From IMG/VR virus record IMGVR_UViG_3300031886_000005, positions 1-53,398 of that record: a DNA stretch of 53,398 nucleotides. One strand, given 5' to 3'. The position numbers were made by a program, and so were the translations under genes. Origin of the DNA: a virus (Duplodnaviria > Caudoviricetes). A model generated the notes under the pieces. The model was not told the DNA's origin and ran no database searches. It saw only the letters and a list, made by a program, of their open reading frames with translations. Of this stretch, positions 1-53,398 are shown piece by piece. How positions within the stretch are numbered: position 1 is the stretch's first letter; each line of letters opens with the position of its first letter.

Positions 1-123
1 ATGGCTCGCAGGCTAGGGGCGGGTGAGCTATCCAGTGCCATTAGCAAGGATGCTGACTGGGATAAGGTGGCCGCTGAAAACAATAACATGTACCTAGACG
101 ACAACATGTATGTGGGATATTGA
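1..123 (+). CDS. terL: C-terminal end of terminase large subunit (continues from 51838..53398 across the circular junction)
   Basis: Window starts ATGGCTC, identical to its last 7 nt. Frame reads MARRLGAGELSS...YVGY* (TGA 121-123), continuing ...SPDLADAAVLIIDMA from the right end. Confidence 0.85.
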   Translation: MARRLGAGELSSAISKDADWDKVAAENNNMYLDDNMYVGY

Positions 124-694
124 TACTCAGAAAGGTAAGCGTGGTGGCTGGAGGTATTTCCAAAAGGAAACCAATGTTCTCATTAAAGGGGCTCACTGGC
201 AGAACTTAATTCAAAATGTATCAAAACACAGGGTTGCGAATAACCTGCCTATGGAACCGGGCTTCGAGCAGGAATTGCTCGACTATATGTGCTCACAGGA
301 GGGGGTTGAGTGTGTGAATAGGGAGCCAACAAAGGCTGAACCAATAAGCATACAGGGAGTTCTCCAGTTCACTCAGATACTTGGTGAGGCAATTATCAAA
401 GGGAACAAGATAATTGAAAAGGAGGAGGCCGAGGAGAGGGCTGCTATATGTGCGTCTTGCCCGTCCAACATAGAACCCGTAGGATGTGAGGGTTGCGGGA
501 TTAAGGGCGTGGCTGCTATGTTAAGCCATTTCGTTGGAGCAAGGCAAACGACGCATGACAATAAGCTCAATTCGTGCAAACATTGCGGATGCCTAAACAA
601 GGCACAGATTTGGTTTCAGTTAGAACTGTTACAAAAACATACAAGCGACAGGGTGAACGGGGAGCTTCCCAATAATTGCTGGAAGAAAAGATGA
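110..694 (+). CDS. Cys-rich hypothetical protein between terL and portal
   Basis: 194-aa ORF with several CxxC motifs (CASCP, CEGCG, CKHCGC). Overlaps both neighbours. Confidence 0.7.
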   Translation: MWDIDTQKGKRGGWRYFQKETNVLIKGAHWQNLIQNVSKHRVANNLPMEPGFEQELLDYMCSQEGVECVNREPTKAEPISIQGVLQFTQILGEAIIKGNKIIEKEEAEERAAICASCPSNIEPVGCEGCGIKGVAAMLSHFVGARQTTHDNKLNSCKHCGCLNKAQIWFQLELLQKHTSDRVNGELPNNCWKKR

Positions 695-2892
695 ACAACT
701 ACTTAGATAAAACCAACTCAGCAGAATCACGTCTTACTGATGCTAGAGAAGTACAGGAGATGGTTCTCAACATGGCCCGCTCAGACGAGGCTAGGTCACA
801 GGTTAGAGCGAGGGTGAAGGGGCTTATTGACGGCAACCCACCATACAACAAGGCAGAGCTTCGGAAGAATGCACAGTCCTATCGTTGTAACGTGAATTTT
901 AGAGAAGCAGAATCGTTTCTCAACATGGGTATGTCTGCCTTCTACGACGTATTCTCAGAGGTTCCAACATATGCAACCGTCCGTATCAATCACACCAACG
1001 CAAATGTAGATGAATCCTATAGCAAGATTATCACCGAAGAGTTCGACAGGATGCAGAAGAAGGATGGCAACTTTGATTATCTCATGCAGCTATCCCAACA
1101 TGAGATGGTGCTGTACGGGAACGGGCCTATGGTATTTGAAGATACCCTCGACTGGCGTTGTAAACCAGTCAAGGCGGGTGACCTGCTTGTCCCCGAGAAG
1201 ACGAAATCAAACGTAAACGAATGGGTTGTGGCCGTGGTAAGGTCGGTGTACCAAGTGCACGAGCTGTATGGCTACATCAAGAACACCGAGGCAGCTGAAG
1301 CTATGGGGTGGGATGTGGGAGCTGTTAAGAAGGCAATCATGCAGTCTGTTCCGGAGCAGGAAGGCAAGAGCGGCAAGCAGCAATGGGAATACTATCAGCA
1401 GAAAATAAGAAATAACGATTTATCGTACTCGTCTGAATGTGACGTTATCCGTGTAGCTCACGTTTATTACAGGGAATTTCCCGATGACGAGAACCCAAAA
1501 GGTTCCATCACGCATTGCATGGTGGATGAGAGAGGTGATGGCCGTCAGTTCCTGTTCCGTAATCTGAAGCAATTTGAGGACTGGAATGAGTGCATACATT
1601 GTTTATATTACGACAAGGGGGACGGCCAGCATCACTCTGTTAAAGGCATGGGCATTAAGATGTTCTCAGCACTTGAACTGAAGAACAGGCTGAAGTGCTC
1701 ACTAATCGACGCCGCCGTGGCACGTACTGCTATCCACTTCCAGCCCACCACCCCAAGCGATCTTAATAGAACCAGCGTTGTGCAGATGGGGCCGTATACC
1801 GTTATCCCACCGGGGATGCAGATACAGCAAACCAACTCAGCTGGCGTTCTAGATGCCCCTCTGAAGGTGGAGGAATCTCTTGAGGGAACACTGCAGGCAA
1901 ACCTAACCCAGTACAGGCAGAGACTTGAGAAGGATGGCAACCCGAGAACAGCCACAGAGATTGAGGCACTTGTGGCACAGCAGAGTATCTTGGGTAAGAC
2001 GCAACTTAACAGATATTACTCCCAGTTGGACGCACTATTCACTGAGCGTTACCGCAGGGCTATCAACCCGGATTTGACAGAAGACGCTCCCGGCGGTGCA
2101 GAGGCTTTGGAGTTTCAGAAGAAATGCAGGGAAAGAGGTGTTCCCAAGGGTGCGATGCCTGCCTATGATTCAGTGACTGCAACTAGAACCAATGGTCGCG
2201 GTTCTGCCCTTGAGCGCAGGAACACAATGCATCAGCTAATGGGCATGTCTACCATGCTGCCCGAGACTGGCCGACAGCACGTCATTGAGGATACCATTGC
2301 AAGCATGACAGGATTTAACAGCCTTGAGAGATACTTCCCGGTTCCGGAGAAAGACCCACTACAAGACGAGCACGAGCAAGAGGCCGCACGCGAGAACGCC
2401 TTGTTCAAGCTGGGGGAACCATTCCCAACGTCTGAGAATGACAATCACGCCATACATGCCGAGTCGCATTTAACGGCTGGATTTAATGTGCTTAACAAGC
2501 AGGCACCGGAGGGTGACAAGACGCAAGTGGCAGGTTATTTACAGCTCCTGCTCAACCACACGTCCGGTCATATGGATTCCTTAAGCCAAGACAGCAGCAG
2601 GAAAGAGAAGGCTAAAGAGCTTAACCAAGCGTTCCAGCAACTGGTTAACTCCTTTAAGAACATTGGGCAACAAGCCAAGGCAGAGCAAGAGTCTCAACAG
2701 CAGGCCCAGCAGGAAGCACAGGCAATAGAGCAGGGCGGTGACGCTAAGGATCAAGTTCTTCAGATGCGTGCCGAAAGGGATATGACGCGCAAGGACGCTG
2801 AAGCTGCTGCAGATATACAGCGTAAACAGATGCAAGCGCAGGCGGATTTAGAGATTAAGAGGGCAAAGGCCGTGAGCGATGTCAGACAGTAG
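676..2892 (+). CDS. Portal protein (probable start ATG 691)
   Basis: ~730-aa ORF just downstream of terL. Has a PRTATEI motif typical of podoviral portals and a Q/A-rich coiled C-terminus (P22-like barrel). Confidence 0.8.
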   Translation: MLEEKMNNYLDKTNSAESRLTDAREVQEMVLNMARSDEARSQVRARVKGLIDGNPPYNKAELRKNAQSYRCNVNFREAESFLNMGMSAFYDVFSEVPTYATVRINHTNANVDESYSKIITEEFDRMQKKDGNFDYLMQLSQHEMVLYGNGPMVFEDTLDWRCKPVKAGDLLVPEKTKSNVNEWVVAVVRSVYQVHELYGYIKNTEAAEAMGWDVGAVKKAIMQSVPEQEGKSGKQQWEYYQQKIRNNDLSYSSECDVIRVAHVYYREFPDDENPKGSITHCMVDERGDGRQFLFRNLKQFEDWNECIHCLYYDKGDGQHHSVKGMGIKMFSALELKNRLKCSLIDAAVARTAIHFQPTTPSDLNRTSVVQMGPYTVIPPGMQIQQTNSAGVLDAPLKVEESLEGTLQANLTQYRQRLEKDGNPRTATEIEALVAQQSILGKTQLNRYYSQLDALFTERYRRAINPDLTEDAPGGAEALEFQKKCRERGVPKGAMPAYDSVTATRTNGRGSALERRNTMHQLMGMSTMLPETGRQHVIEDTIASMTGFNSLERYFPVPEKDPLQDEHEQEAARENALFKLGEPFPTSENDNHAIHAESHLTAGFNVLNKQAPEGDKTQVAGYLQLLLNHTSGHMDSLSQDSSRKEKAKELNQAFQQLVNSFKNIGQQAKAEQESQQQAQQEAQAIEQGGDAKDQVLQMRAERDMTRKDAEAAADIQRKQMQAQADLEIKRAKAVSDVRQ

Positions 2893-3112
2893 ATTACAAC
2901 TTAATGAGTTCGATATAGAATTTCTGAACGTGCTTTGCGCCGAAGAGGTTATGAGGTGCAAGATGGAGCAAAGAAACGCAAAGTACCTAACACAAGCTGC
3001 AGTCTCCAAGCAGAGAGAGAAGACGGCAATGAAGCTGCTCGCAGCGTTTTCAGACACACTGGAGAGAATTGATGAAGATGATGGAATGGAGAGCCGACCC
3101 GAGCTTAACTAG
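2879..3112 (+). CDS. Hypothetical protein
   Basis: 77-aa ORF overlapping the portal stop and the next gene. Confidence 0.5.
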   Translation: MSDSRLQLNEFDIEFLNVLCAEEVMRCKMEQRNAKYLTQAAVSKQREKTAMKLLAAFSDTLERIDEDDGMESRPELN

Positions 3113-3353
3113 CGATGCGGATCGTGTTCTCAAGAATAAAACGATGAAGGCGATGCTAGATGTGCTTGTTGATGAACGACCAAGCACTCGCCCTTTACCC
3201 ACAGTAGGAGCCCAAGGAACAGACCACGCCTATGCGAATGGTCTTGAAACCGGATGGCGTGCTGCTATAGAAACACTAAAGTCACTGGCGGAACCGTTGC
3301 CTGCTTCAGAGCAGATAATGGCTACGTTCTCTGACGAAAACAGAAACGACTGA
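3069..3353 (+). CDS. Small head-module protein between portal and scaffold
   Basis: 94-aa helical ORF in the usual portal-X-scaffold position. Confidence 0.6.
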   Translation: MMKMMEWRADPSLTSDADRVLKNKTMKAMLDVLVDERPSTRPLPTVGAQGTDHAYANGLETGWRAAIETLKSLAEPLPASEQIMATFSDENRND

Positions 3354-3355
3354 TT

Positions 3356-4465
3356 ATGGCTAAAGAAGAACTATCACTGGAGAACCTCGACGAAATATCA
3401 ACTGAGGAAACCGCTACGGCGGAAGCGGAACCAACCGAAGAAACCGCAACAACAACGGAGGCCGTGGAAGAGGGGGGTGAACCCTCAAATTTCTTGGCAG
3501 ACCTAAATAAAGCAATGGGCGAAGAGCCTGTTGAGGAGGCCGTTAAGGAGCCGGAAACCCCTGAGCCAGTTGGTGATAAGGGTGAGACGGTGGAGGAGGA
3601 GAGCCTTAGTCCCTCGGCTAAAAACTTTAAGAAGATCAAGGAAGACCGCGATAATGCTAGGTCTGAGATTGACAACCTAAAGAAAGAACTGGAATCCGCC
3701 AAGGCGAACACTAACAGCGGGGACTTGGATAAGATAAGGGCTGAACGTGACCAACTGTCAGATGAGCTAAAGATTGCCTCCATTGAGAGGCATCCCGAGT
3801 TTCGTAGAAAATACGAAGAGCGTGCTGGTCAGCTGGTAACTCAGGCCAAGGAAATGGTCGGCGTCGGAATGGACGAAAAGATCACGCAGCTTCTCTTTAT
3901 GGCTGAATCAGAGGGCAGAACAGAGCAGCTGGACGACGTATTCTCTGAGCTTCCGGTAAGCAAGCAGGCTCGTTTGGCCAGCTTAATCTCTGAAATGGAC
4001 AAACTTCAGACTGACAGAATTGAGGAGCTTAACAACTCTAACGCCACATACGACGCCCTGCAGGAGCAGGATAGGGGTCAGCTTCAAGACAGGCTGAACA
4101 TGACCAACAAGACCTTTGACGAGGTTGCTCAGCGTGCTTCTAACCTAGAGATGTACCGCACAAAGGAGGGTGATGATGACTGGAATAAGGAAGTTGATTC
4201 TAGGATGAATGTTGCTCGAAGCATATTCACTGGGGCATCTAATCAAGAAGATTTGGCACTGGCATCCCTGTGGGCTGCGGCAGGCCCATCGTATCGTGAA
4301 GCCTATGGCGCACAGGTTGAGGTTAACAGAAGGCTGCAGCAGCAAATCAAGGATTTGACTGGCGCAACTCCATCCATGCAGCCACAATCATCTACGACAG
4401 AGCCAGCCAAGGAGGTGGGCTTCTTGGAAGCGTTAAACAACGAGATGGGAGGCGGGTTACAGTAA
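3356..4465 (+). CDS. Capsid scaffolding protein-like
   Basis: Acidic E/T/P-rich N-terminus, long coiled coil, located after the portal. Confidence 0.65.
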   Translation: MAKEELSLENLDEISTEETATAEAEPTEETATTTEAVEEGGEPSNFLADLNKAMGEEPVEEAVKEPETPEPVGDKGETVEEESLSPSAKNFKKIKEDRDNARSEIDNLKKELESAKANTNSGDLDKIRAERDQLSDELKIASIERHPEFRRKYEERAGQLVTQAKEMVGVGMDEKITQLLFMAESEGRTEQLDDVFSELPVSKQARLASLISEMDKLQTDRIEELNNSNATYDALQEQDRGQLQDRLNMTNKTFDEVAQRASNLEMYRTKEGDDDWNKEVDSRMNVARSIFTGASNQEDLALASLWAAAGPSYREAYGAQVEVNRRLQQQIKDLTGATPSMQPQSSTTEPAKEVGFLEALNNEMGGGLQ

Positions 4466-4584
4466 TGCCAAAAGTTGGAAAAACACATTATGCGTACACT
4501 AAGAAGGGCGTAAAGGCGGCGAAGCGTGCTGCCAAGGCCAAGGGTGTTAAGGTTCAGCGAAGCAAGTCCCAGCGGTACAAATAG
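4465..4584 (+). CDS. Small basic protein (39 aa, MPKVGKTHYAYTKKGVKAAKRAAK...)
   Basis: Translated by hand. TAATG stop/start overlap with the scaffold gene. Lys/Ala-rich type common in phage head modules. Confidence 0.65.
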   Translation: MPKVGKTHYAYTKKGVKAAKRAAKAKGVKVQRSKSQRYK

Positions 4585-5006
4585 TCCTCCCACTTGCAGG
4601 TCTTCCATTTATCAGGGTATCTAGGGTGTTGGCCGGACGGCCAAAACACACCCTTGTAGACATCAACTTCAGACAGTGGGATAACGTAAAATCCTGTGTA
4701 TGAATTGAATGATAAGGCCACCACGAAGGCGTCGCAGTCATCTGATGTGTACGACTTACTTGCCCTGTGTCCGTGGATAAAGTTTACATCGTATGTACCA
4801 TACTTATTGGGGCGGGCGGTTTTGACTTGGACTCTCTTGAGTGACCCTTCTTGGCTATCGGAGATGAGGTCATAGCCCTTGTCTATCATGGGCCAGCTAA
4901 CTTGGAACCCATGCCTTAGCAACTCAACAGCAACTAATAGTTCGCCAATCTTTCCATTGGCCTTACGGATTTGGTCTGCTGAGTGGTTGTCTGTCTTCTT
5001 CCCCAT
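4554..5006 (-). CDS. PD-(D/E)XK endonuclease (group I intron-associated / PDDEXK_5-like)
   Basis: Motif layout GKIGELLV...YDLI...RVQVKT. Confidence 0.75.
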   Translation of the reverse strand: MGKKTDNHSADQIRKANGKIGELLVAVELLRHGFQVSWPMIDKGYDLISDSQEGSLKRVQVKTARPNKYGTYDVNFIHGHRASKSYTSDDCDAFVVALSFNSYTGFYVIPLSEVDVYKGVFWPSGQHPRYPDKWKTCKWEDYLYRWDLLR

Positions 5007-5247
5007 CCAAAGAACCAGCGTACCAGCCTTCGGGCAAGGTCACTTTGTTCTTGGAAAGCACCCATTCGCCCTCAGAGTTTTGAAAGTACACCCTACCTTT
5101 TACACTTGGCCCCATCCTCACCACATTTCCCGCACTCACACTTTCCGACACAAACACAACCCTTGTTGTTCCGCAGCTTGCGCCGAATAGCATCGCGGAA
5201 ATTATTAGTAGTCTCTTTATCCGTAACGACATCACTCGCCTTAACAT
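4963..5247 (-). CDS. Lipoprotein, o-spanin (Rz1)-like
   Basis: Signal peptide ending in lipobox-like LFGASC. Overlaps the upstream small gene in another frame, beside holin-like genes. Confidence 0.55.
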   Translation of the reverse strand: MLRRVMSLRIKRLLIISAMLFGASCGTTRVVFVSESVSAGNVVRMGPSVKGRVYFQNSEGEWVLSKNKVTLPEGWYAGSLDGEEDRQPLSRPNP

Positions 5248-5317
5248 CCTGTTTAATCTCTGACTTAACCAACCCGGTCAGCCAATCTAAGACAGCCTTT
5301 AGTAAGGCCGCTAACAT
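5093..5317 (-). CDS. Small protein, possible i-spanin (Rz)-like partner
   Basis: Hydrophobic/amphipathic N-terminus. Overlaps the lipoprotein gene in the Rz/Rz1 manner. Confidence 0.4.
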   Translation of the reverse strand: MLAALLKAVLDWLTGLVKSEIKQDVKASDVVTDKETTNNFRDAIRRKLRNNKGCVCVGKCECGKCGEDGAKCKR

Positions 5318-5527
5318 TTAATTCTGCTTGGCCAACCCGCGAGATACGGTGTAGCCCAAGGCTGTAAGGCTGGATACCACGAACCCAAAGACCTTATCTG
5401 CTCCTGTGAGGCCAGCCGAAGGGTCTACGACCCCTGCTCCCCATAACAAGGAACAGCCAGCCACGCAGACTGTGATCCAAAATTCAGTAGTTTTCCAACC
5501 CGGTTTAGCTTGTTTTGTTGTCGCCAT
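5318..5527 (-). CDS. Holin-like membrane protein
   Basis: 69 aa with KPGWKTTEFW followed by two hydrophobic segments and a basic tail. Confidence 0.65.
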   Translation of the reverse strand: MATTKQAKPGWKTTEFWITVCVAGCSLLWGAGVVDPSAGLTGADKVFGFVVSSLTALGYTVSRGLAKQN

Positions 5528-5681
5528 CTTTTAGTAGTTTTACGATTTTTACTGCAGTCCACGCTATCGTGACTAGCAGCATGATGATCTTTAGAACCAT
5601 CTCAATTTCAGCTAGTGACACGGCAGCGAATACACCTCCATTTATACCCAGTGTCCTAATCCAGTCAAGAGTATCATTCAT
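5505..5681 (-). CDS. Small membrane protein (holin/antiholin-like, 58 aa)
   Basis: Translated by hand: MNDTLDWIRTLGINGGVFAAVSLAEIEMVLKIIMLLVTIAWTAVKIVKLLKDGDNKTS*. Fills the gap between capsid and holin genes. Confidence 0.6.
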   Translation of the reverse strand: MNDTLDWIRTLGINGGVFAAVSLAEIEMVLKIIMLLVTIAWTAVKIVKLLKDGDNKTS

Positions 5682-5688
5682 GGTAAAG

Positions 5689-5718
5689 GTGGGATGCCCC
5701 CCGAAAGGGGCACCCCAT
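5689..5718 (-). terminator. GC-rich hairpin downstream of capsid gene (weak terminator or mRNA stabiliser)
   Basis: Minus strand ATGGGGTGCCCC-TTTCGG-GGGGCATCCCAC, followed by only a short T run. Confidence 0.5.
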
Positions 5719-5740
5719 TGGTGATGACGACTGAGGCAAA

Positions 5741-6994
5741 TTAGGCCACTACATTGTCGCGCTTGAAGAGTAGGGTAGCACCGTGGTCACCGAACACTGG
5801 CTCGAAAGCCATTTCGTATTGACCGTAGTGACGCCCGTATAACTCAAGCGGATCAGCGCACGAATCATCGTTTTTGTACGCGCCAGTAATGAACTGCCAA
5901 TCTCCCGAATAGTTTTCGGGTGAGAAAGCAAGCCCACCGGGCACCTGAGTTGGAACAACGAGCCGCTTCATCACACTTGGTGTGAGTGCGATAGCTGCTT
6001 CGTAAACACCGTCTCCATCGGAGATGTCTTTACCTGTGTATTCCTCACTCAGCTTCGTGCTCGTCCCAGCAGTTGGGGAGCCAGCTGAATGCTCGCTAAC
6101 GCGATCATATCCGGTGTCTCCACCATTACGCTTAAAGCGGGCAGGATTGGTGACAACAATGTGGCGGAAGTTTCCGGTCACACGGTCAGCTCCAATACGA
6201 GCAAGAAGCTCGTTAGACTTGGAAGATTCGCGGTAATCAGTACGGACGTTAGCGTCTTGCTTCAGTAGAAGGTTAGATGCTTCCATTCCGATGATCAGCG
6301 GGAACACTGGGCCATTAGAGCCAAGCTCGATCCATCCATTGCTGTCTCCTTCAGTTGCACCTGACTCAATCAGCTTGATAGCAAGCTGGTCTAGGTGACC
6401 GGGGAGAAGGGCAACAGTGTCAGCCAGCGTGTCTGCGGAGAACTCCTTGGTGGAATCAACGGCTATGTCATTCAGTGCTTCCGCACCGCTTGCTCCGCTG
6501 ATTGTGACCTTGCGAGCTTTCTTCATGTACTCGTTCTGAATCTTGTTTTCCAAGATACGCTTCGAGTGCTTCGTAATCTCTTCGAGATACGCACGCATGA
6601 AGGTGTCCACGTTGTACTGGTACTTGAGGTTGCTTTGGCAGATTTGTGGGCCACGAACGGATATACGCTCCGGGCTGTAAGTCTGCTCGCTGTATCCCCA
6701 CTCTACGTCTTGCCAATCTTTTTCGCAGAAGCCGCCTGTGGCTTGGTCGAGGTAAAGATTGCTCGCTGAGTTGGCGGAGCTTCCACTGTTTAATTTAACC
6801 CATTCCAACTCATCGTTGGTTGGCATTGAGTTCTCGATTGTGTGAGTAGTTTGGGTGAGCCCCTTACCTAGTGGATATGCTCCAACTGGTACGGCATTCA
6901 ACCAAACACTACGGTTCAGTGCCTTGCGATGGACATCTTGCCCAAGCGATTCGGCCACTGTTTTCAGTGCTTGAAAAATTGTTGCACAAGCCAT
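5741..6994 (-). CDS. Major capsid protein
   Basis: 417 aa, capsid-like size and composition, own promoter, strong RBS (AAAGGAA) and downstream hairpin. No other capsid candidate in the genome. Confidence 0.7.
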   Translation of the reverse strand: MACATIFQALKTVAESLGQDVHRKALNRSVWLNAVPVGAYPLGKGLTQTTHTIENSMPTNDELEWVKLNSGSSANSASNLYLDQATGGFCEKDWQDVEWGYSEQTYSPERISVRGPQICQSNLKYQYNVDTFMRAYLEEITKHSKRILENKIQNEYMKKARKVTISGASGAEALNDIAVDSTKEFSADTLADTVALLPGHLDQLAIKLIESGATEGDSNGWIELGSNGPVFPLIIGMEASNLLLKQDANVRTDYRESSKSNELLARIGADRVTGNFRHIVVTNPARFKRNGGDTGYDRVSEHSAGSPTAGTSTKLSEEYTGKDISDGDGVYEAAIALTPSVMKRLVVPTQVPGGLAFSPENYSGDWQFITGAYKNDDSCADPLELYGRHYGQYEMAFEPVFGDHGATLLFKRDNVVA

Positions 6995-7162
6995 GATAGT
7001 TTCCTTTTTTTAAGGTTAACGTAAGAGAAGATAGAAGTCCGGCCAACAGGGACGGACACACTTCCCCTATTATCCGGTTGGCTCGCTTTCCGGTTAGGCC
7101 GCACAGGTTGCCACGCTGCATTAGGCAAGTGAAACTTTTAGGCGGGTTCCATCCGCAAATGA

Positions 7163-7195
7163 AATATACTAGACAATCATAATTTGCGTCAAGTG
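7163..7195 (-). promoter_or_regulatory. Sigma70-like promoter for capsid/lysis operon
   Basis: Minus strand CAC-TTGACG-N18-TATATT. The 10-mer CACTTGACGC is shared with the tail-operon promoter. Confidence 0.5.
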
Positions 7196-7306
7196 ATCGG
7201 CAAACTTTTTTGTCAATCACCAGTGAGCGGCAAAGGGGTTGGACATTCAATGTCTAACCAAGTTTCTTGAGAAGGGGTGTTTTTTGTTAATAACTATTGC
7301 TAGGCA

Positions 7307-8296
7307 TTGTATTACTTGTGTGCTACATTTGCCCGACATATGACAGAACTAACTAATACAGAGCAGCATGAGGTCGCCCTTGCAATAGGGCTAGTTAGGG
7401 CCAATAAACTAAGCCTATTAGATGCGGTGAAAGAGCAGGTTGAGATCGAGGCCAAGAGGAAGAGGATGGCTGAGGTTTCCCCAGCCGTTGAACTTTTCTT
7501 GAAGGATAAAGCAGATACGGGAAACGCAGCCACCTCAATGAAAACCTTGAGGTCAATCATATCACGTTTCGCCTTAGTATTTGACGGGCGGCTGCTGGAC
7601 GAAGTTACACATAACGAGATCAAGCAATGGATTAGCGGCCTTGGCCTTGCCACTAGAACCAAGAACGGGTACGTGAAGGAGGTCAAAAACCTATACAACT
7701 GGTCTATTCAAGAGGGCTACGCTGAGGTTAATCCAACCACCCGTATTGCCACGTACCGCCCGTCTGTCGAGGAGCTTGAGGCCAAGGAGGAGGCTAAGGA
7801 GATTCTTACCGTGGCCGAGGTCGATACGATGACCAAGTACGTGATGGACAACTGCCCTGACGCTATGCCGCGAATGGCTATCCAGCTTTATAGCGGTACA
7901 CGCCCGGAACGTGAGTCTGCTTCAATCGAAATGGGAAATATCTACTTGGATGACGGCCTGCTCCATGTGCCTGCATCAAAGGCAAAGGATCGCAAGGAAA
8001 GGTTTGTTAAGATGAGCGACAAGCTGGTGGGCATAGTTAAGTGGGCCAAGGGCAATAATTTGAACCTTCAAGCAGCGAACTGGGACAGCAAGTGGAGTGC
8101 GATAAAGAACTCAGTTGGGCTGCTAGGGCAATGGCCGAACAGCTGTACCCGACACACGTTTGCATCGTACAACCTCGCCAAGTTTGGTGCTGACCCAACC
8201 AAGGAGGCACTGGGGCACGGAAGCTACGATATGCTATTCCAACACTACCGAACACTCGTCCACCCCGACGAAGCAGAGACATATTTCTCTGCGTAA
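7307..8296 (+). CDS. int: Tyrosine recombinase / integrase (likely start ATG 7340)
   Basis: SAM-like core-binding region, then catalytic SGTRPERE (R), KAKD (K), CTRHTFASY (R), LGH and HYR (Y). Confidence 0.9.
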   Translation: MYYLCATFARHMTELTNTEQHEVALAIGLVRANKLSLLDAVKEQVEIEAKRKRMAEVSPAVELFLKDKADTGNAATSMKTLRSIISRFALVFDGRLLDEVTHNEIKQWISGLGLATRTKNGYVKEVKNLYNWSIQEGYAEVNPTTRIATYRPSVEELEAKEEAKEILTVAEVDTMTKYVMDNCPDAMPRMAIQLYSGTRPERESASIEMGNIYLDDGLLHVPASKAKDRKERFVKMSDKLVGIVKWAKGNNLNLQAANWDSKWSAIKNSVGLLGQWPNSCTRHTFASYNLAKFGADPTKEALGHGSYDMLFQHYRTLVHPDEAETYFSA

Positions 8297-8301
8297 TAAC
8301 A

Positions 8302-8514
8302 TTGACAGACATGAGTATTGCAACTACTAATATCAACATGCCAAGGCGCATGGAAAAAACCACCTGTTTCAGAAACACTGATCAACTTGATGAGTTGCTT
8401 AAAAAGATTTCTGAGGCATCCGGAATACCAGTGTCATCTTTAATCAGACACTGCCTTCTCACTGAAACCTCAAAGCTGGCTAAGCAATATGGAATCGACA
8501 CTAAGGGAGATTGA
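8302..8514 (+). CDS. Ribbon-helix-helix-like DNA-binding protein
   Basis: Short strand (TTCFR), then LDELLKKISEASGIPVSSLIRHCL helix pair. Confidence 0.55.
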   Translation: MTDMSIATTNINMPRRMEKTTCFRNTDQLDELLKKISEASGIPVSSLIRHCLLTETSKLAKQYGIDTKGD

Positions 8515-9805
8515 TGTTCCGCATTCAGTGCAGGCCGAGGCTGCTGTCCTCGGTTGCTGCCTGCTGGAAAACGGATGCATTGACGATGCTGCGGCGGCGT
8601 TAACACGAACTGACTTTTGGGAGATTCGTCACCAAAATCTTTTCGACCTAATCGTTAAGCTGAGAAACGATGGGTCTATCGTTGATGCAATAACAATTTT
8701 TCAAGAGGCGAAAGATGCAGTGGACGGAGGCGTTGACGCCCTTGGCGGCATAGCCTACGTCAGTTCTCTGACCAACCAAACCCCATCCGCTGCTGGGCTT
8801 CCAGCGTATGTGGCTACCGTAACCAAGAAGTCCAAGCTGCGTTCCCTTGTGCACACCGCGCAGCAAGTCCTGTCCATAGCAGGCCAAAAAGGTGATGACG
8901 AAGACCTGCTGGACGAAGCGCAGGGCAAGCTCATGGCCCTGTTGTCCACGGACAGGGAGGGAGGGTTGATCCCGTTGAAAGATGTAGTCAAGCAAGCTAT
9001 TGGCGACATTGAAGATGCTTTTGCCAATCAAGGCAAGCTAATGGGCATCCCAACGGGGTTTTCCTCCCTCGACCGCCTTACCACTGGGCTCAAGGATGGC
9101 GACATGATTGTCCTCGCTGCTCGACCCTCTCAAGGGAAGACCAGCCTTGCGCTAACCATTGCTGAAAACGCAGCAATCGAAAATAAAATTAGCACCGGAA
9201 TCCTCTCGCTTGAAATGACTTCACGTGCGTTGGTCAAGAGGATGATGGGCTCTCGCGCTGGCGTTGATGGCCATAACCTTATGAGCGGCAAGCTATCAGC
9301 TCACGAGATAACAAGGCTGTCGAGTGAGGCGGCAAAAATAGCCAGCTCGCCACTTTACATTGACCAGTCCGGAAACCTGTCAGTCGTGCAGATGATGGCG
9401 AAGGCGCGACACTTGAAGTACAAGCACAACATAAAATTTCTAATAATAGATTACCTCCAGCTAATGCACGCGAAGGCTGACTCTCGTGTGCAGGAGGTAA
9501 CTAAAATTTCTGCTGCCGTGAAGGCGGTTGCAAAGGAGCTGGACATTCCAGTGTTGGTGTTAAGCCAACTGTCTCGTCGGGTGGAAGAGCAGGACAGGAG
9601 TCCACGCCTCAGCGATTTGCGCGATAGCGGAAGCATCGAGCAGGACGCTGACGTGGTCGCCCTGCTGCATAAAACAAACGAGGATAATATAGTGGAGGTG
9701 ATTGTTGCAAAGCATCGCAACGGGCCATGCGGTGCCGTCGAGCTTGAGTTTGTCCCGCACCTCACACGATTCAAGGTTCCGGTATATGGGGTGGACGCAA
9801 AGTGA
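8489..9805 (+). CDS. dnaB: Replicative DNA helicase DnaB
   Basis: PHSVQAEAAVLG N-terminus, Walker A AARPSQGKT, SLEM, IIDYLQL, LSQLSR, SDLRDSGSIEQDAD, AKHRNG. Confidence 0.97.
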   Translation: MESTLREIDVPHSVQAEAAVLGCCLLENGCIDDAAAALTRTDFWEIRHQNLFDLIVKLRNDGSIVDAITIFQEAKDAVDGGVDALGGIAYVSSLTNQTPSAAGLPAYVATVTKKSKLRSLVHTAQQVLSIAGQKGDDEDLLDEAQGKLMALLSTDREGGLIPLKDVVKQAIGDIEDAFANQGKLMGIPTGFSSLDRLTTGLKDGDMIVLAARPSQGKTSLALTIAENAAIENKISTGILSLEMTSRALVKRMMGSRAGVDGHNLMSGKLSAHEITRLSSEAAKIASSPLYIDQSGNLSVVQMMAKARHLKYKHNIKFLIIDYLQLMHAKADSRVQEVTKISAAVKAVAKELDIPVLVLSQLSRRVEEQDRSPRLSDLRDSGSIEQDADVVALLHKTNEDNIVEVIVAKHRNGPCGAVELEFVPHLTRFKVPVYGVDAK

Positions 9806-10124
9806 TTTTATAAACTATGAGCGACTCACTGGACATCCTCATCCGTGGAATAGGCCACGTGCCAGCGTTCAAGAACAAAAAGATAATCGCTGGAAAGCGA
9901 CTGATAACACACCCAAAATGCAAAAAGTGGATGGAGGAAGCGATCAACAGTATCATCTCTCAGTTGAAATACTTGTGTCAGACAGAAGGAGGCGCGACCT
10001 CGACGGAGCCTTGGCAACAATCTGCGATTGCATTGTTACCGCAAGACGACGCATGGAAATTTATACCGAAGATAACGGTAACAGTGAAAGTGGTAAGAAA
10101 AGGGGAAGAGGGGGCAAACATTAA
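9786..10124 (+). CDS. Overlapping ORF carrying the RusA-like catalytic core
   Basis: ATG 9786 frame contains YHLSVEILVSDRRRRDLDGALATICDCIV, resembling the RusA RRRDLDN..K...D motif. Confidence 0.45.
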   Translation: MGWTQSDFINYERLTGHPHPWNRPRASVQEQKDNRWKATDNTPKMQKVDGGSDQQYHLSVEILVSDRRRRDLDGALATICDCIVTARRRMEIYTEDNGNSESGKKRGRGGKH

Positions 10125-10140
10125 GCTGACTAAAATTTAA
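9817..10140 (+). CDS. RusA-like protein (N- and C-terminal parts of the fold)
   Basis: HVPAFKNKK...LITHP at the N-terminus and PQDDAWKFIPKITV...KGEEGANIKL at the C-terminus. Confidence 0.5.
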   Translation: MSDSLDILIRGIGHVPAFKNKKIIAGKRLITHPKCKKWMEEAINSIISQLKYLCQTEGGATSTEPWQQSAIALLPQDDAWKFIPKITVTVKVVRKGEEGANIKLTKI

Positions 10141-10175
10141 GAGACGCTGGGCTCTCCCGACCACTGGTTAAGACC

Positions 10176-10697
10176 GTGGCGAGTAGAAATCGGGCACCCA
10201 GCATAATTAAACCAAATAAGAAAATGGCTAAAGAAAATAACAAACAACACGTAATAAAGGGTACGACCATATATTGGGCGAACCTACACGAAGTAAATAA
10301 GTACAGTGAGAAATATCAAGTTAACTGTACGAACCTGTCCAAGGACGACGAGAAGGCACTGAAGGCTCTTGGCTGCAAAGTGCAGGACGGAAAAGAAAAA
10401 GGCAAACCCGAGATGGGTATGTATATCGTCGCAAAGGCATCTCGCCCCGTGATGGTGGTGGACGCAGGAAAGAACACGATTGGTGATGCATCCGTTATTG
10501 GTAACGGGAGTATTGGCAACGTCTCCATTAACGCATTCGACTACGACCACCCAACTGGTGGTAAGGGTACTGGATGCGGGCTGCAAGCAGTGCAGATTGT
10601 GGAGCTTGTTGAATACTCCGCAACTGGTATGTTTGAGGAGGTTGAAGGGGGCTACACTCAGGAACCCGCTACAACGACTGAGGACTCGCCATTCTAA
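10176..10697 (+). CDS. ssb: Single-stranded DNA-binding protein, T7 gp2.5/DUF2815-like (likely start ATG 10224)
   Basis: YWANL...KYQVN...IGNGS...GLQAVQIVELVEY and an acidic tail ending EDSPF. Confidence 0.8.
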   Translation: MASRNRAPSIIKPNKKMAKENNKQHVIKGTTIYWANLHEVNKYSEKYQVNCTNLSKDDEKALKALGCKVQDGKEKGKPEMGMYIVAKASRPVMVVDAGKNTIGDASVIGNGSIGNVSINAFDYDHPTGGKGTGCGLQAVQIVELVEYSATGMFEEVEGGYTQEPATTTEDSPF

Positions 10698-10700
10698 TGA

Positions 10701-10976
10701 ATGGACGAATATGGCGTTAGGGAGCTGATAGCTTGCATAATTGAGCAGGCTGTACACGACCGCCGAAAGGCGGTTACCGAACGCTTAATCGACGATAATT
10801 GTAACCCAATCCGGTCACTCGGCTGTCGAGAGACTGAGATGGTCTCAAGTCTGAAGCCCTTCTTTGAACAGGGAGGAGGACTGGAAACAGTAGCCGACGT
10901 GGCTGGATTCGGGTTGCCGTTGGAAGAAATAAGGAGGATAAGTAATGAACCATATGATAGATGTGAGAAAGGGTAA
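10701..10976 (+). CDS. Hypothetical protein
   Basis: 91-aa ORF in the replication operon (LIACIIEQAVHD). Confidence 0.6.
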   Translation: MDEYGVRELIACIIEQAVHDRRKAVTERLIDDNCNPIRSLGCRETEMVSSLKPFFEQGGGLETVADVAGFGLPLEEIRRISNEPYDRCEKG

Positions 10977-12033
10977 GCCCTCAGCATCGGACGCAGAATC
11001 AAATGAGCTTTGCCCCGGAAGACACGCGATGTCTTTAGGGATGAAAGACCAGCCGACTCCGCAGTCCATGACAGGGGACAAAATTCACCAGTGGCTATTC
11101 GACCCAACAAGCGTTGAGCTTGACGGGTACGACTTGGTCATCGGAAGGAAATGCCTGCAACAACGCGAGGCACTACTAGATTTAATGTGGGACGACTGGA
11201 GGACTAACCCTCCCAAGATCGTTCAAGAGGAGCGACTGTGGTATAGGAACGAGAAGTTCAGCGGCGTACCCGACTTCGTAGCCATACGTGACGGCATCTG
11301 CCTCATCGCTGACTACAAGACCGGAAACATCAAGGTCGCCAACGCCGCTGAGAACCGTCAGCTATTGTGGTTGGCCGTGCTGGTCAACAATAAATTCAGA
11401 GTCAAGGAAATCACCACCAGCGTCATACAGCCCACAGTCGGGCCAGCTACATCTTACACATACGACAAGAGAGCACTGACCAAGGCTCGCAACAGGGTCA
11501 ACGCCGTTCTAAGGCGAATGAATGAGGGTGCCGCATTCCTGCGGGCTGGCGAGAAGCAATGCAAATACTGCAAGGCCAAGGAGCTTTGTCCAGCATTGCA
11601 ATCCAAGGCCACCGCTATCACACGAGTTAAGGACGTTGAAGCCCTCACACCATACCAGCTATCCGAGGCTATGGACGTTATTCCAGCCCTCAGAGCCATG
11701 TGCACCTCCATCGAGGAGCACGTCAAAGAGCTGCTGTCAGATCACCCTCAAGCTGTACCAACCTACGAATTAGTCGCAGGCAGAACCACAAGGGCCATTA
11801 AAGAGCCCCAGCTGGCTGCTGAGAGGCTTTTAAGCGAGGGCGTGGTATCAGAGAGCGGATTGATGCAAAGCGTCTCCATATCGCTTCCTAAGCTCAATAA
11901 GCAGGTGCAGCAATATGGGGAGATGGGATATGGCGATGCCGCTAAGGCGGTCAATACTTGTCTGCATGACTTAATCGAAGAAAAAGAAGGAAAGGCCAAG
12001 CTATGCCGTCGAGAATCATCCGAGATGGAATAA
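10945..12033 (+). CDS. Cas4-like PD-(D/E)XK exonuclease (DUF2800-like)
   Basis: CPG near the N-terminus, GDKIH, SGVPDF, IADYKTG, QL, and Cys cluster CKYCKAKELCP. Confidence 0.85.
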   Translation: MNHMIDVRKGKPSASDAESNELCPGRHAMSLGMKDQPTPQSMTGDKIHQWLFDPTSVELDGYDLVIGRKCLQQREALLDLMWDDWRTNPPKIVQEERLWYRNEKFSGVPDFVAIRDGICLIADYKTGNIKVANAAENRQLLWLAVLVNNKFRVKEITTSVIQPTVGPATSYTYDKRALTKARNRVNAVLRRMNEGAAFLRAGEKQCKYCKAKELCPALQSKATAITRVKDVEALTPYQLSEAMDVIPALRAMCTSIEEHVKELLSDHPQAVPTYELVAGRTTRAIKEPQLAAERLLSEGVVSESGLMQSVSISLPKLNKQVQQYGEMGYGDAAKAVNTCLHDLIEEKEGKAKLCRRESSEME

Positions 12034-12686
12034 TCGAGTCGGTGGCCGTCAACAACCTACCTTGGGAGGCGGAGCTATTCTATCGACGCTTAATGTCTGT
12101 AGTAGACGATTATGGTCGGTATAGCTCGCTGCCGCAACTTCTGGTCAGTCGCTGTTACCCGCTTCAGGTGAATAAGGTCACCACAGATCAGGTTAGTGCT
12201 TGGTTAAATTTATGTACCAAACAAAACTTAATCGTACTTTACCAGTGCTCAAACGGTAAGCCATTGTTAGAGATTCAACAGTTCAACCAAAGAACTAGAA
12301 CACCTTCAAAATTTCCCGAAAATTTGGGCAAATCCTGCAAGCGTATTACAGATGCCCGTCAGTTGACGGTGGAAGACGAAGACGAAGTCGAAGACGAAGA
12401 CGATATTAAACCAAAAACCAAGGCAAGTAAAAAGGCCCATTTGATTCCAGACACGTGGAAACCTAACGACAACCATGTTAAAGCCTGTGAAGACTTAAAC
12501 GTGGATGTGCTTAGGGCCGCACAGGACTTTATGGACTGGGCCATTGGAGGCGGTAAAACCTATGTATGCTGGGACAGGACGTTCTCTAGAGCCATCAGAG
12601 GGTGGTTGGGCGAGAAGAAGTCAGTCAAGGTAAACAGAGGCACCACCTTAGACCCGCTTGGTAAACCTATAAGGAAATGGAAATGA
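12003..12686 (+). CDS. Replisome organiser / replication initiation protein
   Basis: MPSRIIRDGI...AELFYRRLMSVVDDYGR N-terminal pattern, acidic linker and DnaT-like C-terminus (IPDTWKP...FMDWA...WDRTF). Confidence 0.7.
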   Translation: MPSRIIRDGIIESVAVNNLPWEAELFYRRLMSVVDDYGRYSSLPQLLVSRCYPLQVNKVTTDQVSAWLNLCTKQNLIVLYQCSNGKPLLEIQQFNQRTRTPSKFPENLGKSCKRITDARQLTVEDEDEVEDEDDIKPKTKASKKAHLIPDTWKPNDNHVKACEDLNVDVLRAAQDFMDWAIGGGKTYVCWDRTFSRAIRGWLGEKKSVKVNRGTTLDPLGKPIRKWK

Positions 12687-12850
12687 TCGGGTACGATGGA
12701 AAGCCAATATCAGCCAGTGGTAAAGGCAGCAAGCAACGCCATGCTGGCAAGCAGCAATACGACAAAAACTATGACGCTATTGATTGGGGGCGGCGGAAGC
12801 GGGCTCATAAGCCTACTTCATCCGGTAAACAATCACAGAAGCGGCAATAG
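12683..12850 (+). CDS. Small phage protein (55 aa)
   Basis: Translated by hand. ATGA overlap with the previous gene. GKGSKQR...YDKNYDAIDWG motif is common in small phage proteins. Confidence 0.6.
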   Translation: MIGYDGKPISASGKGSKQRHAGKQQYDKNYDAIDWGRRKRAHKPTSSGKQSQKRQ

Positions 12851-12957
12851 CAGCGATGACAGTAGCGAAGCACTGAACAACAGCCATTGCTAAGAACAAC
12901 ATTGAAATCATATCCATACTCATACTTGTTAGACGATGTTAATAACCTAAACACTTT

Positions 12958-13029
12958 GGGGCAGGGTGGGAACCTACAGGGAGTCCTCCTTTCCCGCGAA
13001 AGCGGGTCTTATCCCTCCCGCCTTGTCCC
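12958..13029 (+). ncRNA. Structured intergenic RNA candidate
   Basis: 14-bp stem 12958-12971/13016-13029 with three G-U wobbles, enclosing a CCCGC-GAAA-GCGGG GNRA hairpin. Confidence 0.4.
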
Positions 13030-13041
13030 TATTATATTACT

Positions 13042-13599
13042 ATGAAGCTAGACGCGCAAACGCCACGTGGTAAAAATGCTCTCAAGTGGGCTCGACGAGG
13101 TCTCAGGGCTTGGGCACGAGACAACCCACGATACTGTTATATGCAGACGAATGAGGAGACCTACGCCGATTTAGACGCTGTCATAGGGATTCCCAGTGTC
13201 TGCTTCCCTAAAGACGTAGACACAAACGTCGCTGCCCATATGCTCTACGTCAGTGCCGAGGTGGATCATGTGCTGGAAGCAAAGGCTAGAGACATGACAA
13301 AGGAGAAGTTCTTCGGGGAATACAAGGGCACATGGCTGGTTACATACGATAAACTGAAGAGATGCTTCGATACAGCCTTCTCTCTAAGGACAAACTTCTA
13401 TGGCCTCCTAGTGCTTATACCGGATAAAGTGTGTTACCACAGGATTTTGGCCGAATACAACGAGGAAACCGGAGGACTAGAATGGGTGGTGCCGTTCAAG
13501 GTGATGGAAACTGAGACTCAAAAGAACATCAACGGAGGCTCAGCATTAAGAGAAAACGCCTACATAGATATGAACGGGGTGGACGAGATCGTGATTTGA
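13042..13599 (+). CDS. Putative PD-(D/E)XK-fold nuclease
   Basis: ADLDAVI...VLEAKAR pattern, 185 aa. Confidence 0.5.
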   Translation: MKLDAQTPRGKNALKWARRGLRAWARDNPRYCYMQTNEETYADLDAVIGIPSVCFPKDVDTNVAAHMLYVSAEVDHVLEAKARDMTKEKFFGEYKGTWLVTYDKLKRCFDTAFSLRTNFYGLLVLIPDKVCYHRILAEYNEETGGLEWVVPFKVMETETQKNINGGSALRENAYIDMNGVDEIVI

Positions 13600-13679
13600 G
13601 AACCTTCTATCTCATCATAGACCTTTCCCTAGTAGCCTTCTTCCTGTACTACGTGTACCGACTAGCAACAGTATAACAC

Positions 13680-13880
13680 ATGACCGACAACGTGCGACCA
13701 TATGACCGACAAGAGTGGGTCAAGATTGCCAATGAGTGGCTATTGGACAAGCACGCCGACTCTTCCATGCTCGAAACCGCCTACATAGCTCTACGCATAG
13801 ATGAGCCCGAACTGGCCGAGAAATGCCAAATCGAATACAAAAGACGCAGGGCACTTGCGCGGTCTCGAATGGATCGCTAA
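13680..13880 (+). CDS. Hypothetical protein
   Basis: 66-aa ORF in the operon. Confidence 0.55.
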   Translation: MTDNVRPYDRQEWVKIANEWLLDKHADSSMLETAYIALRIDEPELAEKCQIEYKRRRALARSRMDR

Positions 13881-13889
13881 CCTCTGTGA

Positions 13890-14147
13890 ATGGGGGTAAA
13901 GAGATTTCCGAAAGAGGGCAAGCTATGCAAGGTGTATTGGACAGATGTCACAGGGCACATCAACGAGGTAGCTAAGAAGGCCAAACCCGCACCCGCCATC
14001 ACCGTGGGATACATGCACAAGGAGTTTGATGATTATATCGTCATAGCCTCCTCATACTTCATCGAACCAGTTAAGGACGAGGATGAGCGTGAGGGAGACT
14101 TTACAGCCCTACCCAAAGGCATGATCACCAAAATAGAGCTTCTCTAG
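13890..14147 (+). CDS. Hypothetical phage protein
   Basis: 85 aa, VYWTD...TVGY...IASSY...LPKGMITKI pattern common near terminase genes. Confidence 0.65.
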   Translation: MGVKRFPKEGKLCKVYWTDVTGHINEVAKKAKPAPAITVGYMHKEFDDYIVIASSYFIEPVKDEDEREGDFTALPKGMITKIELL

Positions 14148-14647
14148 TCTACCTCAACTATCTCAGCGGTCTTACGGTTCGAGGGCAACGCAGCCATGAC
14201 ATTGATGTTGATCAACGGCTTGTTCGATGTCTCCTCCACCTTGTGTATCTTCCGCATCTGATCATCCAGCTTAACCCATGCCTCAATAGCCCCTCTCATC
14301 GCCTGCAGGTTCCCCTGCGTCATAGCAGACACCGCAGATTGAAACAGCGTATACAGCTTGTCACCAGTCTCCATAGACCTCTTTACATGCTCTTCCCCTG
14401 TCTTCACCACGATCTTCGATAACTCACTGTTCTGCTTCTCAGCCTGTTTCGTTATCTCAGCCGCCACAGCCTCACGAGCTTCCGATTGCAGCTTCTCTCT
14501 TTGCTGGAACCAGTTTTCCTTCGATGACCTCTTAGCTAGATAGGCATAACTCATGTCATGCTTCTTCGCTATGTCGCGTAACGATACATTGCTACGAGTG
14601 AACTCACTATGAATCTCATCCCAGTCGTATTTCTTCCTATTCGCCAT
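14144..14647 (-). CDS. Terminase small subunit-like HTH protein
   Basis: YDWDEIHSEF...SLRDIAKKH...KRSSKENW HTH, helical oligomerisation region, ININV C-terminal strand. Confidence 0.6.
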   Translation of the reverse strand: MANRKKYDWDEIHSEFTRSNVSLRDIAKKHDMSYAYLAKRSSKENWFQQREKLQSEAREAVAAEITKQAEKQNSELSKIVVKTGEEHVKRSMETGDKLYTLFQSAVSAMTQGNLQAMRGAIEAWVKLDDQMRKIHKVEETSNKPLININVMAALPSNRKTAEIVEVD

Positions 14648-14886
14648 AGGTCAACAATATAGGGAAAACCCCAAAAAATCACAAACACCATATAATATAA
14701 CGCACCCCTACCCAAAGGGGGGGTGGGCGTGGGCGCACACGCTGGTCTAATAGTTACTGGTTAGGCCAATAGCCTAACATAACAGTTGCCGTATAGTATT
14801 GGATAGGTCGAAAGGTTAATCGAACTGACTTTCTTAAGACGAGTGTCTTAAGAATACTAAACCACTAACAAAAAAGGTAAAGTAAT

Positions 14887-15447
14887 ATGAAGATCGAGAT
14901 TAACCTAGATACCGAGTCCATCAAAGCAAACAACAAAGTCAGCGCATCCAACGCAGGCTTGGCCGTTGTTCAAACCGTCGTCGTCGGCAAGCTGCTGCGC
15001 GAAAAGCTCCAAACCGAGCAAAACCGCGTTGTTAAGCAGTACGGCCTAAACGAAGGTTTGACCGTGGGTAAAAACGCGAGCGGCAAAGGCAGCTTGTGGG
15101 CGAAAGCTCGCGCTCAGCTGTCACGTGCAATCAAGGCACAGGCTGAGGGCAAGGGCGTTGGATTCTCGGATGACAAGTCCGCAGATCGCGCGGCCAATCG
15201 TGCGCTAAATGCAGCCGGGTTTATATCCCGCGAAAGCAAAGTGCAAAAAGATTGGGACAAGGCGGTTGTTGAGATGGCGATGAACAAATGCGCCACACGT
15301 GACAAGGACAACAAAATCACTGATGTTGATTTTGATGAGGTCGTCGCTTACCTAGGCGGCGAGGAGTCCGATGCGGGTAAAGCTGCAATCACGTACTTCG
15401 ATGAACTCGCAGAAAAACGGTTCGGGTTAGAGCTTGAAACAGCCTAA
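14887..15447 (+). CDS. Hypothetical early protein
   Basis: 186 aa. Preceded by a palindrome and A-rich leader with AAGG, followed by a terminator. Confidence 0.75.
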   Translation: MKIEINLDTESIKANNKVSASNAGLAVVQTVVVGKLLREKLQTEQNRVVKQYGLNEGLTVGKNASGKGSLWAKARAQLSRAIKAQAEGKGVGFSDDKSADRAANRALNAAGFISRESKVQKDWDKAVVEMAMNKCATRDKDNKITDVDFDEVVAYLGGEESDAGKAAITYFDELAEKRFGLELETA

Positions 15448-15452
15448 TTCGT

Positions 15453-15488
15453 TGGGAGGTCGCGCAAGCGGCCTCCCATTTCACTTTC
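15453..15488 (+). terminator. Intrinsic terminator
   Basis: TGGGAGGTCGC-GCAA-GCGGCCTCCCA followed by TTTCACTTTC. Confidence 0.75.
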
Positions 15489-15548
15489 AAAAAAAAAGAC
15501 TTTCTTAAGACAGCTGTCTTAAGGCTAACAACAACAAAAGGAATAGAT

Positions 15549-15698
15549 ATGAGTACAATGAAGAACGCAACCGAGAAGGAAGTCAGGGATGAGATGGCAA
15601 AATGCCTGCGAACCGCACGCAAAAGCGGGGACAAAGAGGAGCTTAAAATAGTTAGAGGATTAGTGCGGTACGTGCTGAGGATTTACACAACTTCTTAA
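15549..15698 (+). CDS. Small hypothetical protein (49 aa)
   Basis: Translated by hand (MSTMKNATEKEVRDEMAK...). AAGGA RBS, stop codon lies inside the next palindrome. Confidence 0.6.
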   Translation: MSTMKNATEKEVRDEMAKCLRTARKSGDKEELKIVRGLVRYVLRIYTTS

Positions 15699-15732
15699 GA
15701 CGAGTGTCTTAAGACTAACAATAGGAGAACAT

Positions 15733-15969
15733 ATGAAATACATCATTGATCTATACACAGGCGAGATGAGGCTAGTTGGAGATGAGGAGTTCGACAGAGT
15801 CGTTAACGGTGCGGGCGTTAACAAGGGGCGATTCCCGCTTCCGAAGCGCAAAGGTAAGCACGGCACCGTGTACGGTGGACTGGACAGCAAGACAGGCAAG
15901 CCGATTCACTTTAAGGTAGGCATTGAACTCGATCTTAAGACACCTGTCTTAAGGAAGTGTCTCAAGTAA
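15733..15969 (+). CDS. Hypothetical protein
   Basis: 78 aa with an AGGAG RBS after the palindrome. Confidence 0.65.
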   Translation: MKYIIDLYTGEMRLVGDEEFDRVVNGAGVNKGRFPLPKRKGKHGTVYGGLDSKTGKPIHFKVGIELDLKTPVLRKCLK

Positions 15970-15978
15970 TCACAATTT

Positions 15979-16089
15979 AGGGAGAGGGCCACGTGTATCG
16001 AGGCGAGAGCCTAGCCATCATCCGATTACCCTTGGATGCTGGAGTTGCGTGGTTGGTGTAGCGGGTAAGCAACACCTTCACCTCTCCCT
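15979..16089 (+). ncRNA. Multi-stem structured RNA candidate with kissing loops
   Basis: Five stems readable by eye, a GAGA tetraloop, and two complementary loops (TTACCC 16026-16031, GGGTAA 16063-16068). Confidence 0.65.
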
Positions 16090-16147
16090 TGCCAATTTCT
16101 TAAGACACCTGTCTTAAGGATGACAACAACAAACAAAAAGAAAGGCA

Positions 16148-16302
16148 TCGGTGTTAAGTATGCACACAGGAGTGTAACTGCACCGACACGACACTAGCGA
16201 ACATGGCAGACGTTGAGACTAGTGCGTGACATGTATGAACGAGCTGCCCGCACCCCGCATCAGTGGAGTGATGCCATCACAGAAACTGATGAGCCGTCGG
16301 GG
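16148..16302 (+). ncRNA. Three-hairpin non-coding segment between two palindromes
   Basis: Stems at 16148-16186, 16187-16228 and 16253-16302. No convincing plus-strand ORF. Confidence 0.4.
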
Positions 16303-16359
16303 ACTATTTCTTAAGACGAGTGTCTTAAGGCAACAACAACAACAAACATAGGAGAGCAT

Positions 16360-16509
16360 ATGAAATACATAAGAATGGCGTGCCAAAACACGCTTGTATA
16401 TACCACGTGGCAATGGAGCTGGAGATACATGGAATGGCAAAGGCTGTCCATATCTCACACAGTATGGGATGCCACACGCAACCCGCTCAAAGTATGGAGG
16501 CAGCGATGA
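16360..16509 (+). CDS. Small Trp-rich hypothetical protein (49 aa)
   Basis: AGGAG RBS after palindrome and CAA-rich leader. ATGA overlap with the next gene. Confidence 0.5.
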   Translation: MKYIRMACQNTLVYTTWQWSWRYMEWQRLSISHTVWDATRNPLKVWRQR

Positions 16510-17006
16510 ACATTAGACTGAGGAATGATCGTGGTGTAATACACCGTGACCTTAAGACGGCTGTCTTAATACTGTGCACACTGGCACTGGCAGCAGTATC
16601 ACAGGCACAGGCACTGACAGAGGAGCAGGCCATAGTGGCTAAGACTCTGCTAGGTGAGGCACGTGGCGAAGGCTACGCAGGTATGTATGCAGTCGGCTGT
16701 GTCATAGCAGCTCGCAGCATAGGTAAGAAACCTAAAGACATATGTCTTAAGAACAACGGGAAAGTGTGGCAATTTTCCTGTTGGAATCCAGCTGATCCAA
16801 ACTTCAAACAACTTCACATTCTACTCAAGACACACCCACTAGCACGCAAGGCGAAGCTGATCGCAGTACATTTGCACGCACTAGACAGGTCATATGTCGG
16901 GCACGCAGATCACTATGCACATGAGAGTGTAGATAATTACTGGACTCGCAAGCTCAAGCACGTGGGGACAGTAGGCAACCATAAGTTCTATCGAAAGGAT
17001 AAGTGA
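16506..17006 (+). CDS. Cell wall hydrolase, SleB/Hydrolase_2 family, with signal peptide
   Basis: AKTLLGEARGEG...AVGCVI...QFSCWN...ADHY...VGNHKFY. Signal peptide ends SQAQA. Start placed at the ATGA overlap. Confidence 0.88.
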   Translation: MNIRLRNDRGVIHRDLKTAVLILCTLALAAVSQAQALTEEQAIVAKTLLGEARGEGYAGMYAVGCVIAARSIGKKPKDICLKNNGKVWQFSCWNPADPNFKQLHILLKTHPLARKAKLIAVHLHALDRSYVGHADHYAHESVDNYWTRKLKHVGTVGNHKFYRKDK

Positions 17007-17254
17007 TGATAGTAGAAATAAGAATACAACTAGGAAGCATGGAACCAACCGAGGAAAACATTAGGCAGTCATTCGACAAGCTCATGGCTGCTATGTGGCT
17101 GAATAAAGTGCGTAAAGGCGGGGACTTCTGCCGAGTGATAGACGGTGAGCTTAACGATGAGGCCACGCTTGAGCTGAGGGTGGGTGCACATGCTCGTCAA
17201 GAATTTCTTAAGACGGGTGTCTTAAGGGAACAACAACGAAATAAGGAGATATAA
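17003..17254 (+). CDS. Hypothetical protein
   Basis: 83 aa, coupled to the hydrolase stop. Confidence 0.55.
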   Translation: MMIVEIRIQLGSMEPTEENIRQSFDKLMAAMWLNKVRKGGDFCRVIDGELNDEATLELRVGAHARQEFLKTGVLREQQRNKEI

Positions 17255-17256
17255 AC

Positions 17257-17682
17257 ATGAATAAAGATTGGAAAACTAAATGGACTGAAGCACTGCGCTC
17301 CGGTGAATACGAACAAGCTGAAGGCAGGCTACACGTTAAGCCTGCTGGAGATGTAGTTGGAGGGCACTGTTGCCTTGGTGTTCTGACTGACGTGTACTGT
17401 AAGGAAACTGGCAGAACGTGGGAGGAAGTCCTTGGTGACCGCAGCGTGCACACCGTGGCGTATCTGCCTTACGAGGTGTCAACTGCAGTTGAGTTCACTG
17501 ATGGAGAGCTAGACCTACACGGTACGGATGGCGTTGACGTAGTCATATGCCCTGAGGCAGATGAACTGAAGGGTGCGCTTGACCACTCCACTGCTTCAGC
17601 CGTCAATGACAACTACAAAAGAGGCCATACGGGGCACGGCTCATTCAATGACATAGCAGATGCCATTGAGGAGAACCTGTAA
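17257..17682 (+). CDS. Conserved phage hypothetical protein
   Basis: WTEALRSGEYEQ...HCCLGVL...ND...SFNDIADAIE motif set. AAGGAG RBS. Confidence 0.8.
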   Translation: MNKDWKTKWTEALRSGEYEQAEGRLHVKPAGDVVGGHCCLGVLTDVYCKETGRTWEEVLGDRSVHTVAYLPYEVSTAVEFTDGELDLHGTDGVDVVICPEADELKGALDHSTASAVNDNYKRGHTGHGSFNDIADAIEENL

Positions 17683-17757
17683 TAGGTGAGTGACTTTTCT
17701 TAAGACGAGTGTCTTAAGGTAACAACAACAACAAACAAACATAGAAGGAGAATAGAT

Positions 17758-18807
17758 ATGTTAGAAACGATAGCAACTACACTGGGCGAGAAGCCTAAGA
17801 ACAGTGAGATCAAGACAGCACGTGATCTCATTAGCAACTCCAACATGAACTGGCGTACCTACTTTGAGAAGGTAGGATACTACAACAGTGACACTCATAG
17901 CACGGATCAGTGGGGCGAGACGCACCATAACGATGAGCCTTGTGGTGAGTGGCTGGAGTATGAGAGCCAGCGCATGGTGCTACGCAGTGACACACGTGTA
18001 CCGTTGGGCATGGTAGGCCCGTCATTCACGGAGATAGATAACATCGTAGCGTTTGGAATAGCAGACCCTATCATCGCTCAAGGCGGTGAGTTCATGGGGT
18101 GTGGTGAGTATGAGTACGGTGCACTGGCATGGGTGCAGGTTAAGATGCCTATTGAACCAGCAGACGTGGTCAATGGTGACACTGTCATGCCTTACCTGCT
18201 GATAGTGACCGGACACACAGGCAACCGAAGCCTCACCTATAAGATGACTACCATTAGGGTGGTGTGTAAGAACACACTATATGCTGCGCTCAGAGGGCAG
18301 ACTAAGCAGAGTGGAACCATCAGGCACAGTGGTGACACTGATGCCAAGGCTAAGGTGGCATCTGCTTTGCTTGAGAAGCACCGCATATTCTTCAACGATA
18401 CCGTTGGTATCTTTCAAAAATTCGCAACCACTACCATCAAGCAGCCAACAGTGGAGCGATACTTCAAGACCATCGCAAAGGTGGAACCCAAACACTACAA
18501 GGACGGCGTGCTGATAGGCAGGCCAGCCTCTATGTATGATAGGTACATGACTACGTACCACGGTGACAGGCATGGTGCACACATAGGCAGAGGCACACTG
18601 TGGGGTGCGTACAATGCAGTAACAGCAGTGCAAGACCACGACATGGTGGAAGAGAAGCGCAAGGTTTCTCCGACATCAACCAAGAGTGCGAAGGATCGTG
18701 CTGCGTTTCAATACTTCGAGGCTAGTCCCCGCATCAGTCAAGATGCGTTCGACCTAGCACTTGAGTTCACAGCAGGCAAGGGCGAGCTAGTCAGTGCCAA
18801 CAACTAA
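17758..18807 (+). CDS. DUF932/DUF945 family phage/plasmid protein
   Basis: LRSDT..PLGMVG, YLLIVTGHTG, TTIRVVCKNTL, IRHSG, GTLWGAYNAVT...DH. Confidence 0.88.
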   Translation: MLETIATTLGEKPKNSEIKTARDLISNSNMNWRTYFEKVGYYNSDTHSTDQWGETHHNDEPCGEWLEYESQRMVLRSDTRVPLGMVGPSFTEIDNIVAFGIADPIIAQGGEFMGCGEYEYGALAWVQVKMPIEPADVVNGDTVMPYLLIVTGHTGNRSLTYKMTTIRVVCKNTLYAALRGQTKQSGTIRHSGDTDAKAKVASALLEKHRIFFNDTVGIFQKFATTTIKQPTVERYFKTIAKVEPKHYKDGVLIGRPASMYDRYMTTYHGDRHGAHIGRGTLWGAYNAVTAVQDHDMVEEKRKVSPTSTKSAKDRAAFQYFEASPRISQDAFDLALEFTAGKGELVSANN

Positions 18808-18833
18808 TTCTTAAGACGAGTGTCTTAAGATAG

Positions 18834-18857
18834 GGGGGAGCGAGTGCTCCCCCTTTT
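18834..18857 (+). terminator. Intrinsic terminator-like hairpin upstream of the Cas7-like gene
   Basis: GGGGGAGC-GAGT-GCTCCCCC-TTTT directly after the palindrome at 18810. Confidence 0.65.
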
Positions 18858-18897
18858 CTATACTAAACAAACAAACAAACAATAGGAGAAACATATC

Positions 18898-19701
18898 ATG
18901 GCAACAGCAACTAAGAACAGTAAGAAGAATAGCACACCGGATAAACGAATCAACATCCTTAACCGCACGTGGTGGGACTTGAATGCCACTGTAGCAGGCA
19001 GGGTACGCCTCGTGCCTCGCGCTATGGATCAGAAGGTATCTGACGACATAGCTAAGAAGCAGGCTAAGGTAGCAACCAAGTCAACGAAGGACACGGCACG
19101 TGACTTCATTGATGAAGCATACAGTGGGTTGTATAGATTCGAGAAGACCATCACCGATGAGGACACTGGTGAGGAGATAACAATGGGAGCACCTTGCGAG
19201 GGTACCATCTATGGTATCAAGGCAGTGGCACTCAAGAAGGCAATCGTTCGCCCCTTCAAGACGATAGATAAATACTCAATGCAAGATGCAAAGGGTGGCT
19301 TCCATATTGAGGGAGCAGCTAAGTGTTGGAGAGGCAAGGACGACCTCATCCCTATCATCGCTGACCCAGTCAAGCAACTCAGCTACACCGAGAGGGAGGT
19401 AGCCAAGATGCTGGACATGACAACGAAGGAGATGGAAGAGGCCATGCATGAGGCGCACAAGTATGGTGCCAATATGCGTGACGATATAGTACGCATCCAA
19501 TCGGGTGCATCTATCCCTAGGTACAGGATGGAGTTCAACACATGGAAGATTCCATTTGTTGTCAGCTTCAACAAGGACTGGGTCAGTGAAGAGATACTGG
19601 TCAACGCCATTGATAGGGCGGGCATGGAGGTAGGACTCTGTGAGAATAGGCCGGAGAAATCCGGAGATAACTGGGGAACATTCCAGTTAGTAACCAAGTA
19701 A
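18898..19701 (+). CDS. Stand-alone Cas7/RAMP-like RNA-binding protein, putative effector of the adjacent GGY-NN array
   Basis: RRM-like layout: first strand DLNATVAG, YGIKAVALKKAI (cf. RAMP IPGSSLKGAL), PRYRMEFNTWKIPFVV, and C-terminal glycine-loop AGMEVGLCENRPEKSGDNWGTFQL. AGGAG RBS. Fold call is by eye. Confidence 0.65.
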   Translation: MATATKNSKKNSTPDKRINILNRTWWDLNATVAGRVRLVPRAMDQKVSDDIAKKQAKVATKSTKDTARDFIDEAYSGLYRFEKTITDEDTGEEITMGAPCEGTIYGIKAVALKKAIVRPFKTIDKYSMQDAKGGFHIEGAAKCWRGKDDLIPIIADPVKQLSYTEREVAKMLDMTTKEMEEAMHEAHKYGANMRDDIVRIQSGASIPRYRMEFNTWKIPFVVSFNKDWVSEEILVNAIDRAGMEVGLCENRPEKSGDNWGTFQLVTK

Positions 19702-19727
19702 CAACAACAATAAAGGAAACATATATT

Positions 19728-20261
19728 ATGAAGTTCGATGTAGTAAGAAGAGAGGGTCGCGGCGGTCAACGCCTCGACGAAGGCAACGCAGGTGAAATGT
19801 ACAAGAGACTAGCCGAGATGTACGAAGAGAACGGTGAGTCCCTTCGTGCAGAGGACATAGTCACTGAGGCAGAGGACAGTGATAGTCCCTTCCATGAATG
19901 GTTCGAGTGGGATGACAGCGCGGCAGCGCGTATGCACAGGCTGAAGCAGGCCCGTGATCTCATTGGATCAGTAGATATAGTTAGGAAGGACGACCCTCGT
20001 GTTGATAGTGATGGTCGTATCCGTGCATTCGTTAACATCACACGCAATGTGGTGGATGACGATGGCAACGAGTCAGTGGAGAGGACGTATGTCCCCACTG
20101 TTAGGGCGATGGAAGATGAAGAACAGCGAGAGCTAATGCTTAAGCAGGCTATGGCTGACTTCAAGAATCTCGAACGCAAGTATGGTGCACTCAATGAGTT
20201 GGCTACCATCTTCGAGACTGTCGCTGATGTGAGAGAGACGCTTATTGTGACTGTTGAATAA
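19728..20261 (+). CDS. Conserved hypothetical protein linked to the Cas7-like gene and array
   Basis: 177 aa, motif IVTEAEDSDSPFHEWFEWDDSAAARMHRLKQARDLIGSV...RAFVN...Y. Own RBS (AAAGGA). Confidence 0.8.
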   Translation: MKFDVVRREGRGGQRLDEGNAGEMYKRLAEMYEENGESLRAEDIVTEAEDSDSPFHEWFEWDDSAAARMHRLKQARDLIGSVDIVRKDDPRVDSDGRIRAFVNITRNVVDDDGNESVERTYVPTVRAMEDEEQRELMLKQAMADFKNLERKYGALNELATIFETVADVRETLIVTVE

Positions 20262-20313
20262 CGGTCACCTTCATCCCCATCTTAAGACGCTTGTCTTAAG
20301 GTGGGGCTCCTTG

Positions 20314-20959
20314 TACGTGGCGTGGCTGACATAGAGGGGAGCGGTGAGGTGGGGAGCGCAACGGTAAGGCAAGGTGGTGCAAGGCAGGGCGGTACACGGC
20401 TAGACGAGGTGAGGCGAGCTGTGACATGGCAGTGCGTGGATTGGTCGGGCGGTACATGGCAAAATCTGACGAGGACAGGCAAGGCTAGGCACGGACGGGC
20501 GTGGCGGTACATGGTATGACAAGGCAGAGCAGGACAGACCCAGTATTGGTGTGGAATGGACACGGCAAGGCAGACAAGGTTCGGAGGGGTTGGGCTCGGA
20601 ATGGCAGAGACGGGCGCGGTGAGGCGGTACAAGGTAAGGCTCGGCCGGGTCGGACATGGTTTGGAGGGGCGGTACGTGGAAAGGCGAGACCCCGTGTGGT
20701 TTGGCATGGCAAGGTATGGTTCGGCGGTACGTGGTAAGGCGAAGCGTGAACTGGCTAGGACAGGCTGGGAGAGGCGGTACATGGAGAGGTAAGGCGCGGC
20801 CCGGACAGGCGAGGTGCAGCTTGGCGTGGCGTGGCGGTACGTGGTTAGGCAAGGCTGGATTCGGACAGGCAAGGCTCGGCGGTAAACGGTTGGGCAGGGC
20901 TGGTCTCGGCCCGAAACGGTTGGGCAGGGTACATGGAATGGCGGTACAAGGTGAGGTCA
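20314..20959 (+). repeat. Non-coding pentamer-periodic (GGY-NN)n array divided by GGCGGTAC, putative guide-RNA array
   Basis: GGCGGTAC at 20388, 20448, 20503, 20623, 20668, 20723, 20773, 20833, 20940 and GGCGGTAA at 20878. Spacings are 60, 55, 120, 45, 55, 50, 60, 45 (all multiples of 5), then 62. Between them GGC/GGT/GGA/GAC triplets alternate with variable dinucleotides. Confidence 0.9.
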
Positions 20960-20987
20960 ACATAAACAACAAACAAGAAGGAGAAAT

Positions 20988-21170
20988 ATGGATAAATGGA
21001 AAGCATGGTTCAAGGTTCACAACGACCCGTTGTGGTACACATCATCAGCCCGATTCCTCACTGAGGAAGCAGCAACCGAGCACGCTCGCGGCAAGTTCAA
21101 CACATGGACTCAAGCGGATAGCTGGATAGTTGTGAAGGTTGGCTTCAACCCTAATGAGGAGGAGGTATGA
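20988..21170 (+). CDS. Hypothetical protein
   Basis: 60 aa with AAGGAG RBS after the array. Confidence 0.7.
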   Translation: MDKWKAWFKVHNDPLWYTSSARFLTEEAATEHARGKFNTWTQADSWIVVKVGFNPNEEEV

Positions 21171-21364
21171 GCAGGGTGCTACTGGGAACTGATCCAAGAC
21201 TAATCATATACCACCACCTAGATCAGTGGTGGGTATATTACAAGGTGAACGAGGGAACACTCAGCATCGATGAGTACATCTTCGACACGTTCGAGGATGT
21301 GAGCAGATGGGTAGAGAATATCTACCCCGAACTAGAAGAAGAAAGAGTAAGGAGGGCTAAATGA
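21167..21364 (+). CDS. Hypothetical protein
   Basis: 65 aa, GGAGG RBS, ATGA overlap. Confidence 0.65.
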   Translation: MSRVLLGTDPRLIIYHHLDQWWVYYKVNEGTLSIDEYIFDTFEDVSRWVENIYPELEEERVRRAK

Positions 21365-21816
21365 TACACAACCTAAAGGACTTCATGGAAGCGAGGAGCT
21401 TCGGTGAAGAATCGTTCAAGGACATCGAGCGCAACACCTACAAGTACACCGACTGTGGTGCTTGGATACAGGAGAAGACAGAGGACAGGGTTGACTATGA
21501 GTCTCCGCATATAGAGGAGTTCAACGATGCCCCAACCTACAAACATCACACCGGACTGACAGTTGGTTCCATTGTCGAAGGCGTGGACTATGACTGCGAC
21601 CCTGTCACCGTTACTTATCCGTTTGAAATGGATGAGTTTTGGAAGGCGGTGAAGGCAGTCGAAGACCAAGCCAACGAGATATGGAAGGACACCCACGGGT
21701 GCGACAAGTGCTGGAAAGAACCAGTGCCAAACCAATGGGGCGACGAGGTTGAGTTCGGTGCTTGGCCTATCAACGAAGAGTGCAAGACCTGTAAAGGGGA
21801 AGGCACAATCATATAA
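21361..21816 (+). CDS. Hypothetical protein with C-terminal CxxC pairs
   Basis: 151 aa. YKYTDCGAW, VGSIVEG, CDKC...CKTCKGEG. Confidence 0.75.
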   Translation: MIHNLKDFMEARSFGEESFKDIERNTYKYTDCGAWIQEKTEDRVDYESPHIEEFNDAPTYKHHTGLTVGSIVEGVDYDCDPVTVTYPFEMDEFWKAVKAVEDQANEIWKDTHGCDKCWKEPVPNQWGDEVEFGAWPINEECKTCKGEGTII

Positions 21817-21828
21817 AAGAAGGAGAAC

Positions 21829-22164
21829 ATGAAGAGACCTAAGAAACCGTGGAGATTTTGGCTCCACTATAACAAGCCCATGTCACGCAAGACAGAGGTG
21901 CCAGTGTGGACAATACACTGGAAGGATGTGTGCTACCAAGCATACAACATCACCGTGCGTGCATGGACTGAAACACACGAGCGCAACTCCCAACCCCACG
22001 CTGTCATACGTGGGTGGGCATGGCAGCTCGAATTGGTTGGCCCTCAACCCGAGGGATGTAACCTGTATGCACATGCATATGTGCACGCACCTACATCACA
22101 CGGGGGAGAGCTAAGAACAGAAGATTGGGACGGTGACGGTACCCCACTCTTCCATAATCCGTAA
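21829..22164 (+). CDS. Hypothetical protein
   Basis: 111 aa, AAGGAG RBS, FWLHYNKP...WTIHW...QPHAVIRG. Confidence 0.7.
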   Translation: MKRPKKPWRFWLHYNKPMSRKTEVPVWTIHWKDVCYQAYNITVRAWTETHERNSQPHAVIRGWAWQLELVGPQPEGCNLYAHAYVHAPTSHGGELRTEDWDGDGTPLFHNP

Positions 22165-22265
22165 CCTGCCGCGAAGAGCTGGAAAGGAGATTAACTAGCC
22201 CTTCTGTCGGTACACAACTACCCAAGGCAGGAGACATATAACAACACAACAAAAGGAGATAAACA

Positions 22266-22943
22266 ATGGCACATATCAAAGGAAGTTATATCCTGTGGTC
22301 TAGTCTTAAGACAGTTGTCTTAATGACTGGACTACTTCGGCCATCAATCAACTCAAAGACAGGGCCGATGCCGCAAACATGGATACTAAGAAGACGATCA
22401 CCCCCGAGCGTGAGGAACAAGGGAGCTGGGTGTAAGGGATGCCCAGCTGATCCGTTCTGTTACATTAGGTGGGAGCAGGCACCTCTCTCTGTGTATAAAG
22501 CATACAAGAGGGGAGCATACGAACCGTTTGACTTTGAATCAAACGACGTGACGCTGCTCAACGGCAAGCCAATGAGAGTTGGTTCAGCTGGTGAGCCAAC
22601 CGAGATGCCAGCCCATGCTTGGCAACCCTACTTAAAGGTAGCTGGGTCATGGACTGGGTACACACACAAGTGGGCATCAGCAGGCAACCTACCATACAGG
22701 ACATTCTGTATGGCGAGCGTGCACACTGTCCATGAGATGAAGAAAGCAAACAAGCTAGGCTACCGCACCTACCGTGTAGGCCCGGAGCCAATAACCAAAG
22801 ATGAGATCATGTGCCCTCACTACACACACGGAGTGCAGTGTGTTAACTGTAAGCTGTGCATGGGATCAGCAATAAAAGCAAAGAACATATACGCACCAGC
22901 ACATGGTGCATATAGAAATAAGGTAAAGGAGATAGGCGAATGA
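22266..22943 (+). CDS. Cys-rich phage protein (gp88-like, possible Fe-S/radical-SAM-related)
   Basis: NSKTG, CKGCP...CY, MRVGSAGEP, WTGYTHKW, MASV, CP...CVNCKLC...AHG. Confidence 0.6.
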   Translation: MAHIKGSYILWSSLKTVVLMTGLLRPSINSKTGPMPQTWILRRRSPPSVRNKGAGCKGCPADPFCYIRWEQAPLSVYKAYKRGAYEPFDFESNDVTLLNGKPMRVGSAGEPTEMPAHAWQPYLKVAGSWTGYTHKWASAGNLPYRTFCMASVHTVHEMKKANKLGYRTYRVGPEPITKDEIMCPHYTHGVQCVNCKLCMGSAIKAKNIYAPAHGAYRNKVKEIGE

Positions 22944-23323
22944 AATACATAACACATAATGATATGAACATAAGCACCCACGGGACTCATGGTTGCGGCA
23001 GGATACATGTAAGCTACGACTTGCTATGTACCCTGTTCGGTCAACCTTGGGCTGGCCGTGTAGACTACAAGTCTGATGCCGAGTGGCAGGTCGAGTTCGA
23101 GGACGGCACCGTTGCTTGCATATACAACTGGAAGAACGGGATGAACTTCCTTGGACACCGAGGCACGGCAACCCCTCTGATAACAGAATGGAATGTTGGA
23201 GCCTTCGACTCACGGGGAGTTGAACTGATCGACGAGTTGATCGAGAACCACGACAAGGTTGCCACAGTCCAAGGACACAACCTCGACCTAATGGAGGAGG
23301 CTAATGACCAAGCTCACAACTGA
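22940..23323 (+). CDS. Hypothetical phage protein
   Basis: GTHGCG...SYDLL...FGQP...KSDAEW...IYNWK...WNVG. Confidence 0.75.
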   Translation: MKYITHNDMNISTHGTHGCGRIHVSYDLLCTLFGQPWAGRVDYKSDAEWQVEFEDGTVACIYNWKNGMNFLGHRGTATPLITEWNVGAFDSRGVELIDELIENHDKVATVQGHNLDLMEEANDQAHN

Positions 23324-23528
23324 TGTAATTAGGGAAACCGAAGCAACCTTCAGAGACAAGGGAAAGGCAAGGCCCATCGTGGTTAAGCTGCATAAATGCA
23401 GGATGATGGGCGGTGCCTGCCTTGAGCTGCGTCTGAAGGGTACAAAAGGAGACGAGATGACTGTTGTAGTAAGCGTTAAGTCGCTGTATGGTAGGCATAT
23501 CTTTAAGAAACATGGATACCCCCAGTGA
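23304..23528 (+). CDS. Hypothetical protein
   Basis: 74 aa, GGAGG RBS. Confidence 0.65.
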   Translation: MTKLTTDVIRETEATFRDKGKARPIVVKLHKCRMMGGACLELRLKGTKGDEMTVVVSVKSLYGRHIFKKHGYPQ

Positions 23529-23844
23529 TACCACCTCTCGGTGCCAGCTATTAGTGGATAACTACGGGTACATACCCCAAGCTGTCCCGTTATCCGGATG
23601 GATGACAGCACTCACACCCAACAAGGCTCGGTTCTTCCACTCATTCTATGCAATGGATGGAGCACCCGACCTTGTAGGTGATGGGTTTGAGCTGGCTAAG
23701 CACCCGATGATACACGCTGCCAAGCTGGAGATGCGTGCCGACTTGAAGGACGGTGAGTGTACGATGACAACGGAAGAACTATTCAAAGCTATTGATCTGC
23801 TCGAAGGTTCGACCTTGAAATCTGACGAGCCACCTTCGACTTAA
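23488..23844 (+). CDS. Hypothetical protein (likely start ATG 23512)
   Basis: Last plus-strand ORF of the early region, converging on the giant gene. Confidence 0.5.
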   Translation: MVGISLRNMDTPSDTTSRCQLLVDNYGYIPQAVPLSGWMTALTPNKARFFHSFYAMDGAPDLVGDGFELAKHPMIHAAKLEMRADLKDGECTMTTEELFKAIDLLEGSTLKSDEPPST

Positions 23845-26800
23845 TCCTGCTGGTAACCTTATCAAGCCACCGCTCTGCGGCACGGGGCGTGGCTTTTTCT
23901 AACGCATCTATGTTACCAATGATGTGCTTCTTAAGTTCTTCACCAACATTCTTTTGATACAGCCATATCTCACCAGCTGTCATGTCCCTCTTCTTAAGGT
24001 CAGCACCGACCACCTTTCTGCCAGTGTTACCTCCAGTTTGAAGGAAGGTACCCTGCCTTGCCCACTTAGCAGCAAGCAGCCACTCTCTCCTCTCGGATGG
24101 ATGAGGGTACTTCTTAAGTCCATTAGCTATATCACTCTTGCCCTCGTACCACCTGTGCCACGGTACCCTAGCTACCTCAACCTCTTCACCGAAGGCATTA
24201 AGCATCGGCCTACCCATGCGCCTGTCCGGTAGCCCCGGAATGGCAGTGAGCTGCGACACTAGGTGGGCCATGAACTGATCCTTTCCGGGCTTGTAGTATG
24301 TTGGGTCTACCCATGAATCAACCTCCCGCATCAAGGTGGGTGACACTATCGGGCCAACCCATCCCTGTGCAAACTGTGACGCGATTTTCTTAGACCCCTC
24401 ATACATGTCGCCGCTCCTTGACACGGACTGCATCAGTGATACCGCCTGTGATGTCATGTCCATCTCTTGAAGGAACGCAAAGCCGCCGAGTGTCATGTTG
24501 ATAAACTTATCAGCCACCTCCTTGTCATCAAAGTCCCCCCACTTTCTGCCGTCATGCAGGTTTCCTATGCCTGCGAACCAAGCAGCGAACGGGGTGTTCT
24601 TGTAGCTGACATAGTGTTTACCAAGCCTAATTGAGTGAGGCTTAACTCCTTGAGACCTAAGCTGTCTCTGCCTAGAGATGGACAACGTCTTAAGGGAACC
24701 AATGATACTTACAGACCCTTCCTCATCATCCTTCTCGTCCTCTTCCCACAGCCATGCAAGCACAGCGATACCAAGTGCAGTAGAAGTTATTGCTTGTGCC
24801 CTTATCAAGGACTGCCTCTCCTTACTCATCACCTCAGTCTCACCGTACTCGGTTGCGCTGGTCACGTTCTTGTGCACCCCTTTACTCGGTGCGATGTCAA
24901 GACCCGAAGCCTTATACCATCTAGTGCTACGCAAATAATCAGTGACCACTGTGTTCTGTGACCTAGCAAAATTAAACAAACTAAATATAGGAATAAAGTT
25001 ACTTGCGTTGCTGACTATATTCATGGCAGCACGTGAGAACGTAAACCCTAGCGGGTACTTGAAAGGCCCAGCTTTCTGCAGCATCCTGTGCATCACACCG
25101 CCAAGACCTATAGGCTCAGCGTTCAACGCAAACACCCTCCCCATTTCCGATGCTGATTGGGTTAGGTTCTCCAGCTCATCAAGGTCAGCTTCCATTATCT
25201 CTCTAGACCTAGCCTTAACCAACGGCTCCCCTTTGTGTCTCGCTATGTCAGCGGGTGCTAGTTGATCGTTGTACTTGCTCCCGTGTATGTCTCTCACTGA
25301 TCTCTCAAGTGCCTTCTCTTGCTCTCTCTTGTCAGCCATTGCCATGCCTGAGTTGTATGCTTTCTTAAGTTTATCTGCCTCCTTAACAAGCTGAGCCTTA
25401 CGCTTTGGATTGGTCTCGGTTGCTATCTCTTGTCCGATGGCAGCGTTTCTTGTTGTTGCACCGTACACCAGCATAGCCCTGCGACCAGCGGTAGCCCCAA
25501 CATAATCAAGGCCGATGACCATGCGCCTTACGAACTTCATTATGTTTGCGTAGCTTGAGCCCCACTTCTCCTTCTGTAATGCCAGCTTCTCCAACTCAGA
25601 ACCACCATAGTAATCCGTCTGAGTATCCAGCATCTTCTTCAATCTCTCATTGGCATCAGGCAGCTTGCTTGTGTCTCCCGTTCTAAGGATGTGGGCAAGC
25701 CCATCTCCTCCCTGCCAAAGTCCCTTGATAAAGTTATTTATTATGGTCAGTGAATCCATCCTACTGGTGCCTGTGTTAAAGACGGCAACCTCAGTAGAAA
25801 GGAGAATGGTGCTCACTGCACCATGAATGACTGAGCCAGTACCTATATCAACCCATGTTCTAGTACCGGATAGAGCACCAGCAAACCACAGGTCTCTGAT
25901 TAAACTCTCAGGGTCAACAGGTGTGTTAGCCAGTACGTACTGAACCATCTCTTCCCTAACCTGAGCAGCACGCACACCCTCTAGCCCTTCTTGCTCTATC
26001 TTCTCAGCCAGCTCCATCAGCTTCCTGCTGATGTGGTCACCAAAGTATCCAGCATCAACACCGTATGCTGATGGTGCAAGGGCGTCCCATAGTGCAGTGT
26101 GTGGTAACGGAACATCCACGCCATCTATCTTCACCATCGTCTCATCCTCAAGTGACAGCACTCCGATGTCATTGGCATCAAGTAATCTTTGGGCAGAACC
26201 AAGCATGGTATCCAAGGTGACCTTCCCTCCTGTGAAGGGGGCGTGGTTCTCTTGTATGCCACGCTTGAATGAGGCCAGCCTTGACTGCTTCCATATCCTC
26301 ATCATAAGGGATGCAACCTGCTTCTCTTGCGCTGTTGTTAACGCATTGCCGATACCTGCTAAGTCTAGCTCAGCTCTAAAGTTATTTATGAAAGACTGGT
26401 CATCAATAACCTCATCGGACGCTGACCTAGCTAATGCCTTCTGAACTGCCACCAGCACAGAGTCATATGCGTTGACCTCATCCGGTGCAGTTATTAGCCC
26501 ACTATCTACCAGTGTCTTAACTGGGTTGACACCACCACCACCAACGTGGTCGTTGATTGCATTCAGTGCAGCTTCTCGCCCAGCTGTTGACATCAAGTCT
26601 TTAACCCAAGAGTGCCACTCGTGGGCAACCGTGTTGCCAAAGTCCTTAAGATGCCTGCGTCTGATGGACTCTTCATACCCATGCGAGGCATCGTGGTGGC
26701 CAAGCAGGTCGCTGTTGAGCTGCTTCATCCTCATTGATTGAGCACTGTTGGATATGATCCTACCCTTGTGTTGGCTGAACCAGTTATTGATGTCACTGAT

Positions 26801-29800
26801 GCGTGCCCTGTCTCTGTTTGTTATGTTGGGCTTTGACATCAACTCCCTCTTTATATCTATGAGCCCCCGTTGCCCGCCCATAGCAATGCTCCAGTCATCA
26901 GCTGCCCTTAAGTTCAGATCAGCCATGAACTCAGCCCTGTTCCCTCGATTACTTAACAACCCCAGCACCCGTGTGGCTCTGTCTATTGATGCACTAACAT
27001 CATTAACGGATTCTGTGGACTGTGGGTCACCCGTCTTAATGTAGTTAGATATTGAATAAACTATTCCCTCCTGCTCTTCCTTGGTTGTTGCTAGGTACGT
27101 GTTCTCACCGCTCCTTGACACCTTGGTCGGGCTATCCATGTCGTCAGTTATCATCTCGAACAGAGCCTCAACACTATCGGGTGGTGCAGCAGCAGACGGG
27201 AAGTTAGCTTCATCAAGCTCGCCCCGTCGCTTCATCTCGTTGTATCTCCACGCTATACGCAGGCTCTGACCAGTGTGTGAGCTTGATCTGAATGCCTTTC
27301 TAAACGCTGGCATGATAGTCAACTCAAGGTCTTTGCCGTTTATCTCTAGCTTCCTTGGCTTCTGCCCTTCAAGTAGATGTGATTGATACTTGTTGCCACG
27401 CTCTTGTTGACTTGCCTTAGCTTCATCAAGAAGCTCATTAAGTATAGCCAGTTGTGCCTTGTATCCCCGTGGCTTATTGCCTTCAGTTCGCTGTATTTCT
27501 CTCTCATAGTCTTGGATAAGTTCTTCACCCGCCATGAACTCTGTAGCTCTGGTGTTATGGTACGCCTGCAGCTGTGCCGCTGCCCTATCCCAGCTGACAC
27601 TCGCAAGACCATCGCCCTGCATATTATTCATCACCGCTTGCATACCGATGACCACCTCGTTAGGTGATATGCCTAGGTCAAGGTTTGCTACCTCATCAAA
27701 TGGAATGACGCCGTCTTCGTTACTCTCCATTATCATGTCAGCAACAGTGTCGGTTGCCGCTATCTGACCTAGGGTAGTGTTGTTCTCTTCAGCCTGTGAG
27801 GCACTGTCCATTCCCGGCCTCACCGAGAACTCATCACCCACTGTTACATCATCTAGCTTACCAAGATCATCCAATCGTGTGGTCTCTTCCGCTGCCTCTG
27901 TTAAGAGACCAGCCTTTATAACCTTTTCACCCGACCTCTCTGATTCCTCAACCTCTGTCTTAAAGTTGATGTCACCCAGCCGTGTCGATAGGCTCTGATA
28001 GGTGGCATCATTAGACAGGCGGTGCATTATGAGGTCGATGTTGATGTCCATCTCAGGCGACCTGTCCCTCTTTTTCTTTCGTATCTCCTTGTCGGCGGCG
28101 TGCTTATACCATTCACCCTTCAATGCGTTTGCGTTGTACTTAAAATTCTTAGTGGGGTAGACAAGTATCTTTTCGCCCACCTCTATCTTGCCAGCCCCAA
28201 GGTGTGGGTTGTTTCTCTTAAGGTCAGTCAGCTTGTTGCCAGTGTGCTTGGCTATTCCTGACAGCATCCTGCTCCAAGAATTATTTGTTTTGGCAGTAAC
28301 CACCATGACGCTACCTTCACGGCCATTGTCCCTCTCCTTCTTGAGCACGTACCAGTCAGACTGCACGCTCACTGGAACCTTCCTAGACCTGCCAACAACT
28401 TCTTCTGTGTAAGTCAGACCGGAAGGCATGGTTACCTTCCTAGTCTTACCCGCACCGGGGACGTAGACCATGCCATCAACACCATCCAGCAGCTGGCCTA
28501 AGTGGTACGCATCATCAACCATGTAGTCCCACACATAGGACATGGTGCCTGCTACGGACTTCCACTCAGTGATCCTTCTATCGCCACCAGTCTTCTCGTT
28601 CTGCATCTCAAGCCATGCCTCTTCCACTCTGTCCATGCCAGTGCCAGCCTCACTGCTTAAACCCTCTAGATACGAAGCCCTTTGAGCGAACACGTTGTTC
28701 CTTGCGACAAGTAGCTCGGCATTCTTTATGATCTGTTGTATGGCTGGGGGTATGTAATCCCAACCACCAACGTCTGCATCTTGGAGGCGGGTTAGATACG
28801 TGAGCATTTTCTTAGTGGAATACTTGAGCGTCTCAAGTCCTGCCTTGTCTAGCTTTTCATGGTTACCAGCCTCTTCCAATAAGAACACTAACCATTCCTG
28901 CCCCTCCTGCGTCTTGCTCTGAACCTTTCCAAATGAAATCTTACCCTTGTAGCTCTTACCCTCCCGCTGAACATCGGGCAACCACACAAGCTGCTCCGCA
29001 AGCTCTTGCCCAAAGTTGATAGCGTAATGTGCCCTCCACTTATCAAACATATACTGACCCTCACCACGTGACATCATCAGCTCAAGAACCTCCACATTCC
29101 TCTTGGCTATGCGGCCAAAGAAAGTGTTGAGGTCAGCTGGTGTATGGTCTACAGCCTCACCCTTCTTGTTGTGCTTTACGTATCCCTTAGTTAACGCCCT
29201 GTTCATTAGAACATGATATAGCTCATGCTTAATCATCTTCTCAAGAGACTTAGGCTTTCTGCTTGTTGTCTTTCTTGTGCCGCCCTCGTAACTAACAGTC
29301 TCTTGGGGGCCAGACATATAGTAAGCCAGCTTATCAACATCAACATTGATAGTGGTGTCACCTGTGGCGGTTGAAACAAACATGGGGGCACCAGCCTTGC
29401 TTGTTCTAAATTCTATGCGGTCAACTGGCAGTCCCTCAAATGGGCCACCGTTTCTTATTAACTTAATTAGCCTGTCCTTTAACACAGCCCGAAGGCCACG
29501 TGTGCTTATTTCTGTATGGTCAGGGGCTATCTCTTCAGGCTTAGTGTGAGTGTCTTTGAACAGTCTTATTGTTTCTTGATCGAACCTCTTATCCGGGCCG
29601 ATGGTTTGTATGGTTCCCGACTGGCTTTCGTTGGCCGTACTAATCCTGTCGTTAAGTTTGTCCTCAGTTAGCTCAGGGTTAACTGGCTCCTCAGTAGACT
29701 GCAGGTCGCCACGGAAGATGGTGTCATTCTTAACTCCAGACCCTCTGTATCCGGGGCCGACATCTCTTACTAAACCCTTCAGCTGTGCTGTTACATTACT

Positions 29801-32800
29801 GAGCTGGCCTTCGAGTTCTTTTACTTTGGCATCAAGTATCCCCCTCCTAGCAACCACGTCCTCTCCACTGACTCGTTGCTTCCTGCTCCTAGCAACCTTT
29901 AGCTTGCCTAGAATCTTTTGCTTCTCCTTAGTTAGCCTTAGCTCTTCCTCAGTGTCTGCTTCAAGCTCCTCCTCTGTCCTAACAGGCTGACCCGCTCTGC
30001 CAACCGACATCTCAGCTGGCTCGAACTTTTGCAGAGCTTCCTCATGCTCCTCTGCCTGCCTCTTCTTCAGTGCCGCATCAAGCGGGCTAAGGCTGTCAGC
30101 TGTTATTAACTCTACAGCGGGTGGCCTTACCTTGGAGTGTACTTCATATTTCCTCTCCTCATTCTTGAACACCCAGTAATCTTTGCCTTCGCTCTTCTTG
30201 TTTTTCCTGTTAACCCATGACTGAGCCAGCCCTTTATTTGGCCACGGCCCTACGTTCTCCACATCCCCAGCCTCAACTGGCTCGGCGGTCTCGTTGTCCA
30301 TTATGGTGGGCTTAACCCCAGCAACAACCTTAACATCAGACACCGTGGCATCCTTGTCCTTGCTGACCGCCTGCCTTGGGGACTTGCCTGCTACCCCCAT
30401 CTTCTTGGCAACCGTCTTCGCCTTCCTAGCCTGCTTTGCCTTGGCCTGCCCTTTAGCATTCTTCTTCGCTGGCTTCTTCTTGGCTGGCTTAGCTGCCAGC
30501 TGCTTGAGCTGGGCATCCATCTGCTTACTGGTCAGCTCTTCAGTGCCTTCAATGCCCTCGTCTTGAGCTTGCTGGTCTGTTGCTTTGTAAATTCTCTTTA
30601 GGTATGGGCGAATGCTTTCACCAAAAGTGTCGAGCATTTTCTTTGACCACTTCTTGAACGAGACAATGCCCATCCTAGCATACACCACACCCAGCTTGGC
30701 ACCGTTAACGGTTAGCTTGGCTGCAGCCTCAGCGTTAACTGCCCCAACACCCATCATCGACGTTGCTGACGGGTCTATTAGGTCATCTAGATTCTTCTTT
30801 ACCTCTGCCTCTAGTGCTGCAGCTTGATCTTCTAAGCTCGCTGTTGCGGATGGCTCTTCGACAACCTCCTCCTCTGCTGCTACTGGCTCAGCCTCAACTG
30901 TTGTTTGCCCTTCCCTCCATTCTTGCCGCCGTTGCTGCTCTTCCTCTGCGGTTAAGGGCAGACCCCCTCCCGCCTCTAGCTCCTCGTTTGTGGCAGCTAT
31001 AAAATCATCCTCTTCATTCTTTTCTGCCACCACCTTCTTCGCTGCTGCCTTAGCTTTAGTAGACCTAGCTCTCTTAGCTGGCTTCTCGGCTGGTGCTGGT
31101 GCTTCCTCGGTAACTGCCTCTTCCTCAGCAGCTTGACGTTCGGCTACTTCCGCAGCTATCTCCGGTGAGAACCTAGTCTCCTGCTCTCTCCAATTCTTAG
31201 GGTCAGCCTTACCTCTGAACCTCGCAGCAAACTCTGATCTCTGTGTGGGTATCTCAGTCGCCTTGGTTCCTGTCTCTTCCGGAAGCTGTATCGCTCGTGA
31301 GAATGACTCCTCATCAAACTTCCTCAACTTACCGGGGCCACCCCTCTTGCCTTCTGCCCTAGCCTTTAGGTTAGACCACGCTGGGTGCACTGCCCCTTCC
31401 ATGAATGCCACCGCTTGGTCACGTACCATAACTGGAGACAGTATGGCCACTTCGTTGCCCTTCTTGTCTATCCCTACAACTTGATAAACCTCACCGCCCT
31501 TGTTGTCCGGTGATGGTCTCTTCCTTTTAACTGTAGCGATCTCAACAGCCTTGGTGTTCATGGCTCCAGCTATCTCATCGTCTGTCTGAGTCTCAGTTGT
31601 TGCCACCTCAAATTCATTGCGAGATTTCTGCAGCTTGACCGCTTTTACTAGCTTAGCATTGGTAACCTCCCCCTTCGTGTTGGTCTCAACAGTGCTGTGC
31701 AGCACACCCTCGGTGTCTGCTTCTTGAAGTAGCTCGATGTCCAGCTTCTCCTTGCCAGCAAAATCCATGTTGACCCAGCTGGGTTCCTCTTCTGCTGGGC
31801 CTGCGGTCTGGGTGACGCTTGTAACTACCTGCTCATTCCCTTCAGCGTCCACCCTAGTTAGTGGCACTGCACCCTCAGTAGCTGGTGCTGCCTCTGCGGC
31901 TGGTGCCACTGGTGCCACTGGTGCTGCCTCTGCGGCTGGTGCAAGGTCGAGAGTCTCGCTCACTGTCACCTTGGGTGCCTCGGCATTAACCACAGAGTCT
32001 TGTGCTTCCTGTACCCCTACGTCTGAGGCGGTGTAGTCCTTGACGGCAGCAGCCTTAAGCTCCTCCCTTATAGCACTGGCCTCTCCCTTAAGTCTTTCCG
32101 CTCCCTCCGTGTCACCTCTTGCCTGTGCTTTATCAGCTTGGGATTCTAAATTCTTAACCCTCTCTACTCGGCGTGCTCTCTTCGTGAACGCCATCGTCAC
32201 AAGGCCGAACACGCCACCAACCAATCCGCCTACTCCACCTTGGTGTACTATCCCATCAAAGAGTTGCCTGTTCTTATCGTACCCAGCTATATCGCTGGCC
32301 ACTTGGTTGAGCCACAACCCTTGTGCACTCTCCTGCGTCAGCTCAGCTGCTGCTGCTGCGGCTGTTTGGGTGGCTCCATGTATCCACTTGTTGTTGCTCG
32401 CGCTTTGGAATGCGGTGAGCCCCTTACTGAACCTGCCGTTAGAAACTTTATCCAAGTTCTTCCAAAGCTGTGTAGCTCTGCCAGTTGCAGCAGCCTGTCT
32501 AGCTAGGCTGTCTGCTCCATGCTTGGCTATGTCATCTATAGTTGAAGCACCCCTCATAGCTCTAAGCACATGAGGCGCAGCACCTATGACCTCAATCAAG
32601 CCAGCTGGTGCGTTCTTCCAGTACGCATCCCACGCCACATCCCAGTCTATGTTGTCGGGGTCTTCGCCACGCTTAATTGCGTCAGCCCTCATGGTAGCTA
32701 CAGCATCTCGCCAGCCCTCCATTGAGGAAAGCCCAACACCTCCAGCTGCGACACCTCCACGCTCACCCCATTTCCTTCCGGAAGCAGCAGCCTTCGCGCC

Positions 32801-33487
32801 GTACATCCCTTCATATTTTGCTACCTTGGCATCAAATTTCTTGGTTACCTTCTTCCCTGCCTCTTCTGCAATCCTTTGCTGGGGCACAGAGAATGGCCCC
32901 GGTTGTCTGGTGCGGTAAGATAGCTTGGTCAATGCCTCTGTCTCAGCCTTGAGAGCTGTGTCCATTGCCTCCTTTGAGGTTAGCTTCTTGGCACCCGCCT
33001 TCATTCCCAGCTTCGCAGCCCCCTTGCCTATGATGCCACCAATACCGCCCAGCCCAAGGAAGCTAAGGGCAGAGCCCACACCCTTAGGTAGGTCGCTAAA
33101 GAAAAGACCAGTCGCCCCGCCCTTAAATCTGTTGGGCAGGTAATCTATCTCTGCCATCTCGGTGGCCTTAGTTCCAAACCTATACACCAAGCTGTCATCG
33201 GGGTCGGTGCCAGTGGCACGTGAACCAAGCACACCAGCCGATGAGGCAAGCTCCGTATAGCCCTGTGCTGTGCCACTACTAAGCTGCTTGAGTGGGACAG
33301 TTAAATAATCATACCAGTGATCTTCGTACTTGGGTTGCTCCTCTTCCTTTTGCTCCTGCTCCCTCTTCTCTTTCTCAACCCAGTCCGGAACCTCTTCAGG
33401 GTAGAAGCCATGCTTCGCCATCTGCTTCACCGCCGTGGCGTAGTCCGATGATATTATTTCCTTCCCTTGCTTTGAGGTAATCATCAA
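23789..33487 (-). CDS. Giant (3232 aa) internal virion / DNA-ejection polyvalent protein
   Basis: Last gene of the virion operon. Gly/Ala-rich hydrophobic N-terminal segments, an HELYH zincin-like motif, a LysM-like segment (LSGIAKHTGNKLTDLKRNNPHL...IEVGEKILV), and a C-terminal region like large polyvalent proteins (NAFGEEV). Confidence 0.75.
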   Translation of the reverse strand: MMITSKQGKEIISSDYATAVKQMAKHGFYPEEVPDWVEKEKREQEQKEEEQPKYEDHWYDYLTVPLKQLSSGTAQGYTELASSAGVLGSRATGTDPDDSLVYRFGTKATEMAEIDYLPNRFKGGATGLFFSDLPKGVGSALSFLGLGGIGGIIGKGAAKLGMKAGAKKLTSKEAMDTALKAETEALTKLSYRTRQPGPFSVPQQRIAEEAGKKVTKKFDAKVAKYEGMYGAKAAASGRKWGERGGVAAGGVGLSSMEGWRDAVATMRADAIKRGEDPDNIDWDVAWDAYWKNAPAGLIEVIGAAPHVLRAMRGASTIDDIAKHGADSLARQAAATGRATQLWKNLDKVSNGRFSKGLTAFQSASNNKWIHGATQTAAAAAAELTQESAQGLWLNQVASDIAGYDKNRQLFDGIVHQGGVGGLVGGVFGLVTMAFTKRARRVERVKNLESQADKAQARGDTEGAERLKGEASAIREELKAAAVKDYTASDVGVQEAQDSVVNAEAPKVTVSETLDLAPAAEAAPVAPVAPAAEAAPATEGAVPLTRVDAEGNEQVVTSVTQTAGPAEEEPSWVNMDFAGKEKLDIELLQEADTEGVLHSTVETNTKGEVTNAKLVKAVKLQKSRNEFEVATTETQTDDEIAGAMNTKAVEIATVKRKRPSPDNKGGEVYQVVGIDKKGNEVAILSPVMVRDQAVAFMEGAVHPAWSNLKARAEGKRGGPGKLRKFDEESFSRAIQLPEETGTKATEIPTQRSEFAARFRGKADPKNWREQETRFSPEIAAEVAERQAAEEEAVTEEAPAPAEKPAKRARSTKAKAAAKKVVAEKNEEDDFIAATNEELEAGGGLPLTAEEEQQRRQEWREGQTTVEAEPVAAEEEVVEEPSATASLEDQAAALEAEVKKNLDDLIDPSATSMMGVGAVNAEAAAKLTVNGAKLGVVYARMGIVSFKKWSKKMLDTFGESIRPYLKRIYKATDQQAQDEGIEGTEELTSKQMDAQLKQLAAKPAKKKPAKKNAKGQAKAKQARKAKTVAKKMGVAGKSPRQAVSKDKDATVSDVKVVAGVKPTIMDNETAEPVEAGDVENVGPWPNKGLAQSWVNRKNKKSEGKDYWVFKNEERKYEVHSKVRPPAVELITADSLSPLDAALKKRQAEEHEEALQKFEPAEMSVGRAGQPVRTEEELEADTEEELRLTKEKQKILGKLKVARSRKQRVSGEDVVARRGILDAKVKELEGQLSNVTAQLKGLVRDVGPGYRGSGVKNDTIFRGDLQSTEEPVNPELTEDKLNDRISTANESQSGTIQTIGPDKRFDQETIRLFKDTHTKPEEIAPDHTEISTRGLRAVLKDRLIKLIRNGGPFEGLPVDRIEFRTSKAGAPMFVSTATGDTTINVDVDKLAYYMSGPQETVSYEGGTRKTTSRKPKSLEKMIKHELYHVLMNRALTKGYVKHNKKGEAVDHTPADLNTFFGRIAKRNVEVLELMMSRGEGQYMFDKWRAHYAINFGQELAEQLVWLPDVQREGKSYKGKISFGKVQSKTQEGQEWLVFLLEEAGNHEKLDKAGLETLKYSTKKMLTYLTRLQDADVGGWDYIPPAIQQIIKNAELLVARNNVFAQRASYLEGLSSEAGTGMDRVEEAWLEMQNEKTGGDRRITEWKSVAGTMSYVWDYMVDDAYHLGQLLDGVDGMVYVPGAGKTRKVTMPSGLTYTEEVVGRSRKVPVSVQSDWYVLKKERDNGREGSVMVVTAKTNNSWSRMLSGIAKHTGNKLTDLKRNNPHLGAGKIEVGEKILVYPTKNFKYNANALKGEWYKHAADKEIRKKKRDRSPEMDINIDLIMHRLSNDATYQSLSTRLGDINFKTEVEESERSGEKVIKAGLLTEAAEETTRLDDLGKLDDVTVGDEFSVRPGMDSASQAEENNTTLGQIAATDTVADMIMESNEDGVIPFDEVANLDLGISPNEVVIGMQAVMNNMQGDGLASVSWDRAAAQLQAYHNTRATEFMAGEELIQDYEREIQRTEGNKPRGYKAQLAILNELLDEAKASQQERGNKYQSHLLEGQKPRKLEINGKDLELTIMPAFRKAFRSSSHTGQSLRIAWRYNEMKRRGELDEANFPSAAAPPDSVEALFEMITDDMDSPTKVSRSGENTYLATTKEEQEGIVYSISNYIKTGDPQSTESVNDVSASIDRATRVLGLLSNRGNRAEFMADLNLRAADDWSIAMGGQRGLIDIKRELMSKPNITNRDRARISDINNWFSQHKGRIISNSAQSMRMKQLNSDLLGHHDASHGYEESIRRRHLKDFGNTVAHEWHSWVKDLMSTAGREAALNAINDHVGGGGVNPVKTLVDSGLITAPDEVNAYDSVLVAVQKALARSASDEVIDDQSFINNFRAELDLAGIGNALTTAQEKQVASLMMRIWKQSRLASFKRGIQENHAPFTGGKVTLDTMLGSAQRLLDANDIGVLSLEDETMVKIDGVDVPLPHTALWDALAPSAYGVDAGYFGDHISRKLMELAEKIEQEGLEGVRAAQVREEMVQYVLANTPVDPESLIRDLWFAGALSGTRTWVDIGTGSVIHGAVSTILLSTEVAVFNTGTSRMDSLTIINNFIKGLWQGGDGLAHILRTGDTSKLPDANERLKKMLDTQTDYYGGSELEKLALQKEKWGSSYANIMKFVRRMVIGLDYVGATAGRRAMLVYGATTRNAAIGQEIATETNPKRKAQLVKEADKLKKAYNSGMAMADKREQEKALERSVRDIHGSKYNDQLAPADIARHKGEPLVKARSREIMEADLDELENLTQSASEMGRVFALNAEPIGLGGVMHRMLQKAGPFKYPLGFTFSRAAMNIVSNASNFIPIFSLFNFARSQNTVVTDYLRSTRWYKASGLDIAPSKGVHKNVTSATEYGETEVMSKERQSLIRAQAITSTALGIAVLAWLWEEDEKDDEEGSVSIIGSLKTLSISRQRQLRSQGVKPHSIRLGKHYVSYKNTPFAAWFAGIGNLHDGRKWGDFDDKEVADKFINMTLGGFAFLQEMDMTSQAVSLMQSVSRSGDMYEGSKKIASQFAQGWVGPIVSPTLMREVDSWVDPTYYKPGKDQFMAHLVSQLTAIPGLPDRRMGRPMLNAFGEEVEVARVPWHRWYEGKSDIANGLKKYPHPSERREWLLAAKWARQGTFLQTGGNTGRKVVGADLKKRDMTAGEIWLYQKNVGEELKKHIIGNIDALEKATPRAAERWLDKVTSRIKSKVARQISRSNLRADQ

Positions 33488-35883
33488 TTCTTGCTCCTAT
33501 CTATAAACTTCTCTAGCTTTCTGAGCTTTCTCGACCCTGCCAATAGCTGCTCAAGATTCAACTTGAATGCGCCTGTTGCCATCTCGGGGGTAATCTTAAG
33601 TGGGTACGGCTTATCGAACCGCTCCCTTGCTGGGTCATGTATGCTCCCCATGGTTGGCGCATTCGGGACTGCGCCTTGCCTGTGCCGCTCGTGAGCAAGG
33701 GGCAGCATGAGAGTCCAGCCCACCATATCTTTAGCAGGTAGTGCGGCGAACTCTTCCATGGTGATCTCCTTGCCTTCTCTCTGCTCATATATAGGCTTAT
33801 GGTAGTTCAGTGAACGCTCCTCGCCAGTCCATTTAATCCTTGGCCCCGACTCTCTGCCAGTCATCACCGTCTCGACTTTCGCCACTCTAGCGTCTAGAAA
33901 TTCAGTGGCTATAAGTTCATCAGCCTCACGGTTAGAGTGCTTGCCGAAATAGTTTGTCATTCCAGTAAGTTCAGCAAAAGTCTCCTTATGAGGCTGAACC
34001 TCAGTATCGTTTATGTGTCTTATGCCATTGTTAACTTGCTGCCTAGCATCCGAGCCACCCTGCATACTGTTGTTTAGTGAGTATTCTTTAATTGCTCCTA
34101 TTAGAATGTCTGCTTCTTCTTCGGTTCCCCCAAGTCCACCGTCATCTCCACGATAATCAGAGTACGCACCCCCTTGCTCCCCTTCCGCCCTTGTTATCTG
34201 ACCTCTTATGATCTCAGTGTAAGGGAACGGCCCCTTGTCCCATTGGGGCTTACTCATGGTGGTGACATCCTTAGACCATGGCACGTTCTTAGTGAGAGAC
34301 TGTGTGGCGTCGGTGAGGTGGGTTTGTGATGATCCACCGATGGACGTAGCCAACAAAGCCATCGGTGCGAGAGGGCCAAGAAGAGGGGTGACCCCGGTAA
34401 GAAAGGCAGCGTCAACTGGGTGGATTCTGTTATCCGTCGGAGTGGTCACGGTCTTAATGTCGCCGCTGACTGCCTCACTGCCCTGCGTGGGCCTCTGGCC
34501 ACGGGCGGGAATGGGCTTAAGACTGTTCCCTTGGCCAGCCGCGATCTGATCGTAGGTTACTCCAGCGGGTGCCTCGCTTGTAGCTGGAGGCGTGCTATTC
34601 CAAAACTTAACATTGCCGTCTTCATCTAAACTGTACGGATCAATCACCGCACCTTCCTGCAACATGTCACCTATTGGGCGACCCCCCATAGGTGTTCCAT
34701 TCTCTGTCCTAACCTCCTGATAAAACTTTTGATATGGAATCTCTGGCTTTTCGCCAGACGGTTTCAGCTCATACTCCTCGCTTTCCTTAAAGTCCTTAAC
34801 CTTCTCCTTAAGTGCGTCTCTTCGTATCTTATCAAGGGGTACCTTCTCTATCGTATAAGTACCGTCTGATTTCATCACCATCTTTTGGATGACGTACTCC
34901 GGTTTAGCCATCTCTCGGTTGCCCCTCATCTCACTGATGCCGTCCTCAGTAAGAATAAACGTACCCTTCGGCAGCACCTCATACCAACCCTTATCCTTAT
35001 GCTTGTCTATCAACCATTGCTCTTCCTCGTCTGTCAGTTTAACCTCTGTCTTCTGAATGTCTAATCGTTGGAGCATCTTTCTCCCGTTAGTGTTCCACCC
35101 CATTCCGCTATCGTTCCTGTACTTCCAGCCACCCAGCGCAGACTTGGCTTCCAAATCATTCCGCTCTCCTTCATCAAGAACATCAGAGAAAACTTTCCCC
35201 ACCTTTTCAGCAATAGCCATGTTCTCCTTGGCTTTGCTGGCATTCTCAAAAGAACCTTGGACTGCTTTAATTTGGGCATTCCCTGTCAGGCTCCTCGCGC
35301 TCGGAGGCGTTACGTTCCACGGGTTCTCCCCTCTCAAGACAGCATCCGTAGTGGCTTTCCTGTATGAATCAACTGCTACAAGGTCTAGTTGCTCTTGTCT
35401 AAACTTATCTGCTTGATTCCTCTTGTAGTCAGTGTCAGCTCTCTTCGATTCTATGGATGCCTCAGCTTCAGCAGATGCGTACTTGATGTCTATTCTCTTA
35501 GCCTCTTGATCCAGCAGCATCCCTTCCATCTCAAGGGGCATCAACGCTGCCTTCTGATTTAGTTGCTGCTGGCTTTGGTTAAGCTCCATCTCGCTTATCC
35601 ACGCACGCTGGGACATCTCTTGTCTCATCGTCTCAGCCTGCATCTCTGCCTTCTTTAGATTGTTCTGAGCGGTAATCATCCCGTTCATGGCAGATGCCGA
35701 TACCTGCGCTGACTTGATGGCATTGGCTGCACGTGCATTGTCTGCTGCCGCACGCCTTGCTGCGTCTGCTGACTTGGCCTCGAACTCCACCACTGCCTGC
35801 TTCTGACCAGCCAATCCTGCTACATCATCGGCGGGGTTCAGCGGGCGGTAGCCCACGTTAATTGCATTTAATCTTTGTGCCAT
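33484..35883 (-). CDS. Internal virion (ejection) protein
   Basis: 799 aa with Q/A-rich coiled N-terminus, directly upstream of the giant protein. Confidence 0.6.
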   Translation of the reverse strand: MAQRLNAINVGYRPLNPADDVAGLAGQKQAVVEFEAKSADAARRAAADNARAANAIKSAQVSASAMNGMITAQNNLKKAEMQAETMRQEMSQRAWISEMELNQSQQQLNQKAALMPLEMEGMLLDQEAKRIDIKYASAEAEASIESKRADTDYKRNQADKFRQEQLDLVAVDSYRKATTDAVLRGENPWNVTPPSARSLTGNAQIKAVQGSFENASKAKENMAIAEKVGKVFSDVLDEGERNDLEAKSALGGWKYRNDSGMGWNTNGRKMLQRLDIQKTEVKLTDEEEQWLIDKHKDKGWYEVLPKGTFILTEDGISEMRGNREMAKPEYVIQKMVMKSDGTYTIEKVPLDKIRRDALKEKVKDFKESEEYELKPSGEKPEIPYQKFYQEVRTENGTPMGGRPIGDMLQEGAVIDPYSLDEDGNVKFWNSTPPATSEAPAGVTYDQIAAGQGNSLKPIPARGQRPTQGSEAVSGDIKTVTTPTDNRIHPVDAAFLTGVTPLLGPLAPMALLATSIGGSSQTHLTDATQSLTKNVPWSKDVTTMSKPQWDKGPFPYTEIIRGQITRAEGEQGGAYSDYRGDDGGLGGTEEEADILIGAIKEYSLNNSMQGGSDARQQVNNGIRHINDTEVQPHKETFAELTGMTNYFGKHSNREADELIATEFLDARVAKVETVMTGRESGPRIKWTGEERSLNYHKPIYEQREGKEITMEEFAALPAKDMVGWTLMLPLAHERHRQGAVPNAPTMGSIHDPARERFDKPYPLKITPEMATGAFKLNLEQLLAGSRKLRKLEKFIDRSKN

Positions 35884-35892
35884 AAGTTAATC

Positions 35893-36696
35893 CTAACTGA
35901 AGCCTCCGCCTGTTGCGCCGCCGTAGCCTCTCATGCCTACGCGAGTATTAGCTGCATCCTGCTGCCTCCGCCACACAGCCTGTTCGTACCTACCCTTTGA
36001 TGATGTTTCATACCACTTATCATATTCAAATGCTTGCTGTTCCCTATGCCTTGCATCCAGCCTGTTTTCTGCTTGTTGTCTCTGCCATTCTTGGACATAG
36101 AACTGTTCGTTTATCTGCTGCACTTGATGCAACGCCTTGGATTGAGCCAGCTTAGATTCGTACACGTCACGTGTGTCAGCCTGCTGCTGGCCCGACCAAG
36201 CATCCCAGCTCGGGCCTTGCACTGCGGGGTCATTAGCTATGTTGCCCATGAATGCGTTCTGTTGGAACGCCATAAACTGTGGCACTTGGGCCAGTGCATT
36301 CTGTTGAGCCTGCAACCCAGCCCTGCCAAAGCTGGCAAGGGACATGTTAACTCCAGCACCCGCACCGCCTTGTATTCCTTGGGTCTGCATCTGCGCTGCG
36401 TACTGTTGGTTAAGAATCTGCTCGTGTGTTTTGGTTAACTTACCACCCAGCGCACTGCTAATAACATCTTGGGCTGAGGACATCATGTCCGTGAACCCCG
36501 GTATGCGGCCAAGGATACCTTGCAATGTATCCATCTTCTTCCCCGCAAGCTCGGCACGTGAACCCTCGGTGTCCTTCATCATCTCTAAGTAGTTGGTGTA
36601 GTCCTGCCCTTGGTCTCGCGGTTGGAACGGATTAACATTCAACACTGATTGATACGGCCCCGTGTTGGGATGGGGCATGTTGGTGTAATCTAACAT
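35893..36696 (-). CDS. Internal virion (ejection/pilot) protein
   Basis: 267 aa, Q/G/A-rich, first of three progressively larger core genes. Confidence 0.55.
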   Translation of the reverse strand: MLDYTNMPHPNTGPYQSVLNVNPFQPRDQGQDYTNYLEMMKDTEGSRAELAGKKMDTLQGILGRIPGFTDMMSSAQDVISSALGGKLTKTHEQILNQQYAAQMQTQGIQGGAGAGVNMSLASFGRAGLQAQQNALAQVPQFMAFQQNAFMGNIANDPAVQGPSWDAWSGQQQADTRDVYESKLAQSKALHQVQQINEQFYVQEWQRQQAENRLDARHREQQAFEYDKWYETSSKGRYEQAVWRRQQDAANTRVGMRGYGGATGGGFS

Positions 36697-36704
36697 TCTT
36701 TATC

Positions 36705-37715
36705 CTATTGTATGTTTTGTACTCCAGCAGCGGTGTCTGCTGCTGAGCCATGTATGCGGGGCACGACAACCGTGCCGTCTCCTATGTAATGCATTAAGTA
36801 ATCTTGCAACATCCCAACCGCTCGTTGCTCGAAGGCGATTGCCTCCTCCAACATGTTCTTTTCAGCTAAGGAAATACTCATAACCATTTCCTTAACAGCT
36901 GGCTTGATGTTAATGAAGAGCCAATCGTTGTCGTTTATAGCGGGTATAAACCGAGCCTTACCAACCACGGTCACCGTGGTGCTTGTGTTGGTGTCCGGTA
37001 AGCCGGGGATAAGGGAACGCCTATAGTGAGGCTTGGTCTCGTCGGGCTCGTAGTGTCCCAAAGCCCTCTCGGTTACGGTGCCTTCCGACTCAATCTCGAA
37101 CAGTTTAACTGGGTACTTGGTAACGTCCTTTATTACGGCTGACAGCTCAGTGAACTTCTGAGTGGTATCAAGAATGTACAGCCCTGTAGTGGACTGAAGA
37201 GCACCACCAGTAAGCGTTACCTTGACCCCGTCAATGACGTTGCCGCCATCTACGCTTCTAACCCAGTCACCATTCTCATCGTAGCCCTGCAGTATGATGG
37301 TTGCAGTGGCTGTCTCCCCGTCAGTGTACTTAACCCTAAGCAACTTCTCCTTGTCATCCTCAATCAGTATGTCTTGGAAGCTGGGTGCCTCCCCCCTGTC
37401 TATAAGGGTGAGGGCATCGTTATTTGCTGTGTCCAGCAAACCCGGCCCTGACTCAAGGAACTCATACCAGCTGTCACGTACCTTTCCGGATGCCCCCGAA
37501 ATTGCCACGGCCTCAATCGTCTCTAGCTGCCTTGGCCACGTGATGGCTCCATTACTCTCAATTAACTCGTACCTTACATATGTTCCCGGCCACTTACCCT
37601 TATACATAAGACGTTCCTGTGCCTCGTTAATGTAATCCACAACACGGGTATCCGTGCTGGCCATTGACAGCATCTTGGCACAAACTGGTTTAACGTCTTT
37701 AAGTAGTAGCTTCAT
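36705..37715 (-). CDS. Head-tail adaptor / tail tubular protein A-like
   Basis: 336 aa, VVDYINEAQERL helix typical of adaptors, helical C-terminus. Confidence 0.55.
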   Translation of the reverse strand: MKLLLKDVKPVCAKMLSMASTDTRVVDYINEAQERLMYKGKWPGTYVRYELIESNGAITWPRQLETIEAVAISGASGKVRDSWYEFLESGPGLLDTANNDALTLIDRGEAPSFQDILIEDDKEKLLRVKYTDGETATATIILQGYDENGDWVRSVDGGNVIDGVKVTLTGGALQSTTGLYILDTTQKFTELSAVIKDVTKYPVKLFEIESEGTVTERALGHYEPDETKPHYRRSLIPGLPDTNTSTTVTVVGKARFIPAINDNDWLFINIKPAVKEMVMSISLAEKNMLEEAIAFEQRAVGMLQDYLMHYIGDGTVVVPRIHGSAADTAAGVQNIQ

Positions 37716-38419
37716 AGTAGATTTCTATTTATTCTAAACCCTATGGACATTCGTTGCTCCTCGGCATAGACGCAGTGCCACATTGGGTTCTCCTTCGTTA
37801 CTTCAAACTCCCTCATATTCCACCCTGCCTTATCCCAACTTGTAACATATTCGCCGTTCAAACGATAGCGGAAGAATGATTTGTCACCCTCTTTTACATG
37901 CGATATGTATATCCTAGTGCACGGATCACCGCTGTTTGTGTGCCACCCCATGAACCCACCCTCTTCCGGGTAGAGAAACATGCCGGACATTTGAATGCTC
38001 GACTTGGGGTAATACTTGGCCAGCTCACGTATCATAGGGACAAGCCTACTCCTTGGAACCTTCAGTCTTCTAAGGCATTTTAGTTCTGCCTTATCTAGGT
38101 CGTCTGTCATTTTCTCTAGAAAGACAGGGGCACAACAGGATGCGGCCCGCTCTACGTCAGGCTCAGCAACACGTTCGTTCTCGTGTGTGTTCCATTTTCC
38201 ATCCATTAACTTCTGCATGTTATCGGGCACAGTGGTTGTGATCCTCATCCTGTCACGTTCCTGTTCCCACTCAATGTGTTCCGCCTCCGGGGTGAGGCTT
38301 TCAATCATCTGTAACTCCTTGTCAGGGTTGATGGGTACTAGCCCCGGCCCAGTTGGGGCCATATGATCATCAGTCTGTCCGGGTGTCGGCCTTAACGGTA
38401 ATTGTATTTGTTCTTTCAT
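37712..38419 (-). CDS. 2OG-Fe(II) oxygenase-like (DSBH) protein
   Basis: YPEEGGFMGWHTN...WHCVY...RMSIGF resembles HxD..H..RxS, with N in place of D. Confidence 0.6.
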   Translation of the reverse strand: MKEQIQLPLRPTPGQTDDHMAPTGPGLVPINPDKELQMIESLTPEAEHIEWEQERDRMRITTTVPDNMQKLMDGKWNTHENERVAEPDVERAASCCAPVFLEKMTDDLDKAELKCLRRLKVPRSRLVPMIRELAKYYPKSSIQMSGMFLYPEEGGFMGWHTNSGDPCTRIYISHVKEGDKSFFRYRLNGEYVTSWDKAGWNMREFEVTKENPMWHCVYAEEQRMSIGFRINRNLL

Positions 38420-38856
38420 ATTAAGCAGGGGGGTAAGATGTGTCGCACATCGTGAAGAGTGTTTATGACATCCCAGTCTATATGGTCTGGGAAATCCCTC
38501 AGTTCGTTCTTGGCTTCTTCCACGCTATCAACCGCCTCTTGGTTCTTAGAGCAGAGATACCTAAACTGCACCGAATCTAGGTGAGCAAGAAGTTCATCTC
38601 TCCTTTTCCTAAGCCACTCCATCCTTATTTCCTTGGCCTTCTCAATGTCTACTGTGACGTTGCCGTCATCGTCCATTTGCCAAGCATCAAAGAAAGCACC
38701 GCCGGGGTCTTCTTCAGATGGGTGTTCCCCAACCTCGACAGACCCTTCCGGTAACCTGTGTTTTTCTGCCTCATCGAAGATGGTCACCATGCCAACCCGA
38801 CCTAGTTCCACCCCTGTTTCAGGGTGCTTCTGTTTATACATATAGTTAGTCGTCAT
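38416..38856 (-). CDS. Tail fibre assembly chaperone-like protein
   Basis: FFDAW...VDIEKAKEI...LRKRRDELLAHLD...KNELRDFP. Confidence 0.6.
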   Translation of the reverse strand: MTTNYMYKQKHPETGVELGRVGMVTIFDEAEKHRLPEGSVEVGEHPSEEDPGGAFFDAWQMDDDGNVTVDIEKAKEIRMEWLRKRRDELLAHLDSVQFRYLCSKNQEAVDSVEEAKNELRDFPDHIDWDVINTLHDVRHILPPCLI

Positions 38857-38864
38857 TTTTTCCT

Positions 38865-39656
38865 TTAATTACCAAAGAACACGACACTTACACCAGCTGT
38901 TGGTGCTTCACCTTTGTCGTTGTCCCAATCTACGTCTCCATCTGTGGCGTTCTCTGCACCTGCCACCATTCTAGGCAGTTCAACTGTTGCTGTTCCAGCA
39001 CCTCCGCTTATTGTTGTTGCTGTAATTCTAACGTGGTCAGCACCTGTGTATGAGCCAGCTGCTTGATCTTCCGCACCAAAACCGGGGCTGCTTGCAATGG
39101 CTAGGCACACGTTTGAATAGCTCACATCGCTGGTGGTTATAGTGAACTGGCCAATGCCAGTGCGGTTTACCGATGCAACATTGTAGTTTGTACCTACCTC
39201 AACCGCTCCCCCAGTGGTGCTATTAAATTTAACCCACGCCTTGGCGTGTCCATCAGTTGTCTCAGCTGCAGGGGCAATCTCGGTCAAGGCCGTTACGCGC
39301 CCATAGGTGTCTACTGTCACCACTGCGTTCATGGTAGATGAGCCCTTGGTGCCTGCTGTTACCACTCCGCTTGGCAGAGCTGCGGCGGGTATTGGCACCG
39401 GAGTCCACGCTGCGTCTTTGTAATAGTGCCACCCAAGGGAACTGCAGTCAGGGTCTGTTTGCTGTTTGAACCACACATGGTTGGTGGCTGGCGCAGAATC
39501 ACCCGCACTAAATAATGCCCCGCCAGTAAAGCTGGACTCAGTGGCGTTAATGAAGTCTTCGTAAGTCTTCTGCCAGCTCTTATGGCAGAAGCTCCCGCCA
39601 AGTGAACCAGCTACAAGAGATACACTTCCTCCCGTTGTTATGTTTGTACAAGCCAT
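38865..39656 (-). CDS. Short tail fibre / tail protein
   Basis: VTVDTYGRVT fibre repeat and AKAWVKFN...YNVASV.RTG.GQFTIT C-terminal domain. Confidence 0.65.
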   Translation of the reverse strand: MACTNITTGGSVSLVAGSLGGSFCHKSWQKTYEDFINATESSFTGGALFSAGDSAPATNHVWFKQQTDPDCSSLGWHYYKDAAWTPVPIPAAALPSGVVTAGTKGSSTMNAVVTVDTYGRVTALTEIAPAAETTDGHAKAWVKFNSTTGGAVEVGTNYNVASVNRTGIGQFTITTSDVSYSNVCLAIASSPGFGAEDQAAGSYTGADHVRITATTISGGAGTATVELPRMVAGAENATDGDVDWDNDKGEAPTAGVSVVFFGN

Positions 39657-39659
39657 ATC

Positions 39660-41558
39660 TTATGTTTCCGGTTGTTTATCACACGTTGCTAGTATTTCTT
39701 TCTCAGTGCTATCAATAGCATCCACTTCTGCGTAGGTCTCCTCGGGCACGTTCCGTGCATTGAGCCTAAACATTTTCAGTCGAGCCCTGCCAGTCCATTT
39801 AATCCTAGCTGCGAACTCAAATCCATAATTAAAGGGTTTACCCACCGAGTCAACGATCCCGTCCGACGGGGCACCGATGGACATCCTCGGCCTGTACTGG
39901 GGCAGGTAGGTCTTAACCCCCTCAGTCCCAGTGGTGATACATGGCAAGCTGGCCCATCCTCCTCCCGGTTCCGTCATGTCATCAGTGCAATCCTTGTAGG
40001 CAGCGTTAATGTCCCAGTCCTGCCAGCCAACCCATACGGGGTACTGGTCGGGGTGGAAATAAGTGCTGAAGCTGACCACCCCGCCTGTGGCGTTATCAAC
40101 CCAAAGGTCTGCGCCTTCCAGCTTTATGGCACTGCCCTTGGAGCCAAAGCTATATGAACCCGACTCAACAACGGAGGTTATCTTGTTATCAACAGTACCG
40201 TCCTCATCAAATATAGCAGAGTCATCACCACGCCTAAGCACCCACATCTCAGTGTCCCCTGCAGGGTTGTCAGAATCATACCGACCTTCCCTGCCGAAGC
40301 AGATGCAGTTCTCAACAGAGTTAACCATGCCAGTAATGAGCTGCATCCATTCTATGTTCCTCGTTATGCTGCTGCGAGACACGTCTAGCTGCCAGTACCC
40401 GTCATAGGCAGGCTGGCTCGCTTCGCCCATGCCGGATATTAAATCAAAATCGAGAACGACGATCCCCTTGAATCCCACTCCCTTCGTTTGGTCGGGGGAG
40501 GAATGTGTCGTTAGTAGGTATCGGTTGTCGAACAATACTCCGCTGGCCCTCTTGAAGTAGGCAGGGTCGTCGTCCTCTAAAATTCCGTTAACCTCACGGC
40601 TTATAGGGGTGTTGCCGTATTGACTGAAATCCCTAACAGCCATGATGAGGGAACGTATCCCATCCTTAGACCTAAACATAACATCACCATTCGCCAAGGC
40701 CGTGGAGTTCTGTGACATGGAACCATTGTTAATCAACACAACCCGCTGAGCGGGGTCAGAGGAGGCAAACCAGTCGTACCTGTCAGCAGGTACAGTAACG
40801 CTAACCGCCCCGTTCTGAGTGAATACGACCAGCTCTCCTTGGCCGAGAGCCGAGTTTGGTGCGTGTGTAAACACCATAGCAGTGATGTCTCCTGCGCCGA
40901 GGGGGACTCGGAAGGAGCCGCCACCTGCTATGTACTCATTCTCAGTAAACTTCAGCGTACCAGTAGGGCCATTAGCTATGTCGCCTGCCACGAAGTTGCT
41001 TCCTTGTGCAACCCACAGCCTGCCGTGACCGTAAGCCATAGGGCCAGTGCCCTTGGGAACCTCGTTCTCTTCAGAGTCAGAGTATCTGTTGGCTCCTACG
41101 GTGTCATATATAAAGGGACGATTAACCCCGTCTTGAATGATTAGATAATTCTTTAACGGGTTCTCTTTTGCCTGTGCGAAATAAACCTGCTCAACCCAGT
41201 CGGCTAGGGGTGCCCCATTGGTTTCATCAGCAACAGTCCAGTCGTTGCCCTCAACAATGGGCGGGTCTATCCTGTAAACATTACCTCCAGCAACCGCTAT
41301 GATGTGCCCCTCGTTGTCATCCTCAGTAAACCATGATGCACCTTGGAACTTGGCCTCAACAAATGCAGTGGTAGCTGCAGAAGCCTCAAGGGTTACCTTC
41401 TTAAATGCTGGTCTTGTCTTGGCGTACCCGCCTCTAAAGGAAACATTCTCAGCATAAGAACACTCAGTCGGGCCGAGCAGGGCAGGGCTCTTCCCCGAAT
41501 CCATGCCGCCGGGAAGGGCGTGGAAACCATCAGACACTCTATGCTGGTCGTTAATCAT
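39660..41558 (-). CDS. Tail nozzle / tubular protein B (P22 gp10 or T7 gp12-like)
   Basis: 632 aa, GGMDSG...SYAENV...KTRP N-terminus, beta-rich with GRLWVA, position in the tail operon. Confidence 0.65.
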   Translation of the reverse strand: MINDQHRVSDGFHALPGGMDSGKSPALLGPTECSYAENVSFRGGYAKTRPAFKKVTLEASAATTAFVEAKFQGASWFTEDDNEGHIIAVAGGNVYRIDPPIVEGNDWTVADETNGAPLADWVEQVYFAQAKENPLKNYLIIQDGVNRPFIYDTVGANRYSDSEENEVPKGTGPMAYGHGRLWVAQGSNFVAGDIANGPTGTLKFTENEYIAGGGSFRVPLGAGDITAMVFTHAPNSALGQGELVVFTQNGAVSVTVPADRYDWFASSDPAQRVVLINNGSMSQNSTALANGDVMFRSKDGIRSLIMAVRDFSQYGNTPISREVNGILEDDDPAYFKRASGVLFDNRYLLTTHSSPDQTKGVGFKGIVVLDFDLISGMGEASQPAYDGYWQLDVSRSSITRNIEWMQLITGMVNSVENCICFGREGRYDSDNPAGDTEMWVLRRGDDSAIFDEDGTVDNKITSVVESGSYSFGSKGSAIKLEGADLWVDNATGGVVSFSTYFHPDQYPVWVGWQDWDINAAYKDCTDDMTEPGGGWASLPCITTGTEGVKTYLPQYRPRMSIGAPSDGIVDSVGKPFNYGFEFAARIKWTGRARLKMFRLNARNVPEETYAEVDAIDSTEKEILATCDKQPET

Positions 41559-44500
41559 GCTTAATAATAAAGTTTATAGCTAGGTAAGGAGGACAAATCT
41601 CTACTGGGTCTACCTCAGCCCCGAGTAAAGCCTCTCTCCCTCCGACCTCACTGGTTAGACCAGCGTGTGTGTGACCAATCCCAAGGCCAACCTCTGTTCC
41701 AGTGGTGCCACTGTGACTGCCAGCTTGGTTGGTGGCTCCAGTCGAGCTCTGCGCTGCTATCCATGCGACCCCGTCAGTTGAGTCGGAATCGCTTGCTGCG
41801 TAGTCGATGTCAACGGCGTGGTAATGTCCCGCCTCGCTCGCATCTATAGTGTGATCGTGATCTAGTTCTGAAGTCTCGAAGGTGTGGTCATGGGTCAGCC
41901 CGCTGGTTGCCACGGTGTGGTCGTGATCCAGTGCGGCAGTTGCCACGGTGTGGTCGTGATCCAGTTCTGAGGTTTGGAAGGTGTGCCCGTGGCCGGGAAT
42001 ATCAAAGTCATGGTCGTGTGCTGCTATTGCGTGATCATGTTCACTGGTTGTAACAGTGTGAGTGTGTCCCGGTGAATCGTGATCGTGTGCTGCTATGTCA
42101 TGGCTGTGTGCAGCCATCGTGAAATCATGGTCATGCGCGGCGATTGTATGGGTGTGCTCAGGGACTGTGACTGTATGCTCGTGTGCCGCTATTGTGTGAT
42201 CATGTTCACTGATTGTAACAGTGTGAGTGTGTCCCGGTGAATCGTGATCGTGTGCAGCTATTGTGTGGCTGTGTGCAGCCAACTCAAAGTCGTGTTCATG
42301 TGCCGCTATCGTGTGGTCATGTTCACTGATTGTAACAGTGTGAGTGTGTCCCGGTGAATCGTGATCGTGTGCAGCTATATCATGGGAGTGGGAGCTAATG
42401 TCGTGGGTGTGACTCGGAACAGTTACAGTGTGGCTGTGTTCCGGTGAATCGTGATCGTGAGCAGCTATACCGTGGGTGTGTCCGGGGATCGTAAAATCAT
42501 GTGAGTGGGTTGGCAGGTCGTGGGTGTGTGACCCTAAAGTGTGCGTGTGTGTAGGGATGTCAACATCGTGGGTGTGAGCAACGGCATCGTGGGTGTGAGC
42601 AGCTACGTCAATGTCGTGGGCGTGCTGTAGGGTAGTAAAGGTGTGGCTGTGTGCCGCTATCGAGTGATCGTGTTCGCTGGTTGTGACGGTATGCGTGTGT
42701 CCCGGTGAATCGTGATCGTGTGCTGCTATATCATGGGAGTGGGCAGTAAGGTCATGCGTGTGCTCGGGGATCGTTATCGTTCCATCAATGTCATGCACGT
42801 GGTCGCCAATCGTTACTGTATGATCGTGAGCCGGGGAGGTATGCGTGTGGGCAGATACAGAGTGGCCATGAGCCGGAACAGTGTGCGTGTGGGATGGTAG
42901 GTCAAAGTCAAAATCGTGACTGTGGCCAGCATGATGTGCGTGTGGGAGATCAAACGAGTGAGTGTGATCAAATAAATCAGTGTTAACCGTGTGTGTGTGG
43001 TTGCCAACATCCACTTCATGGGTGTGCGTCATGTTGTGTGTGTGAGCCGCTTCGGTGGCAGTGTTGCCAGTGACAGCGTGGGTGTGATCCCCAAAAGAGT
43101 GTGAGTGTGCAGCATATGTGTCAGTGCTGCCGTCAATATGAGTATCATGGTTGTGCTCGATGATATTTCCGTAATACCAGTTCAAATCTACGTCGTTTGC
43201 ACCCCAGTCTTCGCCAAGCGTCCAGTCCACCGACCTCCCAGCAGGAGCCGCCCAAGAGTCACCCGCACCTCCCGCAGACCACACATTAACTGCTCCATAG
43301 TCTACATACGAATCGGCGATGTACTGGAAAATCTCGGCTGCTTGGTGGTCTGTAGCGAGTCCTGTGTCCTCCATTGTGGAAGAGCGTTCGTTAAAAGACA
43401 TATCGTGACTGTGTGACCCAGCAGTACCAGTGGTGCCGCTCGTCCCTCCGGAGGTAACGTCATAATCATGTGAGTGAGCAGTGCCAGCACCTGTGCTGGC
43501 ATAGTCTGAGGCACCGGATGTGACCGTGTAGTCTGCGCTGACTGGAATTTCCGCAGTTTCAGATGTCCAGTGTATTCCCAGCGGAGCATTGTAGCCCCCT
43601 TCACCCGACGGGCCTCCAACATCTATTCCTAAATCAGCCGCAGTGCCGTCTCCTCCGGTGTTAAAGCCTGCATCATCGTCATCGTCTATGGTATCTGCTA
43701 CTAGGTGGTCGTGTGCACCACTGGTGGAGGATGTAACATCCCAATTTTGTTGTGCAAGCGCACCCGTGGTCAACTCAGCAGACTGGCCTGTGGTTCCGCC
43801 GCCCCCGGAGTTAACTGTCACAGCCGTATCATCAGCGTTTATGCTCCAGCCTGTGTGAGTGGAGGCGGTTAAGACATCATCATCTACGGCTAAGCTCCAG
43901 CCTGTGTGAGTGTCAATCGCTGCATCAACACCTTCAGTTTCTAAGATTCCTGAGTCGTTAATTGTTACATCCGTTGATGTGGTTGGAACGCTTTCACCCC
44001 CATAAGTTGAGGTATCTAGTGCTACTGCGTCCGTGGTGTAGGACTGACTACCGCCACTAGCTGTATTTTGTTCGATTGCTCCACCTGCATTGATTGTTAC
44101 ATCAACCGAGTCTGATGTGATGTCCTCCGCTCCACCTGCTCCAGTTGTTCCGGAAGAAGCATTCGTTGTTACGTCCACCTCGTCAGTGGTATACCCAACA
44201 TCCGCATTAGCAGCAGTTGTTAGGGCCGTGTCGTTAATTGTTACATCGGTAGGGTCAGCTGCTATGCTCCAGCCGCCGTGAGTGTCAATCTCTGCATCAA
44301 CACCTTCAGTTTCTAAGATTCCTGAGTCGTTAATTGTTACATCCGTTGGTGTGGTTGGAACACTTTCACCTCCATAAGTTGAGGTATCTAAAGCTACATC
44401 AGAGGTGTCATATTCAGCGGCAGCAAGTATGCTGGTTGTTAGGGCGGTATCGTTAATAACCACATCCGTTGGTGTGGTTGGAACACTTTCACCTCCATAA

Positions 44501-45543
44501 GTTGAAGTATCTAAAGCTACATCAGAAGTATCGTAGGTGGCCTCAGCTAAGGTGCTTGGGGTTAGGGCTTCACTTGACGTGGTGTAATCCGCCGCCGCTA
44601 ACTCGTCAGTTTCCAGCACTCCCGAATCGTTGATAACTACATCCGTTGGGGTGGATAAAATGCTTTCACCATTGTGTGTCGATGTGTCTAAAGCAACAGA
44701 ATCGGTGGTGTACTCAACAGAGCTGGTCTCGTCAGTGTCAACGTCATCATTAGTGTAACTCGGAACACCAATGGCAGCAGTTGTATTGGTGTAACTTGGG
44801 TCACTAATGGCTGCTGTCGCGTTGTCATAATTAGCCGCAGTCATGGCGGCAGTTGTGTCAGTCCAGTTAGGGTCGGCTATGGCGGGAACCCAAGCCGCAG
44901 CACTGTTGTCTTGAGCAACCACCGCATCACCACTGTAGCCATCGAGATCAATCGCATGACTGTGTCCACTCTCTTCAGTGACGGAGACAGTGTGCGCGTG
45001 GCTCGGTACACTGAAGGTATGGGAGTGCTCCGCTAACTCGATGGACACATCCTCTATCTCCAGTTCGTGTATGTGAGGAGGCATCTGCTCTAGGTCTAGG
45101 GTCACCCTATGGTTGCCCCCAACCGAGCCAAGAGCTAATGGGCCGGGGAAACTAGCCCTCCCTCCGGGGAGGGTTCCCGAGCCAACAGTAACCCTGCCTC
45201 TGAAGTCAGGTGTCTTACCGTTAAACGCAGAGAGTATAGCTTGTAGCTTAGGGAAACCGCTGGCGGATTGCCCATCACAAAGCAGATAGCCATCCGGAGC
45301 AACTGTACCCACCCATTGGAAAACTGCACCAACAGGAACCTCAACAGAAGAAGCGGCACTTGTGCCTCCAAGCCCCGCTATCTTCTTTGGTACATTATTC
45401 TCAAATTGCCCCCAAAGGTCGCCATTGTTATCAACATAAAGCCTAGTCCTCTGAGTGCCAACACCCCGTACAGTCTGCTGCTCAATCCACGACGGAGGCG
45501 CGGTGTGCATTACTGGAGATATATTGTGGTAAGGTGCTCCCAT
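41551..45543 (-). CDS. Tail fibre with tail-collar domain and giant His-rich needle
   Basis: Collar motif VPVGAVFQW...PDGYLLCDG...PDFRGR...GG..RVTL..EQMPPHIH, C-terminal PPYLAINFIIK, dozens of HxH repeats. Confidence 0.85.
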   Translation of the reverse strand: MGAPYHNISPVMHTAPPSWIEQQTVRGVGTQRTRLYVDNNGDLWGQFENNVPKKIAGLGGTSAASSVEVPVGAVFQWVGTVAPDGYLLCDGQSASGFPKLQAILSAFNGKTPDFRGRVTVGSGTLPGGRASFPGPLALGSVGGNHRVTLDLEQMPPHIHELEIEDVSIELAEHSHTFSVPSHAHTVSVTEESGHSHAIDLDGYSGDAVVAQDNSAAAWVPAIADPNWTDTTAAMTAANYDNATAAISDPSYTNTTAAIGVPSYTNDDVDTDETSSVEYTTDSVALDTSTHNGESILSTPTDVVINDSGVLETDELAAADYTTSSEALTPSTLAEATYDTSDVALDTSTYGGESVPTTPTDVVINDTALTTSILAAAEYDTSDVALDTSTYGGESVPTTPTDVTINDSGILETEGVDAEIDTHGGWSIAADPTDVTINDTALTTAANADVGYTTDEVDVTTNASSGTTGAGGAEDITSDSVDVTINAGGAIEQNTASGGSQSYTTDAVALDTSTYGGESVPTTSTDVTINDSGILETEGVDAAIDTHTGWSLAVDDDVLTASTHTGWSINADDTAVTVNSGGGGTTGQSAELTTGALAQQNWDVTSSTSGAHDHLVADTIDDDDDAGFNTGGDGTAADLGIDVGGPSGEGGYNAPLGIHWTSETAEIPVSADYTVTSGASDYASTGAGTAHSHDYDVTSGGTSGTTGTAGSHSHDMSFNERSSTMEDTGLATDHQAAEIFQYIADSYVDYGAVNVWSAGGAGDSWAAPAGRSVDWTLGEDWGANDVDLNWYYGNIIEHNHDTHIDGSTDTYAAHSHSFGDHTHAVTGNTATEAAHTHNMTHTHEVDVGNHTHTVNTDLFDHTHSFDLPHAHHAGHSHDFDFDLPSHTHTVPAHGHSVSAHTHTSPAHDHTVTIGDHVHDIDGTITIPEHTHDLTAHSHDIAAHDHDSPGHTHTVTTSEHDHSIAAHSHTFTTLQHAHDIDVAAHTHDAVAHTHDVDIPTHTHTLGSHTHDLPTHSHDFTIPGHTHGIAAHDHDSPEHSHTVTVPSHTHDISSHSHDIAAHDHDSPGHTHTVTISEHDHTIAAHEHDFELAAHSHTIAAHDHDSPGHTHTVTISEHDHTIAAHEHTVTVPEHTHTIAAHDHDFTMAAHSHDIAAHDHDSPGHTHTVTTSEHDHAIAAHDHDFDIPGHGHTFQTSELDHDHTVATAALDHDHTVATSGLTHDHTFETSELDHDHTIDASEAGHYHAVDIDYAASDSDSTDGVAWIAAQSSTGATNQAGSHSGTTGTEVGLGIGHTHAGLTSEVGGREALLGAEVDPVEICPPYLAINFIIKHD

Positions 45544-45587
45544 TGCTCCGGTCTCTCGGGACTCTCCCCGATTCTATACCGTATAAG

Positions 45588-45932
45588 TTATTCAGCAGGC
45601 TCCGGTGCAGGCTCCTGAAACTTGAACTTAGCTGGTAGTGGCCGTGTACGCGCAGCTTCAATCTGCTTGTCCAAAGACGCCTTCCAGCCCTTCTCTTCAG
45701 CAGTAGCTTCTGCCTTCGCAATCGCCCAAGCCTCGTCGATTTCATCAAATGAAATGAAGTTGTCGGGGTCGAGCGGGCAGGCGATAGCAGCGTCAATAAA
45801 CGCCGAATAGCCGTCATCGCTAACTGCTGTCATTCCAGCTACTAGGGTTTCCACGACTTTTTCTTGCTGGCCGTTAACCTCTTGTGTCGTTACCAAGGGT
45901 TCCAGACGAGTGTATGCATATGTATTTGGCAT
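45588..45932 (-). CDS. Small tail-associated hypothetical protein
   Basis: 114 aa between two fibre genes (DNFISFDEI...W...LDKQI). Confidence 0.65.
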   Translation of the reverse strand: MPNTYAYTRLEPLVTTQEVNGQQEKVVETLVAGMTAVSDDGYSAFIDAAIACPLDPDNFISFDEIDEAWAIAKAEATAEEKGWKASLDKQIEAARTRPLPAKFKFQEPAPEPAE

Positions 45933-45963
45933 AATAGTATTAGTTTGTTGTTATTGGTTTAGG

Positions 45964-48900
45964 TTATATCCCTGATATAGTCCAGTTCGCGGTCACACCA
46001 GTATCCGCGCCTGTCCAACAAGTTAAGTCACAAATCACAAGCCCCATAGTCGATGCACTCGATGGGTCGTCTCCGACGTTATTCCACTCTGAAGGTTGCT
46101 CAATTCCCACCATGTGACTGTCGTTGGTCATATCAATCATCAACCTAACGGTGCGCCCTGCGGCGTAATTAGAACCTGTCAGAGCTGTTTGTGACTCATT
46201 GCCGTCCAACGTAAAGGTCTGAAGGTTGCTCTTACTGAAATCTATGTTAACAGTGTCACCAGTGGTGAGGGTTTCAACGGCTTGCTGGATTTGCCCTGCC
46301 GCATACACATCACCGCCGTCAGTCACACTAAAGCCATATGAACCTACCGATATAGACCCATCGGAATTTATTCCCAACGCAACCTCACCCACATCGGCTT
46401 GCTGAATGAGAACAGCAGGACATGTTCCTGCGGCTGGCGCAGTTTGAGCGAAGGCGACCATTTGCCTTGTCGCGCCCGTAACATTCCTTGAAACTTGAAA
46501 TGCCCTTCCCGATCCTGCCTGAGTGAACTGAGCCAAGGTGCTTCCGTCAGTCGTCGTTCCAGCAACGTGCAGGGGAGAGGTTGGCGCAGCCGTCCCGATG
46601 CCTACAAAGCCGGAACCATCTACTATGAGTGCGGGGCTGGACGCATCCATGACCTGCAATGCATCACCAGTACCATCGTTTCTTATGCGAACAGTAGCTT
46701 GAGTGCTGGTTGGGTGCTCATCTGTAAAGTAAGCAAGAGCCTCAGTGTTAACTTGGTCAACATTACGGATGACTTGGAATCCACGGGTTGCTGCTGTTTG
46801 GTTTATCTCTAATTTAGCAGTTGGCGCAGCCGTCCCGATGCCTACGAGTCCGGCTGAGTCTATATGTAGCGCATTTGTCCCCCCGTTGACTCTCAATCCT
46901 AAATAACTGCTTGCATCTGCTGTACCGCGACCAAACATTCCTGTGTTCAAATCACCCCAACCATAACCATAACCAGTGTCACACTTGACGAAACCTGTAG
47001 CTATATCTAGTTTTTGCGCTGGCGCAGCCGTCCCGATGCCGACGTTGCCAGATGAGTCAATCCGCATCCGTTCTGCTGAACCCGCAATTGCGTAAAAAGC
47101 ATCACCTACTGCACCAAGCTGAACTCCTCCCGAAGAAGTGGTGTTATCTTTAAGTCCGAGTTCAGCGTAAGCATCTGTTGACTCAATCAGCGCAACTTGA
47201 TTTTCTGCACTCGTTACGTGTAACGGTTGTGAAGGCGTACCTCCGATGCCGAGCCCTGTGCCATCGAGGGTCATTTTAACTGCGTTATTCTGGTAGAACG
47301 AAACATTGTGATCCCCTTCAGTGCCGAGAACCAACCCTCCAGATGCCGAGCTTGCGGAGAAAACCGAAAGTGCGTCTGCTTGATAAACACCGGACGAAGT
47401 GTAACCGTCATCTTGGACAGTAATGAGTCCGAGTGCAGAGTTGGACCTGACCCTTAATTGGGCTTGTGCGGCTGTGCCAGCAGTGTCGTTAGTTACTTGA
47501 GCAACTGTTCCCCCGTTTTGGTCTTTTCTTACCTCTAGCACCTGAGATGGCGCAGCCGTCCCGATGCCTACGTTGCCAGCTTCCGAAATACTGAGTCGGG
47601 ACGCACCAACACTATTGTCATAATAAAACTCCAAAGACTTGTCATTAGCTAAAGCCCCCGTTCCAATATACCAGTCTTGAGTGCTTCCAGTGCAAAGTCG
47701 AATGCCTGCATCGTCGGAGATAGCTGCTCGTTCCACTCTCACGGTAGATGTGCCTGACCCACCTATGTGAAGCTTAGAAGATGGCGCAGTCGTCCCGATG
47801 CCGACCTTGCCTGCCGAGTCGATGATCGCACGAACGACATCACCTGTAACAAACTGCATCTTGTTTGCTTCTGGTGCTGATATAAATGTAGTCTTATCGG
47901 TGGTACGTAAAGACAGTCTAGCTCCGTCAGCAATTTGCACCGCGCCGTCAGAGGCGATAACCATCCGGCTAGTAGCACCTCCATCAGTCTCTGCCGTGAA
48001 AAATTCAAATGAACCTTGAGTCGTTGCATCTGCACCAACCGCATGGAGCCGTGCGTTTCCTGCGTTGTTATCAATGACTAATGAATTTGCTCGTGCACCA
48101 GTTGTCCATACAGCACCAGATTGCGCTATTGCTCCAACAACATCCAATGTCACCAATTGAGGCGCAGCCGTCCCGATGCCGACTTTGCCGTCACCCATTA
48201 CAGCCAGTGCGTTGGAGTCTCCTCCAGTGTTAACCCGTAGACCATACGCTGTCGCATCGCTGCTCGCTATTTGCGTGTTAAGACCATGCTTTGCTCCAGA
48301 GCCACCAGAGTTGTATAGGTAGGTGAGGTAATTACTCGTACCCGGATCACCATGCACATGAAGGGGAGAGGATGGCGCAGTCGTCCCGATGCCGACGTTC
48401 TGGGAAGAATCGACAGTCAATGCTGCCGCACCACCTCCCGTGGCAAGCTGAAGTGTGCCAGCTTCCCGAAGCCTTATCATACCATCTTCGTCACCAGTTA
48501 ACCCAATTTCAAGTCCATCGTCTACGGTTGCTCCAGTGTCATCGTTGGTTATTTTAATGTAAGTATCGTCAGTGCCGTGGATGTGGAGTTTTTTTACTGG
48601 CGCATCCGTCCCGATGGCGACATTGCCACTAGAATCAATTAACATTCTACACTTATTAGCTCCAGAAAACTGATTACCCGTGCCATCACTCTGAGTCCAA
48701 AACTTGAGTCTGGAAGGGTAATCATAATCAGCAGCAGTCCAAGCTGCGTCTGCTTCAGCAGTAATCATTGCTCCAATCTCGTTGGATGCCGTATCACCAC
48801 CGAACATATAACCTCCTAGTATATCATCTGCTGCTACTGATGCTGCGGCTTCAGCACGGTGCATCATCATGTAAGCACCTGTCGAGTTTGAGACTACCAG

Positions 48901-51780
48901 TTTACTTCTGGCTGATTCTCCAGCTATCTCTACGTCAGTCGTGCCGATGCCGACCGCGCCACTAGAATCAATTCGCATCCGTTCGGCCCACGAACCACCA
49001 TGAGTCCAAAAGGCCAAACTGCTGGTTGCTCCTGACGGTGCTATGATTCCCACCCCCGCTTCACCGTTGTCGTAACCGAGATGTATTCCCTTGCTTGCGG
49101 CGGGTTCTATAAATCGAGCAACATCATACCAATTCCCCGACACCTCAACTCCTGCCTTGTAGCAGTCAAGAGGATAGGCTGGCGCAGTCGTGCCTATGCC
49201 GACATTTGCCCCGTCCGATGTATTGATTATTACATGACCTGTTCCCCTTGCATCTATTCTAAAATTTGTATTTGCATCTAGGGCAGTTGAGCCATCGGCA
49301 GTTTCATTGGTAATTCCAATACCTTGATTATGTATCTCAACACCAACAGATTTATTATTAGTGTAAAAACCCGCTACAGCATCGTATGAGTCATTATTAG
49401 CTGAAACAACAGTTAGTGCATGTTCGGGCGCAGCCTCTCCTATTCCGACTTTGCCCGAGCTGCGGTAGACATCACTACCATCTTCAGTCCACAGTTGGCT
49501 GGCAGCACCAGCAGCTACCCAAGCGATTCCACCCGCACCATCGGAGGTTAGCACATCCCCATCGTCTCCATCATCACCAGCAATCGTTAGTTTTCCTGCT
49601 GCCAAATCAATGAGCCCACCCGAGTCGACACTAAGCCGGATTGCTCCTGCCGTGTCGTCACGAATATCAAAATTCCCATTGCCATTGGAATCCATCCTCC
49701 ATTGTCTTCCGGTGGTAGCTTGATTATTCTTGACGATGAATCCTACACCTGTTGTCGAGTTCGTACCTTCAAGAAGGATATGTCCATCGCCACTGCTAAC
49801 TAGATGTAGTAACTGAGTAGGCGTACTAGTCCCGATGCCGACGCTGCCGTCAGTTAGAATTGAAAGTGCAGTTCCAGCGTCATTACCGTTTACATCAAAA
49901 TATAAAGCGTTTTTTGAGTAGATGTAGGAGTTATAGGCTTGATATATATCCATCCAATGGTCACCGACTTCGCTTGTGTCTTCTATACGAATTTTTGTAG
50001 CGGTACCAGATACATGTAACTTCTGAGCTGGCGAAATCGTCCCGATGCCGACATTGCCTGTTGTTTGTTCAATAACCATTGCATCACCAACACCATAAGT
50101 ACCGAACCTCAAGCCCTTTCCATGCTGTGAGCCTATATAAAAACCAGCATCACCGAAATATATCCGCGCCGTTTCGTCAGTAGCATTGAATCCATCTTCG
50201 CCCCAGACAATGATGTCACCTGTTCTTACGTCCAGAGCTTTGGCTGGCGCAGCCGTCCCGATGCCGACACCAGTGGAGGTAGCTGTTAATACAGGAGAGT
50301 TATTAGCCCAAAGCTGAACATGATGACTTGTGCTGTTGCCTAAAATATGGTCGCCCGCATCTCCCCATGATATAGGTTTGTCATTTGGTAGATGTATTGT
50401 GCCATCATTTTGAATCCGCATCCTCTCAGTAAGAACGTCATTGCCAGCATTCGTTTTGAATACTAACGAAGCATCATTAACTGTGTCAGACCACGCAGCT
50501 TCGGTAAGACATGAAATGCTACCCCCCACCTTCATAGTAGAGGACGCATCTTCTGCTCCTTGAAATTGTATGAGGCCAAGACGATGACCGTCACCCATAG
50601 CTGCCCCGTCATCATGTGCAAGCATTATGCCAGCACCCTGAATCGCGGTGCTGGCACTGGTGTTTAGAATCTTGAGATGATTCGGGCTGCTGTCTGATTC
50701 AAGAGTCAGTAGATGGGAAGGCTCATTGTTGCCGATGCCGAGACCTAAGTTGCCATTTTTGTTGAGGGTTAATGGATAAGTTGCTGTCTCGTCACTATAG
50801 AACTGAAGCCCATTAACGGCTGCTCCAATTTGCCAGCTCGGTGTGCCTGATTTTATTTGAATCCATGTACTGGACGCAGAAGATTCAAATAGAGCAGAAG
50901 AGGCGTTAGTACCGTTTACATGAAGCTGTTGAGTTGGCGCAGTCGTCCCGATGCCAATCTTACCGTCCTCCATGAGAATCATCTGATTGTATGTACCACC
51001 AGAGCCAAGGCCGAGCTTGGCTGTTGATGTGAGGTAAGAATTAGCACCTTGGTGAAGGTCTAAATAAGTATCGCTACCTGTCCCTTCAGTATCATCTGTC
51101 ATCCGCAGCATGATCTGATCACCTGCTAGATGTAGAAGTTTATCCGGCGAAGTCGTCCCGATGCCGACCCTATCATCACCCGAATCAACGTAAAGTGTAT
51201 CTGTATCAACAGTGAGATCACCCGTGACTACAAGGCTTGACAGTGTGCCGACTGAGGTGATGGCAGTCTGTGCTGCCCCCGTTACGGTTGCTGCCGTGCC
51301 GCTCACATTGCCCGTTACGTCACCAGTAAAACCTGTGGAGGTTACTGAAGTTAATCCAGTAATTGTGGTGCCCAGATTAAGGGTAATATCCCCACTGGTT
51401 CCCCCTCCGGAGAGATTCGTTCCAGCAGTTACAGAAGTAATATCTCCCACTTCCGGTGTAAACCATTCAAGTGTACCAGCCCCGTCAGTAGTTCTTAAAG
51501 CCTGACCGCTGCTCCCCAGCGAAGAAGGCCAAGTTGTGCTGTAACTTACGACACCCCCAAAGCCCGACAAAGAAGCCTGCTCAGTCCAAACGCCGCTAAC
51601 CCTCTTATATATTTTATGCGTATCGTTATCTAAATAGAAATCACCATCAACCCCGCTTGAGTCGGCTATCACCCCGCTCCCGCTCGTCCAGTTTGGGAAG
51701 TGCAATGAAGTGCCTCCCGCCGTTGTTGCTGCCGTCCAGCTTCCGCTGCCGCTACTTGATCTTCCTAGTGTTTTAGACAT
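45964..51780 (-). CDS. Long modular tail fibre with repeated G-x-VGIGT-xxP modules
   Basis: 1938 aa, more than 15 VGIGTxxP-type repeats, N-terminal GDFYLD...IYKR motif. Confidence 0.85.
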   Translation of the reverse strand: MSKTLGRSSSGSGSWTAATTAGGTSLHFPNWTSGSGVIADSSGVDGDFYLDNDTHKIYKRVSGVWTEQASLSGFGGVVSYSTTWPSSLGSSGQALRTTDGAGTLEWFTPEVGDITSVTAGTNLSGGGTSGDITLNLGTTITGLTSVTSTGFTGDVTGNVSGTAATVTGAAQTAITSVGTLSSLVVTGDLTVDTDTLYVDSGDDRVGIGTTSPDKLLHLAGDQIMLRMTDDTEGTGSDTYLDLHQGANSYLTSTAKLGLGSGGTYNQMILMEDGKIGIGTTAPTQQLHVNGTNASSALFESSASSTWIQIKSGTPSWQIGAAVNGLQFYSDETATYPLTLNKNGNLGLGIGNNEPSHLLTLESDSSPNHLKILNTSASTAIQGAGIMLAHDDGAAMGDGHRLGLIQFQGAEDASSTMKVGGSISCLTEAAWSDTVNDASLVFKTNAGNDVLTERMRIQNDGTIHLPNDKPISWGDAGDHILGNSTSHHVQLWANNSPVLTATSTGVGIGTAAPAKALDVRTGDIIVWGEDGFNATDETARIYFGDAGFYIGSQHGKGLRFGTYGVGDAMVIEQTTGNVGIGTISPAQKLHVSGTATKIRIEDTSEVGDHWMDIYQAYNSYIYSKNALYFDVNGNDAGTALSILTDGSVGIGTSTPTQLLHLVSSGDGHILLEGTNSTTGVGFIVKNNQATTGRQWRMDSNGNGNFDIRDDTAGAIRLSVDSGGLIDLAAGKLTIAGDDGDDGDVLTSDGAGGIAWVAAGAASQLWTEDGSDVYRSSGKVGIGEAAPEHALTVVSANNDSYDAVAGFYTNNKSVGVEIHNQGIGITNETADGSTALDANTNFRIDARGTGHVIINTSDGANVGIGTTAPAYPLDCYKAGVEVSGNWYDVARFIEPAASKGIHLGYDNGEAGVGIIAPSGATSSLAFWTHGGSWAERMRIDSSGAVGIGTTDVEIAGESARSKLVVSNSTGAYMMMHRAEAAASVAADDILGGYMFGGDTASNEIGAMITAEADAAWTAADYDYPSRLKFWTQSDGTGNQFSGANKCRMLIDSSGNVAIGTDAPVKKLHIHGTDDTYIKITNDDTGATVDDGLEIGLTGDEDGMIRLREAGTLQLATGGGAAALTVDSSQNVGIGTTAPSSPLHVHGDPGTSNYLTYLYNSGGSGAKHGLNTQIASSDATAYGLRVNTGGDSNALAVMGDGKVGIGTAAPQLVTLDVVGAIAQSGAVWTTGARANSLVIDNNAGNARLHAVGADATTQGSFEFFTAETDGGATSRMVIASDGAVQIADGARLSLRTTDKTTFISAPEANKMQFVTGDVVRAIIDSAGKVGIGTTAPSSKLHIGGSGTSTVRVERAAISDDAGIRLCTGSTQDWYIGTGALANDKSLEFYYDNSVGASRLSISEAGNVGIGTAAPSQVLEVRKDQNGGTVAQVTNDTAGTAAQAQLRVRSNSALGLITVQDDGYTSSGVYQADALSVFSASSASGGLVLGTEGDHNVSFYQNNAVKMTLDGTGLGIGGTPSQPLHVTSAENQVALIESTDAYAELGLKDNTTSSGGVQLGAVGDAFYAIAGSAERMRIDSSGNVGIGTAAPAQKLDIATGFVKCDTGYGYGWGDLNTGMFGRGTADASSYLGLRVNGGTNALHIDSAGLVGIGTAAPTAKLEINQTAATRGFQVIRNVDQVNTEALAYFTDEHPTSTQATVRIRNDGTGDALQVMDASSPALIVDGSGFVGIGTAAPTSPLHVAGTTTDGSTLAQFTQAGSGRAFQVSRNVTGATRQMVAFAQTAPAAGTCPAVLIQQADVGEVALGINSDGSISVGSYGFSVTDGGDVYAAGQIQQAVETLTTGDTVNIDFSKSNLQTFTLDGNESQTALTGSNYAAGRTVRLMIDMTNDSHMVGIEQPSEWNNVGDDPSSASTMGLVICDLTCWTGADTGVTANWTISGI

Positions 51781-51807
51781 TGATACCCCAGACTCACTAT
51801 TGACAGT

Positions 51808-51840
51808 AGTTTAAGGGTGATATTAGTATCGCGTCAAGTG
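51808..51840 (-). promoter_or_regulatory. Sigma70-like promoter for the tail operon
   Basis: Minus strand CAC-TTGACG-N18-TAAACT. A plus-strand TTGACA (51800-51805) faces terL. Confidence 0.5.
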
Positions 51841-53398
51841 GATGACGAGCAGTATGGATTAAAATTTGACCACCCCTTGAGCGAAATTGAACTGGAGCTT
51901 TATTGCTTCAGGGAAGGACGAACCCCCGAACAGGGAGGTCTCGGTAGATACGAGCACTTCAGAAAGGCGGTTAACCTAATTTGGCCTCGGATGGATTGGA
52001 ACCCGTGGCTGGAGAAGCAGACCGAATCCCTGTGTGAGAATGACTGGGTCTCTTGGACGGGCTGTGCCGCATCAGGCAAGACCTTCGCCAGCACCCTTTA
52101 CGCTCTGACTTGGTGGCTCACAGACCCCGAGCACTCCACCTGCCTGTTCACCTCTACCACTGCCAAGATGATTCGGAAGAGGGCTTGGGCTAATCTTCAG
52201 CACCTATACCACACCGCGAATGGTCAACTGCCCGGAAACATGGTGGATTCTAAGACCTGTCTTCAAGCGACCAAGGGCGATGACAAGAACGCGATGTTCT
52301 CAATAGCTGTGCTTGATGGGTCAACCTCCAAAGCGGTGGCAAATATCCAAGGAATACACTCAGAACGCATATTATGCATAGTTGACGAGGCCACAGACAC
52401 TCCCGAGGCAGCATTTGAGGCCACATCCAACCTTGCCAAGGGCTGTCGAGAGTTCCAGTTCGTAGCCATCGGGAACCCCCACAGCATACTGGACGAGCAC
52501 GGCAGGTTCTCGGAACCCGAGGACGGGTGGGACTCTGTGGACGTGGAAACGCAGGAGTGGAAGACGAGAAGAGGTGTATGCGTGCGGTTCGACGGGATGC
52601 ATAGCCCCAACATGAAGGCAGGGGAGGCCAAGTGGCCTTATTTAATAACCCCTAATCAAGTCCGACAATCAATAGAGTTTGAAGGAGAGGCTTCCCCAAG
52701 GTTTTGGAAGTTCACCCGTGGCTGGTGGGCTCCACAGGGTGTGGTCAGAACAGTGCTGTCTGAGGCTATGTGCACAAAACACGATGTCCGTGGTTCCCAT
52801 GTCTTTATGACCGAGTACGATATGGTGGCAGGGCTTGACCCTGCTTTCGGTGGGGATAGGTGCATATTGCGCTTCGCTAAGTATGGTGACTTGGAGAATA
52901 AGCTGATGGGCGTTGAGTTCACTGACACCATAAACATCCACATAGACGCTGGAGCTAAAGACCCCGTCCACTATCAGATAGCAAGGCAAGTGAAGCAGCA
53001 CTGCATCTCTAGGAACGTGAGACCCAACATGTTCGCCATTGATTCCACCGGAGAAGGCGGCGGGCTGGCTGACATCCTTATGAGGGAATGGTCTCCCCTT
53101 ATCAACAGGGTTGAATTTGGCGGGAAAGCCTCTGATATGCCTGTTTCTACAGAAGATGGAAGGAAGAGCCATGAGGTTTATGCTAATAGAGTGACCGAGT
53201 TGTGGTTCTCGATAAGGGAGTGGGTGCTTAGGGATCAGATAAAAGGAATGGATAAGGACACCATCATTGAGTTTTGCCAGCGGTTATTTGATGACGAGAA
53301 GAGGAAGATTCTTGTAGAGCGAAAAGTAGAGATGAAGGCAAGGATTGGGTGTAGTCCCGACTTGGCTGACGCTGCCGTTCTTATAATAGATATGGCTC
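51838..53398 (+). CDS. terL: Terminase large subunit (runs off the right end, completed at 1..123)
   Basis: Translated by hand from GTG 51838: Walker A GCAASGKT, Walker B ILCIVDEA, coupling motif IGNP, nuclease AGLDPAFGGD, DSTGEGG and SPDLADA. Confidence 0.93.
   Translation, partial: MDDEQYGLKFDHPLSEIELELYCFREGRTPEQGGLGRYEHFRKAVNLIWPRMDWNPWLEKQTESLCENDWVSWTGCAASGKTFASTLYALTWWLTDPEHSTCLFTSTTAKMIRKRAWANLQHLYHTANGQLPGNMVDSKTCLQATKGDDKNAMFSIAVLDGSTSKAVANIQGIHSERILCIVDEATDTPEAAFEATSNLAKGCREFQFVAIGNPHSILDEHGRFSEPEDGWDSVDVETQEWKTRRGVCVRFDGMHSPNMKAGEAKWPYLITPNQVRQSIEFEGEASPRFWKFTRGWWAPQGVVRTVLSEAMCTKHDVRGSHVFMTEYDMVAGLDPAFGGDRCILRFAKYGDLENKLMGVEFTDTINIHIDAGAKDPVHYQIARQVKQHCISRNVRPNMFAIDSTGEGGGLADILMREWSPLINRVEFGGKASDMPVSTEDGRKSHEVYANRVTELWFSIREWVLRDQIKGMDKDTIIEFCQRLFDDEKRKILVERKVEMKARIGCSPDLADAAVLIIDMA

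Follow-up and report, generated by a model that had tools for sequence, protein, structure and literature searches.

A 111-nt element on the plus strand of the genome of an uncultured marine phage (positions 15979-16089), referred to here as RNA-A, is probably a small structured non-coding RNA gene that founds a new family and constitutes a module of its own within a variable accessory region. The window, that is, the whole stretch of DNA that was analyzed, corresponds to a complete-rated virus record of 53,398 bases that is present in sequencing runs labeled marine metagenome. Judged from its letters and those of one diverged homologue, RNA-A is a real, conserved folded RNA beyond what chance would produce, with no known family to which it belongs; the family it represents is new and previously undescribed. 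In the scheme that we propose, pairing between two loops, L4 and L5, would be the functional core of the fold. Genomic context alone leads us to suggest that RNA-A may be a trans-acting RNA that binds, or serves as a decoy for, some factor of the host or the phage, possibly in concert with a second conserved RNA (RNA-B), and that it probably exerts no control over a particular downstream gene.

A role is known for few of the small stable RNAs that phages encode, and quaternary structures of natural RNAs have been seen only recently. The small size of RNA-A makes it amenable to direct biochemistry and structure determination, its loop-loop contact is testable, and it is accompanied by a second conserved RNA and by a repeated hairpin that marks exchange points in marine phages. 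With two sequences in hand, it represents a good lead, not yet a result.

The phage itself encodes DnaB, a PD-(D/E)XK nuclease, a DUF932 protein, a cell-wall hydrolase, an integrase-like protein, a replication initiator, tail fibres and a large-terminase-like protein (phrog_2, E 6.8e-18), and RNA-A lies within a tightly packed block of genes on the same strand. No cultured phage is close: a blastn search with positions 15700-16400 returned no match, and tblastn with the terminase returned only matches below 60% identity, from phages of mixed hosts. The hairpin motif described below led to a complete relative, G001, which shows synteny with the window in the opposite orientation. Alignment of the DUF932 protein recovered only G001 among viral contigs and nothing among metagenome or genome contigs, while searches of viral contigs with the hydrolase and with a 186-aa protein recovered nothing.

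A sequence-only reading of this DNA had described five stems and the loops TTACCC and GGGTAA, and direct reading of the sequence returned every one of them at exactly the same position. The two loops are, as that reading had it, exact reverse complements (L4 at 16026-31 against L5 at 16063-68), and the element nearly fills the gap between the stop codon TAA of an open reading frame (15967-69) and the next palindrome (16099-16118). RNA-A comprises the following parts:

15979..15987, plus strand: 5' strand of P1, AGGGAGAGG, pairing with 16081-16089; purine-rich and Shine-Dalgarno-like
15988..15994, plus strand: 5' strand of P2, GCCACGT, pairing with 16047-16053, two of the pairs being G-U
15995..16000, plus strand: P2-P3 junction, GUAUCG, with the same letters in both homologues
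16001..16012, plus strand: P3 hairpin, AGGC-GAGA-GCCT, 4 bp with a GNRA loop
16015..16042, plus strand: P4 hairpin, strands 16015-25 / 16032-42, with 3 pairs, a 1x1 mismatch and 7 pairs (11 layers)
16026-16031, plus strand: L4, UUACCC, the loop of P4
16043..16046, plus strand: P4-P2 junction, AGUU, with the same letters in both homologues
16047..16053, plus strand: 3' strand of P2, GCGTGGT, pairing with 15988-15994
16055..16076, plus strand: P5 hairpin, strands 16055-62 / 16069-76, with 8 layers and 7 pairs
16063-16068, plus strand: L5, GGGUAA, the loop of P5, complementary to L4
16081..16089, plus strand: 3' strand of P1, CCTCTCCCT, pairing with 15979-15987

In this architecture, P1 closes the molecule, P2 leads into a three-way junction with P4 and the peripheral P3, and P5 stands at the base. 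The unconstrained minimum free energy (MFE) structure of the plus strand consists of the same five helices, at -52.6 kcal/mol, compared with a mean of -36.45 (sd 3.86) for shuffled sequences (z -4.18; 1 of 200 shuffles equally stable). Two random 6-nt loops were perfectly complementary in 5 of 20000 trials. The opposite strand folds more weakly (-43.3, z -2.98), and the fold contains three G-U pairs in the window copy and six in the homologue, which would be A-C mismatches on the other strand; because of these G-U pairs and the better energy of the plus strand, the fold is considered specific to that strand. The plus strand at this locus holds no open reading frame of at least 40 aa. A 22-codon frame that begins with GTG at 15992 was considered as a coding sequence and rejected, as it is broken in the homologue by a 10-nt difference in length; this lack of conservation argues against coding.

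The homologue, L068:150-270(-), was the sole match of a single-sequence covariance model of RNA-A in 72 metagenome loci (47.9 bits, E 1.6e-6, with a rough calibration of the E-value). These loci are metagenome contigs obtained from a scan for the hairpin motif, and 11 of them are relatives by blastn or tblastn. Identity between the two copies amounts to 63 of 99 ungapped columns. Covariation, a check that the sequence-only reading had itself suggested, could be examined in this pair and bore out the structure: 10 of the 37 pairs are double-changed and still paired, 19 are unchanged, 4 are changed on one side, and 4 are broken or gapped. A count by software gives 95.9% of cells across both copies as paired and likewise 10 pairs with double changes. 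When partners were slid by 1-3 columns, 0-2 double changes were counted versus the 10 observed, and the observed pairing and covariation values were reached by 1 of 500 shuffles; all of these covariation figures derive from one comparison of two independent sequences, in which the model guided the alignment (A5) and one of the two sequences supplied the structure, both of which favor the structure in the controls. A structure-blind MAFFT alignment, evaluated for P1, P2 and P4 only, gave 7 compensatory pairs out of 26, with 0-2 for slid partners. Likewise, the consensus fold energy was -41.8 compared with -12.4 (sd 3.0) for column shuffles, none of which (0 of 500) reached it, and the SCI was 0.86.

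The changes are spread over the helices. Three of the nine pairs of P1 are double-changed, with 100% of its cells paired; P2, with seven pairs, shows two compensatory changes, one one-sided change and one broken pair; two of the ten pairs of P4 are compensatory; and three of the seven pairs of P5 are double-changed. The lengths of P1, P2, P4 and P5 are kept in both copies. P3 varies in length, being longer in the homologue, where its loop is GUAGA. The GAUUACC loop context of P4 does not differ between the two homologues. The MFE structure of the homologue taken by itself differs in the interior, with an energy of -45.0 versus -40.9 for the homologous fold (a difference of 4.1 kcal/mol). The homologue also carries an additional, perfect 11-bp outer stem around the same domain, and the construct that includes this stem has a z of -6.5.

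A second model, R2, built on both sequences and run over 93 loci, retrieved the same homologue only, and with filters off on 10 related loci nothing scored below E 0.29. Model searches found no second copy in the window. In G001, the model R1 with filters off gave a best score of 13 bits (E 1.2); since this closest complete relative is without a homologue, this phage lineage can dispense with RNA-A. Pattern searches were likewise negative: a pattern of P3, L4 and L5 had 0 matches in viral contigs; a pattern of the junction and L4 had 1 viral match and 48 matches in genome contigs, none fitting the model, where by our own estimate about 50 would be expected by chance in genome contigs; and a final pattern had 1 match in viral contigs, within unrelated sequence. 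In run X9 and the RNA library X18, no contig lies over RNA-A, which carries no weight in either direction. Contigs of runs X4 and X7 that cover RNA-A are identical to the window and add zero variation. One of them, a 196-nt contig of run X7 (window 15978-16173), starts one base before RNA-A. This start may correspond to a point of variant divergence or a module boundary, contig ends being weak evidence.

RNA-A was compared with known families using Rfam, whose 4227 models presumably include pRNA. At gathering scores, there were 0 matches in the whole window. With E up to 10, only two chance matches, NEAT1_2 and 5.8S, were obtained over 15900-16360, and only one chance match was obtained on the homologous locus. 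ARAGORN identified 0 tRNA or tmRNA genes in the whole window. The family, which the sequence-only reading had not recognized, therefore has no match even at this permissive threshold. That reading is thus partly supported: a structured, non-coding RNA on the plus strand stands, and one diverged homologue keeps both the fold and the complementarity of the loops. Membership of the phi29 pRNA family itself fails, given the lack of a model match and the presence of a terminase-type packaging gene and DnaB in the phage.

In form, pRNA is one of the closest known counterparts. It is phage-encoded, with a helix of the 5' and 3' ends that closes the molecule, a multi-helix junction and two mutually complementary loops. 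RNA-A resembles it as a phage RNA of approximately 110-120 nt with a closing helix, a junction and complementary loops, but its loops can form six pairs and those of pRNA four. The phage also differs from phi29 in its 53.4-kb record, its large-terminase-like gene and its DnaB. Purine and lysine riboswitches offer a second analogy: like RNA-A, they have a helix that closes the molecule and unvarying bases at the junction, and the loops of their distal hairpins pair with each other, as those of RNA-A could; in contrast, RNA-A has no Rfam riboswitch match, no conserved downstream gene and no expression platform. A third group comprises the ornate orphan RNAs ROOL, GOLLD and OLE, of which ROOL and GOLLD have large folds with multiple pseudoknots. 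ROOL and GOLLD, as described in the available portion of one report, are phage- or prophage-encoded RNAs of unknown function in which kissing loops hold assemblies together (bioRxiv 10.1101/2024.12.08.627333). RNA-A is similarly an orphan structured RNA encoded by a phage, but GOLLD is often >800 nt according to the same portion of that report and RNA-A measures 111 nt with five helices, has no Rfam match to ROOL or GOLLD, and is not near tRNA genes, of which the window has none.

The contact between L4 and L5 deserves separate consideration. Among natural RNAs, covarying contacts between loops are mostly intramolecular, and hammerheads in nature also use a loop-loop contact. In the window, L4 and L5 can form six pairs (UUACCC/GGGUAA); in the homologue, they can form five (UACCA/UGGUA), with the C-G at 16031-16063 replaced by A-U and the other four of the five pairs unchanged. 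Random loops of the sizes found in the homologue gave five pairs in 133 of 20000 trials. This single covariation event, weak alone, is suggestive and not proof. Regarding the geometry, we lean slightly, at about even odds, toward an intramolecular kiss that would lock P4 against P5 in a compact particle. Pairing between copies, which would generate dimers or rings, is a tentative proposal, and binding of L4 and L5 to some other partner seems rather unlikely. Should the loops lock a single molecule, RNA-A would be a new compact fold, and whatever it partners with, a protein or a ligand, would suggest a new marine phage-host interaction; should they link copies, it would provide a minimal natural model for RNA self-assembly.

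The explanation that competes best with a single folded molecule is a self-associating RNA in which copies would pair through L4 on one and L5 on the next to give closed dimers or rings, much as loops interlock in phi29 pRNA or kiss in the quaternary structures of ROOL and GOLLD; we regard this possibility as real though doubtful. It would agree with the exact complementarity of the loops and with its maintenance, through a compensatory change, in the homologue. It would also relieve a geometrical difficulty: counting helical layers, P4 (11 layers), the kiss (5-6) and P5 (8) would form a stack of approximately 25 layers whose ends are tied together only by the 7-bp P2, and because of this a coaxial six-pair kiss within one molecule would need a sharp bend; no K-turn-like 3-nt bulge with tandem G-A was seen by eye in RNA-A. 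On the other side, a rectangle in which P2 and the kiss serve as crossbars could be accommodated within one molecule, more so in the homologue with its spare loop bases, and the prevalence of intramolecular contacts among natural RNAs, the small size relative to GOLLD and a phage that is not phi29-like also speak against self-association. The precedent of ROOL is in its favor, as covariation there had first suggested a tertiary contact that was later found to be quaternary, and ROOL and GOLLD are likewise phage-borne (bioRxiv 10.1101/2024.12.08.627333, in the portion available). More speculative still is the complete form of this proposal, a miniature self-assembling RNA that would build head-to-tail closed dimers or rings, a pRNA-like or ROOL-like quaternary structure, from 111 nt in a non-phi29 phage and that may act jointly with RNA-B as a two-RNA accessory module swapped between phages at the hairpins. 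Inspection by eye suggests the conserved junction GUAUCG as another possible partner for L4. Predicted duplexes between RNA-A and RNA-B were full-length and uninformative.

Returning to the preferred reading, that of an RNA gene forming its own module, its genomic setting is defined by a repeated hairpin, CTTAAGAC-N4-GTCTTAAG, which occurs in 13 copies on the plus strand between 14833 and 22324, where 0 would be expected by chance. Most copies follow the same arrangement, consisting of a short T-run, the hairpin, a CAA-rich leader, a Shine-Dalgarno sequence and a start codon. Members of this hairpin family lie 5' of nearly every gene in the 14833-22324 block. RNA-A stands alone between the copies at 15934 and 16099, which are identical 21-mers including the loop ACCT. 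The elements around RNA-A are the following:

15934..15953, plus strand: upstream boundary hairpin, CTTAAGAC-ACCT-GTCTTAAG, overlapping the last codons of the open reading frame 15733-15969
16099..16118, plus strand: downstream boundary hairpin, CTTAAGAC-ACCT-GTCTTAAG, shared by contigs of run X7 that have other flanks
16119..16309, plus strand: RNA-B cassette (core ~16187-16305), a CAA-rich leader followed by the second conserved structured RNA
16310..16329, plus strand: hairpin closing the RNA-B cassette and preceding the leader of the cell-wall hydrolase gene

RNA-B was compared with L068:283-482(-), and 8 of its 38 predicted pairs are double-changed. A contig of run X9 carries a diverged variant of 16181-16288 within RNA-B, with 17 differences and 4 gaps. 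A contig from an RNA library (X18) covers 16216-16351 and could be DNA carry-over. The hammerhead-like letters CUGAUGA...GAAA in RNA-B were considered and set aside, as they are the two strands of one covarying stem.

The content between hairpins changes from phage to phage. The window arranges these parts as hairpin, RNA-A, hairpin, RNA-B, hairpin; the contig with the homologue (L068) has hairpin, leader, RNA-B, RNA-A, hairpin and lacks a hairpin separating the two RNAs. The gene downstream also differs between the two phages. Other cassettes occupy the equivalent place in G001 and in the loci L059 and L093. In a contig of run X18, the hairpin at 16310..16329 is joined to a different downstream leader, and in contigs of other runs only the hairpin is common with the window. 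Most hairpins of G001 read CTTAAGTC-N4-GACTTAAG, with both sides of the stem changed, and 8 places in that genome lie within 2 mismatches of the motif. Copies with a 3-nt loop are present in L068 and L093, and these copies argue against a spaced double-stranded binding site and in favor of a hairpin that folds. From these arrangements we infer that the hairpins mark points of cassette exchange between related phages, and that RNA-A, bounded by two of them, was probably gained or moved by recombination there.

Several non-coding segments of the relatives were also noted. In G001, a 219-nt segment at L008:7266-7484 (-) has an 11-bp closing stem (z -2.57), and a 140-nt segment at L008:7104-7243 (-) has a strong terminator-like hairpin at its end (z -4.91); the RNA-A model fits neither segment. 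Two hairpins enclose a 199-nt non-coding cassette at L059:96-294 (-), which follows the homologue of the open reading frame 14887-15447 and is not unusually structured (z 0.07).

A related phenomenon has been described in T4-type phages, in which repeated stem-loops termed PeSLs mediate modular exchange and, in the portions of these reports that were available, are presented as composite terminator/promoter sequences (PMC2839356, PMC4122927). The hairpins flanking RNA-A resemble PeSLs, as described there, in being repeated intergenic stem-loops of a variable region, located at points of insertion, deletion or replacement between related phages: the window has 13 copies, and G001, L059, L068 and L093 hold different cassettes at one equivalent place. 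However, they differ from the PeSLs of those accounts in two respects, as a scan of 14600-17800 shows no sigma-70-type promoter with the hairpins and the T-run lies 5' of the stem, not after it; moreover, PeSL hosts are T4-type phages, to which this phage is unrelated. The promoter scan of 14600-17800 gave one sigma-70-like site, on the wrong strand, and none on the plus strand, with a consensus that may not be that of the phage. Separate terminator-like hairpins occur before or after some of the hairpin copies. For instance, at 18830-18856 (+), a terminator-like GC hairpin, GGGGGGAGCGAGTGCTCCCCC, followed by TTTT, lies directly 3' of the hairpin at 18810, and this arrangement is kept in G001. 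A literature search for the letters of the hairpin found nothing relevant among the matches listed.

This setting bears directly on a second alternative, that RNA-A is a cis-acting element of the surrounding transcript, serving as a riboswitch aptamer, as a translational operator masking the Shine-Dalgarno-like strand of P1, or as a stabilizing or processing structure. The conserved junction bases could make a ligand pocket, the same-strand gene block around RNA-A is tightly packed, and the 5' strand of P1 resembles the Shine-Dalgarno sequence of neighboring genes (TAGGAGA) and is followed by GTG. Even so, we consider this explanation improbable. Control of one gene is argued against because the neighbors of RNA-A vary and its order relative to RNA-B is swapped, and the riboswitch reading in particular is weakened because the downstream neighbor differs between the two phages. 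In addition, the boundary hairpin and a new leader intervene before the next gene, the short frame after the Shine-Dalgarno-like strand is not conserved, no Rfam riboswitch class matches at E up to 10, and no expression platform or terminator-like site is present 3' of RNA-A.

We assign a still lower probability to the idea that no functional RNA is involved, and that the element is a DNA-level site of recombination or replication or a fold that arose by chance and passed to two related phages by descent. The region is indeed prone to recombination and bounded by repeats, and the two sequences available come from related phages. Nevertheless, the excess of pairing-preserving double changes over slid controls, the strand-specific fold that results from the G-U pairs, the outer stem that the homologue adds around the same domain and the persistence of the fold between different flanks all speak against it. 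The least probable explanation, a small self-cleaving ribozyme that would process the polycistronic transcript at the cassette, could draw on the compact multi-stem fold, the invariant junction bases, the loop-loop contact and the frequency of such ribozymes in phage and metagenome settings (PMC3088659, in the part available), but RNA-A has no match to known self-cleaving classes in Rfam even at E 10 and no recognized catalytic core motif, and the suggestive letters in RNA-B belong to a covarying stem.

Other features of the window were recorded alongside this analysis. A 3232-aa open reading frame at 23789-33487 (-) has no Pfam, PHROG or PDB-sequence match, and its counterpart in G001 shares 36% identity over 2190 aa. 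With respect to the hairpins as possible promoters of an N4-like virion RNA polymerase, a regular expression for the polymerase motif B, a weak test, finds nothing in this 3232-aa protein. At the beginning of the cell-wall hydrolase gene (16360-16510, +), a Shine-Dalgarno sequence and the ATG at 16360 are out of frame with the long open reading frame (GTG 16380-17006), and both frames match G001 over the first ~33 codons; a frameshift, a short frame that overlaps or an incorrectly assigned start could account for the discrepancy. Finally, a non-coding, G-rich segment of approximately 660 nt at 20300-20960 (+) shows a 10-nt '..GG' rhythm. Within it, GGCGGTACRYGG, allowing up to 1 mismatch, occurs in 10 copies at 20388-20951, compared with 0.48 expected by chance for the whole window; judged by its letters, the segment resembles an array of iterons and may be an origin or a partition site.
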